DNA from: a virus | Lineage: Duplodnaviria > Caudoviricetes | IMG/VR virus record: IMGVR_UViG_3300032213_001264 | Location: 1,555 to 65,554 of that record | Direction: 5' to 3' (one strand) | DNA: 64,000 nt | In this document: in pieces, positions 1 through 64,000 of the stretch | Numbering within the stretch: the stretch's first letter is position 1 | Layout: each line of letters begins with the position of its first letter | The notes under the pieces: model-generated | What the model saw: only the letters and a program-made list of their open reading frames with translations | Database searches by the model: none | Told to the model about the DNA's origin: nothing | Made by a program: the position numbers and the translations under genes

Positions 1-1
1 C

Positions 2-1087
2 GATATGATTCAAGCAATTGCTGAAACTCAAGAGTGGGCAAAGAATCTAAGAATATACAATAAGCTACTTAAGATCAAGTCTACTTACATAGATCGTTTC
101 TTGAATGCAAGCGAGAATGGAATTTATTACTTCTACTACAAACAACACGGTACAGTATCAGGTCGTTATGGATCGGATGCACAACAGTTACCAAGACCTA
201 AAGAAGAAGGCGATGACGATCCAGTAATTATTGAATACACAAACTTGGTAAGAGCATTCTTTATTCCAAAAGAAGGCAATATATTTGTAGACTGCGACTA
301 TGAGTCTTTGGAGCCTCACGTATTTGCTCACGTTTCTGGTGACGATGGTCTTAAGGATATTTTTAGAAACAACTGGGATTTCTATTCCACTATTGCTATC
401 AAAACAGAAGGTCTTAACCAATATTCTGGAGACAAGAAAGCAGATAACTTTTTAAGAAAGCATGCACCTAAGAAAAGAAACACTGCAAAAGCATACGCAT
501 TAGGTATTCCTTACGGTATGGGTGCTTACGCTCTTGGTAAAAATATCAACGTTACGACCAAAGAAGCCGATAAATTAGTTAAAGGTTATTTAAGCGGATT
601 TCCAGAACTTGATAAGTGGATGAAGAGATCTGAAATGGAAGCTAAGACACTAGGCTATGTTAAAACTCAAGTAGGTCGAGTAAGACACTTGCCGAAAGTA
701 AAAGCTATCTACGAAACTATGGGTGATAATTTGCTTGATTGGAATTTCAAAAGAAAACTAGAGTACGAATTTGGTAAAGATCAAGTAAAGAATTTGAGTA
801 GAGACTTTATAAACGGTTTAAACAACGCTAAAAACGTACAGATCCAGGGACTATCTGCGTCTATCGTAAACAGAGCGGCAATGGAAATCAATAGAGAATT
901 TAAGAAGAGAGGAATAAATGGCTGGGTGTGCGCCCAAATACATGACCAGATAGTATGTGAAGTACCTAAAGAACACGCTGAAGAAGCTGCTAAGATTGTA
1001 CAAGACAAAATGGAAAATACTACAAAGTTAAGTATTGCATTAAAAGCACCACCGATGATTGCCCACAACCTAAGAGACGGTCACTAA
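2..1087 (+). CDS. polA: Family A DNA polymerase, C-terminal part (5' end lies outside the window)
   Basis: Motifs TVSGRYGS, DCDYESLEPHVFAH (motif A), RNTAKAYALGIPYG (motif B), QIHDQIV (motif C); frame open to the window edge. Confidence 0.95.
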   Translation, partial: DMIQAIAETQEWAKNLRIYNKLLKIKSTYIDRFLNASENGIYYFYYKQHGTVSGRYGSDAQQLPRPKEEGDDDPVIIEYTNLVRAFFIPKEGNIFVDCDYESLEPHVFAHVSGDDGLKDIFRNNWDFYSTIAIKTEGLNQYSGDKKADNFLRKHAPKKRNTAKAYALGIPYGMGAYALGKNINVTTKEADKLVKGYLSGFPELDKWMKRSEMEAKTLGYVKTQVGRVRHLPKVKAIYETMGDNLLDWNFKRKLEYEFGKDQVKNLSRDFINGLNNAKNVQIQGLSASIVNRAAMEINREFKKRGINGWVCAQIHDQIVCEVPKEHAEEAAKIVQDKMENTTKLSIALKAPPMIAHNLRDGH

Positions 1088-1111
1088 TATTTATTTATAT
1101 AAAAACACAAT

Positions 1112-1522
1112 ATGGCATACTCAGATAAGGTAATAGACCACTACGAAAACCCAAAGAACGTAGGCACTTTAGACAAGTCGAAAAAGAACGTGGGTACAGG
1201 ATTGGTTGGAGCACCAGAGTGTGGTGACGTTATGAGACTTCAGATAGAAGTTATCGACGACATTATTGTTGACGCCAAATTTAAAACATTTGGTTGCGGT
1301 TCTGCTATTGCTTCCTCTTCGGTAGCCACAGAGTGGTTAAAGGGCAAGACATTAGACGAAGCAGTAACGATAGACAATATGGATTTGGTAGAAGAGTTAA
1401 ACCTTCCACCGGTTAAAATTCACTGTTCAGTATTAGCTGAAGATGCTATTAAATCTGCGATAAACGATTATAGACAAAAACAAGGGTTGGAACAATTAGT
1501 TTTTGAAGAATCACACATATAA
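1112..1522 (+). CDS. iscU: Fe-S cluster scaffold IscU
   Basis: MAYSDKVIDHYENPKNVG, GAPECGD, FGCGSAIASSS, LPPVKIHCSVLAEDA. Confidence 0.97.
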   Translation: MAYSDKVIDHYENPKNVGTLDKSKKNVGTGLVGAPECGDVMRLQIEVIDDIIVDAKFKTFGCGSAIASSSVATEWLKGKTLDEAVTIDNMDLVEELNLPPVKIHCSVLAEDAIKSAINDYRQKQGLEQLVFEESHI

Positions 1523-1530
1523 TATGTTTA

Positions 1531-1854
1531 ATGGTAACTGTATCAGAAACGGCCGCTAAGAAATTAAATTCTTTAATTGAGGAAAGTAGATTCAAAACTC
1601 CATTCGTTAGAGTGGCGGTTAAAGGTGGTGGCTGTAGTGGATTGTCTTACGACCTTTCGTTTGATACAGAACAGCATCCATCAGATACTTTAGCAGAAGA
1701 CAAAGGCGTACAGATACTAATAGATATGAAATCTTTGCTATATCTATATGGTACAGAATTGGATTTTTCGGATGGATTAAATGGCAAAGGGTTTCAGTTT
1801 ATAAACCCAAATGCAAGTAGGACTTGCGGCTGTGGTGAAAGTTTCGCACTTTAA
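1531..1854 (+). CDS. iscA: Fe-S cluster assembly accessory protein (IscA/HesB family)
   Basis: GGGCSGLSY and NPNASRTCGCGESF motifs. Confidence 0.95.
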   Translation: MVTVSETAAKKLNSLIEESRFKTPFVRVAVKGGGCSGLSYDLSFDTEQHPSDTLAEDKGVQILIDMKSLLYLYGTELDFSDGLNGKGFQFINPNASRTCGCGESFAL

Positions 1855-1900
1855 ACTTAAGTTTTATTATCATCTAAAAATGGTATATATTTATAGAAAA

Positions 1901-1920
1901 TAAGGACCGGTAGGCCTTTA
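1901..1920 (+). repeat. Left arm of inverted repeat enclosing hsp20
   Basis: TAAGGACCGGTAGGCCTTTA is complementary to AAAGAGGCCTACCGCCCTTA at 2417-2436; 10-bp perfect core CGGTAGGCCT/AGGCCTACCG. Confidence 0.75.
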
Positions 1921-1970
1921 GTTACGAATGTTAAATTTAATAATTAACCAAAACACACAGGAGGTGTAAA

Positions 1971-2411
1971 ATGACACAATTAACCCATTGGGGCGTCGAT
2001 CCCTTTGATCTTCTATGGAAGAATCTATTCGACCAAAATTCTAATTTCTCTACAATCGCAGAGAAAATATCTTATCCACTAGACATTTACGAGAAACAAG
2101 ACAGTATCGTATTCGAACTTGCAGCAGTAGGTTTGGACTACGAAGACATTGATATCGAAGTGCAAGGCGATATTCTTCGCATCAAGTATGCAAAAACAAA
2201 AGAAGAAGAACCTATAACAAATTTTATCCATAAAGGAATAGCACGAAGATCTTTTGATTTGGCTTGGAAAATTGCTTCCAAGTTCGATCTAACTTCTTTG
2301 GAAGCTACCATCGATAAAGGACTATTAAAAATAGAAATTCCATTATCTGATGAAAGTTTACCAAAGAAAATTCAAATCAAACCAAAGACGTTACTTCAAG
2401 TTAACGCCTAA
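1971..2411 (+). CDS. Small heat shock protein (Hsp20/alpha-crystallin family)
   Basis: YPLDIYE, ELAAVG, HKGIARRSF, GLLKIEIP; preceded by SD AGGAGGT. Confidence 0.93.
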   Translation: MTQLTHWGVDPFDLLWKNLFDQNSNFSTIAEKISYPLDIYEKQDSIVFELAAVGLDYEDIDIEVQGDILRIKYAKTKEEEPITNFIHKGIARRSFDLAWKIASKFDLTSLEATIDKGLLKIEIPLSDESLPKKIQIKPKTLLQVNA

Positions 2412-2416
2412 AAAAT

Positions 2417-2436
2417 AAAGAGGCCTACCGCCCTTA
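2417..2436 (+). repeat. Right arm of inverted repeat enclosing hsp20
   Basis: Complementary to 1901-1920. Confidence 0.75.
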
Positions 2437-2439
2437 GTT

Positions 2440-2640
2440 ATGTTTAGCATCTGTAAAAATTTCATCAAAGTAAATCAAGATCTATTTCAAGTGCTTAAAC
2501 AGTACGCTGAAGATAGAGTTAATAACCCAGAAGTTAATGTGGAAAACATTAAACAGTGGTTAGGTGCTGACACCACATTCAAAAAAGATGGAATGTTATA
2601 TTTTTGTATTAAAATTGAAGAACCTGAAATAATAAATTAA
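2440..2640 (+). CDS. Hypothetical protein
   Basis: 66 aa ORF tightly packed between hsp20 and groES. Confidence 0.7.
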   Translation: MFSICKNFIKVNQDLFQVLKQYAEDRVNNPEVNVENIKQWLGADTTFKKDGMLYFCIKIEEPEIIN

Positions 2641-2643
2641 AAA

Positions 2644-2937
2644 ATGAGTAAATTAAATCCGCTCAACGGTTTTCTAGTATTGAAACCAGTTGAAGAACAA
2701 GAACAAACCTACGGAAACATCGTAATTCCAGACTTAGGTAAAGAGCGTCCTGAAATGGGCGAAGTAGTAGCTACGAGCGAAACTTACAATTGGCACACAG
2801 ACACTTATGTTAAATCTACTGTAGAAGTAGGACAGAAAGTTTTAATTCCTAAAATGGGATCTATGAAAATCACCATCGAAGGTGAAGATTATTTCATCGC
2901 TAAAGACACAGAAATCTTAGCTGTATTAAAAGACTAA
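2644..2937 (+). CDS. groES: Co-chaperonin GroES
   Basis: LNPLNGFLVLKP, GNIVIPD, GEVVA, VGQKVL, EILAV; directly upstream of groEL. Confidence 0.93.
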   Translation: MSKLNPLNGFLVLKPVEEQEQTYGNIVIPDLGKERPEMGEVVATSETYNWHTDTYVKSTVEVGQKVLIPKMGSMKITIEGEDYFIAKDTEILAVLKD

Positions 2938-2939
2938 TT

Positions 2940-4559
2940 ATGAGTACAACAAAAAATATAAACGGAACAGAACTTAAAGAAAAGTTACTTTCTGGTATTG
3001 AGAAATTAAACTTAGCTGTATCTTCTACATTAGGACCAGGCGGTAGAACGGTTTTAATTAGAGAACAAAACGGTGAAGTTAAAGTAACCAAAGACGGCGT
3101 AACAGTAGCTAAAGCATTCCATAAATTGGAAGACGATGTTGAAGACTTAGGCGCACAGTTAGTAAAGCAAGTTAGTATTAAATCTGCAGTTGAAGCTGGA
3201 GACGGTACAACTACTTCTACTTTATTAGCAACCGAAATGGTTAGAGAAGGATTGAAAGAAATTCGTCAAGGTTCTAACGCAGTAGAGATCAAAAACTCAA
3301 TCGATAAAACAGTTAAACAAGTTATCGAATACATTAAGAAAATATCTATCGACATCGATTCAGAAGAACAAGTAAAACAAGTTGCTACTATTTCTGGTAA
3401 TAACGATCCAGAAGTTGGTAACCTTATTGCATCTGCAGTAGAAAAAGTAGGTCGTGAAGGAGTAATTACAATCGAAGAATCTAAATCTGGAGAAACTAGT
3501 TTAGAAGTAGTTGAAGGTATGCAATTTGATAGAGGTTACAAATCTCCTTATTTCGTTACCAACAACACAACGATGCAAGCGGTATTAGAAGATCCTTACA
3601 TTTTCTTATACGATGGTAGAATCTCTTCAGCACAAGAGTTATTGCAAGTTTTAACTAAAGCAAACTCTGAGAACAAACCATTGTTAATCGTAGCTGAAGA
3701 TATCGGTGAAGAAGCATTAGCAACTTTAATCGTTAACAAGATGAGAGGCATCGTTCAAGTTTGTGCAGTTAAAGCACCGGACTTCGCAGAGAGAAAAACG
3801 CTGATCTTAGAAGATATTGCAATCTTAACAGGAGGTGCAGTCGCTTCTAAAGACAAAGGTCACAAATTAGATAAATTAACTGGAGCTCAAATCAACGAGT
3901 TCTTAGGTAGAGCTAGATTGGTTACGGTAACTAAAGACGAAACTACTATCATCGATGGCAAAGGCGTTGAAACTGTAATTGAAGCAAGAGCAGAAGAGAT
4001 CAAAGAGCAAATCGAAAAGTCTACTTCGTTCTACGAGAAAGAGAAGTTACAAGAGAGATTGGGCAAATTAGTAGGCGGAGTTGCAATCATCAACGTCGGC
4101 GGTAATTCAGATATCGAAATTAGAGAAAAGAAAGATAGAGTTGAAGACGCATTATATGCAACCAAAGCAGCGTTAGCAGAAGGTATCGTACCAGGCGGAG
4201 GTTCAGCTTTATTCCAAGCGTCTATTCAACACCATCCAGAAGAGACTATCCACGATGCTATTGCTTATGGAATTGTTCAGAAAGCGATTCAAAGTCCATT
4301 CAAGAAAATCTTAGAAAACGCGGGAGTTCAGGATTGGTACACAAAAATTCCTAACGAAGGCGACGTATACGATGCAAAGAATCACAAGATTGTTAATGCT
4401 TTAGAAGCTGGTATTATTGACCCTACGAAAGTAGTTATCACCGCACTTAGAAACGCTGCTTCAGTAGCAGGCACTATTTTAACTACTGAATCTGTAGTAT
4501 TCGAAAAGAAAGACAAAGAAGAAAAAACTCAAGACCCAATGATGGGTATGGGAATGTAA
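2940..4559 (+). CDS. groEL: Chaperonin GroEL
   Basis: [44 protein letters not shown]-terminal MMGMGM. Confidence 0.98.
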
Positions 4560-4578
4560 TAAAATAAAACAATAAGTT

Positions 4579-5514
4579 ATGTTAGTAGGACTGGTATCAA
4601 TGATGGGAAATGTAGGCGCTACTTTGAATAGTCAAGGCGGTGGATACGGACTCATCCAAACAAAAATGTTATTTGACGAGCATCCTCACGATACTGTAGA
4701 CGTAAATCCTCCACCATCAACGTGGGGGAATTACGATCTGCTTTATATCTGTGAAGGAGTTAATTTCGTAGCAGGATCTTTTAATGTTCCTGGTGGACCT
4801 CAACCACTTCATACAGAAAAAATGAAAGCTATCGCAGATTTTAAGGGCGAGCTTAGATATTCCAACAGTATATTCGACTTCAATAAATTCAATCAGAGAT
4901 TAAAGATCGAAGCCACTTTTCCAGAAACGCATAGAGTTTCTTTTTACAATACTTTTTTAGCTCACGGTTTAGAAAGTAGAAAAGCAGTTATTGGAGATTC
5001 TCATGCTTTATCGGTATGGAAACCTCAACACACTTTAGATTTTACCGCTGGTAGAACTTTGCACGGATTCTTAAAAAGAGAAAGCGTAGAACAAATCAAT
5101 AATAGATTTGACGAAGTTACTTTGTATTTTGGTAATATCGATTTACGTTTTCACTTAATGAGACAAGAAAATCCACAACAAGCTACAGCAGATCTATTTA
5201 ATCGTTACGTAGAGTTTGCAAAACAATTAAAGAAAGCAACTTTAGTAGAATTATTACCAGTAGAACACGAATCAAGAAAAATTCCTGGAACTGGTTTGTA
5301 CAAGAAGCAACCATTCTTTGGTACAAGAGAAGAGAGAATGCAAGTAAGAGAAATTGCTAACGAAATTATTAACAATTCAGGATTAGAAGTAATTCAATGG
5401 CCATCAGAGTGGATAGACACAGACGGTACTAAGATGTTAGATATATTAGAAATGAAGCAGTCAGTCCATTTAAGACCAAAGCACTATCCATACCTTACAG
5501 AAATAACAAAATAA
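4579..5514 (+). CDS. SGNH/GDSL-like hydrolase-fold phage protein
   Basis: IGDSH, GRTLHG, FGNID, SVHL match the SGNH block I/II/III/V order. Confidence 0.55.
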   Translation: MLVGLVSMMGNVGATLNSQGGGYGLIQTKMLFDEHPHDTVDVNPPPSTWGNYDLLYICEGVNFVAGSFNVPGGPQPLHTEKMKAIADFKGELRYSNSIFDFNKFNQRLKIEATFPETHRVSFYNTFLAHGLESRKAVIGDSHALSVWKPQHTLDFTAGRTLHGFLKRESVEQINNRFDEVTLYFGNIDLRFHLMRQENPQQATADLFNRYVEFAKQLKKATLVELLPVEHESRKIPGTGLYKKQPFFGTREERMQVREIANEIINNSGLEVIQWPSEWIDTDGTKMLDILEMKQSVHLRPKHYPYLTEITK

Positions 5515-5532
5515 TTATTATAAACAACAAAC

Positions 5533-6225
5533 ATGAAAAAAATGTCACTCATAGTAGTCAGTCTACTAACAGTATTATTCAGCTGTAACACACAAAATGA
5601 AGCGGATCAAGAAGTTAAAGTCGGCGAAGTAGTAGCAATTCATCAAGGCTCTTTTGCATTTTGCGGTGCATCAGCAGCAGTTCCTACTGGAAAAACGATT
5701 ATCGTTCAAGGCGTGGAATATAAAGAAGGATGTGCAGTATGTCCAGTATTAACAGGACCGTCTCTTTCTAATTTAGCCATGCAAGGCGTTAGCGGAACTT
5801 ACGGAAAATTTAACGTAGGCGAAAACCCACAAACTCCAGACGGAACTGATAAAACAGTATGGTCTTTCTTTTGGTATTACGATTCAACAACTACAGTACC
5901 ACAATTTGATCCATCGACAAAAGAGTGGCAATTATTACCACCAGTAAATCGTATGTTTGTTATAAACTTAGATTCTCCAAGTACAAGCGAAAGTAATATG
6001 TTCGCAATGCCAGGAATTATCTTCGATACAACAGATGCAGGTATTGTATTAGCAAAAGTATACGGTCCACTTAACGAAGCAGCAGTTCCATTACGTAAAG
6101 CCGTTCCAGTTAAATCAGGAATGACATCTGTAACCGCAGCTAAAGAAGGATTTCCTTACCCAGTAGGAACACCAGTTCCTGTTAGCGCATTAAGTAAGGA
6201 ACTTCAAAAAACTAAAAAATACTAA
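5533..6225 (+). CDS. Putative lipoprotein of unknown function
   Basis: Basic N-terminus, hydrophobic stretch, lipobox LFSC. Confidence 0.7.
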   Translation: MKKMSLIVVSLLTVLFSCNTQNEADQEVKVGEVVAIHQGSFAFCGASAAVPTGKTIIVQGVEYKEGCAVCPVLTGPSLSNLAMQGVSGTYGKFNVGENPQTPDGTDKTVWSFFWYYDSTTTVPQFDPSTKEWQLLPPVNRMFVINLDSPSTSESNMFAMPGIIFDTTDAGIVLAKVYGPLNEAAVPLRKAVPVKSGMTSVTAAKEGFPYPVGTPVPVSALSKELQKTKKY

Positions 6226-6228
6226 TTA

Positions 6229-7116
6229 ATGTTTTTAAACAAAGCAACAGATGAATCTAATTTAGACATGTCAGATGGTAGAGACTTAAACTACTATCTT
6301 GACATGACTAAAGATTACAAACACGATTTTACATTTAAAGTAAAAGACGTAGAAGGCTTTAAAGTTGTCGATGATGGAGAATTCCAATTCGGAACTAAAG
6401 CAAAAATGGCAGACTTCTTCATATCTCAAGTAAAAGAAGATGCGATGGTTTATGTTGCGCCAAGAACAGGTTACGCTCCTTATTCTTTGTGTCATTTAGC
6501 AAAGAAGTACAATAAAAAATTGTATCTAGTTATGCCAGCTTCTAAAGAGGCATCAGAGCACCAGTTAACAGCAATAGAAAATGGTGGAATTCCAATGTTT
6601 ACTAGAATACCAGCAATGCCAACTGCAAATATTTGGGCAAAGCAATTCGCAGAAAAAATTGGAGGAAAGTATTTGCCTTTTGGATTAAAGCACGAAATGG
6701 TGGTTGCCGGTGGAGTTAGAGTATTTTACGATAACTTCAAAGACACCGATATTGAAACCATGTGGAGTGTATTCTCTACTGGAGTTTTATCTCGCACTTT
6801 ACAAATCGCACTACCAAAAACTAAATTTAATGCTGTGGCCGTGGCAAGAAACATTCAAGAAGGAGAACTTGGTAGAGCCAAATTCTACACTCACGACAGA
6901 GCGTTCTTAAAACCTTCAAGGATACAGACTCCTTTTGATTCTATACAAACATACGATGCAAAAGGTTGGGAACTCCTAAAGCAACATGGGCAGCAAGGGG
7001 ATTGGTTTTGGAATGTAGCAGGAAATATGCCTAAACCCACAATAAAACCTAGTGACATTGATTCAAGTCGCGAGTGGGGAGACTTTAAAGATTTTGAAAA
7101 GCACTACAAAGATTAG
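6229..7116 (+). CDS. PLP-dependent enzyme (fold type II), phage DNA-hypermodification type
   Basis: GTK (PLP lysine), STG phosphate loop, YDAKGW, WFWNVAG; resembles PLP enzymes of phage base-modification clusters. Confidence 0.7.
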   Translation: MFLNKATDESNLDMSDGRDLNYYLDMTKDYKHDFTFKVKDVEGFKVVDDGEFQFGTKAKMADFFISQVKEDAMVYVAPRTGYAPYSLCHLAKKYNKKLYLVMPASKEASEHQLTAIENGGIPMFTRIPAMPTANIWAKQFAEKIGGKYLPFGLKHEMVVAGGVRVFYDNFKDTDIETMWSVFSTGVLSRTLQIALPKTKFNAVAVARNIQEGELGRAKFYTHDRAFLKPSRIQTPFDSIQTYDAKGWELLKQHGQQGDWFWNVAGNMPKPTIKPSDIDSSREWGDFKDFEKHYKD

Positions 7117-7152
7117 CTTTATTATTAGCCCTTTATTTCTTATATTTACTTC

Positions 7153-7458
7153 ATGAATATACTACTTAAAGCAAATGAAATCGTATTCGAAAGAAACGAA
7201 GAAAAGGAGCGTATGTATGGCCCTTTTCAAGAAGGCATGCAAGAAGCAGCCAAGATTGCATCTTTATTATCAAGAAAGGAGATCACTACAGTTGATATGT
7301 ACAATTGTATGTTAGCCCTAAAGTTATCAAGAGCATCTTATAATTACAAAGAAGACAATTATTTAGATTTAGTTGCGTATATTGCATCACTAAACGACTA
7401 TCAAAACAATGTACAGAATGAACATTCAAAAGACAAGAAACGTAAAAACACCAAGTAG
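7153..7458 (+). CDS. Small all-helical phage protein (DUF6378-like)
   Basis: ER..YG, LKLSR, KEDNYLDLVAY pattern; sits in a nucleotide-metabolism cluster. Confidence 0.6.
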   Translation: MNILLKANEIVFERNEEKERMYGPFQEGMQEAAKIASLLSRKEITTVDMYNCMLALKLSRASYNYKEDNYLDLVAYIASLNDYQNNVQNEHSKDKKRKNTK

Positions 7459-7846
7459 AGGTACAAGCTTATCAGCAGGTATCGATTTCTACGTACCAGA
7501 AGATTTTCAAGAAACGACCATCCACTCAGGAGAATCAGTTCTAATTCCTTCAGGTATCAGAGCACACGTTCCATCAGGTTATGCACTCATCGCATTTAAC
7601 AAATCAGGAGTCGCGACTAAGCAAAATTTATCAGTAGGAGCTTGTGTAGTAGACGAAGATTACGAAGGAGAAATTCATTTACACCTAATCAATGTAGGAA
7701 GATCTCATACGACTATTAAACCAGGACAAAAGCTAACTCAATTTATTTTAATTCCTGTAAGTTATATGGATGTACATGTATTAGAAGAATTACCAGATAG
7801 AAACACAGAGCGTGGAGCTGGTGGATTTGGATCAACAGGGTTATAA
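7418..7846 (+). CDS. dut: dUTP diphosphatase (trimeric)
   Basis: SAGIDF, NKSG, VVDEDYEGEI, QFIL, RGAGGFGSTG. Confidence 0.93.
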   Translation: MNIQKTRNVKTPSRGTSLSAGIDFYVPEDFQETTIHSGESVLIPSGIRAHVPSGYALIAFNKSGVATKQNLSVGACVVDEDYEGEIHLHLINVGRSHTTIKPGQKLTQFILIPVSYMDVHVLEELPDRNTERGAGGFGSTGL

Positions 7847-7856
7847 AAAAAATGAT

Positions 7857-8435
7857 ATGAAAAATTTAATAGTAATAGGTCATCCCGATAAAAGAAGTTT
7901 CTGCTACAATGGTATCATGAAAACTATCAAAGAAACTTTAAAATCTAATAAAGAGGAAGTGTGCGTAATTGATCTTTACAAAGACAATATAACGTTTGAT
8001 TTCTCAAAAGATAAAGTTCAAAAATATAAAGACCTTATTACGTGGGCTGATAGAATTTATTTCATATCTCCTGTTTGGTGGTTCAGATGCACTCCTGCAT
8101 TAGAATCATTCTTTGATCAAATATTCACACCAGGTTTTGCATATAATTTTAAACCAATAACAAAAGTTTACGGCATACCAAAACCTTTATTAGGCAACAA
8201 AAAAGTTAGAACATATTTAACTCACGGTGCTCCAGCATTACCAGTATTAATTTTGTACTTAAATTCGGTTAAATTAAGATTGGTTATGGGTGTTTATTCT
8301 TTTGTATTCGGTTGGTTTAAAACAAAAACAAGACAGTTTTGGAGTGTGCCTTTTATTTCTCAAAATGAAAGATTAGTGTATTTGGAAAAAGTAAAAGAGG
8401 ACATTAAAAAAGACCTAAAGTTTTTTACAAAATAA
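7857..8435 (+). CDS. Flavodoxin-like NAD(P)H-dependent oxidoreductase (NQO/KefF family)
   Basis: GHPDKRSF, WADRIYFISPVWWF, PALESFFDQIFTPGFAY. Confidence 0.85.
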   Translation: MKNLIVIGHPDKRSFCYNGIMKTIKETLKSNKEEVCVIDLYKDNITFDFSKDKVQKYKDLITWADRIYFISPVWWFRCTPALESFFDQIFTPGFAYNFKPITKVYGIPKPLLGNKKVRTYLTHGAPALPVLILYLNSVKLRLVMGVYSFVFGWFKTKTRQFWSVPFISQNERLVYLEKVKEDIKKDLKFFTK

Positions 8436-8438
8436 TAA

Positions 8439-8846
8439 ATGAAACAACTAAAATTAGACGAAGTATTTATCAACATTGCAGCAGAAATAGGCTCTTTGTC
8501 GCACTGCACCAGATCAAAAGTAGGTGCAGTGTTGGTGAAGGACGGTAATGTAATAAGTTTTGGGTACAATGGTACTCCAGCTGGAATGGACAATGGTTGT
8601 GAAGAAAATAATGTTACCAAAGACGAAGTCATTCACGCGGAAATGAATGCCATATTGAAAGCGGCCAAAAGTGGTAACGCAGTAGACGGTAGTACCCTAT
8701 ACTTAAGTTTATCCCCGTGTCAAAATTGTTGTAAATTGATTATACAATCAGGTATTAGTCGCGTAGTCTACTTAGAAGATTACAGAGACATATCTCCTGT
8801 TATATTTTTATCTAAATTTATACAAGTAGACAAGCATGTTATATAA
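8439..8846 (+). CDS. dCMP deaminase
   Basis: SHCTRSKVGAV, GYNGTP, HAEMNA, SPCQNC zinc motifs. Confidence 0.92.
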   Translation: MKQLKLDEVFINIAAEIGSLSHCTRSKVGAVLVKDGNVISFGYNGTPAGMDNGCEENNVTKDEVIHAEMNAILKAAKSGNAVDGSTLYLSLSPCQNCCKLIIQSGISRVVYLEDYRDISPVIFLSKFIQVDKHVI

Positions 8847-9474
8847 AAACGCCACAGAAGCATTCGAAGTACTATTCGTAGACATCATGCAAATAGATGA
8901 AGATTTTGCAGGTACTAAAGCAATATTCAACGAAGTGTTTACATTAGCAAACCCTAGCGATAAAGTAATTACTACGCCAGAACGTAAATTCAATACTGAT
9001 TATGCAGAGTACGAATGGAATTGGTATCTTAAAGGAGATCGTGATGCAACTGAAATAGCCGAACGTGCCAAGATATGGAAACAAATGATGGTTCCTGGTA
9101 CTAACGAAGTAAACTCTAACTACGGTTATTTTTGGAAACTAAACGATCAGTTACAAAGAGCAATAACAGAATTACGATTTAATCCAGAAAGCAGAAGAGC
9201 AATTGTAGTTCATTACGATATCAACGAATTAGATAGGTACAAGTACGATACTCCATGTAATGACATACTTAATTTCTATATCAAAAACGGTAAATTAGAA
9301 TTAACTGTATTCGCAAGATCTATTGACTTAGTATACGGTTTCTGTAACGATCAGTACACATTCGCCAAGCTTATGGAGATGGTAGCGTTTCAGTTAGATA
9401 TTCCAGTAGGAGAAATGCATTGGATGGTAACTAACTTACACATCTATCCAAGACATTACGATATGTTAAAATAA
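8836..9474 (+). CDS. Thymidylate synthase-family enzyme, probably dCMP-specific (dCMP hydroxymethylase-like)
   Basis: SRRA, catalytic PC, RSIDLVYGFCND (Asp at the E. coli N177 position), NLHIY. Confidence 0.8.
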   Translation: MLYKNATEAFEVLFVDIMQIDEDFAGTKAIFNEVFTLANPSDKVITTPERKFNTDYAEYEWNWYLKGDRDATEIAERAKIWKQMMVPGTNEVNSNYGYFWKLNDQLQRAITELRFNPESRRAIVVHYDINELDRYKYDTPCNDILNFYIKNGKLELTVFARSIDLVYGFCNDQYTFAKLMEMVAFQLDIPVGEMHWMVTNLHIYPRHYDMLK

Positions 9475-9479
9475 AAGTT

Positions 9480-9959
9480 ATGATAGCAACAAAATTAGCG
9501 AGAGAGTTTTTAGAAGAACAATTATCCAAGTTAGTTCCAAAAAAGTACAGTCAATTTGTGTGGTGGAGACGCTACGAAGTTAGACAGACTTTACCAGAAA
9601 AAGCTCCTTTGTACGATAAGATAATTAATGGTGACTATGAGCACTCGGATTATTATTATCAAGCAGAAATGGAGAATTATCTTCTACAAGACAGAATTAA
9701 AGACATACGATTCTACGAAGATCAGTTAGAGCACAGAAGTTTATTCGGTGCTAGATGGAAAAGATTAATGGACGATTATGCTAAAGACGAGAAAGAGATC
9801 TTAAGAAAGATGAAGAAGGACTTTAAAGCCACTTTCGGTATATCTGGTGATGAATTAGAGCTTATTATGGAAGACTTTGACGGTACAACTTTAGAATTAT
9901 ACATGCACGTAAAACAGTTGACCAGAGAGCGCAGAATGAAAAACTTACAATTAATATGA
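9480..9959 (+). CDS. Hypothetical protein
   Basis: 159 aa ORF with AAAGTTATG start. Confidence 0.75.
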   Translation: MIATKLAREFLEEQLSKLVPKKYSQFVWWRRYEVRQTLPEKAPLYDKIINGDYEHSDYYYQAEMENYLLQDRIKDIRFYEDQLEHRSLFGARWKRLMDDYAKDEKEILRKMKKDFKATFGISGDELELIMEDFDGTTLELYMHVKQLTRERRMKNLQLI

Positions 9960-10492
9960 GCATACAATACACAATATACAAAATAAAAGAAGTGCTAACG
10001 AGAGGCATACTAACTTTTTTTAAGAACATTTGGAAATTTAGAAAAGAGCTATACAGCCACGATTGGTGGGATTATACTTTTACCCTAGAAATATTTTATC
10101 GTTCTTTGGTTATTATGGAAGAGGGCATGAGTAAGAAAGGGCTGGAAGTAGCAGAGACCAGAGACGTGAAAGTAAAACAAATACGTAGAGCAATAGAATT
10201 GCTTAAGCACAAATTGGACAGCGATTACATAGAAAGAGTGGAAGCTGAATTAGGCCCGATAAACTATACTAATTTTTTAGACGAAAAAAACTGGAAAAAA
10301 TTAGAAGGCGGAAATTACGAGTTGATAGACACAGATACACCAGAAGAAAGGAAACACAGTAGAAAAGTATTCAAGCGCGCACGTAAATTAGAGGAAGAAG
10401 AGTGGAAAGAATTATGGACCATTATTAGAGGAAGCAAATTTACTACTTGGGAAAAATTCGATGGAACTGATCTTAGAAATTGGTGGGATTAA
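9956..10492 (+). CDS. Hypothetical phage protein
   Basis: 178 aa, overlapping start/stop, ends NWWD. Confidence 0.75.
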   Translation: MSIQYTIYKIKEVLTRGILTFFKNIWKFRKELYSHDWWDYTFTLEIFYRSLVIMEEGMSKKGLEVAETRDVKVKQIRRAIELLKHKLDSDYIERVEAELGPINYTNFLDEKNWKKLEGGNYELIDTDTPEERKHSRKVFKRARKLEEEEWKELWTIIRGSKFTTWEKFDGTDLRNWWD

Positions 10493-10502
10493 AATAAACA
10501 AT

Positions 10503-10760
10503 ATGCAATATATCAAACAAATTTTAACTGTGTTTAGCGTAGGATTAATTCTATTCACTATGTACACTCAGAACGATAAAATTACTGAGCTTAAAACTAC
10601 AGTGTTAAAACAAGAAAAATTAGTAGACAGTTTACAAAACGATTTATTCTTATCTAAAATGATGAATGGAAGATACGAATTAGCTTTGGATTACTTAAAA
10701 GCGACTAATGCAAAAGCTGCAAAGCAATTTGAAACTTACGCGTCAAAAGAAACCGAGTAA
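10503..10760 (+). CDS. Small membrane-anchored coiled-coil protein
   Basis: N-terminal hydrophobic helix then coiled coil; ATG start at 10503 preferred. Confidence 0.65.
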   Translation: MQYIKQILTVFSVGLILFTMYTQNDKITELKTTVLKQEKLVDSLQNDLFLSKMMNGRYELALDYLKATNAKAAKQFETYASKETE

Positions 10761-10781
10761 TTAACAATAACTTAATACTAC

Positions 10782-10808
10782 AACCCTCTAATTTCTTAGG
10801 GGGTTTTT
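10782..10808 (+). terminator. Rho-independent terminator
   Basis: AACCCTCTAA-TTTC-TTAGGGGGTT hairpin followed by T run. Confidence 0.75.
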
Positions 10809-10818
10809 ATTTATTAGC

Positions 10819-11523
10819 ATGTTGAAAAATATATTGACCATTGTTATTCCTTGTAAAAACGAGGGAATAAATATTTACGATTGTGTAGGTTTAATATGTA
10901 CACAAAAAAATATTTTAGGAACGAAGATCATAATAGCAGACAATTCGGATGACGAATCTTCTATGTGGTGGTTATGGAAAACAAAAACTGATTTTAAATA
11001 CTCGTTAAATATAGAAGTCATAAAAGGCGGGTATCCAGCAAAAGCTAGATTAGACGGAAGTAAATTAGTTACCACTCCTTATATTCTATTTTTAGACGCT
11101 GATATAATGCTTAAGCAAAAAGATCTATTAGAAAAAATATCTGAAGAAAATAAGGATTTAATTACAGTTCCATTTGTAACAGAAAAAGAGTGGAATTGGG
11201 TGTTTAAAGCATTTAACGTATTTCAAATTTTAAGTGTTAAGCTTGGAACTCCTTTCGCTGTAGGCGGATTTCAATATTGGAATACGAAAGCTTATTGGGA
11301 ATGCGGAGGTTACAAAGAAGAAGAACTATTCGCAGAAGATTATTCGGTATCTCATTTAGTGAATTCTAAAAAATTCAAGATATATAAAACAAAAGGCGTA
11401 TATACTTCTGCTAGAAGATTTAAAAATAAAGGCGTATTCTATATGTTTTGGTTAATGATCAAATGCTATATGAATAGAAACAATCCAGAGTTTTTTAAAC
11501 AACATCACAACTATTGGTCATGA
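10819..11523 (+). CDS. Glycosyltransferase family 2
   Basis: IVIPCKNE, IADNSDD, LFLDAD, AEDY, TSARRF. Confidence 0.88.
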   Translation: MLKNILTIVIPCKNEGINIYDCVGLICTQKNILGTKIIIADNSDDESSMWWLWKTKTDFKYSLNIEVIKGGYPAKARLDGSKLVTTPYILFLDADIMLKQKDLLEKISEENKDLITVPFVTEKEWNWVFKAFNVFQILSVKLGTPFAVGGFQYWNTKAYWECGGYKEEELFAEDYSVSHLVNSKKFKIYKTKGVYTSARRFKNKGVFYMFWLMIKCYMNRNNPEFFKQHHNYWS

Positions 11524-12260
11524 AGTATCAAGCAATCATAGTATCAGACTTACATTTAGGCACAAAAGATTCTAAAGCAGAAGAGTTTATGGAATTTTTA
11601 GAAAAGCATCCAACAGATCTACTAATTCTTAATGGAGATATCATTGATGGTTGGGCTTTGAATAGAGGCGCTAAATGGAAAAAGCAGCACACAAAAGTCA
11701 TATCTAAGTTATTGAAATTATCTAACAAGACACAGATCATTTGGATCAGAGGAAATCATGATGAATTCTTACACGAATTTATGGGAAACCATTTTGGAGG
11801 AATTGAAATTAGAGAAGATTATGTATTCAATACAAAAGTTTGGGTGGAAGATGATGTATATAGGAATGAGAGTTATTATATTTTCCACGGAGATGTTATT
11901 GATATTTTTATAACAAAGTATAAATGGCTTTCTAAAATAGGCGCGATAGGATACGATTTTGCTTTATGGTTAAATAGGTGGTACAACAAATACAGAGTGT
12001 GGAGAAAATTACCCTACCAATCAATTTCACAAAAGATAAAGAGCGGAGTAAAAGCCGCAACCAACTACGTTAATGATTTTGAAGTAACAGCGTTATCCAT
12101 GGCGAGCAAAAAAGGCTGTCACGGAGTAATGTGCGGGCATATACACCAACCAGAAGACAGAATGATAAATGGTAAGCGCTATTTAAACAGCGGGGACTGG
12201 GTTGAGAACATGACCGCTATATGTGTAGAAGATACTGGCAGGATATATTTATATTCATGA
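11520..12260 (+). CDS. UDP-2,3-diacylglucosamine diphosphatase-like metallophosphoesterase
   Basis: SDLHLG, GDIIDGW, GNHD, HGD, GHIH, NSGDW. Confidence 0.85.
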   Translation: MKYQAIIVSDLHLGTKDSKAEEFMEFLEKHPTDLLILNGDIIDGWALNRGAKWKKQHTKVISKLLKLSNKTQIIWIRGNHDEFLHEFMGNHFGGIEIREDYVFNTKVWVEDDVYRNESYYIFHGDVIDIFITKYKWLSKIGAIGYDFALWLNRWYNKYRVWRKLPYQSISQKIKSGVKAATNYVNDFEVTALSMASKKGCHGVMCGHIHQPEDRMINGKRYLNSGDWVENMTAICVEDTGRIYLYS

Positions 12261-12892
12261 AACAAGCCCTATTTTTTATCTGTTTACTATTCACATTAGC
12301 AGTAAACGCCCAAGACACGGTTAGAATCCGCCACAAAGAATTCACTACAGTATACTCAAAATCAAAGAAATATCCAGTGCTTGTAGAGTGGTACGCAACT
12401 AAAGCAAAAATAGGATGTCCTACACCACTAGCGAGAAAAGATCAATTCGCACCAGATCCTCAAATTAGAGAAGAATCTGATATAGCGAAAGATTATGTTG
12501 GTTCAGGAACAGATCGTGGCCACATGAGCCCTGCAGCTGACAACCTATGTTCAGGAGCAGAGGTACAGAAAGAGTGTTTCTATTTCACTAATATGTCTCC
12601 TCAATACCACAGTTTAAATGCTGGAGATTGGAAATCACTTGAAACTTTGACTAGAAGTTTAGCAATGCAATACGATAGTGTACACGTATGGGCAGGTAAT
12701 ATAGGCGAAGCTAAAAAAATTGGTAGAGTTTCTGTTCCCACTATTTGTTGGAAAGTGATTTATATTAAGAAGACCAAAGAGTACATGGCTTATATGTTCG
12801 ACAATAATACAAGCAAGCCAGATGGCCTTAATAACAATAAGGTTACTTTGGAAGACATACAGAAGTTAACTCACTTCAAATTTAAAGATTAA
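12257..12892 (+). CDS. Secreted DNA/RNA non-specific endonuclease (NucA/EndA family)
   Basis: Signal peptide MKQALFF..VNA-Q; DRGH, NMSPQ, LNAGDWKSLE. Confidence 0.9.
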   Translation: MKQALFFICLLFTLAVNAQDTVRIRHKEFTTVYSKSKKYPVLVEWYATKAKIGCPTPLARKDQFAPDPQIREESDIAKDYVGSGTDRGHMSPAADNLCSGAEVQKECFYFTNMSPQYHSLNAGDWKSLETLTRSLAMQYDSVHVWAGNIGEAKKIGRVSVPTICWKVIYIKKTKEYMAYMFDNNTSKPDGLNNNKVTLEDIQKLTHFKFKD

Positions 12893-12922
12893 AAATTCTG
12901 GAAAAAAGGTTATATTAGTGTT

Positions 12923-13216
12923 ATGAAAAAGGAAGCAGAATTTCACATAGGAGATGGGCAACATTTGACCATGAAAACTACCTACACCGTTGAAATGAGA
13001 GATAAATTAAGGCTATTGACAGGAGACGGTAAAGGTCAAGATTTGGATATTATCATTACAGCAGATTTTGAAAAAATACCAAAAGAGTACCACTTGCTAT
13101 TCATGAGAATGATGATGGTAAAATACGGAAGCGTAGTAAACATTCATGATAACACAAACCCATTTGAAGATCCACAGAGCCCAAAAAAGCCTTGGTATAA
13201 ATTTTGGAAAAAATAA
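12923..13216 (+). CDS. Hypothetical protein
   Basis: 97 aa, C-terminal KKPWYKFWKK amphipathic tail. Confidence 0.7.
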   Translation: MKKEAEFHIGDGQHLTMKTTYTVEMRDKLRLLTGDGKGQDLDIIITADFEKIPKEYHLLFMRMMMVKYGSVVNIHDNTNPFEDPQSPKKPWYKFWKK

Positions 13217-13231
13217 TTAAAAATTAACAAT

Positions 13232-13492
13232 ATGAAAAGAGTTTTATACTTCTCAACAGCATGGTGTGGACCTTGTAAAATGTTCAAACCAGTAGTTCAA
13301 CAGGTTTCCCAGGAGACAGGTATTCAAGTTACGTATATAGATGCAGATCAAGATCAAGAGACTTCAAAAAAGTATAATATCAATTCTGTACCTACTATCG
13401 TAATCGTTGATGCTTCTGGAGGTATGTTATACAGAAACGCAGGTGTTATGCCAAAGGGCCAATTATCTCAATTATTGAGAACAATAGGATAA
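13232..13492 (+). CDS. trxA: Thioredoxin
   Basis: WCGPCK and SVPT motifs. Confidence 0.92.
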   Translation: MKRVLYFSTAWCGPCKMFKPVVQQVSQETGIQVTYIDADQDQETSKKYNINSVPTIVIVDASGGMLYRNAGVMPKGQLSQLLRTIG

Positions 13493-13510
13493 CACCACAT
13501 ATTTATTTAC

Positions 13511-13546
13511 AAATGGTTTTGAAGCAGTTTCGCTTTAAAGCCATTT
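13511..13546 (+). promoter_or_regulatory. 15-bp stem-loop immediately before the 13548 start codon
   Basis: AAATGGTTTTGAAGC / GCTTTAAAGCCATTT pair with two G-U; just downstream of an ATATTTAT motif. Confidence 0.55.
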
Positions 13547-13547
13547 T

Positions 13548-14033
13548 ATGCGATATACACTACTACTATTATTATTAAGTCCGCTGTTTGTTTTATCCCA
13601 AGACTTAAACAGCAAGGTTTCAGTAAACACTGTTAAAAATAGCGTAAGAATGGGCCCAATGACTGGGAATGCCAATCTTACGATGGGTGTTAAAAACATA
13701 ATTCAAGAAGTTTTACAAGACAAAGGTTATTCACTAGTTAACAAAGAAGAAGCGGATCTTTTTGTTGAAGTAGAGATTGTGTACATGGACCAGCAAAAAA
13801 CTGCTACAAATGTATCAATATTTCACAAAGACGAAAATACAGTGGTTATTAGAATGCTTGGTAAATTAATAAACAAATCAGGCAAAGTTGTTAAAAAGGA
13901 GTTGGTAACCGACGAATCTTCTGAAATATCCACATCAACATTATTGATTTCAGAGAATGGAGAGTTTAACTCAACCGTTATGAGAAACGCACTAAAAAAG
14001 ACATGCGTTCAGGTTGTGAATAAACTACTCTAA
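13548..14033 (+). CDS. Exported protein, possibly CsgG/LptE-like fold
   Basis: Signal peptide; GVKNIIQEVLQDKGY..ADLFVEVEI; C-terminal NALKKTC helix resembles the end of 20674 protein. Confidence 0.55.
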   Translation: MRYTLLLLLLSPLFVLSQDLNSKVSVNTVKNSVRMGPMTGNANLTMGVKNIIQEVLQDKGYSLVNKEEADLFVEVEIVYMDQQKTATNVSIFHKDENTVVIRMLGKLINKSGKVVKKELVTDESSEISTSTLLISENGEFNSTVMRNALKKTCVQVVNKLL

Positions 14034-14036
14034 ACT

Positions 14037-15683
14037 ATGAAGAAATTATTAGCAATTGTTGGACTATTATTAACATTCGGAGTTTCCAACGCTCAATTAA
14101 CCGTTAACCAATCTGTAACTCCAACAACTGGATTAAAAGTTGGTGATACCATTTCAATTAAATACACTGTAGCAAGAGGTACAACTACTCCTCGTTATTT
14201 TTGGTTGAGATACCAATTTAATAATAAGGCTTTGACCTATCTTTCAACTACTTTCTCTCAAGGTAGTTCTTCTCAAACTTTCTACACTGGTTGGCCAAAT
14301 TACAGATTTACTGCTAGCACAGCAAATAGCATAACGACTACAGATTTGTATGCTCAATATCTGGCTTCTCCATGGGCTTACGCCGTTAATTCAGATTGGA
14401 ACGTTGGACAATTGACAGTACAAAGAACAGACGCGAATGTTAATGGAGATATAGCTACTCAAAAATATATAATTAAAGACTTAAGTGATTATAGCAATAT
14501 TCATAAATTAGATTTATCTTATGCCATTGATGATACATCAGCCAGAGTTGCCGCAATCACTACGACAACAGGTTTAGCATCTTTGACTAATGTAGTTGGT
14601 AATACTTCTCAATTTAAAGTTAGAGTGTTATTTCCTTCAAATTACACAATCACAGACCATAACATTCAGTTAATGAGATTAAAAACTGATGGTAGCGGTG
14701 ATATAGATTGGTCACAACAGCCAATAGCTCAAAAAGCATTAGACGCAAGCGGTGAAGCCATATTTACTTCTGGAGTTAAAGTAGGAGATAGCGTAGGAGT
14801 ATTTGTAGGACCAGCATTCCAAAAAACATTTATGAATAACATCGTAACAGTTTCAGATGCATACAAAGCTTTTTTAGGTGTTTCTCAAACTGATATCGCA
14901 GGAACTCCAAATTTCTTTACAAGACCAGTATTAGAAAAAAGAGTTGGCTTAGTTACAATAGGCAATTCAACTTTTGGTGAAAGTGATTCATATTATTTAT
15001 TTGCTCACGTGATGGGTATCAACGTAGCAACAAAAGCTGCGATTCCAACATCCACTTCAACTTCAGTTAGATGGTATAGTGGTTTATTAAACCAAAGTTG
15101 GTTAGACGGAGTTACTAAAAATAGAGTATTGATTACACAACCAAGTCAAACGGTAGATGCGGTATTTGCATGGGGTGGAGATTTAGATTGGTCGCACTCT
15201 TCTCATCCTGACACCATCGCTAATAGAATATCAACAGGTAACTACATTAACTCAGTGAATACAAAATCCTTTCAATCAATGTCTGTGAAATCAATGTCTT
15301 ACACAGCACCAGTATTTGAAAAAGCAACATTAGGTATTACATCAACTTTAGAGAATGGTAAAGTAATATTGACTACGACTTTAACTAAGGCAGATTTAGC
15401 TGGTTTACAAGTAGTAATGAATTACGATTCTACTAAGTTAACTTTGAATAACGTTATATTTGATGCAGGTTCTACAATTACAAACTTTTCAACAAAAGAT
15501 AATAGTAGATTGACATTTGGTTCAATTGATCAATTAAAAACTGCTAGAATTAAAATTGGTACTCCATATAAATTGATATTCACACCAAAAGAACCTTTAA
15601 CAAATACAGCAGGTTTATTCTTCTTCGTATTAGCAGACGCTGTTGATGCACTTGGAAAGAAAATTGATTTAACAATAGAATAA
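14037..15683 (+). CDS. Exported protein with cohesin-like domains and degenerate dockerin-like segment
   Basis: Signal peptide SNA-Q; KVGDTISIKYTV; NNIVTVSDAY; GDLDWSHS; LAGLQVVMNYDSTKL. Confidence 0.6.
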   Translation: MKKLLAIVGLLLTFGVSNAQLTVNQSVTPTTGLKVGDTISIKYTVARGTTTPRYFWLRYQFNNKALTYLSTTFSQGSSSQTFYTGWPNYRFTASTANSITTTDLYAQYLASPWAYAVNSDWNVGQLTVQRTDANVNGDIATQKYIIKDLSDYSNIHKLDLSYAIDDTSARVAAITTTTGLASLTNVVGNTSQFKVRVLFPSNYTITDHNIQLMRLKTDGSGDIDWSQQPIAQKALDASGEAIFTSGVKVGDSVGVFVGPAFQKTFMNNIVTVSDAYKAFLGVSQTDIAGTPNFFTRPVLEKRVGLVTIGNSTFGESDSYYLFAHVMGINVATKAAIPTSTSTSVRWYSGLLNQSWLDGVTKNRVLITQPSQTVDAVFAWGGDLDWSHSSHPDTIANRISTGNYINSVNTKSFQSMSVKSMSYTAPVFEKATLGITSTLENGKVILTTTLTKADLAGLQVVMNYDSTKLTLNNVIFDAGSTITNFSTKDNSRLTFGSIDQLKTARIKIGTPYKLIFTPKEPLTNTAGLFFFVLADAVDALGKKIDLTIE

Positions 15684-15687
15684 TTAA

Positions 15688-17982
15688 ATGAAAAATTTAA
15701 TAGTTACATTATTATTTTTACTAACATCATTTTTAGGGTTAGGACAGAGTGTATCTGCTCCTGACTCTAAATCGTTTACACCTTCTACTAACGGGCAAAA
15801 CGCTAGTGGATTTTTATTAAGTGGTTTTAGTGCAACATCAACTCTATTAACATCAATCAGTTTAATTAATCCACCAAGCGGCACAACATTTTATCTTGAC
15901 ACAACAAGAGGTTTAGTTGCTGCAAGTGGATTTACTTTAACGGGTAATAAAACTCGTTTAGTAGTAACTGGAACGATGTCTAGTATCAATACAGCATTGG
16001 CATCTTTAAAAATAAATACAGGTTCAGTAAGAGGCAATGTTCAACTATCAGTAGCAGCAACAGTAAATCCTGTTGGATATTATTACAATGGTGTAAATGG
16101 ACACTTTTATAGACCAATATCAACAACGGCAACTTATACAGGCGCAAGAGCCGCAGCATTAACAACAACATTCAAAGGCCAGCAAGGATATTTAGTAACA
16201 ATTACTTCTGCTGATGAAGATGCTTTTATATTTGCTAATGTCCCGCAAGGCAATATTTGGTTTGCACTAACTGATGAAGCGAGTGAAGCTAGATGGACAA
16301 TAGACGCTGGACCTGAAAAAGGAACTCTAATCAAAATCAACAATGGACAAACAAACGGAAACATACCAGGACAATACAATAACTGGGCAGGCGGTGAACC
16401 AAATAATAGCGGTGATGAAGATTATGCAGTAACTAAATGGGGTGGAGGTTCTCAATGGAACGATTTACCAAATCATTTTAGTAACCCGTATGTAATTGAA
16501 TATGGAACTTGGACTAATCCTGATGACCAAACATTTACTGAATTTTATACTAATAGCGTAACTCATACAAACGGAGAAGTGCTAACAGCAAGATTTAATT
16601 TTAACTTTGGTGGTAACGTAGATGAAACTAAATTCTCAGCAAAAGCAAACACTTACGTAAATAATGCATGGAGCGTAACAACAAACACATCTAGAGCAAT
16701 AAGCGGATTAGGTAAAGTTGATATTACAAACGATTTAGACACTCTTAAAGTGAGTAGCGGTGGCACTAGAGCAACAACAACTACTGGACAAGTGGAATGG
16801 TGCGTAATTTATGAATACGATGTGACTAATCAAAGATATAGAATTGGTATTGATAGTAGAGAAGTAAACGGAATATTGTCAGATCCATCTACAATTAGCA
16901 ATTTACAATTATTCGATCTATGGAATGGCCCCGTAACATTTAATTCTTATGACGCCAATGGTTGGACAGAGGTATATGTTTATACATCTACACAATTTAA
17001 TTTTGCAGGTTCGTCATTCGCATCATTTATTAGAGCAGGAAATGGATTTTATGGTTTAAGAGCAGAATTTACTTTCTCACAAATACAAAGCTTTAAACAA
17101 CATGGAATAAACTTATCATATGCTAATCAAACTGAGTTAAATACTTTATATAATAGTATTGTAAGTGTCGCTGATGTTTATTTGGCATTTAAAGAATTAT
17201 CATTGGGCGGATTATTTGGAAATGAGAGTGGAAATGAATTTACGTCAGGTTTACAATTTATGAATGCTGATGTAGATGGCAATGGCTTATTTAATGAAGC
17301 AGATACCTACAGATTACTACAGCACCTAACAGGAGTAAAATCGCTTACTGAATATTCAACATTAACCTATTTAATGAAATTATATAATAAAGTAGATTAC
17401 GACGCAATTACTAAGTCTAATTGGAATACTCAATTTAATGCTACAAGAAGTTTATACCCTTTTAGTTTGAATACAGGTACACTTAACAATACTTACAATG
17501 TAAACGTAACTTGGATAGGAGATGTAAACATGTCCCATTCAGCTCAACAAACTCAGAGTAGTATCGCTAGTAATTCATATAGAAGTATGAGTTTAGCAAC
17601 AAGTCCAATAGCAAGAGAAATAAATGCTACAATTATAACTGAATTAATAGGCGATAGTGTTTGTGCATATATAACAGTAGATCCTTTGCAACAAGAATTA
17701 GTGGGAACTCAATTCAAATTAAATTATGATAATAGCATATTAAAATTTAGTAGCATATCATATAAAACAAAAGGATCTCCTACTAATTACGGAACTGATA
17801 AAGGCGACTATATAAACTTTGGTTCTTTAATTACAGCTGATGGAAATTTAGATAATACTACTGAGTATAAAATTATCTTTAAAACCCAAACAAAATTAAA
17901 TAACGTATTGGGATTAATTTCTATGGCTTTCACTGATGCGGTTAATAAGGCTGGATCTACGTTAAAAATTAGAATGAAGTAA
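15688..17982 (+). CDS. Exported protein: C-type lectin domain + dockerin-like + cohesin-like domains
   Basis: GYLVTITSADE, IWFALTD, YNNWAGGEPNN, WND (C-type lectin, EPN); ADVDGNGLFNEADTYRLLQHL (dockerin/EF-hand); VGTQFKLNYDNSIL (cohesin). Confidence 0.72.
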   Translation: MKNLIVTLLFLLTSFLGLGQSVSAPDSKSFTPSTNGQNASGFLLSGFSATSTLLTSISLINPPSGTTFYLDTTRGLVAASGFTLTGNKTRLVVTGTMSSINTALASLKINTGSVRGNVQLSVAATVNPVGYYYNGVNGHFYRPISTTATYTGARAAALTTTFKGQQGYLVTITSADEDAFIFANVPQGNIWFALTDEASEARWTIDAGPEKGTLIKINNGQTNGNIPGQYNNWAGGEPNNSGDEDYAVTKWGGGSQWNDLPNHFSNPYVIEYGTWTNPDDQTFTEFYTNSVTHTNGEVLTARFNFNFGGNVDETKFSAKANTYVNNAWSVTTNTSRAISGLGKVDITNDLDTLKVSSGGTRATTTTGQVEWCVIYEYDVTNQRYRIGIDSREVNGILSDPSTISNLQLFDLWNGPVTFNSYDANGWTEVYVYTSTQFNFAGSSFASFIRAGNGFYGLRAEFTFSQIQSFKQHGINLSYANQTELNTLYNSIVSVADVYLAFKELSLGGLFGNESGNEFTSGLQFMNADVDGNGLFNEADTYRLLQHLTGVKSLTEYSTLTYLMKLYNKVDYDAITKSNWNTQFNATRSLYPFSLNTGTLNNTYNVNVTWIGDVNMSHSAQQTQSSIASNSYRSMSLATSPIAREINATIITELIGDSVCAYITVDPLQQELVGTQFKLNYDNSILKFSSISYKTKGSPTNYGTDKGDYINFGSLITADGNLDNTTEYKIIFKTQTKLNNVLGLISMAFTDAVNKAGSTLKIRMK

Positions 17983-18320
17983 TGAAAAAACTGCTATTTA
18001 TATTGCTATTAGTAGGTTGCACCAAAGTAGCTCCTATAGTACCAGCGCCTCCGGCTAGTAGGGATATCTTTAGCGTTTCTCAAAGTAGTGTATCAAATGG
18101 TATGGAAATAGTTTTCAATTTAAAAGCAAATGGTGTCTATACATTGACAATGGGAGATAGCATAACCAATCAAGTAGTGACTAGGGAACGCTTCAATGGC
18201 AAGACGGGTGAAAATAAGCTAAAAATATATACTAAGTCACTACCCGTTAAATATTTATATCTAGTACTAGAGGATACCTCTAAAACCCAAATAGGTAAAA
18301 CAACAATAACAGTTAACTAA
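17982..18320 (+). CDS. Lipoprotein with T9SS C-terminal-domain-like fold
   Basis: Lipobox LVGC; GENKLKIYTKSLPVKYLYLVL; paralogous to 18332. Confidence 0.55.
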   Translation: MKKLLFILLLVGCTKVAPIVPAPPASRDIFSVSQSSVSNGMEIVFNLKANGVYTLTMGDSITNQVVTRERFNGKTGENKLKIYTKSLPVKYLYLVLEDTSKTQIGKTTITVN

Positions 18321-18331
18321 AAATTAAAAAA

Positions 18332-18700
18332 ATGAAGAACATATGTATAATAGCGGTTATGGCGGTTTTATTTATGGGATGTAGAAAAGTAGATGTATTC
18401 CCTGTACCACAGACAATTAACCCTGAATTAACTATAGCTAGTACTGCTGGTATTAAATTGCAAACTGTATTCGTAACATCTGAGGTTGCTATGAATATAA
18501 AAAGTGATATAGCTCAAACAGTTACAGTTAGAATATTTGATATTGCCAATAAAGTAGTATCAAAAGAAAGCGTAAATGTAAAGGCTGGCGATAATATTGT
18601 AAAAGTATATACAAACGCATTGCCATCATCAGCATATAGAATTGGATTATTTGATGCCAAAGGCAATCAATTAGGAATAACAGACTTTAATAAATTATAA
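18332..18700 (+). CDS. Lipoprotein with T9SS C-terminal-domain-like fold
   Basis: Lipobox FMGC; VRIFDIANKVV..GDNIVKVYTNALPSSAYRIGL..DFNKL. Confidence 0.6.
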   Translation: MKNICIIAVMAVLFMGCRKVDVFPVPQTINPELTIASTAGIKLQTVFVTSEVAMNIKSDIAQTVTVRIFDIANKVVSKESVNVKAGDNIVKVYTNALPSSAYRIGLFDAKGNQLGITDFNKL

Positions 18701-18710
18701 AAATAAAAAA

Positions 18711-19022
18711 ATGGCAGAAGAAGTAGAACAAGAATCAACTGGTAAATCCTTCAAAGGAATTATCATTACTTTGGTAAGCACCGTTACTTTAGGAGTTGGT
18801 GGCTTTATCACAAACAAATTAACAGGAGGCGGAGATGACGCTGCAGCACCAGTACAACAAGCTGCACCAGTAATTAACATCAATAACACTCAGCAACAAA
18901 GCAATAGTGGTGGTGGTAAGACTGTGATCATTAAAGAAAAAGAAACAGTTAAAGAAAAGCCTGTTCCTGCTAAGCCTAAGAAAGAAGCAGACGAATTTAA
19001 AGAGAAACCAGCAGCTTGGTAA
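18711..19022 (+). CDS. Single-pass membrane protein
   Basis: One hydrophobic helix, low-complexity tail. Confidence 0.7.
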   Translation: MAEEVEQESTGKSFKGIIITLVSTVTLGVGGFITNKLTGGGDDAAAPVQQAAPVININNTQQQSNSGGGKTVIIKEKETVKEKPVPAKPKKEADEFKEKPAAW

Positions 19023-19039
19023 TATAAAAAATAAAGAAA

Positions 19040-19657
19040 ATGAATAAAGAGCAACAAAGTTCTAAATTTGCGGATTTACTAAAAGACATAATGACTAAGA
19101 GATGGTACATTACTGCCATGGTATTAGGTCTGTTTATACTAATCACTGCAGGTATATTCGTAGCGATTCTAATTCAAGCACCAATGGCAGCAGCTTGGAA
19201 AGAGTTGTTAATGTTATTATTGGGTGCATTCATCGGTAGCTACGGTAAGATCATTGATTACTATTACTCTGATTCTGACAAAGATAAGATGTTGGTACAA
19301 AAAGCTGACGAAGAAGATGGAGTTTCATTGTCTCACACAAACGATATGAAAGAGACGAACAAGCCAGTAACTCCTTTGATTCCAGATGCGTTTATCGCAG
19401 GAGCTCAAGCCGCTAGAGAATTAGCAGTAGTTGAAAATAAACAAAACTACGATTTAACCAAAGACGAGCAAGAGCACAGACAGATATTAGAAATAGACGA
19501 GCAAGAGCACGAACAAGAAATGGCTAAGTTAAAATTAGAACATGAATTAAAAGCACATAGATACTGTCAACATGAATGGGGAGACTCAGATAACGATGGC
19601 GAATTAGAATGTCAGAAGTGCGGGTTATTGAAAGATCAATTTGATGAAACACACTAA
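19040..19657 (+). CDS. Two-TM membrane protein with C-terminal CxH..CxxC zinc ribbon
   Basis: Two hydrophobic helices; CQHEW..ECQKCG. Confidence 0.7.
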   Translation: MNKEQQSSKFADLLKDIMTKRWYITAMVLGLFILITAGIFVAILIQAPMAAAWKELLMLLLGAFIGSYGKIIDYYYSDSDKDKMLVQKADEEDGVSLSHTNDMKETNKPVTPLIPDAFIAGAQAARELAVVENKQNYDLTKDEQEHRQILEIDEQEHEQEMAKLKLEHELKAHRYCQHEWGDSDNDGELECQKCGLLKDQFDETH

Positions 19658-19668
19658 AATCCAAAAGT

Positions 19669-19908
19669 ATGAATTTTAAACAATGGCTTATCGACCTTTT
19701 TAAAGACGAAAGAGGCGCAACTTCAATCAAACCAGTTATTGCGTTTATTGGTGCGTTATTTCTTTGCGGCACAATGTTAGTAAACTCTTTCTCTCATGCG
19801 GATTTTGCTCCGTCTCCTGAATTGGTAAATGCAGTAATGATTATTACTGGTATTGGTATGGGAGCTGACACCATTGACAAGTTCTCTGCGAAGAAAAAAG
19901 AATCTTAA
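19669..19908 (+). CDS. Small two-TM protein (holin-like)
   Basis: 79 aa, two TM helices, basic C-terminus. Confidence 0.55.
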   Translation: MNFKQWLIDLFKDERGATSIKPVIAFIGALFLCGTMLVNSFSHADFAPSPELVNAVMIITGIGMGADTIDKFSAKKKES

Positions 19909-19910
19909 AC

Positions 19911-19932
19911 AAAAGGGCCGAAAGGCCCTTTT
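19911..19932 (+). terminator. Rho-independent terminator
   Basis: AAAAGGGCC-GAAA-GGCCCTTTT. Confidence 0.85.
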
Positions 19933-19941
19933 ATATAAAAA

Positions 19942-20121
19942 ATGTATATGAATAAAGTAAAAGAAAAATTGTTTTTAGGTTTTGTAAAATTAGCTTTTGC
20001 ATGGACCGTATTCGCTTTAACATTTCAAGTGACTATGTTAACTTTGAGTGTAGTAAAGCCAGAATTAGCAACAAAAATAGGTAACGAATTAACTTGGAAA
20101 TTAGACGGAAGATTCAAATGA
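19942..20121 (+). CDS. Small membrane protein (not in ORF track)
   Basis: 59 aa MYMNKVKEKLFLGFVKLAFAW..; stop overlaps next ATG (ATGA). Confidence 0.55.
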   Translation: MYMNKVKEKLFLGFVKLAFAWTVFALTFQVTMLTLSVVKPELATKIGNELTWKLDGRFK

Positions 20122-20444
20122 TAAAATTAACAGACTTACTAAAAGAAGAAGTAGTAAAAGATAAAGCATTCGAAGAGTTTGCAGATAAAAGAATGTCAGG
20201 CGCTGAAAAGATTGCTGACAACGCACATAAAAAAGGCGGAGTTTCAATGTTAACTTATCATCACTTCATAGTTAAGATGCCTTACTATAAAAAAGCTAAG
20301 GAAGGAAAGCTAGATATCGACGAAGCTAAGAGAGAATTTGAAAAGACTCTAAAGAAGATTTCATTAGGTATGTCTCCAGTAGAATTCCAAAAAGAAGTAG
20401 GTCGTTTAGAAGTACTAGGCGAATTGATTATCAAAAATAAGTAA
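20118..20444 (+). CDS. Hypothetical phage protein, begins MIKLTDLLKE
   Basis: ATG at 20118 coupled to upstream stop. Confidence 0.7.
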   Translation: MIKLTDLLKEEVVKDKAFEEFADKRMSGAEKIADNAHKKGGVSMLTYHHFIVKMPYYKKAKEGKLDIDEAKREFEKTLKKISLGMSPVEFQKEVGRLEVLGELIIKNK

Positions 20445-20445
20445 T

Positions 20446-20670
20446 ATGAAAAAGTTAGTTGTACTTTTATTAGTGTTGGCTAGTTGTACACCTGTTAGAT
20501 ATGTTAACGTTGAAAGACATCATAACTATTACGAAAGACATAGATTCAATACGTACACAGTTCCAGTATGGGTTCCAGGCAGAGGCGCTGTATTACAAAC
20601 TAGAATTATCCGTCCGCGTAAACCTATTGTACATAAACAAATGCCTCCTCGTCCACCAAGAAAAAACTAG
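20446..20670 (+). CDS. Small basic, proline-rich lipoprotein
   Basis: Lipobox LASC; PPRPPRK tail. Confidence 0.65.
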   Translation: MKKLVVLLLVLASCTPVRYVNVERHHNYYERHRFNTYTVPVWVPGRGAVLQTRIIRPRKPIVHKQMPPRPPRKN

Positions 20671-20673
20671 ATT

Positions 20674-21420
20674 ATGAAATTACAATACAAAAAAACATTA
20701 CTAATAGTTGGATTATCTCTATTGTTAACCCTATTCACAATGACCAGCTTGTGTGCTCAAACTGTAGGTAAAACTACAACAGAACAATATAAAGCTTCAT
20801 TTGAAACAAAGATGGATATTAGTCAGTACATGAATTATGATGGACCAACTATTCCAATTCAAATATTGAAATGCGGTATCGGTGAAGAAGTATATGAACA
20901 GTATCCAGAACTAAAAGAAAAAAGAGTTGGTCTTGGTGTTGCTAATATCTCTTTAGAATACTTAGAGAATTTAAACAGATTCACATTCACTGAAGACAAG
21001 ACTGAAATTAAGAATAGAATGGTAAAACAATTCCAAGCATCAGCAGCTGGAATTTCTCAAGATAAATTGGACGGTAGAGGTAAGATTAGATTGGCTCACT
21101 ACTTTGTAGAGATCGAAGTCTACGATTGGTCAGTATCAGACGACGAAGAAGTAAACTTAAAAGATGGAGTTAAGAACACTATGGTAACTCGCTTAGGTCT
21201 ACAAGTAAGATTTACAGACGCAGAGACTGGAGAGATCATAGCAGCTTCTGGTTTAGGTGAAGCAAAAACAACACGAGAGTTAACTTTATTATCTGACGCA
21301 ACAGTAGATCCAGTTAAATTCAATCAATCAACAGTTTCAATAGCAACTAAAAAAGCATTAGATATTGCGTGTTCTCGTATTTTAGCAAGAATGGTTAAAA
21401 AGGGTGTATTCACCAAATAA
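20674..21420 (+). CDS. CsgG-like exported protein
   Basis: Signal peptide; LENLNRFTFTE, GLQVRFTDAETGEIIAASGLGEA pattern typical of CsgG/HfaB-like proteins. Confidence 0.62.
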   Translation: MKLQYKKTLLIVGLSLLLTLFTMTSLCAQTVGKTTTEQYKASFETKMDISQYMNYDGPTIPIQILKCGIGEEVYEQYPELKEKRVGLGVANISLEYLENLNRFTFTEDKTEIKNRMVKQFQASAAGISQDKLDGRGKIRLAHYFVEIEVYDWSVSDDEEVNLKDGVKNTMVTRLGLQVRFTDAETGEIIAASGLGEAKTTRELTLLSDATVDPVKFNQSTVSIATKKALDIACSRILARMVKKGVFTK

Positions 21421-21421
21421 T

Positions 21422-21529
21422 ATGGCAAACGCAAAATCAAAAAAGAGAGCAATGCGCAGTCGTCGCTCTGGTGTTAAGAAAAAACAATTAGTAGATTCTA
21501 ACTTAGCAATCTTAGCTAAATTCAAATAA
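21422..21529 (+). CDS. 35-aa highly basic peptide (not in ORF track)
   Basis: MANAKSKKRAMRSRRSGVKKKQLVDSNLAILAKFK; fills the gap exactly, TAATG overlap with next gene. Confidence 0.55.
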   Translation: MANAKSKKRAMRSRRSGVKKKQLVDSNLAILAKFK

Positions 21530-22911
21530 TGAAAAAATGGCTCGTAACCTTCATTTTAACGGTTATACTATTATTCGCTAATCACGCGAAGGGCCAAACC
21601 TATACTCAAACATTTATAGACAAATGTACAGGCGAAAAGAAAATCGCCACAACTACGTACATAAACGGCAGCGCTGTAGTTTCTTTCTACGGTCAAGTAA
21701 AAACGTTCTCACCATTTGAAATTCAAACAGGTGCATTACAGATTTGGTTAACTCAAACTTATGCGCTCTATAATTCATTGGCATGTCCTGTATCTCAACA
21801 ATCAACAGCTATAATAGCGCAAACTGCGGCAAGCGCAGCAACTCAAGCAGCTTCATCCGCTGCAAGTGCGGCTGCTTCAAGTGCAGCAAGCACTGCGGCT
21901 TCAAATGCGGCAAGTTCAAATGCATCAAGTGCAGCATCCTCAAGCGCATCAACAGCATCGACTTCAGCGACTTCCTCATCACCGCCACCAACCTCTTCGT
22001 CATCCTCGTCTTCTTCCCAGTCTTCATCGTCTTCTGGCTCTTCCTCGTCATCAAGCTCAAGCTCAGAGAGTGGAAGCTCAAGCACAGAAACAAAGACAGA
22101 ATCTAAGCAAGAAACAAAAACAGAAGAAAAGAAAACAGAAAGCAAGAGCGAAGAAAAGAAAGAGGAATCTAAATCTGAAGAAAAGAAAGAAGAATCTAAA
22201 TCAGAAGAGAAAAAAGAAGAAAAGAAAAAAGAAGATAAGAAGAAAGAGGATAAGAAAAAATCTGGAAATGTAAATCCTATGATATTCTCTGCCGACTTAA
22301 GCGTAGCAGAGCAACCGCCTAACAGACAAGTGGTACCAATGATGAATATGGGAATTTCTAAATCTTCCATGACAGGCTTATCCAGCTTTGGTGCAAACGC
22401 AACCGTGTTCTTAGACCTAAGTAAAGTAGCTGTAGGTGGAAGTTATACAAAAAGTCAAGTAAATAGCAGAGGTCAACTAGAAGCATTGCACAACTTCGGT
22501 ACTACATACTTCACCGACTTTGGAAATCACATGATATTCCCAGCGTATACTTACATTCAACCAATAGATAAGCTAATCACAGGATATAATATAAGCGCTA
22601 ACACTGCGTTTATACAAGGAGGATTGACAAATATATCCCCTTCTTTAATTAGCTTCGCCATGTATCCCATAATTGTAGGGAGAAAGACTATAACCCCAGA
22701 TCTATTTATGATAGCTTCTCCGTGGGCTATTTCTTTAAATAGTGGAGTTCAAACTAGAAATAGAGACTTAACATTCTTGACTGGTTTCGCTACAGACTTT
22801 AAAATCACTAGAAAGTTTAAAGTGAATGTTAACTTTAAAATTATGGTAAGCACCGCAAATCAAAGCATACCAATAAGATCTTTCATGATCGGTAGCAAAT
22901 TGAATTTATAA
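21529..22911 (+). CDS. Exported protein with Ala/Ser- and Lys/Glu-rich linker and C-terminal outer-membrane beta-barrel-like domain
   Basis: Signal peptide AKG-Q; SAASAAASS and KSEEKKEE repeats; amphipathic strands in the last ~215 aa. Confidence 0.65.
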   Translation: MKKWLVTFILTVILLFANHAKGQTYTQTFIDKCTGEKKIATTTYINGSAVVSFYGQVKTFSPFEIQTGALQIWLTQTYALYNSLACPVSQQSTAIIAQTAASAATQAASSAASAAASSAASTAASNAASSNASSAASSSASTASTSATSSSPPPTSSSSSSSSQSSSSSGSSSSSSSSSESGSSSTETKTESKQETKTEEKKTESKSEEKKEESKSEEKKEESKSEEKKEEKKKEDKKKEDKKKSGNVNPMIFSADLSVAEQPPNRQVVPMMNMGISKSSMTGLSSFGANATVFLDLSKVAVGGSYTKSQVNSRGQLEALHNFGTTYFTDFGNHMIFPAYTYIQPIDKLITGYNISANTAFIQGGLTNISPSLISFAMYPIIVGRKTITPDLFMIASPWAISLNSGVQTRNRDLTFLTGFATDFKITRKFKVNVNFKIMVSTANQSIPIRSFMIGSKLNL

Positions 22912-23020
22912 TCAATCTGTTATATATAATAAAAAAGAATATTTAAAAAAACAGCTTAAATATTTTTTTATATCAAAACAGTTTCGTATATTACATATCT
23001 ATTCATTAATTAAAAACAAA

Positions 23021-23227
23021 ATGACCATGAAAAAAATCATGTTTGTTTTCGCTTCAGCATTAGTATTGGCTGCTTGCGGAACAGGAAACGGTGAAGCGAC
23101 AGCTACAACTGACAGTGCTACAGTAACTGTAGACACAACTTTAGCAACAACAGATTCGACTGCTGTACCAACAGAAGTTCCAACTGAAGTTACTACTGAC
23201 AAAGCTTTACCAGAAGGAATTAAATAA
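23021..23227 (+). CDS. Small Thr-rich lipoprotein
   Basis: Lipobox LAAC; TDSA/VDTT/TDST repeats as in Bacteroidota small lipoproteins. Confidence 0.75.
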   Translation: MTMKKIMFVFASALVLAACGTGNGEATATTDSATVTVDTTLATTDSTAVPTEVPTEVTTDKALPEGIK

Positions 23228-23311
23228 TCAACTTAATTTCAAGGGGTCAGGGGTCACTACGCCTGGACAGACTACCGTGGAAACGTCTTTTTACTTTTAA
23301 ATTAATAAGTT

Positions 23312-23554
23312 ATGTATATGAGAGTTAAATGCATCAAAGCCGACGATACTAATGTTTTAGTAGAAGAAGCAATATACACAGTTGATGCTGTAACAAGTAA
23401 AGGCAATTACCTTTTAGCTGAAACAAATCCTCCAGAAGGTTTTAACTGCTTTGATAAACATCGATTCAAAATCTTAGAAATCTCTTCTCACGAAGACGAT
23501 TTAATTAATGAATACGGATTTGATGAAGAAGAGCTAGACATTATCTTCTCATAA
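23312..23554 (+). CDS. Hypothetical protein
   Basis: 80 aa, AAGTTATG start. Confidence 0.7.
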   Translation: MYMRVKCIKADDTNVLVEEAIYTVDAVTSKGNYLLAETNPPEGFNCFDKHRFKILEISSHEDDLINEYGFDEEELDIIFS

Positions 23555-23577
23555 TTCATATATTTATATACTCACAT

Positions 23578-23948
23578 GGGGATGCTTTGGAATTGATTCA
23601 CAATTCGGAGGTAATACCACACGCAGAGAGAAGTACTAGATCTCTTTAAATCTGTACAAAACAATAACCGACGAAATGTCAACAATGACCTTCGATTCTT
23701 TAATGGAATTCGTAGGCGCGAACGAGTACGCATTAGCTGCTTAATTAGCATCGGGTGTAACATCCTAGGAACAGAAGTTACAAGCCAAATTTTCTTAGTT
23801 TAGATTAAAATTAAGTGGTGGATATCGTAAGGACCAAAAACCATACGACCCTTTTACTGATCAGCTTAAAACGTAGATCTAAGCGTGTGAGACGTTGGTA
23901 TTATTATTCATTGTGAAGACACGAGTTCGACTCTCGTCATCTCCACCA
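23578..23948 (+). ncRNA. ssrA: tmRNA (transfer-messenger RNA)
   Basis: Acceptor stem GGGGATG/CATCTCC with G3-U wobble, A discriminator, encoded CCA; T arm ACGAG-TTCGACT-CTCGT; tag frame 23670-23744 ending YALAA-stop. Confidence 0.95.
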
Positions 23949-23959
23949 AAATAAAAGTT

Positions 23960-24379
23960 ATGAAATGGATTCTTTCTTTTGTAGTAGGGGTGTTCTTTAC
24001 AATACCCTTAAAAAGTACGATTTACTTTTTTAAGTCTGAGGAAACCGAGATTGTAAAGACTGACACGGTAACGGTGACAACTTATACCACAGATACAAGC
24101 GAAACTGATGAAGAGCCACTAATAACAGCTAGTGGTTTTAAACTTGATTCTCTTAATCCAAAAAGACATAAAATAATCGCGGTAAGTAGAGACTTAAAAA
24201 AGAGATATCCTTTTGGGTCTAAAGTAAAAATAAAAGGATTAGGTAAGAAATATGATGGAGTGTATAAAGTAGAAGACGTAATGCACTCAAGGTGGAGAAA
24301 GAAAATAGATCTACTTATAAATCCGAAAGACAAACAGTTTAAAAAGAGAAGAGTTATAATAACTCCTATTGAAAAATAA
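23960..24379 (+). CDS. 3D-domain protein (putative cell-wall hydrolase)
   Basis: ITASG, IIAVSRDL, FGSKVKI, VEDVM, IDLL; N-terminal hydrophobic segment. Confidence 0.8.
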   Translation: MKWILSFVVGVFFTIPLKSTIYFFKSEETEIVKTDTVTVTTYTTDTSETDEEPLITASGFKLDSLNPKRHKIIAVSRDLKKRYPFGSKVKIKGLGKKYDGVYKVEDVMHSRWRKKIDLLINPKDKQFKKRRVIITPIEK

Positions 24380-24464
24380 AAACACAACTACCTGCCGCTG
24401 GTATAACCAGAGCATGACTTGGATGGCGACTTAGAAAAATTGTAGGTAGTTTGTTTCAATATTA

Positions 24465-24572
24465 AGGTTGATTGGAATGTATCCTTTAACTGTAGAAAGG
24501 GCGGGTACCTCGCGGTTAGAAATGCCAATCGTAAAAGCAGATGTCCACGCACCCATCTTCTGCTTTCCTAAA
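24465..24572 (+). ncRNA. Unrecognised structured RNA, copy 1
   Basis: GATTGG/CCAATC and AAAGCAGA/TCTGCTTT stems; homologous to copy 2 with a compensatory change. Confidence 0.6.
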
Positions 24573-24579
24573 TTTTTTT

Positions 24580-24720
24580 GGGTTGATTGGGGAATGGTAT
24601 AGGTTAGCCTGTTGGTGGCGCTCAAAAAGCATTGGCCGACTATATCGGAGTTTAAACCATCATTAGTAATGCCAATCATAAAAGGAGTTGTCCACTGAAC
24701 CATCCTCTCCTTTCCTAAAT
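24580..24720 (+). ncRNA. Unrecognised structured RNA, copy 2
   Basis: GATTGG/CCAATC and AAAGGAG/CTCCTTT stems; 3' 60 nt differ from copy 1 at 9 positions. Confidence 0.6.
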
Positions 24721-24727
24721 TTAATAT

Positions 24728-24843
24728 GCCGGTGTGGCGGAATAAACAGTGTCTACTGACGAGTAGCATTGAGACGTACCTGATTCGAAGTGGTGGAGTG
24801 ACCGAAAAGGACTCCGTGAGGGTGAAAATCCCTTCCACCGGCA
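24728..24843 (+). tRNA. Aberrant type II tRNA-like RNA (pseudo-tRNA; positional anticodon CGA)
   Basis: Acceptor GCCGGTG/CACCGGC, D stem GCG/CGT with inserted hairpin, variable arm GGAGT/ACTCC, T arm GAGGG-TGAAAAT-CCCTT; anticodon stem poorly paired. Confidence 0.55.
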
Positions 24844-25049
24844 CCGTATTGGTTTAAAAAAAATCAAAAATTAGTAATAGTATTACCGATATTGCGATAA
24901 TTTTAAACTGACAAAGACGTTAGCTGTAAACGTCTTATATAAAATAAACAGGACCATTGGCATTGACGTCTTAAGCTGGTGGTTGGTGGTTGAAGAAACG
25001 CAATACTAAGGGTCTGCAGCCCTAGTCTAAGTATTGTCGCCACCGTAAT

Positions 25050-25122
25050 GCCTTGCTAGCTCAGTTGGTAGAGCAGCTGATTTGTAATCAGCAGGTCGGC
25101 GGTTCAAGTCCGTCGCGAGGCT
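25050..25122 (+). tRNA. tRNA-Thr(TGT)
   Basis: Canonical cloverleaf; anticodon arm GCTGA-TTTGTAA-TCAGC; GTTCAAGTC T loop; no encoded CCA. Confidence 0.95.
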
Positions 25123-25247
25123 CACAAATCGTTCGAACGTGGAACGACGAAGACGGCCATGGCATACCGTAAGATCTGCTTGCTTAATAGCCCCGAATCG
25201 TATGTCGGCGATGTTGGCAACTCATAGGGTAATTTAAAAGTTGTAAC

Positions 25248-25333
25248 GGAGAGATGGTAGAGTTGGTCTATTGCACCTGACTTGAAATCAGGAGACTGTC
25301 ACAGGTCCGTGGGTTCGAATCCTACTCTCTCCG
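25248..25333 (+). tRNA. tRNA-Ser(TGA)
   Basis: GGAGAGA/TCTCTCC acceptor, CCTGA-CTTGAAA-TCAGG anticodon arm, long variable arm, G discriminator. Confidence 0.95.
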
Positions 25334-25336
25334 CAT

Positions 25337-25407
25337 TGCCCTTTAGTATAACGGTAGTACGACTGTTTTTGGTACAGTTTGTTGTGGTTCGAATCCATGA
25401 GGGGCAA
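25337..25407 (+). tRNA. tRNA-Gln(TTG)
   Basis: TGCCCTT/AGGGGCA acceptor, ACTGT-TTTTGGT-ACAGT anticodon arm, GTTCGAATC T loop. Confidence 0.92.
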
Positions 25408-25427
25408 CTCAATTAAAAATTAAAACT

Positions 25428-25685
25428 ATGTTTTTTACTTATTACGTTATATGTGTACTTTATTGCTTCTACCAACTTTTCAATAGATATCAAAAAAGAT
25501 ATAACGATGGAATGATTGGATTGTCTCCAGGACTAGACGCTATTATGGTTGTGATAATGGCTTGGGTACTTGCTCCTATAGATGTATCTTTGACTTGGAT
25601 TAGATGGTACAAAGAAGCTGAACAAGCTAGAATCAATCAAAGTAAATTTGATATTAAAATAGACGAAGAAGACGGAGTCTATTAG
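25428..25685 (+). CDS. Small membrane protein
   Basis: Two hydrophobic segments in 85 aa. Confidence 0.7.
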   Translation: MFFTYYVICVLYCFYQLFNRYQKRYNDGMIGLSPGLDAIMVVIMAWVLAPIDVSLTWIRWYKEAEQARINQSKFDIKIDEEDGVY

Positions 25686-25696
25686 TAGAAATAATT

Positions 25697-25712
25697 GCTG
25701 TTGTTCTTTGAC
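25697..25712 (+). repeat. Left arm of 16-bp inverted repeat enclosing the 25731 gene
   Basis: GCTGTTGTTCTTTGAC pairs with GTCAGAGAACAACAGC (26014-26029): 15 Watson-Crick + 1 G-U. Confidence 0.85.
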
Positions 25713-25730
25713 ATATAGGAGAAATAAACC

Positions 25731-26006
25731 ATGGAAACACTATCATTCGTTTTAGGGATGAGCTTAGTGGTGGTTATCGCTTTAGCGGTAGTTGCTGTTA
25801 CTGCCTTCGTTAAGACCATAAAGTTAGAAAAAAGAATCGAAGACCTTAATAGAGACGTTATTGAAATTGACGCTCAAACAAATAGAGTACTATCCTTAGA
25901 GATAGAACGAGTTGACAGAAATCGAGTAGAATCGGAACAAGCTATATACAGCATAATGGATTCTCGACTAGATAAATTAGAACAAAAATTAACTAACAAA
26001 AAATAA
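25731..26006 (+). CDS. Membrane-anchored coiled-coil protein
   Basis: N-terminal TM helix then coiled coil; SD AGGAG upstream. Confidence 0.75.
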   Translation: METLSFVLGMSLVVVIALAVVAVTAFVKTIKLEKRIEDLNRDVIEIDAQTNRVLSLEIERVDRNRVESEQAIYSIMDSRLDKLEQKLTNKK

Positions 26007-26013
26007 AAAATAA

Positions 26014-26029
26014 GTCAGAGAACAACAGC
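26014..26029 (+). repeat. Right arm of 16-bp inverted repeat enclosing the 25731 gene
   Basis: Complementary to 25697-25712. Confidence 0.85.
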
Positions 26030-26097
26030 TTTACTTTAAACTTTTATTTCTCCATATTCTCCATAATTGTTACATTTATATATAAATCTATAACATT

Positions 26098-26565
26098 ATG
26101 GAAACATCCTACACCTGCCAATTCTGTGGCAAAGACACTTCAGAAGTAGAATACGATTATCTTTCAGGTACAGACCATCTTTCTTGTGCATTAGAGAAAG
26201 AACAAAAACAACGCTATGTTAAAATGGAATATGGACCTGGCGATGCTGTTATAGATAGACCTCCGTATAAAAATCCCATTGAAAAATGCGTTATCTGTGG
26301 AGCTGAAACCGCTTACAGATTTAACGATCACATCGATTATCGTTTCAATTACGTAGAAGGCGCTGGACAATTATGCGAAAAATGCGGAGGAAATAAAGAA
26401 GTGTCTGAAACATTTACAGAAGTCGAACCTTTAGGTATTCCAGATCCCGGTCACATGTTGATATTAGTAGACGAAACTACTATCGTATACACACCAAACG
26501 ATGCTGAATTAGGAGCTAAAGTAAGAAAAATATATTGGGATTTAAAACAAGAAAAAAACAAATAA
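26098..26565 (+). CDS. Zinc-finger-containing hypothetical protein
   Basis: CQFC..HLSC, CVIC..CEKC. Confidence 0.7.
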   Translation: METSYTCQFCGKDTSEVEYDYLSGTDHLSCALEKEQKQRYVKMEYGPGDAVIDRPPYKNPIEKCVICGAETAYRFNDHIDYRFNYVEGAGQLCEKCGGNKEVSETFTEVEPLGIPDPGHMLILVDETTIVYTPNDAELGAKVRKIYWDLKQEKNK

Positions 26566-26810
26566 TGAATCAAAAACAACCACAGGTAGATTTAACCAAA
26601 ACCACACCATGGCTTTGCGACAGTTGCGGTCACAATGCTTTTACTATGGGATTGCTATTAAGAAAGGTTAGTAAATTTTTATCTGCAGACGGAAGAGAAG
26701 GCTTGGCACCAGTTCAAGTGTTTTGTTGCGTTAAATGCGGACATGTAAACAAAGATTTTTATCCACCAGAATTAGCAATAACAGAAAGCAATGAAAAAGA
26801 CGAAGAATAG
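26565..26810 (+). CDS. Zinc-ribbon hypothetical protein
   Basis: CDSCG..CVKCGH; ATG at 26565. Confidence 0.7.
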   Translation: MNQKQPQVDLTKTTPWLCDSCGHNAFTMGLLLRKVSKFLSADGREGLAPVQVFCCVKCGHVNKDFYPPELAITESNEKDEE

Positions 26811-27060
26811 AGAAGTATACGGAGACAACATCATATACACATCAGAAAACACAAGACAAGTTCTAAAGACTGATTCTATAGTCGATGGTATCGTAGATCA
26901 ATTTATCGACAGATCAAGAGTCGGTAAAGCAAAGTACAACACGGATTTAGACAGAACAGATCTATCTTTATCAGAATGGTTGCAACACGCAATCGAAGAA
27001 CACATGGATGCAATTCTGTATCTACAAAAAATAAAGTCTACAATAGACGGTAAAAAATAA
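26791..27060 (+). CDS. Small all-alpha NTP pyrophosphohydrolase-like phage protein
   Basis: RSRVGKAKY, WLQHAIEEHMDAILY (EExxD) pattern. Confidence 0.55.
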   Translation: MKKTKNREVYGDNIIYTSENTRQVLKTDSIVDGIVDQFIDRSRVGKAKYNTDLDRTDLSLSEWLQHAIEEHMDAILYLQKIKSTIDGKK

Positions 27061-27064
27061 GACA

Positions 27065-27985
27065 ATGCCAAAACATGTATGGGGAGTAAATTATGCTTAT
27101 CAGAAGTCTGTGTCTTATTCACAGTATTCTATATACAAGCAGTGTCAATATCAATGGTATCTTAACTACATTAAGAAACTAAAGATATTCAAACCCTCTG
27201 TGCATTTAACTTTCGGTACCTCTTTCCACGAAACCATGCAAGACTGGTTAAAAGTAATGTTCGAAGAGTCTGCTAAAAAAGCAGACGAAATGGACTTGGC
27301 TGGATTATTAAAAGAAAGAATGTACGAGAATTATAAAGAGGCTTTGGAAGAACAGAAAGGCGAGCACTTTATAAAGCCTAACGATTTCAAAGAGTTTATA
27401 GAAGACGGTATTACTATATTGGATTGGATCAAGAAGAGAAGAGGCGAATACTTTAATTTAAGAACTACTAAGCTAATAGGTATAGAGATTCCAATCGAGC
27501 AATACATAGTAGAAGAGATTCCAAATGTGATCATGACGGGTTCTATCGACTTGATCTTCTTTAATAAGAACACGGAGACTTACGAGATCTATGATATCAA
27601 GACTTCAACAAAAGGTTGGAACGATAACGACAAAAAAGATAAGAACAAAATAAGTCAGCTACTTTTGTACAAACACTTCTACTCAAGAGCTCTAAACGTT
27701 CCTATAGATAAAATAGAAGTTAGATTTTTTATAGTAAAAAGAAGACCTTATGTTAGTCCTGATTTTCCTACTAAGTACGTTCAAGAGTTCATTCCAGCAC
27801 AAGGCACTAAGAAAGTAAAAGATGCAGTGGCCGAATTTGAATCCTTTGTTAGAGAAACATTCACAGCAGACGCAAAGTACATAACAGAAAGAGAATACAC
27901 AAAGAACTTAGACGGTTGTAAGTGGTGCCCATTCAAAGACAAACCAGAGCACTGCGACCGAACAAATAAAAAAGTTTTGTTATAA
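27065..27985 (+). CDS. PD-(D/E)XK exonuclease (RecB/Cas4-like)
   Basis: SYSQ..C, FGTSFH, GSIDL, YDIKT, QLLLY, C-terminal CKWCPF..C. Confidence 0.88.
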   Translation: MPKHVWGVNYAYQKSVSYSQYSIYKQCQYQWYLNYIKKLKIFKPSVHLTFGTSFHETMQDWLKVMFEESAKKADEMDLAGLLKERMYENYKEALEEQKGEHFIKPNDFKEFIEDGITILDWIKKRRGEYFNLRTTKLIGIEIPIEQYIVEEIPNVIMTGSIDLIFFNKNTETYEIYDIKTSTKGWNDNDKKDKNKISQLLLYKHFYSRALNVPIDKIEVRFFIVKRRPYVSPDFPTKYVQEFIPAQGTKKVKDAVAEFESFVRETFTADAKYITEREYTKNLDGCKWCPFKDKPEHCDRTNKKVLL

Positions 27986-28033
27986 ATTTATATTTACTCT
28001 TTATCTACATATTTATAGTAAATAAATTACAAT

Positions 28034-28252
28034 ATGGTTAGCAAAACAAAAAGGGTAATTACGTCTGTAAAAATACCCGAGACTCTATACGAGGACTTCA
28101 AGATCACCTCAATAAGAACTAAGATGAACTTACAAGACATAGTGGAGAGAACGATGTATATGTATTTGACTGATTCTAGCTTTAGAGCTAAGTTACACGA
28201 GCAATACAATACTTACTACACTGGATCTGAAATAATTAACGCAATAAAATAA
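28034..28252 (+). CDS. Ribbon-helix-helix-like DNA-binding protein
   Basis: TSVKIPETLYEDFK..NLQDIVER beta-alpha-alpha pattern. Confidence 0.55.
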   Translation: MVSKTKRVITSVKIPETLYEDFKITSIRTKMNLQDIVERTMYMYLTDSSFRAKLHEQYNTYYTGSEIINAIK

Positions 28253-28261
28253 GTTACAAAA

Positions 28262-29704
28262 ATGATTAAAGGTTACACTCCAAAAGATCAAAGAAAAAAG
28301 ATCTTGTTTTTGTGCGATGACATTAGAATGACAAGCGGAATTTCTACAATAGCTAGAGAACTTGTTATTGGCACATCACACAGATTTAATTGGATCAACG
28401 TAGGCGGAGCTATCCAACATCCAGACAATGGAAAAAGATTGGACATAAGCGAAGATACAAATAAAATAATGGGAATTCCTGACGCGTCTGTGTTTATATA
28501 CCCAATAAACGGATACGGTTCTCCAGAATTGATTAGACAGTTGATGGACATTGAGAAGCCTGACGCTATCATGTTTTTCACAGATCCAAGATATTGGACA
28601 TGGTTATTTCAAATGGAAAACGAGATTAGGAAAAAAGTTCCTATGATCTACTTAAATATTTGGGACGATTTACCCGCTCCTCTTTATAATAAGTCTTACT
28701 ACGAATCTTGCGATACACTAATGGCGATTTCAAAACAAACTTTGAATATCAATAAACTTGTATTAGGCGATAAAGCTGCAGATAAGATTTTAAAGTATAT
28801 TCCTCACGGCATAAACGAGAAGATATTCTTTCCAATCAACGAATTTATGGTTCAAGACATACAAGCGCTTGAAGCAAAAAAGAAAGCGGTATTCGGAAAT
28901 AATATTCCAGAGTTCGTTGTTTTTTACAATGCTAGAAACATTAGAAGAAAGTCCACATCTGATTTGATAGCAGCTTATTCTGTATTCTGCGAGAAGATAG
29001 GAAAAGAAAAAGCTAAAAAATGTGCTTTACTTATGCACACTCAAGTGAGAGACGATAATGGTACAGACTTAGAGGCGGTTAAAGATTTATTATGCGATCC
29101 AGAATATGTAAGAGTTGTTTTCCACGATGCTAGAGTGGCTGCTAACGAAGTAAACTGGCTATATAATATGTCAGATGTTACAGCATTAATCTCCTCTAAC
29201 GAAGGTTGGGGATTGTCTTTAACAGAATCTTTAATGGCAGGTAGAATGATCATTGGTAATGTAACCGGTGGAATGCAAGATCAGATGAGATTTGAAGATG
29301 AGAATGGCAAATGGATCGACTTCGACGAAAACTTCTGTTCTAACCACTTTGGAACTTATAAAAAGCATGGAGATTGGGCTGTACCTGTATACCCTTCTAA
29401 CTTAAGCATTGTTGGATCTATTCCAACTCCGTATATCTTTGACGATCGTTGCGATATTAGAGATGTTGCAAAAGCTATAGAAGAAGTTTATAACTTAACG
29501 CCTGAAGAGAGACAACAAAGAGGATTGAATGGAAGAACTTGGGTACAATCAGAAGAATCTATGATGAGTGCAAGCAAAATGTCAGAGAATGTCATAGATT
29601 GTATAGAAGAAACTTTCAATAAATTCAAACCAAGAAAATCTTTCGAATTAATCAAAATAGATAAATTACCAAGAAAAAAAATAACACACAAATTAATATA
29701 TTAA
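28262..29704 (+). CDS. Glycosyltransferase (GT-B, GT4-like)
   Basis: TSGIS, PHGIN, NARNIRRK, SNEGWGLSLTESL. Confidence 0.88.
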   Translation: MIKGYTPKDQRKKILFLCDDIRMTSGISTIARELVIGTSHRFNWINVGGAIQHPDNGKRLDISEDTNKIMGIPDASVFIYPINGYGSPELIRQLMDIEKPDAIMFFTDPRYWTWLFQMENEIRKKVPMIYLNIWDDLPAPLYNKSYYESCDTLMAISKQTLNINKLVLGDKAADKILKYIPHGINEKIFFPINEFMVQDIQALEAKKKAVFGNNIPEFVVFYNARNIRRKSTSDLIAAYSVFCEKIGKEKAKKCALLMHTQVRDDNGTDLEAVKDLLCDPEYVRVVFHDARVAANEVNWLYNMSDVTALISSNEGWGLSLTESLMAGRMIIGNVTGGMQDQMRFEDENGKWIDFDENFCSNHFGTYKKHGDWAVPVYPSNLSIVGSIPTPYIFDDRCDIRDVAKAIEEVYNLTPEERQQRGLNGRTWVQSEESMMSASKMSENVIDCIEETFNKFKPRKSFELIKIDKLPRKKITHKLIY

Positions 29705-29705
29705 T

Positions 29706-30998
29706 ATGAAGCAATATTGTGTAGTAAGTTGTCCAATAGACACTTATTCAGGTTACGGAGCAAGAGCTAGAGATTTCGTTAAAGCATTGTATGAATCTAA
29801 AAAAGAAGAATACGATATTGAAATTATTTCTCAAAGATGGGGAGTTACTCCATGGGGATATATAAAAGATCATGAACAAGAATGGGGTTTTTTAGAGCCA
29901 ATGATCATGAAACAACAGATGACAAAACAGCCAGACGTTTGGATTCAAATTACAGTGCCAAATGAATTTCAAGCGGTAGGCAAATTCAACATCGGAGTTA
30001 CAGCAGGTATAGAAACCACATTATGCCATGCAACTTGGATAGATGGAGTTAACAGAATGAATCTGACATTAACTTCTTCAGAGCACGCTAAAAATGTTTT
30101 TAAGCAATCTACTTTTGAAGAAAAGAATGGTCAAGGTCAAGTAGTTAGACAAATCAAATTAGAAAGACCAGTTGAAGTACTATTCGAAGGTGTTGATCTG
30201 AACAAATATTTTTATGTAGCAGACGAAGATTTAGAAGGCACTGAATTAGTTCAAGCTTTGGATGAAATAAAAGAAGACTTCTGTTACTTGTTTGTCGGAC
30301 ATTGGTTACAAGGAGATTTAGGCGAGGATAGAAAAAATGTAGCCTTAACAATTAAGACATTCTTAGAAACATTTAAAGATAAGAAAAGCAAACCAGCTTT
30401 AATACTTAAAACATCAGGAGCAGGATCTTGTATTATGGATAGAGATGAGATGCTTAAAAAGATTGATGCAATAAGAAACACTGTAAGTGGAAGTTTACCT
30501 AACATCTACTTATTACATGGAGAGATGGACGACAAAGATATCAATAATTTGTACAATCACGGTAAAGTTAAAGCTATGATTAGCTTGACAAAAGGCGAAG
30601 GTTTTGGTAGACCACTATTAGAGTTTACTTTAGCCAAAAAACCATTGATAGTAACTGCTTGGTCAGGTCACATTGACTACTTATTTATGGAAAATACATG
30701 CATGGTAGGAGGAACACTAAAAGGCGTTCATCCATCAGCTCAAGTAAAAGATATGATATTAGCTGAATCTGCATGGTTTAGTCCTGATACAAAGCAAGCA
30801 GAGTTCTATTTAAAAGATATTTTTGAAAAGTACTCTAAGTATGAAGAGCGCGCAAAGAAACAAGCGCATCAATCTAAAACTAAATTTAGCTTTGATGAGA
30901 TGAAAAAAGCTTTAGAAGCAATATTGAATAAAATTCCTAAAAGTGTGGGATTAACATTACCTAAATTAAAGAAAATAGAAGTTAAAAATGACAAGTAA
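29706..30998 (+). CDS. Glycosyltransferase (GT-B, GT4-like)
   Basis: SGYG, DRKNV, KGEGFGRPLLEF. Confidence 0.85.
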   Translation: MKQYCVVSCPIDTYSGYGARARDFVKALYESKKEEYDIEIISQRWGVTPWGYIKDHEQEWGFLEPMIMKQQMTKQPDVWIQITVPNEFQAVGKFNIGVTAGIETTLCHATWIDGVNRMNLTLTSSEHAKNVFKQSTFEEKNGQGQVVRQIKLERPVEVLFEGVDLNKYFYVADEDLEGTELVQALDEIKEDFCYLFVGHWLQGDLGEDRKNVALTIKTFLETFKDKKSKPALILKTSGAGSCIMDRDEMLKKIDAIRNTVSGSLPNIYLLHGEMDDKDINNLYNHGKVKAMISLTKGEGFGRPLLEFTLAKKPLIVTAWSGHIDYLFMENTCMVGGTLKGVHPSAQVKDMILAESAWFSPDTKQAEFYLKDIFEKYSKYEERAKKQAHQSKTKFSFDEMKKALEAILNKIPKSVGLTLPKLKKIEVKNDK

Positions 30999-31203
30999 AG
31001 AATTTATTATTTGGATGCGAGGATTTACAGAAGGAGTTCACGATTTTAACATTACCCCTAAACAGTGGGATACATTAAAAGAGAAATTAGCTGAGGTAAA
31101 TGATGAACCTCGTAATACAATAGCGTACTATTCTAAAGATGGTAGACCCACTTGGTACACAACTACTAATTCAACTAACGAAAAAACATTATTAAATGAC
31201 TGA
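30988..31203 (+). CDS. Hypothetical protein
   Basis: 71 aa, overlaps both neighbours. Confidence 0.65.
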   Translation: MTSKEFIIWMRGFTEGVHDFNITPKQWDTLKEKLAEVNDEPRNTIAYYSKDGRPTWYTTTNSTNEKTLLND

Positions 31204-31642
31204 TCAATTAACATCATGTCCAAAGTGTAAGGCAGAAGATGCATGTTACATAACTCCAATTAATGAGTTTCATAGTGGATATGCATGCTTTAGTTGTGGT
31301 TTTACAACTAGCGATTTAATGAGAGAAGGCGAATTTGATTTCGAACAATACGAAGAAGAGATGCCTGAACTTTACAAAGATTTAAAATACACAGACGAAG
31401 AAGGGCGCGTATGGTATCCTCAAGTAATTAACATAGAAGATAAAGGCACCGTATTTGCGAATGGTGGTTCTAAAGAGGATTGGCAATGGGCTGGAATTAA
31501 AACTATAGAATTAACAGAAGAAGAGAAAGAGCTTCCTAAATTTAAAGGCAAGACCCATAAATCCGATTCAGCTAGCTTACAAGGATTTGAAACAGATTTC
31601 TTTGCGGCGTGCGATTATATAGGATTATTTGATATAAAATAA
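31196..31642 (+). CDS. Zinc-ribbon hypothetical protein
   Basis: CPKC..CFSCG. Confidence 0.72.
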   Translation: MTDQLTSCPKCKAEDACYITPINEFHSGYACFSCGFTTSDLMREGEFDFEQYEEEMPELYKDLKYTDEEGRVWYPQVINIEDKGTVFANGGSKEDWQWAGIKTIELTEEEKELPKFKGKTHKSDSASLQGFETDFFAACDYIGLFDIK

Positions 31643-31690
31643 AGACTATAATTTTTTATATTTTTTTATAAAATTAACATATTTATTAGT

Positions 31691-31846
31691 ATGGAACAAA
31701 CAAAATCGATTCACATTAATCTTAAATTACATACAGAAATTAAAAAGTATTGTAATGATAATGGTTTAAAATTGCAAAAATTTGTAGAAAAACTAATAAA
31801 AGATGGATTATTTAAAAATATACAATCGAATAATAGCTCGAGCTAA
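31691..31846 (+). CDS. Small RHH-like DNA-binding protein (not in ORF track)
   Basis: MEQTKSIHINLKLHTEIKKYCNDNGLKLQKFVEKLI; follows an ATATTTAT motif. Confidence 0.55.
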   Translation: MEQTKSIHINLKLHTEIKKYCNDNGLKLQKFVEKLIKDGLFKNIQSNNSSS

Positions 31847-32390
31847 ACTAGAAAATAGAAAAAAAACAATTGAGATATATTATGAAGCGCATCATATAAT
31901 ACCTGAATGTTTAGGAGGAAATAAAAATAAACAAAATATGGTTTTATTGAGTGCAAGAGAGCATTTTATATGTCATTGGTTATTACATAACGCATTTAAA
32001 ACAAATAAAAAATTATTTTATGCATTCTATATGATGTGTAAAGTTAAAAATAAAAATCAAAATAGATATACACCTAGTTCGAGAATAGTAGAGTACGCTA
32101 TATTACAAAAAAATAAAATGAGTATTATGCCCTCAGGAAGTAATCATTATATGTTTGGAAAAAAACATAGCGAAGATACAATACAAAAAATGAAAATTTC
32201 TAAAAAAGGTTGTGTATCATTTAGAAAAGGAAAACCAGCAATAAATAGAAAACAAGTACAAGATTTGGAGACAGGGAGAATATTTGAATCACTATTAGAT
32301 GCTTCTAAGTATTATAAACTTAGTCAATCTTATATTAGTAAATTACTAAAAGAAAAACGCAAATTAAAATATTACAATCAACATGATTAA
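31803..32390 (+). CDS. HNH homing endonuclease with NUMOD3/NUMOD1-like DNA-binding motifs
   Basis: EAHHIIPECLGG..NMVLLSAREHFICH; FGKKHSEDTIQKM; TGRIFESLLDASKY; visibly more AT-rich. Confidence 0.88.
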   Translation: MDYLKIYNRIIARAKLENRKKTIEIYYEAHHIIPECLGGNKNKQNMVLLSAREHFICHWLLHNAFKTNKKLFYAFYMMCKVKNKNQNRYTPSSRIVEYAILQKNKMSIMPSGSNHYMFGKKHSEDTIQKMKISKKGCVSFRKGKPAINRKQVQDLETGRIFESLLDASKYYKLSQSYISKLLKEKRKLKYYNQHD

Positions 32391-32997
32391 AATAAGTTAC
32401 GCGATTACTGCACACAACGAGGCAGAAGAATTAAATAGACTACTAAAGCAACTTACCGAAGGTAAGGATTCAGGAGATGAGATCATCATTCAGTTAGATG
32501 ATACTGCTACAGACAAAGTAAAGTTTGTTGTAGACTCTTATCCAGTAAAGTCAATTACATTTCCTCTTAATAAAGATTTTGCGTCTTTTAAAAACAACTT
32601 AAAAAATAACTGCACCGGCGACTACATCTTTTTTATAGATGCAGACGAATATCTATCTGAGCACTTATTAAAATTACTTAGAGAAGTCTTAGAAGCAAAC
32701 GACAGTGTAGAATGTTATGGAGTTCCTAGAGTAAATACAGTTAAAGGTCTTACAGAAGAACACATTAAAACATGGCATTGGAGAGTAGACGAAAAAGGTA
32801 GAGTCAACTGGCCTGATTACCAAACAAGAATATGTAAGAACGTTCCTTCAATACAATGGGTTGGAAAAGTTCACGAAAGATTAGAAGGTTGGAAAACCTC
32901 TTCTATATTTCCTGCAGAATTTGAAGACTGGGCTTTATATCATCCTAAAGATATTGACAGACAAGTAAAACAAAATTCTTTATACAACACGTTATGA
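32383..32997 (+). CDS. Glycosyltransferase family 2
   Basis: AHNE, FIDADE, PRVN, PDYQTR, KVHE. Confidence 0.88.
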   Translation: MIKISYAITAHNEAEELNRLLKQLTEGKDSGDEIIIQLDDTATDKVKFVVDSYPVKSITFPLNKDFASFKNNLKNNCTGDYIFFIDADEYLSEHLLKLLREVLEANDSVECYGVPRVNTVKGLTEEHIKTWHWRVDEKGRVNWPDYQTRICKNVPSIQWVGKVHERLEGWKTSSIFPAEFEDWALYHPKDIDRQVKQNSLYNTL

Positions 32998-33977
32998 GTA
33001 AAGTAGCACTAATCACTGGTATTAACGGCCAAGATGGAAGTTATTTAGCGGAGTTATTATTGGAAAAAGGATACGAAGTACATGGTATTTTAAAAAGAAA
33101 TTCTGTAGCTGAAAATCAAACGGCGAGAATTCAAGTCTACGATAAGATTAAAGATAATTTAACTTACGCAGATATGACTGATCTTGCCTCTTTAAATAGA
33201 GTCATAGGTAAAGTACAACCAGACGAGATATACAACTTAGCAGCTCAGTCTCACGTAAGAATCTCTTTCGATCAACCAGTTTACACAGCAAATACAGTGG
33301 GTATAGGAACTCTAAATCTATTAGAAGCTACTTTAGCTACGTGTAAGAATGCAAAGATATATCAAGCCTCTTCATCGGAAATGTTTGGTAACTCTATAGA
33401 CTCAGATAGATTTCAAAGAGAGACCACACCAATGAATCCAGTATCTCCTTACGGATGCGCTAAAGTATTTGGGTATAACATCACAAGGAATTATAGAAAT
33501 TCTTACGGTATGTTTGTATCTAACGGAATTCTATTTAATCACGAATCTCCAAGAAGAGGTACGAACTTCGTAACAAATAAAGTAGTTAAAGAAGCGGTTA
33601 AAATATTCTACGGCCAATCAACAGAATTAAGATTAGGAAACTTAGAAGCCACAAGAGATTGGGGTCATGCTAAAGATTATGTAGAAGCAATGTGGAGAAT
33701 ATTACAATTAGACGAGCCTAACGATTTTGTTTGTGCTACTGGAGTTTCACACTCAGTTAAAGAATTATGCGAGTATGTATTCACTAAGTTAGGTTTAAAC
33801 TACGAAGACTACGTAAAGTTAGATATGAAGTTCTTAAGACCTGAAGAATTAGCAGATTTAAAAGGTGATCCTACCAAATTAATGAAAGCTACAGGTTGGG
33901 TACCCACATATACATTCGAAACAATGCTTGATGAAATGATTGCATATTGGAAGTATGAACTAAATAAAGTATTCTAA
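32994..33977 (+). CDS. gmd: GDP-mannose 4,6-dehydratase
   Basis: ITGINGQDGSYLA, AAQSHV, QASSSE, SPYGCAK, FNHESPRRG, RDWGHA. Confidence 0.97.
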   Translation: MSKVALITGINGQDGSYLAELLLEKGYEVHGILKRNSVAENQTARIQVYDKIKDNLTYADMTDLASLNRVIGKVQPDEIYNLAAQSHVRISFDQPVYTANTVGIGTLNLLEATLATCKNAKIYQASSSEMFGNSIDSDRFQRETTPMNPVSPYGCAKVFGYNITRNYRNSYGMFVSNGILFNHESPRRGTNFVTNKVVKEAVKIFYGQSTELRLGNLEATRDWGHAKDYVEAMWRILQLDEPNDFVCATGVSHSVKELCEYVFTKLGLNYEDYVKLDMKFLRPEELADLKGDPTKLMKATGWVPTYTFETMLDEMIAYWKYELNKVF

Positions 33978-34876
33978 TGATAAAAGTAATTACAGGAGGA
34001 ACTGGATTAATAGGATCTGCTTTTAATGAAGGAGTTAAATTAACTTCTAAGAGAGATCTAAGAGATTACGATAAGGCAAAGTTTGCAATATCAATATACA
34101 AGCCAAACGTAGTAGTACATTGTGCTGCTAAAGTGGGTGGAGTTGGAGCAAACATGGAATTTCCCGCAGATTTTTTCATGGACAATATTAGAATGAATAC
34201 GAATGTGATTCAAGCTTGTCACGAATTAAAAGTATCTAAGCTAGTATCTTTTTTATCTACATGTGTATTTCCTGATAAAGTGGAATACCCATTAGATGAA
34301 ACTAAAATAGAATTAGGCGCACCACACCCATCAAACTTCGCCTATGCTTATGCTAAAAGAATGGCGGACATACAAATCAGAGCATTCAATAAACAATACG
34401 GCACACAATATTTTTCAGTAATTCCATGTAACGTATATGGTCCAAATGATAACTATAGTTTAGAAGTTGGTCACGTGATTCCAATGTTAATTCATAAGTG
34501 TTATCTTGCTAAGAAAAATAGAAAAACATTCGAAGTATGGGGTGATGGCACTCCACTTAGAGAATTCGTTTATTCTAAAGACGTAGCCAATATAGTAGAT
34601 CTGCTTATCCAGAAATACGAGGGGACTGATCCTGTGATCATATCTAATCCAACTGAGTATTCTATTAAGCAAGTAGTTGATCTGATTGTGGAGTACATGG
34701 GCTTTAAGGGGAAAGTAAAGTGGTTGACAGATAAACCAAATGGTCAACACAGAAAACCATCTTCTAATGCCAAACTTTTAAGTATTATAGGAGACTATGA
34801 ATTTACCACTTTGGAGAAAGGTTTAAAAGAGTCAATAGAATGGTTTATATTAAACTATCCAAACATTAGAAAGTAA
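33977..34876 (+). CDS. fcl: GDP-L-fucose synthase (GDP-4-keto-6-deoxymannose epimerase/reductase)
   Basis: AAKVGG, STCVFP, YAYAKR, NVYGPNDN, HVIP, WGDGTPLREF. Confidence 0.92.
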   Translation: MIKVITGGTGLIGSAFNEGVKLTSKRDLRDYDKAKFAISIYKPNVVVHCAAKVGGVGANMEFPADFFMDNIRMNTNVIQACHELKVSKLVSFLSTCVFPDKVEYPLDETKIELGAPHPSNFAYAYAKRMADIQIRAFNKQYGTQYFSVIPCNVYGPNDNYSLEVGHVIPMLIHKCYLAKKNRKTFEVWGDGTPLREFVYSKDVANIVDLLIQKYEGTDPVIISNPTEYSIKQVVDLIVEYMGFKGKVKWLTDKPNGQHRKPSSNAKLLSIIGDYEFTTLEKGLKESIEWFILNYPNIRK

Positions 34877-35547
34877 TGACAAGAGAATTAGTTATAGCAG
34901 CGTACGACAAATATCTAGATTGGTTAGACAGATTGAACTCAGATATTAAACAAACGGTATACAGAAAAGGAGATGAGCCCGCAGAAAGAGATAACGAAAT
35001 TAAGATAGAACCAAATAAAGGAAGATGTGTACACTCTTTCTTTAATCACATATACACAAACTACGATAACTTATCTGATATTACATTCTTTGTACAAGAT
35101 TGGCCATTCGATCATTGGGAAGACGTAGTAGAAGTTGTAAATAATGGCACAGAAGAATTAAGATGTCAATTAAAAATAGGAGGTTATTATGGATTTCATT
35201 TCAATACAATAACAGTTCCATCTCCATTAGGCGGTACAATGTGGGCATTAAGTCCATCTAAACAACACGGAGAAGGAAGAGTGTTAATATGTCAAAGTAA
35301 TGGTGCACCACAAGATAGCAATCCTAATATTGATGTAGATAGATATTGGAATAGATTTTTTAACCAAGCTCCTCCTTCAGAATATGAATTCATGCCAGGC
35401 GGACATTTCGGAATTACCAAAGAACACGCACAATTAAGATCTAAAGAGTTTTATAAACATGTAGCAGATTTCTTATTAGAAGAACCAGTTGCTCCATGGA
35501 TTATAGAAAGATTAGAATGTTATATATTCAACCCAAACATAAAATGA
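34876..35547 (+). CDS. DUF3431-like putative glycosyltransferase
   Basis: VIAAY, PNKGR, HIYTNYDNLSD, FVQDWPFDH, IERL. Confidence 0.6.
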   Translation: MTRELVIAAYDKYLDWLDRLNSDIKQTVYRKGDEPAERDNEIKIEPNKGRCVHSFFNHIYTNYDNLSDITFFVQDWPFDHWEDVVEVVNNGTEELRCQLKIGGYYGFHFNTITVPSPLGGTMWALSPSKQHGEGRVLICQSNGAPQDSNPNIDVDRYWNRFFNQAPPSEYEFMPGGHFGITKEHAQLRSKEFYKHVADFLLEEPVAPWIIERLECYIFNPNIK

Positions 35548-36830
35548 TTAAATTAGAAAACATACAAGAGTTAGTTGGCAACCACGTAGCGCCTTACATT
35601 TACAACGCAAAGAACTTTACTCCTGGTATTACACCAATCTATTACAGCGGTCCTTATTGGGATAACAAAGAAACAGAAGCAGCTATTGAAAGCTTTTTAA
35701 ACGGTAAGTGGATTACAACAGGAGAAAAGGTTTATAAGTTTGAGAATAGATTTAGCAAGAGATTTAATGTTAAGCATTCTCACATGGTAAATTCTGGAAG
35801 TTCTGCAAACTTAATTCTTATCGCAGCATTAAAGAGAAGGTTTAATTGGGCAGACGATGATGAAATTCTTGTGTCTCCTGTTGGATTCGCTACGACTGTA
35901 TCAGTGTTATACCAACACAGATTAAAACCAGTGTTTGTAGACATTGAATGGAATACACTTAACTTCGATCTAAAAAAATTAGAAGAGAAGATCACGGATA
36001 AAACAAAAGGCATTTTCATATCTCCAGTATTGGGTAATCCTCCAGATATGGATAAGCTCGTAGAACTTGCAGAGAAATACGATTTAAAACTAATAGGAGA
36101 TAACTGTGATAGCTTAGGATCAAAATGGAATGGTAAGTACTTAAGCGAGTACTACGTAGCATTCTCGAATTCATTCTATCCAGCGCATCACATATCAACT
36201 GGAGAAGGTGGTATGGTATGTACTAACGATGATGAGTTAAAGAAACTATTCGTTAGTCTTAGTTGGTGGGGTAGAGACTGCTACTGCATTGGATCTGCTA
36301 ACTTATTGCCTTGCGGTACATGTGGAAATAGATTCGATAAGTGGTTAGAGAATTATGACGGCGTTATAGATCACAAGTATGTATTTAGCGAAATGGGTTA
36401 TAACTTAAAACCATTAGATTTACAAGGCGCAATTGGCTTAGAGCAATTAGAGAAGTTACCTATTATGGAAGCTAAGCGTAGAGTTGCACAAGCTAGATTA
36501 GAAAAGATCTTTACAGATAATATACCAAACTTAAGAGCTCCATCTAAATTAGAGCAAGCAGATCCTTGTTGGTTCGGCACTCCATTCATATGCGAAGAAG
36601 ATGGATTGAAACATAGATTAGTGGCATTCTTAGAAGCTAACAAAATACAAACAAGAAACTACTTTGCTGGAAATATCTTAATGCACCCAGGATATGCATT
36701 CTTAGATGACTATAAGAATTATCCAGAGGCGAATAAAGTATTAGACAAAGTATTCTTTATCGGAGCTGCGCCGCATTACACTGAACAAGTGTTTGAATAT
36801 ATTGAAGAAGTAGTAAAAAAGTTTAAATAA
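35544..36830 (+). CDS. rfbH: DegT/DnrJ-family sugar 3-dehydratase (RfbH/DdhC-like)
   Basis: VNSGSSAN, DNCDSLG, SFYPAHHISTGEGG (His in place of Lys), WGRDCYC, DHKY, GYNLK. Confidence 0.88.
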   Translation: MIKLENIQELVGNHVAPYIYNAKNFTPGITPIYYSGPYWDNKETEAAIESFLNGKWITTGEKVYKFENRFSKRFNVKHSHMVNSGSSANLILIAALKRRFNWADDDEILVSPVGFATTVSVLYQHRLKPVFVDIEWNTLNFDLKKLEEKITDKTKGIFISPVLGNPPDMDKLVELAEKYDLKLIGDNCDSLGSKWNGKYLSEYYVAFSNSFYPAHHISTGEGGMVCTNDDELKKLFVSLSWWGRDCYCIGSANLLPCGTCGNRFDKWLENYDGVIDHKYVFSEMGYNLKPLDLQGAIGLEQLEKLPIMEAKRRVAQARLEKIFTDNIPNLRAPSKLEQADPCWFGTPFICEEDGLKHRLVAFLEANKIQTRNYFAGNILMHPGYAFLDDYKNYPEANKVLDKVFFIGAAPHYTEQVFEYIEEVVKKFK

Positions 36831-37645
36831 TGATATCAGTATTCGGAGCGACAGGATTCATAGGATCTAAGTTCTATAACAAATATAAAGACGAGTGCGT
36901 TATTGTACCAAGAGAACAAGTAGTACCACAATCCAATAAGGTGTTATATCTGATCAGTACAGTAGACAATTACAACGTATTAGATAATTCATTCATTGAC
37001 ATAGAGACAAATCTTATTCATCTAATGAAAGTGTTGGATAACTGTAAAGGAAAAGATATTCATTTTACTTTTGTAAGTTCTTGGTTTGTTTACGGAGATA
37101 CGCATCTACCAGCTAGAGAATCTTCTCCTTGTAAACCTAAAGGATTTTATTCTATTACTAAATTGGCTGCAGAGCAATTGATAGAATCTTATTGTAAAAC
37201 TTTCAATATCAAATACAACATAGTAAGACTTGGAAATGTAATAGGTAAAGGAGATGGTAAAGCTTCTAAGAAAAAGAATGCATTGCAGTTTCTTATTGAC
37301 GAGATGAAAGCAGATAGAGATATTAACTTATATAATAACGGAGAATTCTATAGAGACTTTGTACACGTAGATGATGTAGTAGATGGTCTTAAGTTTGTGA
37401 TTGATAAAGGAGAAATTGGAGAGATATATAACTTAGGATCTGCAAGAAAGCCAACTCTATTCAAAGATATTATCGCTTATGCTAAACAAGAAATAGGATC
37501 TAATAGTAACATAGGAACTATGGAAGCATCAGATTTTCATAAGATAGTACAAGTAGAGTCTATGTATTTAGATTCTAGTAAATTAGGATCATTAGGATTT
37601 TTTCCGTCAAAAGGAGTTTACGAAGCAATTAAAGAATTGTTATGA
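36830..37645 (+). CDS. NAD-dependent sugar epimerase/dehydratase/reductase
   Basis: GATGFIG, SSWFVYG, YSITK, RDFVHVDD. Confidence 0.9.
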   Translation: MISVFGATGFIGSKFYNKYKDECVIVPREQVVPQSNKVLYLISTVDNYNVLDNSFIDIETNLIHLMKVLDNCKGKDIHFTFVSSWFVYGDTHLPARESSPCKPKGFYSITKLAAEQLIESYCKTFNIKYNIVRLGNVIGKGDGKASKKKNALQFLIDEMKADRDINLYNNGEFYRDFVHVDDVVDGLKFVIDKGEIGEIYNLGSARKPTLFKDIIAYAKQEIGSNSNIGTMEASDFHKIVQVESMYLDSSKLGSLGFFPSKGVYEAIKELL

Positions 37646-38478
37646 TAACATATAATAAGATAGGACATTTTGGAAGATTAGGTAATCAAATGTTTCAGTT
37701 CGCTGCCACTGTTGGTATTGCTAGAAAAGCAAATCAAGGGTTTGCGTTTCCCAAAGAGAATACAGAAGTACCTAGTGTAGAAGACTTTAAAGATGGAGTT
37801 AGACGAGAGGTCTATTTCGATTTGCCAAAATACTTTCCAAATGTAGAAAGAACTCTACAACCTTTAGAAGAGATACAAACATATCACGTAGCTCAAGAAC
37901 CATACTTCCATTTCTGTCCTGATTTATTTACTGTACCTGATCAGACAAATTTAATGGGATACTTTCAAACTGAAAAGTACTTTGAACATTGCTCTGATTT
38001 AATATTAGGATATTTTCAATTTGATAAAGAGATTAAGAAACAAGCAGAAAATAATTTTCCACATTTTCCTAGTAAAGTAGAATATGTATCAATACATTTA
38101 AGAAGAGGAGATTATGCAGGTCTTCAACAGTTCCATCCAGTTATGGATGCAGATTATTATTTCGATGCTATGACTGAATTCATGGATGGAGATTACTGCT
38201 TCTTAATATTTTCTGATGATATACAATATGCCAAAGAATTATTTGGAGAACAAGAGAATATTGTTTATGTAGAAGGAAACGATCCAGCAGTAGATATGTG
38301 CATGATGACTATGTGTGATCACAACGTAATAGCAAATAGTAGTTTCAGTTGGTGGGGTGCATGGTTAAACGATAATACAAACAAAAAGGTTGTAGCTCCA
38401 AAAAGATGGTTCGGACCTGCATACAAGCACGTTCACAATACAAAAGATTTATACCCTGAATCATGGATAGTAAAGTAA
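37642..38478 (+). CDS. Alpha-1,2-fucosyltransferase (GT11)
   Basis: GRLGNQMFQ, GYFQ, HLRRGDY, FSDD, NSSFSWWGAW. Confidence 0.92.
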   Translation: MITYNKIGHFGRLGNQMFQFAATVGIARKANQGFAFPKENTEVPSVEDFKDGVRREVYFDLPKYFPNVERTLQPLEEIQTYHVAQEPYFHFCPDLFTVPDQTNLMGYFQTEKYFEHCSDLILGYFQFDKEIKKQAENNFPHFPSKVEYVSIHLRRGDYAGLQQFHPVMDADYYFDAMTEFMDGDYCFLIFSDDIQYAKELFGEQENIVYVEGNDPAVDMCMMTMCDHNVIANSSFSWWGAWLNDNTNKKVVAPKRWFGPAYKHVHNTKDLYPESWIVK

Positions 38479-39179
38479 AACCATTCTTTAGTGTAGCCAT
38501 ACCCACATGGGGAATTCGAGGTAAAGGGGTAGAGTACTTAGAACACTCATTTAACATACTAGCTCAACAGAGTTTTACAGATTTTGAAGTAGTTGTATCA
38601 GATCATAGCGAAGATAATGATATAGAGAACTTGTGTAATTCTTGGAGTTCTATGATGGATATTAAGTACATAAGAAACTCTTATGGTCGAGGTAAGATAG
38701 CACCGAATTTGAATAATGCAATAAAACATTCCAATGGTGTATTCATTAAGATGTTATTTCAAGACGATTTTCTTTACGACACTGATTCACTTCAGATCAT
38801 ATTCGATAGTATAGCAGAGAATCAAGATAAGGATTGGTTTATCACCTCTTGTGTACATACCGATGATTGCATCACGATGTATGATAGAATGACTCCATAC
38901 TATCACAGTCGTATATATGTAGGAGTAAACACTATAAGTTGTCCTTCTGTATTAACTGTTCGTAAAGAAGCAGATATGCCTATATTTGATGAGTCTCTGA
39001 ATTGGTTAGTTGACGTGGAATACTATAAAAGATTGCATGACGCATACGGAGATCCAGTTGTGATTGATATCATTTGTGCAGTCAATAGAAACGCAGAAGT
39101 TAGAGCTACTAACATAATAACAGAAAAGCAAAAGCAAGAAGAAATATCAAGAGTAATAAGAATGTATGAAACTAAATAA
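38463..39179 (+). CDS. Glycosyltransferase family 2
   Basis: SVAIPT, VSDHSED, LFQDD. Confidence 0.82.
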   Translation: MDSKVKPFFSVAIPTWGIRGKGVEYLEHSFNILAQQSFTDFEVVVSDHSEDNDIENLCNSWSSMMDIKYIRNSYGRGKIAPNLNNAIKHSNGVFIKMLFQDDFLYDTDSLQIIFDSIAENQDKDWFITSCVHTDDCITMYDRMTPYYHSRIYVGVNTISCPSVLTVRKEADMPIFDESLNWLVDVEYYKRLHDAYGDPVVIDIICAVNRNAEVRATNIITEKQKQEEISRVIRMYETK

Positions 39180-39822
39180 CGTAACCATCGCTGCTGTAGC
39201 AGGCACTAAAGCTGTCGAAACTTTAAAGGCTATCAAGTACTCTATGAGAGAATTGGAGTTTGACCGTGCGATCCTAATTACTCCTGACGATATACAAGAT
39301 GACGTGGTAGAGATAATCAAATGTGAACCGTTAAACTACGAACAATATAATCACTTTATAGTTTATAGATTGCACGAGTATATTAACACAACACATTGCT
39401 TATTAGTTCAGAATGATGGATATGTAGTGAATCCAGATAGTTGGCAAGACGAGTGGATGCAATACGATTATATAGGAGCTTTATGGCCATTACCTCAAGA
39501 TGACTTTTCTTTTAGAGATCAAGATGGTAACATACAAAGAATGGGCAACGGAGGATTCACACTAAGAAGTAAAAAGTTATTATGTGTGGCAAAAGATTTA
39601 GATTTAGAATGGAAACAGTATTATGGATTCTATCATGAAGATGGATTCTTTTGTTGTCATCATAGAAAAACTTATGAATCAGCAGGATGTAAGTTTGCTC
39701 CAATAGAAGTGGCAGCTGAGTTCAGTCATGAAACTATGGTAGCAGAGAACTATGGAAACATACCATTCGGATTTCATGGAAGAGACAATTATTATTATCA
39801 CGTAACACAAAAAAGTTTATAA
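39166..39822 (+). CDS. DUF5672-like putative glycosyltransferase
   Basis: VQNDG, YDYIGA, GNGGFTLRS, HEDGFF, FGFH. Confidence 0.75.
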   Translation: MKLNNVTIAAVAGTKAVETLKAIKYSMRELEFDRAILITPDDIQDDVVEIIKCEPLNYEQYNHFIVYRLHEYINTTHCLLVQNDGYVVNPDSWQDEWMQYDYIGALWPLPQDDFSFRDQDGNIQRMGNGGFTLRSKKLLCVAKDLDLEWKQYYGFYHEDGFFCCHHRKTYESAGCKFAPIEVAAEFSHETMVAENYGNIPFGFHGRDNYYYHVTQKSL

Positions 39823-40397
39823 TGAGCAATCAAGAAAGATTAGAACAGCTGTTTAATACTCCACGTATGGGTCACGCAGCATTAGAACCTCACAATAGTG
39901 TAAGAGGTTTGTATGAATTAATACAACACTACTTCAAACCAGAATTTGTGATGGCAGAGATTGGATCTTTTCAAGGAGTTTCAACTATGTTATTTGCAAT
40001 GCATGTTCAAAAAATATATAGCGTAGACTGTTACGACTACGTAGTACCTGAATCAGGAAGAATTCCATCTCACGATCAATTGTTTGTTGATGCTGAGAAG
40101 TTGTTCTTAGAGCGCACATCAGATATTAAAAACATTATTAAAGTTAGAAAGTCTAGTGTTGACGCAGCAAAAGAATTTGAAGACCGAACATTAGATGCTG
40201 TGTATGTAGATGCTGAACATGATCCTATCAGCGTTAGATCTGATATAAATGCATGGAGAAATAAAATTAAAGTAGGTGGTATTTTATGTGGTCATGATTT
40301 TTATCTTCCACATATCTACACAATATTATTAGAAGAAGGATTAGTTAACGAATTGTACACATATCCAGACAGTTCATGGTCTGTAATAATTAAATAG
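39822..40397 (+). CDS. Class I SAM-dependent methyltransferase (Methyltransf_24-like)
   Basis: EIGSFQGVST, YVDAEH, GGILCGHDF. Confidence 0.85.
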   Translation: MSNQERLEQLFNTPRMGHAALEPHNSVRGLYELIQHYFKPEFVMAEIGSFQGVSTMLFAMHVQKIYSVDCYDYVVPESGRIPSHDQLFVDAEKLFLERTSDIKNIIKVRKSSVDAAKEFEDRTLDAVYVDAEHDPISVRSDINAWRNKIKVGGILCGHDFYLPHIYTILLEEGLVNELYTYPDSSWSVIIK

Positions 40398-40398
40398 T

Positions 40399-41394
40399 AT
40401 GAAAGTATTAATAACAGGAGTAGCAGGTTTATTAGGTTCAAGACTTGCAGATTGGATTATAGATAACAAACCAGAAGTAGAAGTAGTTGGTATCGATGAT
40501 TTATCAGGTGGATACTTAGAGAATGTAAACCCAAAGGTTAACTTCTGGCAAATGAACTTAGTAGAACATCCTATTGAGAATTGTTTTTCTACTAATCAAT
40601 TTGATTACGTATTCCACTTTGCGGCTTACGCAGCAGAAGGTTTGAGTCCATTCATTAGACAATATAACTACGACAATAACTTAGTAGCGACAGCAAGAGT
40701 TGTAAACAATTGTATTAAGTACGATGTTAAGAGATTGATCTTTACTTCTACTTTAGCTGTATATGGTCATGGTTACGGTGGTATATTCGATGAAGCTCAA
40801 GTACCAAAGCCAATAGATCCATACGGAGTTGCTAAGTACGCTTGTGAGATGGATATTCAAATAGCAGGTGAACAACACGGTTTAGATTGGTGTATCATTA
40901 GACCACACAATGTATACGGTCGTAAGCAAAATATATGGGACAAGTATCGTAACGTGTTAGGCATTTGGATGTATCAACACATGAATGCAGAACCAATGAC
41001 AATCTTTGGAGACGGTACACAAACAAGAGCGTTCAGTTGTATCGATGATATAGTTGAACCATTATGGAATTCAGCAGTAGAACCAAGAGCATCTAAAGAG
41101 ATTATCAATTTAGGTGGAGTTGAAGAGTGGAGTATCAACGATGCAAATAAAGTATTAAGAGACATAATCAAATACGGAGCAGAGTATCAATATAAAGAAG
41201 GAAGACACGAAGTAAAGCATTCAATTCCTACGTATCAGAAATCAGAAGACATTCTTGGTTTTAAACATAAGACTACATTAGAAGAGGGACTATACGATAT
41301 GTGGCTATGGGCACAACGTCAACCAAATAGAGAGAGATTCGTTTGGCCTTCATACGAATTAGACAAAGGCATTTATTCATTCTGGAAAAAGTAA
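40399..41394 (+). CDS. NAD-dependent sugar epimerase/dehydratase
   Basis: TGVAGLLG, HFAAYA, PYGVAK, NVYG, GDGTQTRAF. Confidence 0.92.
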   Translation: MKVLITGVAGLLGSRLADWIIDNKPEVEVVGIDDLSGGYLENVNPKVNFWQMNLVEHPIENCFSTNQFDYVFHFAAYAAEGLSPFIRQYNYDNNLVATARVVNNCIKYDVKRLIFTSTLAVYGHGYGGIFDEAQVPKPIDPYGVAKYACEMDIQIAGEQHGLDWCIIRPHNVYGRKQNIWDKYRNVLGIWMYQHMNAEPMTIFGDGTQTRAFSCIDDIVEPLWNSAVEPRASKEIINLGGVEEWSINDANKVLRDIIKYGAEYQYKEGRHEVKHSIPTYQKSEDILGFKHKTTLEEGLYDMWLWAQRQPNRERFVWPSYELDKGIYSFWKK

Positions 41395-41395
41395 T

Positions 41396-42289
41396 ATGAT
41401 ATACACACAGTTCATGTACGGTCAAGGTTTCGGTAACCAACTTGCAGTCTACGTAACTACTAGAGCGATAGCTAAAAGAAATGGTTACGAGTTCGGTTAT
41501 ACTGGATTGGAGAACTTCGGTGATAGAAGATACAACGATAAAGGTGTGTACTTTATGGACATTGATTTGGGTATACAAGTACCTGAGCATGAGTATAACA
41601 TGTACACAGAAAAAGAAACAAGAATAAAGCTAGATCATTCAGAACATGATCGTACTCACGGTTGCGATATAAGATTAATAGATCAAGATTTATTGAACGT
41701 AGTTGACGATACTAGAATCATGGGTATCATGCAAGGTGAAGATTATTTTTGGGATTATAGAGAAGAGATTAAAGATTGGTTAAAAGTAAAACCAGAATTT
41801 GATTGCACAGATTTTAGAAGCGATGATATATGCGTATTGAATATCAGAGACTACGAAGCAGATCCTACACTATTTTTATCGAGAGATTATTGGGTTAGAG
41901 CAATCTATCACATGCTTAGTTTAAATTCTAATATGCAGTTCTTAATCATAACAGAGAATCCTGATATGGCAAAGAGATTGTTACCTGAATTAGCGGATAA
42001 TGTGTATCACTTTGATTTAGCTAAAGACTATTCTATTGTTAAGAATGCTAAGTGGTTAATCATATCGAATTCAAGCTTCGCTTATTTTCCAGCAATTTGT
42101 AGCGATGCTCACTTAATCATAGCACCAAAGTATTGGGCTAGACACAATGTATCTAATGGATATTGGTCATGTGGTTACAACGTATCTCGTAAGTTTACAT
42201 ACATGGATAGACAAGGTCAATTACAATCTTACACAGATGTGATGAGAGAATTTGAATTATATAAAAAAGAAAGCAAGATATATGGCTAG
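41396..42289 (+). CDS. GT11-like glycosyltransferase
   Basis: GFGNQL, MQGE, SNSSFAYFP, IAPKYW. Confidence 0.72.
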   Translation: MIYTQFMYGQGFGNQLAVYVTTRAIAKRNGYEFGYTGLENFGDRRYNDKGVYFMDIDLGIQVPEHEYNMYTEKETRIKLDHSEHDRTHGCDIRLIDQDLLNVVDDTRIMGIMQGEDYFWDYREEIKDWLKVKPEFDCTDFRSDDICVLNIRDYEADPTLFLSRDYWVRAIYHMLSLNSNMQFLIITENPDMAKRLLPELADNVYHFDLAKDYSIVKNAKWLIISNSSFAYFPAICSDAHLIIAPKYWARHNVSNGYWSCGYNVSRKFTYMDRQGQLQSYTDVMREFELYKKESKIYG

Positions 42290-43145
42290 AGTATTTGATG
42301 TGTTTACATTCTTTAATGAATTAGATCTCTTAGAATTAAGACTAGAGATGCTAGATCCATACGTAGATCAATTCGTATTGATAGAATGTGTAGAGACTTT
42401 TTCAGGTAAACAAAAGCCATTGTACTTTCAAGATAATAAAGAAAGGTTTTCGAAGTATTTACACAAAATATACCATCACGTAACTTACGATCCACCAAAA
42501 TCGTTTGAAGATTTACAACAACGTATATTAGATCCTAATACAGATAGAGATATTAAAGATGTTTGTATTCAAGCGTTAACTACTTCTAATGTACCTAAAG
42601 GAGAATTACACTGGTTAAAAGAATTTTACCAAAAGGAGATGATAAGATTTGCTATTGAAAATGCAAACGCAGAGAATGATGATCTTATATTTGTAACTGA
42701 CTTAGACGAAATATGGAATCCAGAATTGGATTATACGCAAATAGAAAACGATAAGATCTATAAATTAAAACAACTCGCGTATTCAGGTCATATCAATGTC
42801 AGATCTTCAGAAGATTGGGCAGGTACTCTATTAACTAGATATAGAAACATAGATGGTGCATGCTTAAACCATCTCAGAACTCCATCTAAAACTAAATACG
42901 AATACGTTAATAACGGAGGTTGGCACTTTACATTCATGGGTGGACCAGACCAAATTAAACTTAAGTTAGAATCTTACGGTCACCAAGAATACAATAACGA
43001 TTCTGTTAAAGACAGAGTTAAAGATTTATTGGATAATAATCAAGACGTTTTAGGTAGAACGCATTTTAATTTTTGGATCGATGAATCACAATTACCAAAA
43101 TATCTTTTAGATAATAGAGAAAAATATAAACAGTTTTTTAAATGA
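42282..43145 (+). CDS. GT17-like (beta-1,4-GlcNAc transferase family) glycosyltransferase
   Basis: FFNELDLLELRL, TFSGKQK, DLDEI, GWHFTF, KLESYGHQE. Confidence 0.8.
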   Translation: MARVFDVFTFFNELDLLELRLEMLDPYVDQFVLIECVETFSGKQKPLYFQDNKERFSKYLHKIYHHVTYDPPKSFEDLQQRILDPNTDRDIKDVCIQALTTSNVPKGELHWLKEFYQKEMIRFAIENANAENDDLIFVTDLDEIWNPELDYTQIENDKIYKLKQLAYSGHINVRSSEDWAGTLLTRYRNIDGACLNHLRTPSKTKYEYVNNGGWHFTFMGGPDQIKLKLESYGHQEYNNDSVKDRVKDLLDNNQDVLGRTHFNFWIDESQLPKYLLDNREKYKQFFK

Positions 43146-44278
43146 TAACATTCTGCATACCAAGTAAAAATAATTTAAGATATCTAAAACCATGTATCAA
43201 ATCCATTCAAGATAATTCTTACTATCCGAATGAGATCATTGTGTATGTAGATCAAGATACAGATGGAACTGTAGAATGGTTGAGAGAGACTGGTATTAAG
43301 TTTATTCAAAATCACGAAGAGACTCCACGAGGAATTGGCTTCGCTTACGATAATATGTTTCAATGGGCTGATAGAGAATATGTAATAGCATTTCACGCAG
43401 ACATGATTCTTGGTCCTCATGCAGATAAACACATGATGGATATCAAAACAAAAGACAACATCGTATGTGCTACGCGCATAGAACCACCATTACATCCAGC
43501 TGGAATAGAGAAGATAGTGCAGGATTTTGGTATGTGGCCAGAAGATTTGAAGATAGAAGAGTTTAACAAGTTTGTAGAAGAAAACAAAAGTGATAAGATA
43601 ACAAAGAGCATCTTCGCTCCATGGTTAATTCGTAAAGATCAACATTTAGGTCACGATCCAGTATTCAGATCTGTATTCGAAGATGCTGATTTATTCAGAC
43701 GCTTTAAATTACAAGGCTATGACTTAATACAATCGTGGTCTGCAATGGTATACCATTTAACTTGTAGAGGCGGACAGTTTGCACATGCAGAAAAGATGGA
43801 AGACTTTCAAAAGAAAGACGAAGCTTGGCAAATAAATAACTCCATATCAATGAATGAATACATTAGAAAGTGGGGAGGATTTTTAAAACAAACAGATACA
43901 TTAGAACCAATACCGAATATAAAATATAACATTGGTTTAAGAATACTAAACTGTTTTGACAGTAAAGTTCTTGGCATAGAACCATTCTTCGATCAGATAC
44001 AGTGCGAAGCCGATCCTACTAATTATATTAAAGGAGCAAGCGCATTAACTTCTTTTGATTTGGCTTCTAAGTTTGTGAAAGAACTAACTACAGATATGAT
44101 TTTAGAAGCAGACTATAAAGATATTCTTAATAATCAAGAACTTTTTAATTATATTCTACACAATCTACCAGAATTAATCACTAACGAAGTTGAAGAAGCT
44201 GGAGAATACGAGTTACAAGTATTCAAATTAATCGTAAGAGAGAAAAAAGAAAGCCAACCTAAATTAAAATTATGTTAA
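43142..44278 (+). CDS. Glycosyltransferase family 2
   Basis: IPSKNN, DGT, HADM, RIEPPLHP, FEDADL, YHLTCRG; paralogue of 44272. Confidence 0.85.
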   Translation: MITFCIPSKNNLRYLKPCIKSIQDNSYYPNEIIVYVDQDTDGTVEWLRETGIKFIQNHEETPRGIGFAYDNMFQWADREYVIAFHADMILGPHADKHMMDIKTKDNIVCATRIEPPLHPAGIEKIVQDFGMWPEDLKIEEFNKFVEENKSDKITKSIFAPWLIRKDQHLGHDPVFRSVFEDADLFRRFKLQGYDLIQSWSAMVYHLTCRGGQFAHAEKMEDFQKKDEAWQINNSISMNEYIRKWGGFLKQTDTLEPIPNIKYNIGLRILNCFDSKVLGIEPFFDQIQCEADPTNYIKGASALTSFDLASKFVKELTTDMILEADYKDILNNQELFNYILHNLPELITNEVEEAGEYELQVFKLIVREKKESQPKLKLC

Positions 44279-45447
44279 CACAAGAACAAGTTACATTAGT
44301 TATACCATCGAGTAATAATCTAAGACACTTAAAGAATGCATATCAAAGTATAAAGACACATGCACAATATTGTAAGATCGTTATGTTAGACGATGGATCT
44401 ACAGACGGTACCACAGAATGGTTAGCAGGTTTAAGTGATGATAATATTACAGCAATATATAGATCTTCTGAAAGAGTAGGTCATACTATATTATATGATA
44501 AAGGAATTGAATTAGCGCAAACAGAAGTGGTTGGTATCATGCACGCAGATATGATATTAGGTCCTTACTACTTAGAGAATATGCTTAAGCATTTACAAAA
44601 AGAAACTGTAGTGTGTGCAACAAGAGTAGAACCGCCTTTACACCCAGCAGGCAAAGAGAAAATCATTAGAGATTTTGGTACTGACTTTGACAATCTAAAC
44701 TTAAATGCATTTGAGGCATACGTTTTAGAAGCGCAACACGAGTACAAAGATTTAACCACTAATGGTATGTTTGCACCGTGGATTATATACAAAGAAGACT
44801 TCGTTGCAATGGGAGGACATGACAAACTATTCGCGCCATTCCCTTACGAAGACTCGGATATATTCCAAAGATGGATGCTACACGGATACGAACTAATCCA
44901 GTCAAGAGATGCATTCGTATACCACTTAACTTGTAGAGGACATAGATGGACAGAAGAGATTGGTAAAGACGATGACTACTTTAAGAATGCTTCAGCAAAA
45001 GCGGCAAGAAACTACATTAGAAAATGGGGTAGCTGGATTGACAATGACGAATATCAAAGACCAATATTAAAACCGAGGTACGATATAGGAATAGTCGTAG
45101 AAAATTGTGATGCGAACCTATTGTTATCATTAGAGCCCTGGTTCAATAACATATATGTAGATCAGTCTATAATTGCTGACTATATAGAATATGAGCAACC
45201 TAAGACAGACCTAATCCTTGAAGCTAGGGTGCGTCCAATAGATGAACCAAAGCAGAACGATATACTTATCTACTTTGACGCAAAGGACAATGTAGATCTA
45301 AACATTGTTCCCAATATACAGGTTATTATTAGAGAGTCTGTGGATGCTGTAGGTACTTACGAATACAATGGGTTGAAGATAGATGTATTGCAAATGGTAG
45401 ATCATACAGACAAAATGATGGGTACATTCATCAAGAACGTATTCTAA
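44272..45447 (+). CDS. Glycosyltransferase family 2
   Basis: DDGSTDGT, HADM, RVEPPLHP, YEDSD, YHLTCRG. Confidence 0.87.
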   Translation: MLTQEQVTLVIPSSNNLRHLKNAYQSIKTHAQYCKIVMLDDGSTDGTTEWLAGLSDDNITAIYRSSERVGHTILYDKGIELAQTEVVGIMHADMILGPYYLENMLKHLQKETVVCATRVEPPLHPAGKEKIIRDFGTDFDNLNLNAFEAYVLEAQHEYKDLTTNGMFAPWIIYKEDFVAMGGHDKLFAPFPYEDSDIFQRWMLHGYELIQSRDAFVYHLTCRGHRWTEEIGKDDDYFKNASAKAARNYIRKWGSWIDNDEYQRPILKPRYDIGIVVENCDANLLLSLEPWFNNIYVDQSIIADYIEYEQPKTDLILEARVRPIDEPKQNDILIYFDAKDNVDLNIVPNIQVIIRESVDAVGTYEYNGLKIDVLQMVDHTDKMMGTFIKNVF

Positions 45448-45469
45448 ATATTTATAAGATAAAAGAACA

Positions 45470-45796
45470 ATGGCCCTTTCACAGCAACCTAGATACCCAG
45501 TAAGTTTAACAATAGATGGCAAAAAGATGCCATTCATCATACAGTTCGATGTAAACGATAACCCAACCAAAATGGGTTTAAAAATGCAATTCATCTTGAC
45601 TGATGAGCCTCAAGATCCAAGAGATAAGCAGGAGTTGGCAAACAAAATATCTGTAGCCCTACAAAAAAGATTGGGAGATGCTGGAATTACAGTGGCTTAC
45701 GATGATAGAAATGCTTACAAAAATGTGATAGGCTTCACTATTCCTTTGACCTCAGTATCAGATATGATAATGAAGGCATTCAAAGGCGCAGAATAA
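45470..45796 (+). CDS. Hypothetical protein
   Basis: 108 aa downstream of an ATATTTAT motif. Confidence 0.72.
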   Translation: MALSQQPRYPVSLTIDGKKMPFIIQFDVNDNPTKMGLKMQFILTDEPQDPRDKQELANKISVALQKRLGDAGITVAYDDRNAYKNVIGFTIPLTSVSDMIMKAFKGAE

Positions 45797-45812
45797 AACA
45801 ATCATAATCGTT

Positions 45813-46154
45813 ATGAAAAACAACAGACCTCCTCGTGCAATCTTCGAAAACGTAGAGACATTAAAAGCACATGAGATACAAACCTCAGAGATATTAAAGA
45901 CTCTGATTAAGAACGAAGTCCCTAAATCTATAGAATATGCTATAGATAATAAGAAGACTTTTGCTTCTATATTCGAAATTAACGATTCAAATTGCTACAT
46001 AGAATTACACAAGAATCAATGGGTTCAAGCACTAGAAACATGTATCATATTCTACATAGAAGAAGAGGATTACGAATCGTGTAACAAGATTACCAAACTA
46101 ATAGAAAAGATAAAGAAGAAGCCGAAGAAGGTAGTCACTAAACCAAAACTATAA
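45813..46154 (+). CDS. Hypothetical protein with UVR-like C-terminal motif
   Basis: YIEEEDYESCNKITKLI. Confidence 0.65.
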   Translation: MKNNRPPRAIFENVETLKAHEIQTSEILKTLIKNEVPKSIEYAIDNKKTFASIFEINDSNCYIELHKNQWVQALETCIIFYIEEEDYESCNKITKLIEKIKKKPKKVVTKPKL

Positions 46155-46156
46155 CA

Positions 46157-46564
46157 ATGGCAGAAGATTTCAAAGAAATACAAACAGCAGTAGACGGAAT
46201 ATTAAATGTTAAGTCTTACGTTAGAAGAAAGAAGAGAACTGCATTAGACAAGAAGAAGGAGATGTTTGTACAGATGATGAATTCTATGGAAGAGATAACA
46301 GTGAGACAAGCATTGTTGTATGCTGATATGGATATGGATATGTTTAAATACGACGAGAAGTTTTTATCTATTATAGATCTAATGTATTACTTGCATTTTG
46401 GTGAAGCCTGTTCAGATATGATAGCATTCTATCTTTATGATAGACGAAATCCAGATGGCACATTAAATGCATTAGTAGATGAATCAGGTCAAGAAATAAT
46501 ACTAGAAACGCCTTACGATCTTTGGAGTCTCATGGTAAATCTTAATCCAAAAATACAGGACTAG
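46157..46564 (+). CDS. Hypothetical protein
   Basis: 135 aa, contiguous with neighbours. Confidence 0.72.
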   Translation: MAEDFKEIQTAVDGILNVKSYVRRKKRTALDKKKEMFVQMMNSMEEITVRQALLYADMDMDMFKYDEKFLSIIDLMYYLHFGEACSDMIAFYLYDRRNPDGTLNALVDESGQEIILETPYDLWSLMVNLNPKIQD

Positions 46565-47244
46565 TGGAAGAGAATATAGAAAAGCCTAACTTCGCCTATC
46601 AAGGTCTGCAAATTACTGAAGATCAGATATGGGAAGCAATGAAGAATACTCGCAGCAATCACGAGGCTGCAAGATGGATGCAGATCACTTACATTACGTA
46701 CAAGAAATATGCAAGTAAGTATATAGACAGAGATACCGGTAAGACTTTGTTTGAATTACACATGAATCAATCAGCTAAAGGAATACCTAAGAATTTTCAA
46801 GGCAGTAATTTTAAGCGAGACTTGGATGAGATGCTTACAGAGAAACAAGTGTCAAATCCACAGAGAATTGCTAAGCTCAAAGATCTACTAATGAAAGATG
46901 GTAGATTAGGATACTGTTGTGCCGAGTGCGATTTTAAAGAGAGACGTATACTCGATATGAAAGTTCCTTTGCTTATTAACTTTGTAAATGGTAACAAATC
47001 TGATTGGAGATTAGAGAATTTAAGATGGTTGTGTTACAATTGCAGTTTCTTATTTGCAGTAGATCCATTCAGCGATCGCATTACTCGTAATATAGAATCA
47101 AAATACATACACGACGAAGATGTATTAGAAGAAAACAATACGAAGTTCTACGACTTAGATCCTTTTTATTTAGAACACTTACAGAGAATAGGCTACGACG
47201 ATAAAGGTAACCTAAACGTAGACGATATCATAGACTACAAATAA
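46564..47244 (+). CDS. HNH-fold protein with degenerate active site
   Basis: CAEC..LLINFVNGNKSDWRLENLRWLCYNC; GTG start overlapping upstream stop. Confidence 0.65.
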   Translation: MEENIEKPNFAYQGLQITEDQIWEAMKNTRSNHEAARWMQITYITYKKYASKYIDRDTGKTLFELHMNQSAKGIPKNFQGSNFKRDLDEMLTEKQVSNPQRIAKLKDLLMKDGRLGYCCAECDFKERRILDMKVPLLINFVNGNKSDWRLENLRWLCYNCSFLFAVDPFSDRITRNIESKYIHDEDVLEENNTKFYDLDPFYLEHLQRIGYDDKGNLNVDDIIDYK

Positions 47245-47472
47245 CCGTTTCCAACGCGTTATATATCAATAAAATCATAATGTGCAACTGATTGGTTTTC
47301 AGCCAGATACAACTGGTTGGTTATCAATAAGTTGCACTTTTTTGTGATATTACTCAAAAAATACATACATAACTGATTGATTCTCTATCAAGAAGTTTCG
47401 AAAATAGTTCAATAAAACAGCTCTAGATAGCCAGAATTGTGTAGTTTTACCTATAATCAATAAATAAAAGCT
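47245..47472. promoter_or_regulatory. Intergenic control region with repeated AACnnnTTG(G/A) boxes
   Basis: Boxes at 47249 (minus strand), 47286, 47311, 47371; ~48-nt block shared with 53800-53846. Confidence 0.55.
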
Positions 47473-47787
47473 ATGAAAGTTAGAATTTACATTAAAAATG
47501 CTCTTACAAAAGAGATCGTTACTGACCACGTTATCACTGTCGAAGATTACGACAAAGAACTTATGTGGACAAATATGCAGTTAAATCATAAAGCACTTAG
47601 CGAATCTTTTCCAGACTGTCACGTTAATTTTGAATTCTTAGACAATCAAGATTTTATTGCAGGAGTACCTCACAATATGGAACTAGATCAAATTAAAATA
47701 GATAAAGGTGAAATGTCATGGCAAAGGTACATGAAAAAGTGGCACAACACAGACATAGAATATTCAGCAATGCCTTCATTAAACTAA
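47473..47787 (+). CDS. Hypothetical protein
   Basis: 104 aa, A-rich start context. Confidence 0.72.
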   Translation: MKVRIYIKNALTKEIVTDHVITVEDYDKELMWTNMQLNHKALSESFPDCHVNFEFLDNQDFIAGVPHNMELDQIKIDKGEMSWQRYMKKWHNTDIEYSAMPSLN

Positions 47788-47897
47788 TTAATATGATATC
47801 AGTAATACTATTCCTATCAATTGTGTATATCGGTCACACATTAAACCTAACCGACACAGACATTAAATTCACAGACATTAAAACAAAAAAATAAGTT

Positions 47898-49061
47898 ATG
47901 ATAAAGAAAAGTTACAAAAACATGGACGGTACTTCATTTCACGGCGCTACAATCAGTGCTTCATTAGCAGATCTAATTGATATCTTAGGTGCGACACACG
48001 GTATCGGAGAACCAAGCGATAAAGTACAAAATTCGTGGGACTTAGAGTTAGAAGACGGTACCATATTTACCGTATACGATTGGAAAGAGTATCGTCGTTA
48101 CACAGATAAAGAAACAATCGAGTGGCACATTGGTGGTAGATCTCAAAAAGATACATTCGTAGCTCAAGACGCTTTAGTAGAAGCATTAGCTACTATGAAT
48201 GTCAAACCAAATTTATTCCAATCTGTTAAGTCGTTTATCAATTCTAAAAACGTAGGTGACACATTTACTACTAAAGAATTCCACGCAGCAATGGAAGGTA
48301 TCGAACAACTAACTTGGTGGAAAAAATACAGCGGTGGTAAACACTATCGTCAAGATCAATACAAAGGTTATTTAAAACGTTTAGGTTTTTTAGAAAACAC
48401 TAAGCGTGGAATGTGGAGAGTCTTATGTCATATTCCAGCATGGTTAGATAGTGGTCATGTTAATAGTGCATTAGGTTATATGTACACAGTTGAACGTATT
48501 ACTTGGACTTTAGATATGGAAACTAAAAAAGAAACAAACACTCCTAATGCTGATTGGAAAATTATTTACACGCCATACAAAGGCATGACTAAAGACGAAA
48601 TTGTAACTAAGATCGAAAACTACGTACTTGAATTTGGAATTGTTAAGACAGTTGAAGCACCTAAAGTAGAAGTAGATCATTTAGCAGAATACAAAACGAC
48701 TACAGCAAAATTAGCTAAGGATTTAGCTATGAATATTATTGGTGATGGCAAATCTCCTAACGTATGGTTCGTTACTCAGTCACCATACTTTATGAAGTAC
48801 AAAGATGGGTATGGAGAATCATTCTTATTAGATGGATTTGATGCATCAGAATATAGCGTAATGTTTGGTCCTTTCTTTAGTTACAAAGATGCGTGTGCTC
48901 AGTACGACGAAATAGAATTAGAAGCATACGATGGAGTTGGCACAGTTACTATCGAAGATCGTGTTATCGGTGTGGTTAAAGAGAAGTTCTTAGAAGAGAG
49001 AATAACCGTAGACTATTCTTATAACGAAATTGACGAATCTAAATTTTATAACAATAAATAA
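47898..49061 (+). CDS. Multi-domain hypothetical phage protein
   Basis: 387 aa; N-terminal GTSFHG..TVYDWK..WHIGG segment; AAGTTATG start. Confidence 0.78.
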   Translation: MIKKSYKNMDGTSFHGATISASLADLIDILGATHGIGEPSDKVQNSWDLELEDGTIFTVYDWKEYRRYTDKETIEWHIGGRSQKDTFVAQDALVEALATMNVKPNLFQSVKSFINSKNVGDTFTTKEFHAAMEGIEQLTWWKKYSGGKHYRQDQYKGYLKRLGFLENTKRGMWRVLCHIPAWLDSGHVNSALGYMYTVERITWTLDMETKKETNTPNADWKIIYTPYKGMTKDEIVTKIENYVLEFGIVKTVEAPKVEVDHLAEYKTTTAKLAKDLAMNIIGDGKSPNVWFVTQSPYFMKYKDGYGESFLLDGFDASEYSVMFGPFFSYKDACAQYDEIELEAYDGVGTVTIEDRVIGVVKEKFLEERITVDYSYNEIDESKFYNNK

Positions 49062-49068
49062 TTTAATT

Positions 49069-49269
49069 ATGTTACACGAATACACTAGAGCTGAATTAGA
49101 CAGCATGGAAACAATCGAACAAGCATGGGACGGTGATGAGTTAAAAATCGAAACCGACACTTATAAAGTTTGGTTAGTACTACGAGAGAATAGACCATAC
49201 AATGGTGACTACGTAGTAGAAACATTAGTAAATGGAGGATGGGAACAGGTATCTTATTACTTTAATTAA
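49069..49269 (+). CDS. Hypothetical protein
   Basis: ATG start at 49069. Confidence 0.65.
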   Translation: MLHEYTRAELDSMETIEQAWDGDELKIETDTYKVWLVLRENRPYNGDYVVETLVNGGWEQVSYYFN

Positions 49270-49283
49270 TAAAAAATATAAAC

Positions 49284-49559
49284 ATGACTCAATCACAATT
49301 AAACAAATTGACTTTATTAGAATTATCAAAATTAAATAGAATGGTAGTAGATACCATTAAAGCAAAAAAGAAAACCGATTCAAAAGAAAAGCGTAAAGCA
49401 TTCAGTATCGGTGACAAGGTAATAGTAGAACATAAGAAGACAAGCGGTAAAGTATTCATCATAAAGGATATCAGATTGACTAAAGCTACTGTACACGAAG
49501 TAGATGGATTTGGTAGATACGATGTACCTTTAACAATGATAGGACCATACTGCTATTAA
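49284..49559 (+). CDS. Hypothetical protein (SH3/KOW-like C-terminus)
   Basis: FSIGDKVIV..IKDIRLTKATV. Confidence 0.68.
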   Translation: MTQSQLNKLTLLELSKLNRMVVDTIKAKKKTDSKEKRKAFSIGDKVIVEHKKTSGKVFIIKDIRLTKATVHEVDGFGRYDVPLTMIGPYCY

Positions 49560-49576
49560 TAATTAAAAACCAACTT

Positions 49577-49843
49577 ATGTATATAGATAATTTAACAGGA
49601 ATTGAATTCACTTTTAGAACAGAAGATCAATACGAAAATGCACGCTTCGGTGGATACATAGAGAATTATAAGATCGCTAGAGTAGAAGTATCATACGACG
49701 ATGGATCTAGAATAGATGCTCCTTACCACTCTTTCGAAGAATTCCAAAAATGTGTTAAACAAATGTGGGATGCAAAGAACGTAATCAGTGTATTACCCTA
49801 TCAAGCTGACCACTATTATGATATACAAGAATATGCAGAATAA
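49577..49843 (+). CDS. Hypothetical protein
   Basis: 88 aa ORF. Confidence 0.68.
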   Translation: MYIDNLTGIEFTFRTEDQYENARFGGYIENYKIARVEVSYDDGSRIDAPYHSFEEFQKCVKQMWDAKNVISVLPYQADHYYDIQEYAE

Positions 49844-49859
49844 TTTAAAAACAAGTAAT

Positions 49860-50057
49860 ATGATACAAGACATAGAAAAAGAAATGGAGTTAATACAAGA
49901 CAGAGAAAAGACAATGGCCAATCCAGAATTCCAAGCTTGGATGCGGGATTTGAATGTGTCCTCTTCTTATGAAGATAGATCAAGTAAGATAAACGCGTAC
50001 GATCTACAGATGCAGTACAACACTAAAATGTATTCTAAACTAAACTTTAATAAATAA
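49860..50057 (+). CDS. Hypothetical protein
   Basis: ATG start at 49860. Confidence 0.6.
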   Translation: MIQDIEKEMELIQDREKTMANPEFQAWMRDLNVSSSYEDRSSKINAYDLQMQYNTKMYSKLNFNK

Positions 50058-50060
50058 GAT

Positions 50061-50666
50061 ATGAGACTAAGCAAAAACGATAAGACATTTATTGAGATAG
50101 TAAAAAATGGTTGTAAGAAGCACAAGATATCGTGTAAGCTTAAAGACGTAAACTATTTAAAGCCAATTCCATCTGTAAGATGCACTGGATATTTTGATGA
50201 CGAAGGTAAAACGTTGCAAGTCGCAATGAAACAGAAAGATTCGTTTGAAATATTGGTACACGAATACAGTCACCTTACACAATGGGTAAATAAGATACCA
50301 GTTTATATGAAAGCAAATAAGTATCTGTTCGCTGTAGATGCTTGGATATCAGGTGAGAAGTTCTCTAGTTCTATGGTAGATGCCGCAATACAAGGCGTAA
50401 TAGATCTAGAATTAGACAATGAGAAGAGAGCAGTTAAGTTGATAAGTAAATACAACTTGAGTATTGATAAAGAAAGCTACATAAAGAAAGCGAATGCTTA
50501 TTTGTATTTTTACCATTGGATGAGAAAGACTAGAAAGTGGAGCAGTCCTAATAACTTACCTTATAGGAACAAGAACATTATTGCCGCCATGCCAAACACA
50601 TTCAGAGGCAAGTACGATAAGTTACCAAAGAGATTTGAAAAACTATTTAAACAAGAAAATATATAA
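50061..50666 (+). CDS. HExxH metallopeptidase-like protein
   Basis: ILVHEYSHLTQW, downstream LELDNE. Confidence 0.65.
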   Translation: MRLSKNDKTFIEIVKNGCKKHKISCKLKDVNYLKPIPSVRCTGYFDDEGKTLQVAMKQKDSFEILVHEYSHLTQWVNKIPVYMKANKYLFAVDAWISGEKFSSSMVDAAIQGVIDLELDNEKRAVKLISKYNLSIDKESYIKKANAYLYFYHWMRKTRKWSSPNNLPYRNKNIIAAMPNTFRGKYDKLPKRFEKLFKQENI

Positions 50667-50667
50667 T

Positions 50668-50904
50668 ATGAAAGCAACATTAGAATTTGACTTAGACGAA
50701 GGACAAGACAAGACAGCTCATTTACGATGCGTTAAAGCAGTAAACATGGCAGTAGCACTATGGGATATGGATCAGTATTTACGAGGACTTATTAAATATG
50801 GAGAGCTCGATGATGCTACTTATAAAACACTTGAAGAGACCAGAGATAAACTAAGGGAAATTATGAGCGAAAATTCAATTGATTTAGACGAGTTATTAAA
50901 TTAG
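50668..50904 (+). CDS. Hypothetical phage protein
   Basis: MKATLEFDL..LWDMDQYLR; ATG at 50668. Confidence 0.7.
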   Translation: MKATLEFDLDEGQDKTAHLRCVKAVNMAVALWDMDQYLRGLIKYGELDDATYKTLEETRDKLREIMSENSIDLDELLN

Positions 50905-50908
50905 TGTT

Positions 50909-51472
50909 ATGAAGATAAATAGAAAACGTGTAGCGTGGTATCTACAGAATATCAGAGCTAAGAACGAAGAACTAACAGACGAGCAATTAATAGACAATTT
51001 AGCCACATGGATGGAAACGAATCCTGAATGTGTTAATATGAACGGAGTATCTCATCAAGGTCGTTACTACTATTCTACTGTTGGTTACGGTATATTCAGT
51101 TTATTGGGAGAAAGATATAGAATGGGTAGAGTAGAGATATTCGATAAGCAAAACGACAGTGGATACCAAATAGCAGAAGGATCTTATTGTATGCCGTTTG
51201 TATCAGCTAATCAATTCGAAGACTTCATAGAGTCTATAGAAACTGATCTGCCTATAAGCATAAACATAGGATCTCATGATTGGTGCGAAGAAGCTTGCGC
51301 TATAGATTTAGGCTTCGAAAATGCAGAAGCAATGAACGATAAAGCAAATGTTAAAGCATATCGAGATAAGCTGAATGACGAATTTGCAGTAGAACAGGGA
51401 TACAAGGATTATGCAGACTTATTATCTAAAAGTAAATGGAATAAACAAAAACAAGATGAAGATACAATATAA
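50909..51472 (+). CDS. Hypothetical protein
   Basis: 187 aa ORF. Confidence 0.72.
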   Translation: MKINRKRVAWYLQNIRAKNEELTDEQLIDNLATWMETNPECVNMNGVSHQGRYYYSTVGYGIFSLLGERYRMGRVEIFDKQNDSGYQIAEGSYCMPFVSANQFEDFIESIETDLPISINIGSHDWCEEACAIDLGFENAEAMNDKANVKAYRDKLNDEFAVEQGYKDYADLLSKSKWNKQKQDEDTI

Positions 51473-52142
51473 CATAAAAGAAATAAAACCAAAGATATTT
51501 GCGGTAATAGTACCAGACAGATATCATAGAGCAATGTTGTTCATGAGAGTACAAGAGTTCTATGAGTCTCCTAACCCTAAATTCAGAAACAAAGCTTTTG
51601 AAATATGGGACTATATAGAATGGTACAGTAGAAAGCACACAGATAGTTTTACCTATGCATCAGATTGGGTAGGTTTTAACTTTCCTTTAAACATAGCAGT
51701 AAAATGCTACGACAAGATGGGATATAGGTACACATACTACACACCTTACGATGTAACAATGGGTAAAATACTAGATGAGATTAAAGAGAAAGTGAACTTA
51801 AAATATGGACCTAAATCTAAAGCCTACATTATAGGAGTAGGCAACTTGACCTCTACCACATTTCAACACGAATTGTGTCATGCTTATTATCATATAGATA
51901 GTAACTATAAGAAAGAAGTAGATGCTATCACTGAGGAGATGGACCCTAAAATATATAAAAAAATGTGTAAGAACTTAACAGATATGGGGTACACAGAACA
52001 GGTATTCAATGATGAGATTCAAGCCTACACATGCATAGATTCAGATTACTTTGAATTCAATTTCAAGATACCAGAAACCAAATTAGAAAAACTATCAAAG
52101 AAGTATAAAGTCATATATGAAAAATACATTAACCAAAAATAA
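51456..52142 (+). CDS. HExxH-motif protein
   Basis: RVQEFYESP, FQHELCHAYY, DEIQAY. Confidence 0.68.
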   Translation: MKIQYNIKEIKPKIFAVIVPDRYHRAMLFMRVQEFYESPNPKFRNKAFEIWDYIEWYSRKHTDSFTYASDWVGFNFPLNIAVKCYDKMGYRYTYYTPYDVTMGKILDEIKEKVNLKYGPKSKAYIIGVGNLTSTTFQHELCHAYYHIDSNYKKEVDAITEEMDPKIYKKMCKNLTDMGYTEQVFNDEIQAYTCIDSDYFEFNFKIPETKLEKLSKKYKVIYEKYINQK

Positions 52143-52235
52143 AGATAAAGAGAAGCAGAGACTTAAGAAGTATGAAAAGGCAAAGAAAGAAGCCATAGCA
52201 AATTTAACAAAGACAGAAAGAAAAGCGTTAGGATT

Positions 52236-52631
52236 ATGAGAAAGGAAAAGAACTACGTAACTAGAGCCACCGCACAGAAAATATTGGATTGGTGTTACTT
52301 CACATACGGTAGATCCAAGATAAATGGTCCGTATCCAGCTCTTGAGTTCAGAAAGCCTGATTATATTTCAGGCGACGACTACGGATACTACGACGAGATA
52401 GATCAAACCATATTTGTAAACAGAGAAATTCACCATACTTTAGAGGAACTTGTTAAGACAATTATCCACGAGTACTGGCACTACGTTAGTCACTCTATGC
52501 ACGAGTATCAGATATTGGCCAAATGGTTGACTTCTGATAAGAACCCAATGGAGAAGGATGCCATCAGAATAGAGAGAAGAGACTACAAAAAATGTCTGAG
52601 ATACTTAAAAAAGGAATACAATATTGGTTAA
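52236..52631 (+). CDS. HExxH metallopeptidase-like protein
   Basis: GYYD..IFVN, TIIHEYWHY, NPMEKDA. Confidence 0.68.
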   Translation: MRKEKNYVTRATAQKILDWCYFTYGRSKINGPYPALEFRKPDYISGDDYGYYDEIDQTIFVNREIHHTLEELVKTIIHEYWHYVSHSMHEYQILAKWLTSDKNPMEKDAIRIERRDYKKCLRYLKKEYNIG

Positions 52632-52654
52632 CCTCAAATATTTATGTTCAGGAT

Positions 52655-52870
52655 ATGCTGATTCACGACACACTAGATAAAATAGCGGAAGAGACACAGA
52701 TCCCAACCGAGATACATGAATACCTACATGTAAATAGTAGAGAAGTATGGGTTGAGACGATGGTTGGACTAATAGATACCGGTCAGATCAAAGCCTCAGC
52801 AAGACAAATTAAAGTTTTAGCAGAGAATTGGGAAGATTTGTTGTGTAGGAAATATTCAAATTTAAACTAA
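52655..52870 (+). CDS. Hypothetical protein
   Basis: ATG at 52655 after an ATATTTAT motif. Confidence 0.62.
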   Translation: MLIHDTLDKIAEETQIPTEIHEYLHVNSREVWVETMVGLIDTGQIKASARQIKVLAENWEDLLCRKYSNLN

Positions 52871-52874
52871 GACA

Positions 52875-53168
52875 ATGACGATTTTACAGGCAACGGTTGA
52901 TAGCGCAAGTGTAGGTTCAGCTTTTATGCAATACGGTATATTGGGTGTATTAGCATTCTTATTAGGTTACTTTGCATGGCAACAGTACTTAAGACTTGTT
53001 AAGAAGAACGAGGAGTTAGAGGTTAAAGTAGACAAGCTACAAGAGCAGATGATGAAGATACTCGTAGAAGAGAGAGACAGACTGGATACCTTAATAAGAG
53101 ATAACACTGCTGCTCTTCAAGAACTTCAGAAGACTATATACAAATACATGGTTAAAAGCAAGGACTAA
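52875..53168 (+). CDS. Single-TM coiled-coil protein (holin-like)
   Basis: QYGILGVLAFLLGYFAW helix followed by coiled coil. Confidence 0.55.
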   Translation: MTILQATVDSASVGSAFMQYGILGVLAFLLGYFAWQQYLRLVKKNEELEVKVDKLQEQMMKILVEERDRLDTLIRDNTAALQELQKTIYKYMVKSKD

Positions 53169-53479
53169 TGGAAACTAAAAGATCTGTGCTAACAAAAATG
53201 GGAGATACACTAATCAAAGCATTTGAATTGGCCGAATCTTTTAACAACAGACAGAAAAATAAAGAGTTACCTTACGATCAAAAGTTAATGCTATTGAAAG
53301 AAGCTTTATCAACAGAGTACAAACAGTGTATTGAAGGTTCTAGAATATCAGGTTTATTTGCGGCTAAAAGACACGTGGTAGAAAAGCACATACAATTTAT
53401 AAAAACAGTACAGAATAAAAAGACTTTAAACGAAGACGAAAAACAAATCATAGACACACTCATCTCAAAATACACATAA
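53168..53479 (+). CDS. Hypothetical protein
   Basis: 103 aa, TAATG coupling. Confidence 0.7.
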   Translation: METKRSVLTKMGDTLIKAFELAESFNNRQKNKELPYDQKLMLLKEALSTEYKQCIEGSRISGLFAAKRHVVEKHIQFIKTVQNKKTLNEDEKQIIDTLISKYT

Positions 53480-53496
53480 ACTCCCATCTAAAGGTT

Positions 53497-53697
53497 ATGA
53501 AACAATTGTTTACAAAAAGGTTTGCTAAGAAGATCACCATCAAACCATGCAGCTCAGACCAAATTGGTTGCGACTATCACATGGATCTATTCGGTAAGGC
53601 ATGCTCATCGTGCCCATATCAGCCATCTAATAAGACCAAATTCTTTACTTTTGGAGCTCCCAAGTCTGCTCCATTGGTCCAAAAACAAAAAGCTTAG
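53497..53697 (+). CDS. Small Cys-rich hypothetical protein
   Basis: PC..GC..CSSCPY. Confidence 0.5.
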   Translation: MKQLFTKRFAKKITIKPCSSDQIGCDYHMDLFGKACSSCPYQPSNKTKFFTFGAPKSAPLVQKQKA

Positions 53698-53940
53698 TAT
53701 ATTATAGCCATTTGGTACAAAGCGTGCCAAAAGAGCCCAAAATAGGCCCTTGGGAGAGCATTGGAAACCAATCAGTTATGCATATTAAAAAAGAATATCC
53801 ATAACGCGTTGGTTCTCTATCGAGAATTTTTAAGATACTTGATAAATAATTTTTTTGTTTCGGAGGATAGTAGTACTTTTACTCTGATGCTGACAAATAA
53901 AGTATCATATATATAAATTTTTTAATATTAAATAAAAGTT
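53698..53940. promoter_or_regulatory. Intergenic control region homologous to 47245-47472
   Basis: Boxes at 53766 (minus strand) and 53803; shared TTCTCTATC.AGAA block. Confidence 0.55.
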
Positions 53941-54855
53941 ATGAATACACTACAAACTACGTTGACCGCGTTACAGTCACAGTTACAATCTCAAAAAGAA
54001 GCGTCTAAGTATTACTACGACAATGTCTTTAGTAAAGAAGTTGCTTCGTTAGAAACAAAAATTGCAGAATGGTTCTACCAATTTACTGGTGAAACTTACA
54101 TTATTAAATTAGAAAGTGGTGGAGAAACATTACAAATTTATTCATCTGAAGCATACGTAAAAGATATGTGGAGACATAATGCTATTACCGTATATCACTA
54201 CGCTAGATATGGCGAAGAAGCTAAAGCAAAATTAAGTTTCTATTCTAAAGAAGTAGAGTACAACGATACTGAAACTATTGCTTACTTAAAAACTTTAGGT
54301 ATGGTTGCAACTTTATTGAATCAAATTAACTTCATGATGCCAGTATGGAAAGCTGAATATCAACAGTACGCACAAAAGCGTTATGCTACATTCGAGCAAC
54401 CAATCAGTCAAACAGAATTTGCTATACGTAAAACAGAAAAGGAAATAGCCGAACAAGGTATTGCTGAGTATAGCAAAGCAGGTTTTCAGCATACTATATC
54501 TACTCGTACAGTATGCGAAAGACAGTATAACATTCCTTATGATCAAGAAGGAGCGTATACATTAGAAGTAAAACCTCAGTACTTTGATCTACAAACTGGT
54601 AGAGGTAGATACGATCATGTACGTGTATATGCATTCGAAGTTGTAGGTGAAGTTAAGTACGGAAAAGTAGAGATGAACATAAAAACGACCGCTGTAGAAG
54701 ATGGATCTTTTAGTCCTATAGTTGTCACTAAAGCAAGATTCGATGACTTCATTGCGACTGTATACCATTGGGAAACTATTCAAAGAGAGAAGGACACAGC
54801 AGACCAAACTGAAAGGTTCGAGAGAAGCATTAAAGTTTCTAAAATGGCATGTTAA
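53941..54855 (+). CDS. Hypothetical protein
   Basis: 304 aa, AAAAGTTATG start. Confidence 0.8.
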   Translation: MNTLQTTLTALQSQLQSQKEASKYYYDNVFSKEVASLETKIAEWFYQFTGETYIIKLESGGETLQIYSSEAYVKDMWRHNAITVYHYARYGEEAKAKLSFYSKEVEYNDTETIAYLKTLGMVATLLNQINFMMPVWKAEYQQYAQKRYATFEQPISQTEFAIRKTEKEIAEQGIAEYSKAGFQHTISTRTVCERQYNIPYDQEGAYTLEVKPQYFDLQTGRGRYDHVRVYAFEVVGEVKYGKVEMNIKTTAVEDGSFSPIVVTKARFDDFIATVYHWETIQREKDTADQTERFERSIKVSKMAC

Positions 54856-54876
54856 TATTAATCTAAATAAAAAGTT

Positions 54877-55101
54877 ATGAAATTGTATGCAGTTATCCTC
54901 ACGACAGAGGACTATATAAACACGGTGATATTTGACAACGAAAAAGAAGCTGTAGACAGTTTCGATTGTATCGACTACAATGTTGTTGACGATTACGATA
55001 ACACATTTGCAGTAGTAGCAAAGCTCGATGGATTAGGTAAGGAATTTGGTTTCGGAGCAAGAGGTGAATTTCATGGTGGAAATATTATCAAACAAAAATA
55101 A
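54877..55101 (+). CDS. Hypothetical protein
   Basis: 74 aa, AAAAGTTATG start. Confidence 0.7.
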   Translation: MKLYAVILTTEDYINTVIFDNEKEAVDSFDCIDYNVVDDYDNTFAVVAKLDGLGKEFGFGARGEFHGGNIIKQK

Positions 55102-55107
55102 AACTTA

Positions 55108-55308
55108 ATGGATTATAAAGCACATGTCTTTCAGAGTTTAGGCAATGGTAAGTTGCATCCATCTAGAACTCAGTGTGGTAGGCACATACAAAGGAATAGT
55201 CGAGGCACATTTGTTACAAAGACTACGTACTTTATTGAACTACACAAAGAAGATCCAAAAAATGTGTGCGAAAAGTGTTTAGCATGGTTATTAAATAAAA
55301 CAAAATAA
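55108..55308 (+). CDS. Small zinc-binding hypothetical protein
   Basis: H..TQCG..CEKC. Confidence 0.65.
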   Translation: MDYKAHVFQSLGNGKLHPSRTQCGRHIQRNSRGTFVTKTTYFIELHKEDPKNVCEKCLAWLLNKTK

Positions 55309-55320
55309 AAAATAAAAGTT

Positions 55321-55785
55321 ATGGGATTAGACATGTATTTGTACAAAAAAACATTCTTACACACAGGAGAATGGGTACGCGAAGATAAAAGATGCGAAGT
55401 AACAATCACAGAAGGCGGTAAGCCGCATCCGTTCATCAATCCAAAAAAGATTGACTACATCGTAGAAGAAGTTGGATATTGGCGCAAAGCAAATCAGATC
55501 CATCAGTGGTTCGTAGAAAAGGTACAGAAAGGACAAGACGATTGTAGAGAGTACAGCGTAGACTACGAACAGTTGCGAGATCTGTTGAATGTATGCGAAG
55601 ACGTATTAGACGATCATAGTAAAGCAGAGCAGTTATTACCAAGAAGCTCAGGCTTTTTCTTTGGTAGTACAGACTACGATGACTACTACTTCGAGCAAGT
55701 ACAAAATACATACGATATCTTAATGACTATCGTGTCAGCTGGAGATGCAGATACACAAGAGTACACATATCAATCAAGTTGGTAA
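55321..55785 (+). CDS. Conserved-type phage hypothetical protein
   Basis: MGLDMYL, YWRKANQIHQWF, GFFFGS, YQSSW pattern. Confidence 0.8.
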   Translation: MGLDMYLYKKTFLHTGEWVREDKRCEVTITEGGKPHPFINPKKIDYIVEEVGYWRKANQIHQWFVEKVQKGQDDCREYSVDYEQLRDLLNVCEDVLDDHSKAEQLLPRSSGFFFGSTDYDDYYFEQVQNTYDILMTIVSAGDADTQEYTYQSSW

Positions 55786-55805
55786 CATTTAAAATTAAAA
55801 CAGTT

Positions 55806-56066
55806 ATGAAAACATTCAGTGATTTAGAATTTAAACCCCATCCAATGGGTTCAGGTATCATTAGTCGTATCAAGTTCGACAATGGATATGGCGCATCAGT
55901 AGTTAAAGGACCACACACATACGGCGGAGATCAAGACTTGTATGAATTAGCTGTGTTAGACAACAACGATGATCTAACATACGATACACCAGTAACTAGT
56001 GACGTAGAAGGTTATTTAACAGAAGAAGACGTAACAATATTATTAAAACAAATCCAAAATTTATAA
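55806..56066 (+). CDS. Conserved-type phage hypothetical protein
   Basis: FDNGYGASVV, YGG..LYELAVL, YDTPVTSDVEGYL. Confidence 0.78.
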   Translation: MKTFSDLEFKPHPMGSGIISRIKFDNGYGASVVKGPHTYGGDQDLYELAVLDNNDDLTYDTPVTSDVEGYLTEEDVTILLKQIQNL

Positions 56067-56069
56067 TCT

Positions 56070-56240
56070 ATGTTTGAAGAAATTGAAATCGGAGACATCT
56101 ACAACGAGAACGAAGAAGAGTTAATTGAAATGATCGAAGAACTTGAGAAAGAAGTTAAGTTCTATTTGGCACAAGGTAATAAGACTGCTGCTAACTTGAT
56201 CAAGAAACAAATTAAGGACCTTAAAAAAGCACACTTCTAA
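56070..56240 (+). CDS. Small hypothetical protein (not in ORF track)
   Basis: 56 aa MFEEIEIGDIYNENEEEL.. fills the gap exactly. Confidence 0.6.
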   Translation: MFEEIEIGDIYNENEEELIEMIEELEKEVKFYLAQGNKTAANLIKKQIKDLKKAHF

Positions 56241-56242
56241 TT

Positions 56243-56455
56243 ATGAAAACAGAAGAAACAGTAACACGAGTATTGCTAGCACTTGGAGTAATAGCTCTAT
56301 TAGGCATCTTATTAGGTTTACCATTACAGTTATTATGGAATTGGTTAATGCCAACCATATTCAACCTGCCGACCATAACATTTTGGCAGGCGATGGGACT
56401 TAATATCATGGCATCTATATTATTTAAAGATAACAGTATTAAAAATGATAAGTAA
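56243..56455 (+). CDS. Small two-TM membrane protein
   Basis: LLWNWLMPTIFNLPTITFWQAMGL. Confidence 0.75.
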   Translation: MKTEETVTRVLLALGVIALLGILLGLPLQLLWNWLMPTIFNLPTITFWQAMGLNIMASILFKDNSIKNDK

Positions 56456-56660
56456 GAAGTATTGTAAAGTGTGTAACGTAGAGATCCACCCAAAAAGGGT
56501 GGCTCTTGGTTATTCAACAACATGTGTTAATCACAGCACAGCAGAGAGATTCACAGGCCACTTAGTGGTAGATGGCAAGACAGATTATTCAATACAGATA
56601 ATCAAAGATCCTGAGGTAGGCAAGAAGCTCAAACAACTGGCTCAGGCTTCAATAGGCTAA
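56445..56660 (+). CDS. Zinc-finger protein (DksA/TraR C4-like)
   Basis: CKVCNVEIHPKRVALG..TCVNH. Confidence 0.55.
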   Translation: MISKKYCKVCNVEIHPKRVALGYSTTCVNHSTAERFTGHLVVDGKTDYSIQIIKDPEVGKKLKQLAQASIG

Positions 56661-56684
56661 TATTTATTAACACAAACAAGACAC

Positions 56685-56969
56685 ATGAGCTACATAAAAC
56701 CACAAGACTATTCAAAACAAATAGCGAGTTTACTATCAGAAGGTATAGACACTGTAACTGGTATGGTAACAGAACCTACGATTGTAACAGTTAAAGAAGC
56801 AATTCAGAACCTTACCACAGAGGAAAGAGAACAGTTAGAACAATACGCTGCGTCTTTAAAGGAGATCAAAACTGAGATGAATAAGTTGATTAACAAAGGA
56901 AAGAAAGGAAAGAAGGTAGAAGAAACTGGCGGAGACATGATGAATTTGACGATGCCAACGGAAGAGTAA
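56685..56969 (+). CDS. Hypothetical protein
   Basis: 94 aa after an ATATTTAT motif. Confidence 0.7.
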   Translation: MSYIKPQDYSKQIASLLSEGIDTVTGMVTEPTIVTVKEAIQNLTTEEREQLEQYAASLKEIKTEMNKLINKGKKGKKVEETGGDMMNLTMPTEE

Positions 56970-56986
56970 TATAAACAAAAACAGTT

Positions 56987-57328
56987 ATGCAAAATTTAGT
57001 TTTCGGTATCCTATACGGGATCCTCGGTCAAGTAGGATCGTTCGTACAATTACAAGCAGCACTAAAATATGGGTGGTACCCTAAGTACACAGTGCCTTTA
57101 CTACTAATGGCAGTTCCCTTAAGTTGGTTCTACGTTAAATCAGTGCAGTACTTTATCAATGCATTCGATGGATCTATTTGGGAAAGCAGACTGCTTGGTT
57201 TTTCTATAGGCATAATCATGTTTACAGTACTCAGCGCGATCATGTTTAAAGAGCCATTCACACTGAAAACTATCGTAAGTTTGCTACTCGGTTTTTTAAT
57301 AGTAGCAATTCAAGTACTTTGGAGATAG
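56987..57328 (+). CDS. Four-TM membrane protein (DMT/SMR-like)
   Basis: Four hydrophobic helices; FKEPFTLK..LLG. Confidence 0.7.
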   Translation: MQNLVFGILYGILGQVGSFVQLQAALKYGWYPKYTVPLLLMAVPLSWFYVKSVQYFINAFDGSIWESRLLGFSIGIIMFTVLSAIMFKEPFTLKTIVSLLLGFLIVAIQVLWR

Positions 57329-57364
57329 ATTTTATTAGCATTATTTATTAGATTAAATTTACTT

Positions 57365-58123
57365 ATGAAAACGGTTATAATAGGAGACGTGCACGGTAGA
57401 GATCAATGGAAACAGATCGTAGCGCAAGAGAATGACGCAGATAGATTTGTATTCTTAGGCGACTACTTCGATTCGTTTGATATTTCTGCTGTAGAACAGA
57501 TGCACAACTTTAAAGAGATTGTAGAGCTTAAAGAAACAAGCAACAAAGAAGTTATCATGCTAATAGGCAACCACGATTACCACTATTTTCCTGAGATAGG
57601 TGATAGTTCCACGTCAGGTTATCAAACAAGACTCGCTCCATCTATCAAACAATTAGTTGATGAGAGTCGTCAACATTTACAAGTTGCATATAGAATGGGT
57701 CAGTTCGTATTCAGTCACGCAGGAATCAGTAGCGAATGGTTAGATGACTTCATTCCAAGTTGGACACTTAATACAATGGTAGATCAGATCAATGACACAT
57801 TTAAGTATACACCAACAAATCTGTGCTACAGATCTTATAAGATAACAGATATAGACAATGGAATAGTGATAGGATCAGGAGGATTCGGCAATGAAACATA
57901 TCAAGGTCCTATGTGGATCAGACCTAAAGCTTTAATGGAGGCTAATAAGAAAACATTGCGTAAGAAAATTATTCAAGTGGTTGGTCACACATATCAAAAT
58001 GAGATAGACAAGGAAGGTAAGGCAACAGGCGGTAGATATTATTTCGTTGACGTACAAGAAACAAGTCAAGAGTATATGATCATTACAGATGGTCAGATAT
58101 CATTTAATAAAATAAAAAAATAA
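57365..58123 (+). CDS. Calcineurin-like metallophosphoesterase
   Basis: GDVHG, GDYFD, GNHD, HAG, GHT. Confidence 0.9.
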   Translation: MKTVIIGDVHGRDQWKQIVAQENDADRFVFLGDYFDSFDISAVEQMHNFKEIVELKETSNKEVIMLIGNHDYHYFPEIGDSSTSGYQTRLAPSIKQLVDESRQHLQVAYRMGQFVFSHAGISSEWLDDFIPSWTLNTMVDQINDTFKYTPTNLCYRSYKITDIDNGIVIGSGGFGNETYQGPMWIRPKALMEANKKTLRKKIIQVVGHTYQNEIDKEGKATGGRYYFVDVQETSQEYMIITDGQISFNKIKK

Positions 58124-58128
58124 AAGTT

Positions 58129-58395
58129 ATGCCAAACATTTTAGTACCGGTAGACACAGAGATTGACGTTGACGTAGAAGTTAACGATTTTTTAGAAGAT
58201 TGCAACACTTCAGAAATTGATGAAGTCATAGATTGGTTAAAAGAGAAAGGACACATAAAAGATACACACATAGATAGACAAGTATGTGCCACTGAATTAG
58301 AATTCATAGAAGCATTAGATAGGTTATGTACAAAATGGAATGTGTTATCTAAAGAAGAAGAGACATTTATAGTAAACTTAGCAAAAAGGTTTTAA
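58129..58395 (+). CDS. Hypothetical protein
   Basis: 88 aa, AAAAGTTATG start. Confidence 0.7.
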   Translation: MPNILVPVDTEIDVDVEVNDFLEDCNTSEIDEVIDWLKEKGHIKDTHIDRQVCATELEFIEALDRLCTKWNVLSKEEETFIVNLAKRF

Positions 58396-58398
58396 TTT

Positions 58399-58563
58399 AT
58401 GGCCTTTGTAATAGACGTAGTAGATCAAATAGAGGATATGTTTTCCAAACAGCCAGATAAAAGAAAGAAAGCAGAGCACAAAGAATGGAAGGACACCATA
58501 AATAAATTAATACAAGATTGTAATAAATTGTGTAAGTTTAAAATGTATTTCGTAATCAAATAA
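58399..58563 (+). CDS. Small hypothetical protein (not in ORF track)
   Basis: 54 aa MAFVIDVVDQIEDMF..; tight packing. Confidence 0.55.
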   Translation: MAFVIDVVDQIEDMFSKQPDKRKKAEHKEWKDTINKLIQDCNKLCKFKMYFVIK

Positions 58564-58566
58564 AAC

Positions 58567-58734
58567 ATGGACAACATGAAGTGTTTAAAAAACAAAAAAA
58601 CAGGAAACATCATTAGAGTATCTGACGTACAAGCTAGACAAATGGAAGGCAGTCAGTGGTCTTATGTATCTAAAACAGAGTGGAAATCTCAAGAGAGACC
58701 AGCTAAAAAAGAAGTTAAGAATGAAGAAGCTTAA
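58567..58734 (+). CDS. Small hypothetical protein (not in ORF track)
   Basis: 55 aa MDNMKCLKNKKTGNIIRVSD..WSYVSKTEWK. Confidence 0.6.
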   Translation: MDNMKCLKNKKTGNIIRVSDVQARQMEGSQWSYVSKTEWKSQERPAKKEVKNEEA

Positions 58735-59059
58735 ACAAATTTGGCATGAGATCATCGAGAGATGGTTCTTGCTTACATTCTATGCTGAAAGAATGGAAAG
58801 AGAGAGACTGCAAGTATTAGCTGAACTCGTAAAAAGAAAGGACACTTTATGGAAGAATATTCCTGTAAAACCGAGAACTCTCAAAGAGATTCTTACTTAT
58901 AAAGAACCTAAAAAGAAAAACATAAATGAATTAGTGGAAGAATACGAGAAAAAAAGTCCAGTAATTCAAGACGCTCTATACGAAGCATTAAAAAATATTC
59001 AACAAAAAGAAAAAGACAATGGCAACAGCGAAAAAACCATCAACAAAAAGAGCAACTAA
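58721..59059 (+). CDS. Hypothetical protein
   Basis: Likely start MKKLKQIW at 58721. Confidence 0.62.
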   Translation: MKKLKQIWHEIIERWFLLTFYAERMERERLQVLAELVKRKDTLWKNIPVKPRTLKEILTYKEPKKKNINELVEEYEKKSPVIQDALYEALKNIQQKEKDNGNSEKTINKKSN

Positions 59060-59267
59060 AAAAGCAGAACCTATCGAAGCCAACGTTATTAATATGGGTC
59101 AGACTAAAGAACCTATTTGGTATCCTATAGATTGGGAAAAAGTAAAGACCATAGAAGACGTAAAGGTTATCTTAGAAAACATGGGTTTAGGATGCTACGA
59201 TAATGCACCGGCTTATGAGGTTCTAAAGAAGTATTGCTTTAGTAGATACGTTAAAATAGTTCAGTAA
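59019..59267 (+). CDS. Hypothetical protein
   Basis: 82 aa, basic N-terminus. Confidence 0.65.
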   Translation: MATAKKPSTKRATKKAEPIEANVINMGQTKEPIWYPIDWEKVKTIEDVKVILENMGLGCYDNAPAYEVLKKYCFSRYVKIVQ

Positions 59268-59485
59268 TGACTAAGGAAGAAGCCCAATTCGTCAATAAAC
59301 TATGTGAAAGCAACTCTACAACATGGACGAAGTTACACATAGAATATCAAAAGAAGTTCGTTGATCCATCTCTGTGGTATCAATCTCCTTCAGGCTACCA
59401 AAAAGATATGCCACTACCACACGGAAATCAAATAGATGGTAGTGAATTATGTAAAGAAGCCGAAAAGATATTAAATAAAATATAG
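59267..59485 (+). CDS. Hypothetical protein
   Basis: 72 aa, TAATG coupling. Confidence 0.65.
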   Translation: MTKEEAQFVNKLCESNSTTWTKLHIEYQKKFVDPSLWYQSPSGYQKDMPLPHGNQIDGSELCKEAEKILNKI

Positions 59486-59612
59486 AAGTTATGTTGTATA
59501 TTGCAATAGGATTGATCGGTACGTGGATATGGATAGCTTACGAAATTAAGAATGCTCCTTACTACGATGAAGATACCGATACATTCTACAAGAAACCAAA
59601 AAAATAAAAGTT

Positions 59613-60524
59613 ATGAATTTAGGATACGCGTGCATCAATATGACCATGCAAAAACATGTTAGTACGAATAGAACAATGATGAAACGCACATTCGAAGCCA
59701 AAGGAATGGATTACGTCTCTGAATTGGCACTCCTAAATTCTAGAGATATCATTAAGATACTAGAGTGGAATAGACAACACGGAATAAAACTGTTTAGGAT
59801 ATCGTCTAGCATAATTCCATGGGGAAATAACATAGACATAACTCAACTAAAGGACTACGAAGAGATCAAGTCAGAACTAAAAAAGGCTGGAGACTTTGCC
59901 AAGTTTTGGGATATGAGAATCACGTGCCATCCCGGTCCATTCGTAGTGCTTACTTCACCAAAGGATAACGTAGTAGATAATGCAATATCGGATTTAGAAA
60001 TGCACGGCAAACTATTCGATATGATGGGTCTTTCTAAAACTCCGTACAATAAGATCAACATACACTGTAACGGAGTATACGGAGACAAGATCACCGCTAT
60101 GGATAGATTCTGCGAAAACTTTAACAGACTGTCTAGTTCAGTACGTAGTAGGTTAACAGTAGAGAACGATGACAAAGCATCTATGTACTCTGTTAAAGAT
60201 CTAATGTACATTCATAATAAGATCGGCATTCCGATTGTGTTCGATTACCATCACCACCAATTTTGTACTGGAGATATGACTGAGCAAGAAGCCTTACAGT
60301 TGGCGTCAACAACTTGGCCTAAAGACATAAAACCAATTGTACACTATTCAGAATCAAAAGCATTACATGAAAACAACATTAAAGAAAAACCTCAAGCTCA
60401 CTCAGAATATATCAATGCACTTCCCAATACTTATGAAATAGAAGTAGATATCATGTTAGAATGCAAAGCTAAAGAACTTGCCTTATTGCAAATTAGAAAA
60501 AAATATAATATTGAAATAGGTTGA
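59613..60524 (+). CDS. uvsE: UV DNA damage repair endonuclease UvsE
   Basis: LGYACIN, FRISS, HPGPF, NIH, ENDD, FDYHHH, HYS, QAHS, MLECKAKE. Confidence 0.95.
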   Translation: MNLGYACINMTMQKHVSTNRTMMKRTFEAKGMDYVSELALLNSRDIIKILEWNRQHGIKLFRISSSIIPWGNNIDITQLKDYEEIKSELKKAGDFAKFWDMRITCHPGPFVVLTSPKDNVVDNAISDLEMHGKLFDMMGLSKTPYNKINIHCNGVYGDKITAMDRFCENFNRLSSSVRSRLTVENDDKASMYSVKDLMYIHNKIGIPIVFDYHHHQFCTGDMTEQEALQLASTTWPKDIKPIVHYSESKALHENNIKEKPQAHSEYINALPNTYEIEVDIMLECKAKELALLQIRKKYNIEIG

Positions 60525-60567
60525 AGCAAAACTAAAAGAATCATATATTTATTAGTAAATAAAATGT

Positions 60568-61323
60568 ATGAAATACAATAAACAATGTTCTAAATGTCAA
60601 TCAATTCAATCATATTCAAATTTAGCAAACTATAATAGGGCTATTAAAAATAATACGCTGTGTAAAAAATGCAATGGCAAAAATGTATCAGAAGAAACTA
60701 GAAAAAAACTTAGTGAGTCTGCTATTGGTAAACCAAAAGCAAAAGAAGCCACAGCAAAAATGAGAAATAGTTTAATAAATCTATGGAAAAATAAAAGTGA
60801 AGAAGAATTAGAAGATTGGAAACACATAGTTTCAAAAATAACTTCCGAGCGTTGGAAAAAAGACGAATACAGAGCGCAAATTTCAAATAGTGTAAAACTA
60901 AATTGGGATGCTTTAGATGATAATCAGAGATCTTCTAGATTTTTAAAACAACAACAAGGAGGCGCTGGAACTTGTAAATATATAACAGTAAATGATTATA
61001 TTGTACACGGAAAATGCGAGGAAAGATACATAAAATTGTTGTATGCTTCCAATTCTGATTTACCATTTAAAATACAAAGAGTTGGAGTGAGAACACCATT
61101 TGGAATGACTTTTCCTGATTTTGAATACAATACTCATTTTGTAGAAATAAAAAGTATATATACATTCAACAAAATGATTGAAGAAAGAGAAAAAAGAGAA
61201 AATTCTCAATTAGGAAAATTAATGTGGATTATGAAAAATATTAAAGATGTAAAGATCTTAGTTGAAACCAGCATAAATAATTTTCAAGACAAAACAGAAT
61301 TAGCAATACTACCCTTTTTATAA
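60568..61323 (+). CDS. Putative homing endonuclease (zinc finger, NUMOD3-like, PD-(D/E)XK domain)
   Basis: CSKC..CKKC, SEETRKKLSES, FPDF..VEIKS; visibly AT-rich; own ATATTTAT motif. Confidence 0.65.
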   Translation: MKYNKQCSKCQSIQSYSNLANYNRAIKNNTLCKKCNGKNVSEETRKKLSESAIGKPKAKEATAKMRNSLINLWKNKSEEELEDWKHIVSKITSERWKKDEYRAQISNSVKLNWDALDDNQRSSRFLKQQQGGAGTCKYITVNDYIVHGKCEERYIKLLYASNSDLPFKIQRVGVRTPFGMTFPDFEYNTHFVEIKSIYTFNKMIEEREKRENSQLGKLMWIMKNIKDVKILVETSINNFQDKTELAILPFL

Positions 61324-61324
61324 T

Positions 61325-61567
61325 ATGGAAAATAAGATAAACGAAAAGCAACAGAAAGAATTACAGCAAACAATAGACACACTCAAGAAAACCTTAGGAG
61401 ATCTTGATGGTATGACTAGTCTATTAGAAGATATGAAGAACATATCCGAGAAACTAAAATTCTTAGACGATATAGACGAGAACTCCGATCCCGAAGAGGC
61501 ACTAAACAAGATGAAAGAAGTGTTCGAACAAGAAGACAAGCCAGAGGAGGGAGAAGGTTTAAGTTAA
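61325..61567 (+). CDS. Acidic coiled-coil hypothetical protein
   Basis: 80 aa ORF. Confidence 0.65.
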   Translation: MENKINEKQQKELQQTIDTLKKTLGDLDGMTSLLEDMKNISEKLKFLDDIDENSDPEEALNKMKEVFEQEDKPEEGEGLS

Positions 61568-61581
61568 CATATTTATCCTAG

Positions 61582-62916
61582 ATGGCAGATAGACCTAGAC
61601 TAAATATAACATCTAAACAGAAATTTGATTTAAAAAATGCGATTGCAGATTCTCAATCCAATCAAGGTGGCAACGTAAGCTTTATAGAGCCCGGATTGAA
61701 GACAGTTGGTATACCTTCAGCAACTCCTTCTGTATCGGTAACTCCTTCATTGACACCTAGCATCTCTGTAACGCCATCTATATCAGTTACTCCGAGCGTA
61801 TCCATTACTCCTAGTGTATCTAAGACTCCTTCGCTTTCTGTAACTCCAAGTATCTCTGTTACACCTAGCATAACTATATCTTCTACTCCTTCTGTAAGTA
61901 TTAGCGCAACACCATCCATAAGCGTAACTCCTTCTATAACTGTATCTACCACACCTTCTGTAACCGTAAGTAAAACACCGAGTATATCTGTTACGCCTTC
62001 TGTGACGGTATCCTCTACTCCATCGATATCAATTACACCTAGCATATCTATCACACGTACGCCTAGTATATCGATAACTCCATCAATAACAACTAGTACT
62101 ACTCCGTCTATTTCTATTACGCCTAGCATATCTGTAACACCATCAGTGTCAATAACCCCAAGTACGTCAGCGACACCAAGTATTACTATAACGCCTTCAC
62201 CAACTCCTAGCATAACTCCTTCTTCTAGTGGATCTGGTGGAATTGTAACTTCAGGACTGGTATTCAACCTAGCATCAGCACCAACTTCAGGACCAACATG
62301 GACTGATGCAACTGGTAATGGATACAACGCAACATTGAATGGAGCTTCTTCTTATACATCTTCATTCTCAGGCGGTATACAATTAGCAAACGCCAATAAT
62401 TACTCAGAAGAAACTGGATATATTAGTGTGCCTTATAATATTACTAGTAGTGCAGTAACAGTAGAAATGGTTGCTTCGTTCAATCCTACTGATTATTGGG
62501 GAGCAATATGGGGTAATGAAGTTTACGACTCTGGCTCTGGCTACTTCGCTTACATGGATAGTGCAACATCAATAAATTATGGTAAGTCAACTTCTGAATC
62601 CTCAGAAACTGTAACGGCTAGCGATGCAGTAAGACATTGGGTATTTGTTATAAATGGAACTAGTCATAGCTTGTATTTAAATGGTAGTCAAGTTGGTACT
62701 ACAGACACAGTGAGTATTCAAACTCTATTCGCATCTAATAATTTCTATTTTGGTGCAAGACACACTAATGCAGGTACAGGATTCACAGACGTATTGAATA
62801 ACTCTACAGCGGCATTCTACCCAGCATTTTATCAAATGCGTGTATACGGTAGAGGATTATCGTCAGGAGAAATCACTCAAAACTTTAATGCAATAAAGGG
62901 AACTTACGGACTTTAG
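61582..62916 (+). CDS. Ser/Thr/Pro-repeat (mucin-like) protein with C-terminal LamG/concanavalin-like domain; probable virion protein
   Basis: TPS(I/V)(S/T)(V/I) repeats; IVTSGLVFNL, WTDATGNGYNATL, LYLNG, RVYGRGLSSGEITQNFNA. Confidence 0.8.
   Translation: MADRPRLNITSKQKFDLKNAIADSQSNQGGNVSFIEPGLKTVGIPSATPSVSVTPSLTPSISVTPSISVTPSVSITPSVSKTPSLSVTPSISVTPSITISSTPSVSISATPSISVTPSITVSTTPSVTVSKTPSISVTPSVTVSSTPSISITPSISITRTPSISITPSITTSTTPSISITPSISVTPSVSITPSTSATPSITITPSPTPSITPSSSGSGGIVTSGLVFNLASAPTSGPTWTDATGNGYNATLNGASSYTSSFSGGIQLANANNYSEETGYISVPYNITSSAVTVEMVASFNPTDYWGAIWGNEVYDSGSGYFAYMDSATSINYGKSTSESSETVTASDAVRHWVFVINGTSHSLYLNGSQVGTTDTVSIQTLFASNNFYFGARHTNAGTGFTDVLNNSTAAFYPAFYQMRVYGRGLSSGEITQNFNAIKGTYGL
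61711..62223 (+). repeat. Degenerate coding tandem repeat (mostly 18 nt / 6 aa, some 24 nt / 8 aa units)
   Basis: More than 20 TPS-containing units with synonymous divergence. Confidence 0.85.
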
Positions 62917-63107
62917 ACTTTAATTTTACAGACAAAATAGGATTTAGTATATTTGATCTATGACTAAGAGTAAGATTTTAGAACAGATCAGATACTGGAA
63001 AGATGTATTCCAACCTGTAAATAACATGGGTAAGTGGTACGCGTCAATAAGAATACAGAAACTGACCGAGCAATTAGAGCGACGCAATAAGAAATTAAGC
63101 AAGAAGA

Positions 63108-63323
63108 ATGACAAATAGAAGAGACTTCCTTAAGTCAAGCTTGTTCTCCGCTATCGCACTCGCGCTCCCGATCAGTGCCAAACCCGAGAGCCTAGTAAAT
63201 ACAAAGGTCGAACCCGATAGAGTGTTCATGACTAACGGAGTAGAGAGAATGAGAATATCTAGTTACGGTACAGTAGGAATAGGAACCATCGCACCACCAT
63301 ACGAATTAAAACTAAGCATATAA
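63108..63323 (+). CDS. Small protein with twin-arginine-like N-terminus
   Basis: MTNRRDFLK; TNGVERMRISSYGTVGIGT tail-fibre-like repeat. Confidence 0.55.
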   Translation: MTNRRDFLKSSLFSAIALALPISAKPESLVNTKVEPDRVFMTNGVERMRISSYGTVGIGTIAPPYELKLSI

Positions 63324-63721
63324 TGGAAGAAATAAACATTCAGGAGTGGGACAACTTACAACCCGACCCGATAAGCGACAAAACAAAAGTAGAATTAGCC
63401 TTAATAGATCTATACAATAGACTAGCTATTCAGATCCCGACCAACCATCAAGCCATATTGGACGAGTTAGCAGAAAAGTTATTATCGCCAGAAGCCTCAC
63501 TCACAGTCAAACAAGTTGACAGTTCGTTGGATGCTTCGATTAGCGAGACTAAACTTAGAGTGCAAGCGAACAGTCCGTACAACGATGGGTGGACCAAAGA
63601 GTTCTACGAGAAAGAGTTAAAGAGATACAACACCGGAGCCAAAGAGTGGCCCGCACCACGCACCGAAGAGGAGCAGAGTTACATGTACAATTGGATACGC
63701 GAGAAGAGTGGTAAGAAGTAG
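63323..63721 (+). CDS. Hypothetical protein
   Basis: 132 aa, TAATG coupling. Confidence 0.65.
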   Translation: MEEINIQEWDNLQPDPISDKTKVELALIDLYNRLAIQIPTNHQAILDELAEKLLSPEASLTVKQVDSSLDASISETKLRVQANSPYNDGWTKEFYEKELKRYNTGAKEWPAPRTEEEQSYMYNWIREKSGKK

Positions 63722-63790
63722 CACAAAAGAAATAGATTTTTCAAAGAGGACGAAATAGAGTATATTTGACTATAAACAACAACTAGAGTT

Positions 63791-64000
63791 ATGAAATACA
63801 GAAACAGGTACGAAAAGAACCCATTGTCGTTGATCGACGGTGGAAGCCGCATCAAGATCACATTCAAGAACGGAATAGAAAGAGAGTACGAGAACGTTAA
63901 GGACGTGTCGGCTTACGTGGCGAAAGTGTTAAGAGAAAGCGACTACATGATCAACAAGATCGAGATGGAAAAGGAAGTGGTTAAAAAAGAGTGGCAGACC
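63791..64000 (+). CDS. Hypothetical protein, runs off the window end
   Basis: GAGTTATG start, MKYRNRYEKNPLSLIDGG.. open to the end. Confidence 0.55.
   Translation, partial: MKYRNRYEKNPLSLIDGGSRIKITFKNGIEREYENVKDVSAYVAKVLRESDYMINKIEMEKEVVKKEWQT

Follow-up and report, generated by a model that had tools for sequence, protein, structure and literature searches.

A probable cytosine hypermodification module in the pyrimidine-precursor block of a large uncultured phage

The region described here belongs to a large uncultured phage that has a family A DNA polymerase and a G+C content of about 35%, and it forms the phage's block of pyrimidine-precursor genes. It lies within the window, i.e. the whole stretch of 64,000 nucleotides that was analysed, and is probably an undescribed module for cytosine hypermodification, its link to hydroxymethylcytosine (hmC) being suggested by gene neighbourhood. 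New here is that the genes for an SGNH-like protein and a PLP-dependent enzyme belong to one conserved module together with two further families, H1 and H12. Our best explanation as a whole, in which hmdCMP synthesis would be followed by modification of hydroxymethylated cytosine through the SGNH/PLP/H1/H12 module, is held tentatively and with somewhat less than even confidence.

ORF calls confirmed the run of genes named in an earlier sequence-only reading, at the same place and all on the plus strand. It begins with the SGNH-like two-domain protein p311 (311 aa, 4579–5514), a predicted lipoprotein (230 aa, 5533–6225) and the fold-type II PLP-dependent enzyme PALP (295 aa, 6229–7116). These are followed by a DUF6378 protein (101 aa, 7153–7458; Pfam E 1e-12), a trimeric-type dUTPase (145 aa, 7409–7846; PF00692, E 1e-23), a Flavodoxin_2 or NAD(P)H-oxidoreductase-like protein (207 aa from a GTG start, 7812–8435; E 9e-23), a dCMP deaminase (135 aa, 8439–8846; E 7e-27) and a short TS-family enzyme (212 aa, 8836–9474; Thymidylat_synt E 4e-29, 102 bits against a cut-off of 24.3), Pfam bearing out the family call in each case. 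The last 11 bases of the dCMP deaminase gene are shared with the beginning of the TS homologue, and the two remain neighbours in the window lineage and in Group A loci. A gene for a 159-aa protein (9480–9959, plus strand) is the constant 3′ neighbour of the TS homologue in the window lineage.

Not all of these genes travel together. The dUTPase gene is missing from several lineage loci as judged by tblastn. The flavodoxin-like gene, whose product has its Pfam domain from residue 16 onwards and NCBIfam matches far under the cut-offs, occurs in only four of the listed lineage loci of at least 9 kb (L005, L008, L009 and L015). The lipoprotein, with a signal peptide and a Leu-Phe-Ser-Cys lipobox read from its sequence, gave no match in family searches; its gene, which the sequence-only reading had omitted, sits between the SGNH-like and PLP genes and is restricted to the closest relatives (PLP identity of about 90% or more). 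Because of this variable presence all three are placed outside the core of the module, with the lipoprotein and flavodoxin-like genes regarded as accessory insertions. The grouping of the SGNH-like and PLP genes in the sequence-only reading stood, as the two are linked across divergent lineages, often beside a cytosine-type TS homologue. The DUF6378 gene is a frequent companion of the module, which it precedes in 24 of 41 distant loci.

In a MAFFT alignment (E. coli numbering), the TS homologue keeps E58, W80, Y94, R126, R127 and C146 as well as R166, S167, D169, H207 and Y209. An Asp occupies the position of N177, as the suspected cytosine specificity would require, and a second Asp lies at −3 of the catalytic Cys, where one alignment places a one-residue gap otherwise. 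According to PMC13326640, N177D denotes dCMP as substrate, L143D/E a hydroxymethyl product and D169N a 5-hydroxy-dCMP synthase. The residues thus support a cytosine-type enzyme of the predicted dCMP hydroxymethylase (5hmdCMP synthase) subtype. Since D169 is retained, hydroxymethylation is predicted rather than flavin-dependent hydroxylation, despite the flavodoxin-like neighbour. The signature was common to all 11 lineage homologues checked, and the length of 210–222 aa is constant over the lineage loci listed; at the C terminus, about 50 residues of ThyA are missing. The closest cultured homologue, from Bacteroides phage BF486P2, is 43% identical. [quoted passage not shown]

The C-terminal 180 residues of p311 form an SGNH-hydrolase fold of the esterase/acyltransferase type in the AF2 model, and the N-terminal ~130 residues make up the other part of the protein outside this fold. 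Ser141, Asp188 and His297 are invariant and Asn186 is at least 90% conserved, in agreement with the original SGNH-like call; the block I Ser, the Asn of a Gly-x-Asn-Asp-type block III and the block V His are kept, and the block V Asp, three positions ahead of the His, is missing from the sequence. No Pfam family matched, Lipase_GDSL included, and a weak atlas lead (score 0.91) was found beside a match to phrog_13881 (E 1e-40). Homologues exist in two cultured phage groups, and the one genome checked per group has a cytosine-type TS homologue. In Aeromonas and Tenacibaculum phages the SGNH-like protein occurs without any PLP homologue, and four lineage loci (L062–L065) retain the PLP and TS genes in the absence of the SGNH-like gene.

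The fold matches of p311 are carbohydrate and lipid esterases, the top ones being carbohydrate esterases and peptidoglycan O-acetyl enzymes. They would suit a role of the SGNH-like and PLP proteins in phage glycan biosynthesis, such as O-acetylation or de-acetylation of sugars or the addition of an amino-sugar or amino-acid substituent, with no modification of DNA. The window does contain a sugar cluster of ~17 kb with many glycosyltransferases, a GDP-mannose dehydratase, epimerases and a DegT aminotransferase. This cluster is more than 20 kb away, and the neighbours of the module in Groups A and B are nucleotide and replication genes, not sugar genes, which renders a glycan function very improbable.

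The 295-aa PLP protein (phrog_7093) alone had no Pfam match and so did not reach the PALP gathering cut-off. Three fused relatives pass the 35-bit cut-off (36.5, 37.7 and 44 bits) and the rest stay under it; membership is assigned at the superfamily level only. The family comprises 725 cluster representatives at E≤1e-3, and its profile matches cysteine synthase, serine dehydratase and 1j0a, the predicted Schiff-base Lys57 falling on the PLP lysine. The AF2 model (pLDDT 96) is a fold-type II structure with the two domains typical of a tryptophan-synthase-beta-like enzyme, and Foldseek aligned it with threonine deaminase, serine racemase and 1j0a at a probability of 1.00. Across 70 sequences, conservation of K57 is at least 90%; the residue is invariant in the A8 and A3 sets and aligned with the cysteine synthase lysine. 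Profile, lysine and fold agree on the fold-type II assignment, and the motifs GTK, YDAK and FWNV on which it was first based are present family-wide. At the position of the cysteine synthase Asn that binds O3′ of PLP, the alignment places an aromatic residue in the window enzyme. Its nearest solved structures are metabolic enzymes, and among viral structures the nearest (E 1e-22, rmsd 2.2 A) is that of the 810-aa 'DNA modification methylase' from Erythrobacter phage R6L. The sequence-only reading would have been contradicted by a PLP enzyme that clusters with metabolic cysteine synthases; the evidence supports instead a phage-specific family tied to DNA-modification genes.

Intermediate-clade PLP relatives are encoded on 548 viral stretches and near-identical proteins occur by the hundreds in metagenomes, showing that the module is abundant in environmental viromes. 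Of 80 loci kept, 52 lie outside the window lineage and have the PLP gene, and 41 of them extend 3 kb or more in the upstream direction. In these 41 loci, from lineages with a PLP protein of only 40–50% identity, the PLP gene is preceded by the SGNH-like gene in 38, by H1 in 40 and by both, closely upstream, in 37; in one locus (L219) SGNH and H1 are fused. A TS homologue is also present within 20 of the 52 loci, and every TS homologue adjoining the module has the D/D/D cytosine/hydroxymethyl signature. Group A loci follow the order dCMP deaminase, dUTPase_2, SGNH, H1, PLP, Tmk-like kinase and TS, and the module likewise adjoins the TS homologue in L180, L229 and the window lineage. Some of the module-bearing phages rely on other replication machinery (split PolB, RNR and a RecA-like protein versus the PolA of the window). 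H1 and H12 were not found within the window; in a 98%-identical relative both are encoded elsewhere, on a contig of 174 kb. H1 had no counterpart among 50,697 cultured phage records.

The same neighbourhood might also reflect an ordinary nucleotide block. Here, 5hmdCMP would be made and the DNA would carry plain or glycosylated 5hmC, while SGNH, PLP, H1 and H12 would form a separate accessory module acting on a substrate other than DNA or nucleotides, for example in amino-acid or lipid/ester metabolism during infection, and placed among early genes by chance. Unrelated genes are commonly packed together in phage early regions, and NifU, IscA, Hsp20 and GroEL genes are located directly upstream. 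A GT2 gene 1.3 kb downstream could glycosylate 5hmC alone. Moreover, of the five long Group B contigs examined, which are only 27–43% complete, four yielded no TS homologue, and the metabolic structures nearest to the PLP enzyme and the esterase matches of p311 fit such a function. Against this stand the repeated placement of the module inside pyrimidine genes on different phage backbones (Group A, L180, L229 and the window lineage) and the fusion or adjacency of the wider PLP family to DNA-methylase-like proteins and TAGT. We regard an independent accessory module as a serious if rather unlikely explanation.

A distant PLP clade points to yet another substrate. In 27 of 61 loci its PLP gene adjoins an N6_N4-methylase-like gene whose SAM-binding and SPPY motifs are intact, and in 44 it lies within four genes of the latter. 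Methyltransferase-domain fusions were seen in eight of the ten long PLP representatives scanned, six of them of the DNA-methylase type. In seven loci a dUTPase-like gene and an S-AdoMet lyase gene come after the PLP gene, in that order, and further frequent neighbours are genes for a phosphoribosyltransferase and for PNP_UDP_1, the superfamily of MTA/SAH nucleosidase. TAGT genes also occur nearby, and TS genes were found in none of 80 distant-clade loci. On these grounds the PLP enzyme could act on S-adenosylmethionine or a derivative (homoserine lactone, ACC or an aminocarboxypropyl group), either as an anti-restriction device that depletes SAM or in processing a SAM-derived group on bases, and the neighbouring hmC pathway would be independent. 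For the phage studied here this is improbable. The window clade is just 25–35% identical to the distant clade and has different partners (SGNH and H1), none of the SAM-related partners was found in the window, and the methylase-like family was not found in five related contigs. Furthermore, literature searches found no link between such a PLP enzyme and SAM.

For the preferred reading, a second step is suggested by gene neighbourhood. The SGNH-like protein, the PLP enzyme, H1 and H12, the latter two encoded elsewhere in the genome in the window phage type, would act as one module that further modifies hydroxymethylated cytosine, in DNA or at the nucleotide level. Speculatively, the SGNH-type enzyme might acylate or otherwise activate the 5-CH2OH group or trim an ester, H1 and/or H12 might transfer a group, and the PLP enzyme might act on an alpha-amino-acid moiety, either decarboxylating it like ViI gp226 and M6 gp52 or carrying out a beta-replacement like cysteine synthase. 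Such a route would be independent of the kinase/AADT pathway of thymidine. Several observations speak against the preferred reading: the loci and phages in which the SGNH-like and PLP genes part company, the lack of H1 and H12 in the window, the Group B contigs and the distant clade in which TS genes were not found, the failure to find a T4-type dNMP kinase or an amino-acid:DNA transferase in five related contigs, the shortened C terminus of the TS homologue and the aromatic residue that replaces the PLP-binding Asn. A bolder version, which we consider doubtful, is that the four proteins constitute a self-contained non-kinase/AADT pathway from 5hmC in DNA to an amino-acid-derived (or acyl-activated and then aminated) cytosine and that the methylase-paired PLP family represents a second undescribed base-hypermodification system.

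For hypermodified thymidines, enzymatic routes are known; the cytosine adducts for which we encountered a described route are mostly sugars. Our literature searches did not find a PLP-dependent cytosine hypermodification. If hmC is indeed decorated, the module would provide new enzymes acting on DNA bases, of interest for DNA labelling and as epigenetic tools, and would explain how a widespread group of uncultured phages resists restriction and CRISPR. The H1 and H12 families gain a testable context.

Among known systems, T4 gp42 resembles the window TS homologue (PDB sequence match to 1b5e, E 5e-16). Both have the catalytic Cys, the phosphate-binding Arg residues, E58, Y94 and D169, and the Asp at N177 and the Asp at −3 of the Cys are identical. 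The window protein is shorter (212 versus 246 aa), ends about 30 residues earlier and carries H147N, Q165A and C168I where gp42 has T, M and N. Pfam scans identified neither a dCTPase gp56 nor an alpha/beta-glucosyltransferase of T4, and a single-sequence search without positive control did not find a gp1-type dNMP kinase in five related contigs. The 5-hydroxy-dCMP synthases RB69 gp48 and DLP3 gp80 also belong to the TS homologues, have N177D and carry an acidic residue in place of L143, and cytosine hypermodification begins at the mononucleotide there (PMC13326640); in contrast to their diagnostic D169N, the window homologue keeps D169. Erythrobacter phage vB_EliS_R6L gp1 has a PLP domain 29% identical to the window enzyme (E 4e-25) inside its methylase, and relatives encode theirs beside an SPPY methylase-like gene. 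R6L-type phages differ in having neither a TS-family gene nor an SGNH-like partner.

The sequence-only reading had regarded the PLP enzyme as one of the kind of ViI gp226, which did not hold beyond the superfamily. ViI gp226 and M6 gp52 are PLP-dependent decarboxylases of amino-acid-thymidine conjugates in DNA, and 1j0a was the Phyre2 template for gp226, as PMC8989533 describes. The window enzyme shares with them the fold-type II superfamily, 1j0a again being a match (TMq 0.70), and a phage-encoded position among pyrimidine-modification genes. K92 of gp226 aligns with its lysine, in an hhalign comparison with the window PLP family of only 2.7% probability (E 0.017). A tblastn search with the PLP enzyme gave no ViI or M6 match at E≤1e-3, and the best Foldseek match in this direction was a 241-aa protein of the ViI-like Serratia phage IME250 (E 5e-4, TM 0.44). 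A search beyond the window, as had been suggested, found no ADDT (amino-acid:DNA transferase, formerly aGPT-Pplase2; PF18724) in five related contigs (G000–G004) and did detect it in ViI, and PF18723, used as a co-occurrence test for the 5-hmdU DNA kinase, was absent from four module-bearing contigs. Where the ViI/M6 system combines a dUMP hydroxymethylase with 5-HMUDK and ADDT, the window-type module is associated with a cytosine-type TS homologue and has SGNH, H1 and H12 as partners instead.

[quoted passage not shown] Aligned against E. coli ThyA and T4 gp42 (E. coli numbering), the protein retains E58, W80, Y94, R126, R127, C146, R166, S167, D169, H207 and Y209, and it carries Asp both at 177 and at -3 of the catalytic Cys, the place of L143. 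The dCMP hydroxymethylase gp42 of T4 likewise has Asp at both places. According to Lee et al. (2026, PMC13326640), N177D is the dCMP determinant, L143D/E marks hydroxymethyl products and D169N marks 5-hydroxy-dCMP synthases. Thus, with both substitutions present and D169 kept, the window protein bears the 5hmdCMP-synthase signature, and the cytosine-type character proposed in the sequence-only reading is confirmed at position 177 by the alignment to ThyA. The nearest cultured relatives, from Bacteroides fragilis phages (43% identity), are annotated as dCMP hydroxymethylase. Bacteroides phage BF486P2 encodes two TS-family paralogues, of 253 and 226 aa. Asp stands at 177 in each, and one of the two lacks E58, W80 and R127.

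The C-terminus of the window protein lies near ThyA residue 217. A truncated or split gene was ruled out, as the listed homologues of the lineage all measure 210-222 aa. The flavodoxin-like protein was considered as a source of reduced flavin for a 5-hydroxy-dCMP synthase and rejected, because the window TS homologue retains D169 and the flavodoxin-like gene is confined to the nearest relatives. ThyX is absent from the related contigs G000-G005. The window has no canonical ThyA gene, nor does the 174-kb contig of a relative at 98% identity; such genes were seen only in the more distant relatives G004 and L234. These two ThyA proteins (G004, locus L080, 50038-51066; L234, 8702-9790) are 351-362 aa long, with about 60-90 extra residues inserted behind the catalytic-Cys region. 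A search of five related contigs for a kinase like T4 gp1 gave no match, a weak negative as it was run without a positive control.

All genes named by the sequence-only reading are present in the run, and a gene that this reading overlooked, encoding a predicted lipoprotein of 230 aa, sits between the SGNH-like and PLP genes. Neither the 311-aa SGNH-like protein nor the 295-aa PLP protein alone has a Pfam match, and DUF6378 has no match in the PDB. Residues 130-310 of the SGNH-like protein adopt an SGNH-hydrolase fold in an AF2 model (29-sequence alignment, pLDDT 82; Foldseek probability 1.00), and the three SGNH motifs noticed earlier indeed contain conserved Ser141/His142, Asn186/Asp188 and His297. 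In a family profile built from 70 homologues, Lys57 of the PLP protein falls on the PLP lysine of the matched enzymes, namely cysteine synthase (E 2e-7), serine dehydratase and 1j0a, an ACC-deaminase homologue. The corresponding AF2 model (pLDDT 96) resembles fold-type II enzymes.

In the second step, the SGNH-like protein, the PLP enzyme and two families conserved in their neighbourhood, H1 and H12, would form one module acting on modified cytosine. That this module is real appears very likely to us; that it acts on hmC or a cytosine nucleotide is a more tentative proposal, which we place a little short of an even chance. This step is suggested by two observations: phages that differ in replication machinery repeatedly carry the module among pyrimidine-precursor genes, and the wider PLP family is found in the company of DNA-modification genes. 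Acyl activation, amino-acid transfer, decarboxylation or beta-replacement are conceivable chemistries.

The gene order was followed in an intermediate PLP clade (40-50% identical), for which a scan found 548 stretches; 80 loci were kept and their genes labelled with our own profiles. Outside the window lineage, i.e. the close relatives of the window PLP gene, 52 of these loci carry the PLP gene, and upstream counts are based on the 41 whose upstream sequence reaches 3 kb or more. The SGNH-like gene is found in 38 of the 41, H1 in 40, both in 37, DUF6378 in 24 and H12 in 16. H1 is 350-409 aa long, and one locus (L219) encodes an SGNH-H1 fusion. Group A loci have the order dCMP deaminase, dUTPase_2, SGNH, H1, PLP, a Tmk-like P-loop kinase of 147 aa and a TS homologue of 269 aa. 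Group B loci belong to jumbo phages that encode a split PolB, RNR and a RecA-like protein; their order is DUF6378, SGNH, H1, (H12), PLP, dUTPase_2. A TS homologue is encoded in 20/52 loci, and every one beside the module shows the Asp/Asp/Asp signature. In Group B usually no TS gene lies within 10 kb of the module, and only one of five long contigs examined (27-43% complete) has TS genes at all, which argues against a strict link between module and TS. An alternative on which these counts bear is that SGNH, PLP, H1 and H12 constitute an accessory module unrelated to the hydroxymethylase; the Group B contigs speak for it, and the recurrent pyrimidine-precursor setting speaks for a module acting on cytosine.

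The window lineage comprises about 35 loci with PLP proteins 75-100% identical, arranged as GroEL, SGNH, (lipoprotein), PLP, DUF6378, (dUTPase), (flavodoxin-like), dCMP deaminase, TS and a protein without assigned function. Since the lipoprotein, dUTPase and flavodoxin-like genes vary in presence among these loci, they are accessory. The SGNH-like gene is missing from four loci, and H1 was not found in the window. In four other entries of the lineage (L216, L220, L234 and L078) H1 stands between the SGNH-like and PLP genes, and in the 174-kb contig of the 98%-identical relative it adjoins H12 at a place separate from the SGNH/PLP run. Hence, the module is most likely complete in the window phage type, its four members being split between separate places.

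Neither H1 nor H12 belongs to a Pfam family, has a sequence match in the PDB or shows hhalign similarity to the ViI AADT gp247, the ViI kinase gp243, the HMUDK_hel protein of ViI or Aeromonas ORF233c, and H1 has no match in cultured phages. In a language-model atlas, 11-14% of the members of the clusters nearest to H1 carry HMUDK_hel. A search with PF18723, which does find ViI, gave this no confirmation on four H1-bearing contigs, and the atlas placement is kept as a lead.

The SGNH-like protein has homologues in 43 records of cultured phages. T4-like phages of Aeromonas have it as the N-terminal third of a larger protein (795 aa), and in Tenacibaculum phage PTm1 its gene lies between RNR genes; no PLP homologue was found in these phages. 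A second, cytosine-type TS homologue is present in Aeromonas phage 31 and in PTm1 (one genome checked per group). The former has the gp42 signature. The latter (L177, 123231-123866 of the record) combines Glu three residues before the Cys with Asn at 169 and Asp at 177, the published 5-hydroxy-dCMP synthase signature, so that PTm1 DNA may hold a base derived from 5-hydroxycytosine.

The window covers bases 1555-65554 of a 65.5-kb virus contig from IMG/VR, with a completeness of 35% (CheckV). It has a G+C content of about 35%, nearly all genes are on the + strand, and no cultured phage with DNA-level similarity was found. A family A DNA polymerase gene lies 5′ of the run, as do, directly adjoining it (1112-4559), genes for NifU-like and IscA-like Fe-S assembly proteins, Hsp20 and a complete GroEL; a cysteine desulfurase was not seen alongside the Fe-S genes. 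On the 3′ side follow a GT2 glycosyltransferase, a metallophosphoesterase, a non-specific endonuclease of the NucA type with a signal-like, hydrophobic N-terminal stretch (12221-12892), a small thioredoxin-like protein with Cys-Gly-Pro-Cys (13232-13492) and a further signal-peptide protein (13548-14033). A Bacteroidota host is hinted at by the signal and lipoprotein sequences and by the closest homologues, which are from phages of Bacteroides and Tenacibaculum. A tmRNA gene whose tag peptide ends in ALAA and three tRNA genes, for Thr, Ser and Gln, are located at 23578-23948 and 25050-25408. Genes for sugar biosynthesis form a cluster of about 17 kb (about 28262-45447). It encodes several glycosyltransferases (GT1, GT2, GT11, GT17), GDP-mannose 4,6-dehydratase and three other NAD-dependent epimerases/dehydratases, along with a DegT-type aminotransferase, DUF3431, DUF5672 and a Methyltransf_24 protein. 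Its targets could be virion proteins, the host surface or DNA. ORFs with NUMOD3 and HNH_3 motifs within and after the cluster (31803-32390 and 46564-47244) are likely homing endonucleases. With such a cluster in the same window, glycan tailoring is a rival, though improbable, function for the SGNH-like and PLP proteins; their conserved neighbours in other phages, set out for the intermediate clade, include pyrimidine-precursor genes.

Searching the wider PLP family returned 725 cluster representatives at E<=1e-3, many of them long fusions. Among ten long representatives scanned, six have N6_N4 or Eco57I DNA-methylase domains, two have an Asp/Arg-hydroxylase domain, in one case alongside a DNA-methylase domain, and two further ones lacking a DNA-methylase domain have other methyltransferase domains. 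PLP homologues in cultured phages are limited to three records, each annotated as a DNA methylase or part of one.

A distant clade (230-257 aa, 25-35% identical to the window clade) yielded no loci with single proteins as query; locus scans were run with sub-alignments of the 70-sequence PLP alignment. A motif scan for this clade gave 282 viral stretches, from which 80 IMG/VR loci (L089-L168) were kept, their ORFs called and clustered, and the PLP domain recovered in 61. The PLP gene adjoins that of a methylase-like protein, whose SAM-binding and SPPY motifs are intact, in 27 of the 61 and has it at most four genes away in 44; a protein with an HD-like motif is near in 31. Frequent neighbours are a TET-associated glycosyltransferase (Pfam TAGT), a PNP_UDP_1 phosphorylase and a phosphoribosyltransferase, and in seven loci a dUTPase-like gene is followed by S-AdoMet lyase. 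Families F1, F2 and F10 of this clade have no PDB match. The PLP and SPPY methylase-like genes are candidates for a second, separate base-modification system, and one may speculate that their gene company fits a SAM-derived adduct, e.g. aminocarboxypropyl. By extension, SAM-linked chemistry is a rival role for the window PLP enzyme. None of the 80 distant loci contains TS-family genes or SGNH-like homologues, none of the partner families occurs in the window, and the methylase-like family was not found in five related contigs.

In the literature searched we found no account of this PLP family, its pairing with methylase-like proteins or PLP-dependent cytosine hypermodification; a mention in Iyer et al. 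2013 (NAR) or in papers' supplements is possible. The sequence-only reading had likened the window PLP enzyme to that of phage ViI, whose gp226 is, as described by Lee et al. (2021, PMC8989533), a PLP decarboxylase. This likeness did not hold beyond the superfamily: hhalign relates the two proteins with a probability of 2.7%, with their lysines aligned.

What the first reader, a model, noticed from the sequence alone, without database searches (positions are those of the whole stretch)
24465..24720. Tandem pair of an unrecognised structured ncRNA with internal covariation
Seen: two adjacent non-coding units start GGTTGATTGG and end with a 60-nt block differing at 9 positions (TTAGwAATGCCAATCrTAAAAGsAGwTGTCCAC...CCATCyTCTsCTTTCCTAAA). 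GATTGG pairs with CCAATC around a variable-length insert. The 3' hairpin shows a compensatory swap (AAAGCAG/CTGCTTT versus AAAGGAG/CTCCTTT), and its loop keeps TGTCCAC..CCATC. The loop also varies ACCC/AACC, matching GGGT/GGTT in each copy's own insert, so a pseudoknot is possible but speculative. The units sit between tmRNA and the tRNAs. I cannot match them to tRNA, hammerhead, HDV-like, SRP or RNase P patterns. Inference: a new phage ncRNA class with constant scaffold and variable insert (ribozyme, guide or decoy).
Basis: seen in the sequence. Interest (0 to 1): 0.76.

Follow-up and report, generated by a model that had tools for sequence, protein, structure and literature searches.

The report
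Unlisted pseudoknotted RNA family in phages
The two adjacent units are real members of a widespread, highly conserved, intricately folded small RNA family of freshwater phages that no RNA database lists and whose job is still unknown.

Summary
Unit 1 (24465-24569) and unit 2 (24580-24716), both on the + strand, share a scaffold. It has a 3-bp closing helix P0, a helix P1 with a variable insert, and an 8-bp hairpin P2 with an invariant 17-nt loop.

A few copies lie in a Bacteroidia chromosome and in Micrarchaeota MAGs.

P1 and P2 covary strongly: 98.4% of cells pair, and 0 of 500 shuffles reach the observed score. A loop-loop pseudoknot, T1, covaries within and between three subtypes. Unit 2 has two further covarying helices that cross each other.

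Rfam 15 gives no credible match, and a collection of 50,697 phage records gives none. Freshwater and river RNA libraries hold contigs that span whole units.

Of 150 units, 69 lie 4-7 nt upstream of a tRNA and 54 lie 2-9 nt downstream of one. Many lie next to none, and no protein neighbour is shared.

My best reading (0.45) is a stable non-coding RNA released from the phage stable-RNA operon, acting through its invariant pseudoknotted pocket. The main rival (0.25) is a new self-cleaving ribozyme class. Function was not tested.

The parts
24465..24569 (+). Unit 1, a subtype A family member, from the P0 5' strand to the P0 3' strand
   Evidence: Covariance model R1 scores 112.4 bits over 24458-24577.
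24465..24467 (+). Unit 1, P0 5' strand (AGG)
   Evidence: Pairs with CCU at 24567-24569. P0 is paired in 99.1% of cells of 113 sequences but hardly varies. Relatives have UGG/CCA and GAGU/ACUC.
24469..24475 (+). Unit 1, P1 5' strand (UGAUUGG)
   Evidence: Pairs with 24525-24531. P1 is 100% paired, and 3 of its 7 pairs show changes on both sides.
24479..24508 (+). Unit 1 insert: an interrupted helix (P1a/P1b) capped by the conserved loop AACUGUAG (24488-24495)
   Evidence: The outer helix covaries among relatives, for example GCGTACT/AGTACGT and ACCCTATA/TATAGGGT. The pairing register in the window copy is ambiguous.
24514..24516 (+). Unit 1, T1 5' strand (GGU), the proposed pseudoknot partner of the P2 loop
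   Evidence: GGU is kept even in 17-nt minimal inserts. The change between subtypes is GGU:ACC, GGGG:CCCC, GGGC:GCCC, GGGA:UCCC. Its assignment in unit 1 is an inference.
24518..24524 (+). Unit 1, invariant strand AGAAAUG, 5' of the P1 3' strand
   Evidence: A, G, A, A and G are invariant in 113 of 113 aligned sequences. They are also kept in the archaeal and Bacteroidia copies.
24525..24531 (+). Unit 1, P1 3' strand (CCAAUCG)
   Evidence: See the P1 5' strand. The closing U:G or U:A pair (77 and 36 of 113) fits only a + strand RNA.
24534..24541 (+). Unit 1, P2 5' strand (AAAGCAGA)
   Evidence: Pairs with 24559-24566. The fifth pair is GC 39, UA 35, CG 27, AU 8, UG 3, GU 1 of 113.
24542..24558 (+). 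Unit 1, 17-nt P2 loop UGUCCAC GCACCC AUCU. ACC at 24551-24553 is the T1 3' strand
   Evidence: All 40 members found without any constraint on the loop have [U/C]GUCCAC....CCAUC.
24559..24566 (+). Unit 1, P2 3' strand (UCUGCUUU), running into the P0 3' strand with no nucleotide between
24567..24569 (+). Unit 1, P0 3' strand (CCU)
24580..24716 (+). Unit 2, a subtype B family member, from the P0 5' strand (GGG) to the P0 3' strand (CCU)
   Evidence: R1 scores 99.1 bits over 24578-24724 with filters off. The default filters missed it.
24584..24590 (+). Unit 2, P1 5' strand
   Evidence: Pairs with 24672-24678.
24596..24602 (+). Unit 2, P1a 5' strand (GGUAUAG)
   Evidence: Pairs with CUAUAUC at 24640-24646. 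Many compensatory variants occur in 50 subtype B sequences. Mean helix length is 8.1 against 4.8 in shuffles.
24610..24616 (+). Unit 2, X 5' strand (UGUUGGU), lying inside P1a
   Evidence: Pairs with ACCAUCA at 24656-24662, which lies outside P1a, so this is a pseudoknot. 6 of 7 pairs form here. Relatives have TGATGAT/ATCATCA, TGGTAGT/ACTACCA and GTGTATTTC/GAAATACAC.
24640..24646 (+). Unit 2, P1a 3' strand
24650..24653 (+). Unit 2, T1 5' strand (GUUU, within CGGAGUUU)
   Evidence: Pairs with GAAC at 24697-24700. The last pair is U:G in 23, G:C in 22 and unpaired in 3 of 48 distinct subtype B units. As read from the sequences, it switches within each subgroup.
24656..24662 (+). Unit 2, X 3' strand
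24665..24671 (+). Unit 2, invariant strand AGUAAUG
24672..24678 (+). Unit 2, P1 3' strand
24681..24688 (+). Unit 2, P2 5' strand (AAAGGAGU)
   Evidence: Pairs with 24706-24713, giving 7 pairs plus a terminal U-U mismatch.
24689..24705 (+). Unit 2, P2 loop UGUCCAC UGAACC AUCC
24706..24713 (+). Unit 2, P2 3' strand
24714..24716 (+). Unit 2, P0 3' strand (CCU). UUUGGG/CCUAAA could extend P0 to 6 pairs here

Best explanation
Both units are genes for a small, stable, non-coding RNA of a widespread family that is not in Rfam.

Fold. The RNA is a 'tuning fork'. A short closing helix P0 (3-4 bp) stacks on hairpin P2 (7-8 bp). Arm P1 lies beside them. The P1 loop and the P2 loop kiss through a 3-5 bp pseudoknot, T1. 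This brings about 25 invariant unpaired nucleotides into one pocket. P1 carries optional structured modules that define subtypes A, B and C.

Shown: the family, the helices P1 and P2, the pseudoknot T1, the extra helices of subtype B, that the RNA is non-coding and on the + strand, its frequent embedding in tRNA arrays, and its presence in RNA libraries.

Inferred: the units are co-transcribed with the tmRNA and tRNAs from the one promoter-like site upstream of the tmRNA. The enzymes that mature the flanking tRNAs then cut them out, acting in the short A/U-rich linkers. The free RNA acts in trans through its invariant pocket, by binding a factor or ligand common to bacteria and archaea. A decoy or sponge role is one possibility, and resemblance to the tRNA acceptor/T-arm stack and elbow is another. 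It does not act by base-pairing to a target.
For: Family and structure:
- 179 loci hold 185 units.
- 150 of 168 units have an exact P1 complement. There are five covarying P1 variants.
- On 113 sequences, 98.4% of cells pair, 8 pairs show double changes, and 0 of 500 shuffles reach the covariation score. All slid registers fall to 39-60% paired.
- T1 covaries within subtype B (45 of 48 paired, split U:G 23 and G:C 22) and between subtypes.
- P1a and X covary in subtype B.
- The loop is invariant in 40 of 40 members retrieved without constraining it.

Not a known family:
- Rfam gives no credible match.
- There is no blastn match in 50,697 phage records.

Non-coding, + strand:
- 100 of 118 units have stops in all three + frames.
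- Insert lengths fall in all three classes modulo 3.
- The P1 closing pair is U:G in 77 of 113.

Operon and processing context:
- Of 150 units, 69 have a same-strand tRNA starting 4-7 nt after CCU, and 54 have a tRNA ending 2-9 nt before AGG. The linkers are A/U-rich and vary in length.
- There is one promoter-like site, at 23535-23564 before the tmRNA. No other promoter-like site and no credible terminator lies between the tmRNA and the tRNAs.

RNA evidence:
- All 4 RNA runs laid hold contigs on the units.
- One contig covers 24458-24571 with 1 difference.
- Another, with depth 95.7, covers 24486-24569.
- The neighbouring ORF has depth 0 in 3 of the 4 runs.

Trans-acting with a universal partner:
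- Copies occur away from tRNAs, in an inovirus-like region of a Bacteroidia chromosome and in three Micrarchaeota MAGs.
- No protein family is shared within 4 kb. The best real cluster covers 32 of 188 loci.

Fixed stack length:
- P2 runs into P0 with no nucleotide between them.
- P0 plus P2 stays near 11 bp. Where P2 has 7 bp (L168, L178), P0 has 4 bp. I read this from the sequences printed.
Against: - No function was tested.
- Contigs cannot show RNA ends, so excision and stability are inferred. The tool warns that DNA may be present in RNA libraries.
- Single-sequence folding is not better than shuffled sequence.
- P0 is only 3 bp and barely varies. Its extension beyond 3 bp is weak: mean 1.05 against 0.85 in shuffles.
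- There is no sequence likeness to tRNA. ARAGORN and the Rfam tRNA model do not match the units.
- 67 of 150 units have no same-strand tRNA within 200 nt downstream.
- Most members were fetched with exact patterns, which inflates the apparent conservation of the pattern positions.
- An invariant pocket fits a catalytic site as well as a binding site.
Confidence: 0.45

Rival explanations
1. The family is a new class of small self-cleaving ribozyme. The invariant junction around T1 would be the active site. Cleavage would help to separate or regulate transcripts of tRNA arrays and other mobile-element RNAs.
For: - It is small (about 70-145 nt) with a pseudoknotted core of invariant unpaired nucleotides.
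- Its peripheral modules are optional and variable.
- Its distribution is patchy across phages, a prophage-like region and archaeal MAGs, with no shared neighbouring gene.
- It occurs in tandem.
- It lies tightly against tRNAs, as described for theta ribozymes (passages of PMC10879173 read).
Against: - No Rfam ribozyme model matches, even at E up to 10.
- The topology is nested at P0, unlike the HDV-like fold.
- The linkers to tRNAs vary (2-9 nt and 4-7 nt), so cleavage at a unit boundary would not make mature tRNA ends.
- RNA contigs span whole units, though this is weak evidence.
- No cleavage site can be named.
Confidence: 0.25
2. The units act only in cis, as a structured spacer. They would insulate neighbouring tRNA precursors from misfolding and fix where RNase P, RNase E or exonucleases act. 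The released RNA would have no function of its own.
For: - In subtype B, 53 of 65 units have a tRNA within 15 nt downstream and 36 of 65 within 15 nt upstream.
- The linkers are short and A/U-rich.
Against: - 52 of 80 subtype A units and 5 of 5 subtype C units have no tRNA within 15 nt on either side.
- Copies in Micrarchaeota MAGs and a Bacteroidia chromosome are not in tRNA arrays.
- A spacer would not need about 25 invariant unpaired nucleotides and three pseudoknots.
Confidence: 0.15
3. The family is a riboswitch or other cis-regulatory leader that controls the gene downstream.
For: - The three-way junction with kissing loops resembles some aptamer folds (recalled).
- In the Bacteroidia copy, an ORF starts about 25-30 nt after the unit.
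Against: - Downstream features differ from place to place: tRNAs, another unit, a Fic-family gene, a DEAD-box helicase, small unknown ORFs.
- No terminator or ribosome-binding-site sequestering stem is evident.
- No Rfam riboswitch model matches.
Confidence: 0.03
4. The pair has no RNA function. It would be a recent local duplication, a DNA-level repeat, or part of the 137-aa ORF on the - strand (24431-24844).
For: - An ORF of 137 aa spans the units on the - strand.
- 62 of 118 units keep one open frame on the - strand.
Against: - The A-then-B pair recurs in 6 other loci, and the two subtypes are each widespread on their own.
- Compensatory changes and G:U pairs fit an RNA of the + strand.
- Insert lengths are not multiples of 3, and 54 of 118 units have no open - frame.
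- Pfam finds nothing for the ORF (best E 0.17).
Confidence: 0.02

Closest known systems
Phage T4 small stable RNAs, species 1 and 2 (rnaC, rnaD)
   Same: They form a tandem pair of small stable RNAs (139 and 119 nt, 6 nt apart) at the end of a phage tRNA gene cluster, 1 nt after a tRNA (annotation). That their function is unknown is recalled; the record calls them only small, stable RNAs. Size, order and setting mirror unit 1 plus unit 2.
   Different: Model R1 gives no match on the T4 region. The best hit is 5.7 bits, E 0.73, and lies elsewhere. The T4 RNAs end in a recognisable T-arm-like segment and CCA (sequence). The units here have neither.
Theta (minimal HDV-like) ribozymes of gut phages
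   Same: They are small structured RNAs packed against phage tRNA genes, with hundreds of examples (abstract and passages of PMC10879173).
   Different: Theta ribozymes put their cleavage site within 5 nt of the tRNA 3' end, and 77% lie within 1 nt. They have the HDV-like nested double pseudoknot. Here the first base of P1 lies about 7-14 nt after the upstream tRNA's predicted end. P0 encloses the whole fold, and more units are coupled to a downstream tRNA than to an upstream one.
ROOL and GOLLD RNAs
   Same: They are orphan, highly structured, pseudoknotted RNAs of phages and prophages, often near tRNA islands. Their function is unknown and no protein partner is known (passages of 10.1101/2024.12.08.627333).
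   Different: By recollection those RNAs are several hundred nucleotides long; the passages read say only that many GOLLD RNAs exceed 800 nt. They are Rfam families (recalled) and form multimeric cages. The units here are 70-145 nt and match no Rfam model.
Three-way-junction 'tuning fork' folds with kissing hairpin loops (purine riboswitch aptamer, type III hammerhead, tRNA D-loop/T-loop contact): recalled architecture
   Same: The layout is the same: a closing helix, two hairpin arms, and loop-loop base pairs that hold the arms side by side.
   Different: In the recalled folds the conserved nucleotides sit in the junction next to the closing helix. Here the junction strands are short (U, UA, none), and the invariant nucleotides surround the loop-loop helix. 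No Rfam model of these families matches.

Membership tests
Any Rfam 15 family | A covariance-model match at or near the family's gathering score | tested here: not met
   At gathering thresholds, the only matches in the window are the tmRNA and three tRNAs. At E up to 10 over 24350-25260, the only row overlapping a unit is a chance microRNA hit on the - strand (15.9 bits against a gathering score of 88). No match overlaps the unit in the loci of five further members that were searched whole, nor in six loci searched at gathering thresholds.
HDV-like / theta ribozyme | A nested double pseudoknot in which P1 starts at the cleavage site and P2 pairs the segment after the P1 5' strand with the 3' end, crossing P1 | tested here: not met
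   The 5' partner of the 3' end (AGG) lies before P1, so the closing helix is nested and not crossing. The fold definition is recalled.
HDV-like / theta ribozyme | A cleavage site (the first base of P1) within 5 nt of a tRNA 3' end | tested here: not met
   Upstream tRNAs as predicted by ARAGORN end 2-9 nt before AGG, so about 7-14 nt before the first base of P1. Only 54 of 150 units have such a tRNA. The criterion comes from PMC10879173.
Hammerhead ribozyme (type III) | A three-way junction with the conserved catalytic core sequences in its junction strands | tested here: not met
   A junction is present, but its strands are U, UA and none. They cannot hold the core. No Rfam hammerhead model matches. 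The core definition is recalled.
tRNA / tRNA-like RNA | A cloverleaf or at least a canonical T arm and acceptor stem, detectable by ARAGORN or the Rfam tRNA model | tested here: not met
   ARAGORN tRNAs and the tmRNA but not the units, also in intron mode. The Rfam tRNA model does not match the units at E up to 10.
tRNA / tRNA-like RNA | A coaxial acceptor/T-arm-like stack of fixed length, with an elbow made by loop-loop contacts, recognised by RNase P | tested here: inconclusive
   P2 runs into P0 without a gap. The two together have about 11 bp, and they compensate (7+4 or 8+3). T1 joins the two loops. Whether RNase P accepts the RNA cannot be tested here.
T4 species 1 / species 2 RNAs | Sequence and structure homology to rnaC or rnaD | tested here: not met
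   Searching R1 with filters off across the T4 tRNA region gives nothing on rnaC or rnaD above 1.3 bits. blastn of the units against the phage collection, which includes T4, gives no match.
Riboswitch | A consistent position in the 5' leader of functionally related genes | tested here: not met
   Downstream features are tRNAs, another unit, or unrelated genes.

The most novel reading that the evidence does not exclude
The family is a new class of natural functional RNA that works without a dedicated protein. One possibility is a new self-cleaving ribozyme. A bolder one is an abundant phage-made aptamer that soaks up a host signal or factor common to bacteria and archaea, for example a defence-signalling nucleotide. 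In that case it would be expressed at tRNA-like levels from the stable-RNA operon.
Probability: 0.3. Interest if true: 0.9.

Novelty: categorically new. Interest (0 to 1): 0.74.

Why it matters
Few natural RNA folds combine a core this strongly conserved, several pseudoknots and a spread across phages of bacteria and archaeal MAGs. RNA folds with such properties have often turned out to be ribozymes, ligand sensors or mimics of central cell RNAs (recalled).

This family is abundant in freshwater viral metagenomes. It sits in the most strongly expressed kind of phage locus, the stable-RNA operon, and is present in RNA libraries. Yet I found no database entry and no paper describing it.

A minimal natural version has only about 75 nt. 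Self-cleavage, RNase P processing, ligand binding and structure determination are therefore all directly testable. The finding would also add a third kind of orphan RNA next to phage tRNA arrays, beside the T4 species 1/2 RNAs and ROOL/GOLLD.

My claim that it is new has limits.
- Rfam 15 and a phage collection were searched.
- My six full-text literature searches found no description.
- A 2023 catalogue of 8,495 anonymous candidate structured RNAs from IMG/VR (PMC10690425, passages read) may include it in its supplements. I could not open those.

Tried and rejected
- Folding energy. Single-sequence folding gave z -0.38 and -0.59 for the units, so there is no thermodynamic signal.
- Cultured phages. 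blastn of the units against 50,697 phage records gave no match. A 2-kb query matched only at tRNAs.
- Loose 5' pattern. Pattern AGGTT...AG.AA.G.......TAAAAG gave 114 matches, of which 105 lacked P1 complementarity and are chance. It added no new variants.
- Genome scan. Of 15 pattern matches, I judge 9 by eye to be chance matches without the scaffold, several apparently inside coding sequence. These include the one in a cultured Polynucleobacter. R1 found nothing in that genome.
- Micrarchaeota. R1 found 1 of 121 sampled genomes of the phylum, the query genome itself. Only 27 candidates per genome were scored, so this means 'not found in those searched'.
- Protein partners. Clustering 2,038 ORFs within 4 kb of units in 188 loci gave no shared family. 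The largest cluster (33 loci) has a median distance of 1 nt from the units, so I take it to be the spurious ORF that overlaps them. The next clusters (32, 26, 25 and 24 loci) follow phage lineage. Their Pfam hits (PD-(D/E)XK nuclease, peptidase M23, or none) give no clue.
- RNA runs. The laid runs are assembled contigs, so they give no starts, ends, strand or level. Parts without cover, and the 20 listed runs that I did not lay, are not used as evidence. A contig joint 24571>24913 in run X2 most likely comes from a relative that lacks unit 2. It is not splicing.
- Neighbouring element. ARAGORN in intron mode and at a relaxed threshold does not call 24728-24847.
- Promoters. No promoter-like site lies directly before the units.
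- P0 extension. Extension beyond 3 bp is weak.
- Coding. This reading is rejected.
- Guide RNA. I consider this unlikely because the inserts are conserved structured modules.
- Other resemblances. I also considered a signal-recognition-particle Alu-domain mimic, a hairpin- or pistol-ribozyme-like core, and an anticodon-loop mimic in the unit 1 insert loop. These rest on resemblances recalled from memory, and no tool supports them.
Full report
**Setting.** The window is a fragment of an IMG/VR virus record of 65,554 bases, estimated 35% complete. It encodes a GroEL-like chaperonin, glycosyltransferases and an aminotransferase, which would fit a large phage. ARAGORN and Rfam find a tmRNA at 23578-23948 and tRNA-Thr, tRNA-Ser and tRNA-Gln from 25050. 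The finding lies between them, after a 139-aa ORF (23960-24379).

**The observation.** The sequence shows two adjacent units.
- Both begin GGTTGATTGG.
- Both end in a shared block, TTAG...CCTAAA, with 9 differences in 57 nt.
- A degenerate 52-nt pattern of the block occurs twice in the window. It occurred in none of 100 shuffles.
- The pairing of GATTGG with CCAATC, the compensatory C-G to G-C swap in the 3' hairpin, and the conserved loop are all as described.

**A large family.**
- Over all viral scans I hold 179 loci with 185 units. This is a lower bound.
- Of 168 units first extracted, 150 have an exact complement of the 6-nt P1 3' strand upstream, preceded by GGTT.
- The P1 3' strand occurs as CCAATC (125), CCAGTC (22), CCAGTT (14), CTAATC (3) and CCAATT (2), plus two odd extractions.
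- Inserts between the P1 strands range from 17 to 103 nt.
- Three subtypes can be told apart by insert and loop: A (110 units, like unit 1), B (67, like unit 2) and C (8).
- Six loci carry two units. All six have the order A then B, close together, as in the window. The pair is therefore a recurring arrangement of two old subtypes and not a fresh duplication.

**Core structure.** On a MAFFT alignment of 113 distinct sequences I imposed three helices: P0 (AGG/CCU), P1 (7 bp including a closing U:R pair) and P2 (8 bp).
- 98.4% of 2,034 cells form standard pairs, against 93.0% in shuffles.
- 8 of 18 pairs show changes on both sides.
- 0 of 500 shuffles reach the covariation score.
- Sliding the 3' partners by 1-3 columns drops pairing to 39-60%.
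- The fifth pair of P2 alone is GC 39, UA 35, CG 27, AU 8, UG 3, GU 1.
- P0 is 99% paired but almost invariant. Its support comes from rare variants: UGG/CCA in L026, L174 and L194, and GAGU/ACUC in L168.
- P0 does not clearly extend beyond 3 bp (mean extension 1.05 against 0.85 in shuffles).
- The closing pair of P1 is U:G in 77 and U:A in 36 of 113, which fits only an RNA read from the + strand.
- Most sequences were fetched with patterns that fix parts of P1, P2 and the loop, so invariance at those positions is partly built in.
- To check the loop without that bias, I scanned with a pattern that fixes only the 5' end, P1 and the linker. All 40 members found have [U/C]GUCCAC....CCAUC in the loop.

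**The pseudoknot T1.** The six variable loop positions track the subtype.
- Subtype B. The strand GUUK after the insert helix faces loop positions 2-5 (SRAC). Among 48 distinct units, the terminal pair is U:G in 23, G:C in 22 and unpaired in 3. The next pair is U:A in 36 and U:G in 12. The other two pairs are invariant. As read from the sequences, the U:G/G:C switch occurs inside each insert subgroup, so it is not one inherited change.
- Subtype C and the cellular copies. The partners are GGGG:CCCC, GGGC:GCCC (L184) and GGGA:UCCC (L165).
- Subtype A. GGU:ACC is the only partner also present in the 17-nt minimal inserts.

The partner segments it named differ from those supported here.

**Insert modules.**
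- Subtype B (unit 2). Helix P1a and a second helix X cross each other. Both show many compensatory variants. Mean best helix length is 8.1 and 7.8 bp, against 4.8 and 5.6 after shuffling.
- Subtype A (unit 1). The insert is an interrupted helix capped by the conserved loop AACUGUAG. Its outer part covaries, but the register in the window copy is ambiguous.
- The strands AGWAANG and G(G)AAU, which flank P1 on the insert side, are invariant or nearly so. They are kept in all cellular copies.

**Stack length.** P2 runs into P0 with no nucleotide between them. In the copies where P2 has 7 bp (L168, L178), P0 has 4 bp, so the stack stays near 11 bp. This is my reading of the sequences printed and rests on few cases.

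**A covariance model.** Model R1, built from the alignment, scores unit 1 at 112.4 bits and unit 2 at 99.1 bits. Nothing else in 24300-25450 scores above 3.4 bits. With default filters unit 2 was missed.

**Not coding.**
- 100 of 118 units have stops in all three + frames.
- 54 of 118 have no open - frame.
- Insert lengths fall in all residue classes modulo 3 (56, 25 and 37).
- The 137-aa - strand ORF that spans the units has no Pfam match (best E 0.17).

**Known families.**
- Rfam 15 at gathering thresholds finds only the tmRNA and tRNAs.
- At E up to 10 over the region, no credible match touches a unit.
- The same holds for the loci of five other members, including minimal ones, and for six loci at gathering thresholds.
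- blastn against 50,697 phage records finds nothing, so no cultured phage in that collection carries it.
- My literature searches found theta ribozymes, ROOL/GOLLD and a catalogue of 10,006 anonymous candidate RNAs from viruses, but no description of this motif. The catalogue's supplements, which I could not open, may list it.

**Context.** ARAGORN finds 1,041 tRNA or tmRNA genes in the 162 loci from the first two scans.
- Of 150 units, 69 have a same-strand tRNA starting 4-7 nt after CCU.
- 54 have a tRNA ending 2-9 nt before AGG.
- 67 have no same-strand tRNA within 200 nt downstream.
- The coupling is mostly a property of subtype B. There, 53 of 65 units have a downstream tRNA (38 of the 69 downstream tRNAs overall are tRNA-Tyr) and 36 of 65 have an upstream one.
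- By contrast, 52 of 80 subtype A units and 5 of 5 subtype C units have none on either side.
- The linkers are A/U-rich and vary in length.
- In the window, the only promoter-like site lies just before the tmRNA, and no credible terminator lies between it and the tRNAs (the one + strand terminator-like match lies inside tRNA-Thr). Co-transcription is therefore plausible.
- No protein family is shared near the units.

**Outside phages.** A scan of one genome per species gave 15 pattern matches. Six carry the full scaffold.
- One lies in a complete Bacteroidia chromosome, among small ORFs and a Zot-family ORF. This suggests a filamentous prophage.
- Two lie on small Bacteroidota MAG contigs with tRNAs and a tmRNA end.
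- Three lie in Micrarchaeota MAGs, next to unrelated genes: a Fic-family gene, a DEAD-box helicase and a HEAT-repeat gene.
- R1 finds one copy in each of those four genomes, but in only 1 of 121 sampled genomes of that archaeal phylum.
- The distribution is therefore sporadic, as expected for mobile or viral DNA, and not that of a housekeeping RNA.
- Five metagenome contigs carry a further variant among small ORFs.

**Expression.** 22 RNA runs from 18 studies hold small parts of the 2-kb stretch. I laid four of them, labelled freshwater, riverine or aquatic metagenomes.
- All four have contigs on the units.
- One run (X2) has a contig covering 24458-24571 with one difference (depth 9.6).
- X2 also has a relative's contig over 24486-24569 at depth 95.7, in the range of that run's tmRNA contigs.
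- A third X2 contig runs from unit 1 through unit 2 to 24921.
- The ORF bins between the tmRNA and the units have depth 0 in three of the four runs.
- These are assemblies. They show presence in RNA libraries but not ends, strand or level, and DNA carry-over cannot be excluded.

**Interpretation.** The data establish a new, widespread, intricately folded RNA family. They do not establish its function.
- Guide. I consider this unlikely because the inserts are conserved structured modules.
- Riboswitch. I consider this unlikely because the neighbouring genes are inconsistent.
- Pure spacer. This does not explain the copies away from tRNAs or the invariant pocket.
- The remaining readings are an RNA that acts by itself or with a universal partner.
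- I favour a stable RNA cut out by the tRNA-maturing enzymes and acting through its pocket (0.45). The continuous, fixed-length P2/P0 stack and the loop-loop elbow recall the tRNA shape, which makes RNase P recognition a concrete and testable step.
- A new self-cleaving ribozyme is the main rival (0.25). It is favoured by the size, the conserved core, the patchy spread and the tandem occurrence. It is weakened by the variable linkers and the lack of a nameable cleavage site.

**Closest setting.** The nearest precedent is the tandem pair of stable RNAs, species 2 and species 1, at the end of the T4 tRNA cluster. Model R1 does not match them, and the sequence shows a T-arm-like segment and CCA ends that the units here lack.

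Noticed in passing
window 24728-24847 (+): This element looks like a class II tRNA. It has a 7-bp acceptor stem GCCGGUG/CACCGGC followed by ACC, a T-arm-like hairpin and a long variable arm. It also carries a hairpin of about 25-30 nt inserted in the D-loop region, and its anticodon stem is poor. It folds better than shuffled sequence (z -2.35). ARAGORN does not call it, even in intron mode, and Rfam does not match it. The same start follows unit B in related loci.
   Followed up: partly
window 24382-24457 (+): A long hairpin with a 15-bp interrupted stem lies directly before unit 1 (z -1.79). It has no Rfam match and no R1 match.
   Followed up: no
window 24940-25049 and 25124-25247 (+): Two further non-coding stretches flank tRNA-Thr. 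The first folds into two strong hairpins (z -1.97) and ends 5 nt before the tRNA. The second shows no folding signal (z 0.39). Neither is a family member. An RNA contig in run X2 covers 24892-24958.
   Followed up: no
window 23535-23948 (+): The phage encodes a tmRNA (83 bits, with tag peptide ending ALAA). The only sigma-70-like site in 23400-25600 lies just before it. RNA contigs cover the tmRNA in all four laid runs. A Chitinophagales MAG scrap (L166) shows the same order: tmRNA end, tRNA, unit, tRNA.
   Followed up: partly
window 24571 to 24913: One RNA-library contig in run X2 joins 24571 to 24913 with 3 other letters between, skipping 341 nt (unit 2 and the tRNA-like element). The most likely source is a related phage that lacks these two elements. 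I did not check this further.
   Followed up: no
window 2940-4559 (+): A phage-encoded GroEL-like chaperonin (PHROG 5725, E 1.7e-144).
   Followed up: no
L165 (Bacteroidia chromosome, G001:C1 around 1962184-1962282): A family member sits among small ORFs next to a weak Zot-family (filamentous-phage assembly) match (E 0.00026, 21 bits against a cut-off of 20.3). An ORF starts about 25-30 nt downstream of the unit.
   Followed up: partly
Unit 1 insert loop, window 24488-24495, and relatives: The conserved insert loop AACUGUAG (AGCUGUAAAA in some relatives) contains CUGUA. This recalls a tyrosine anticodon loop (recalled). Subtype B units mostly precede tRNA-Tyr. This may be coincidence.
   Followed up: no
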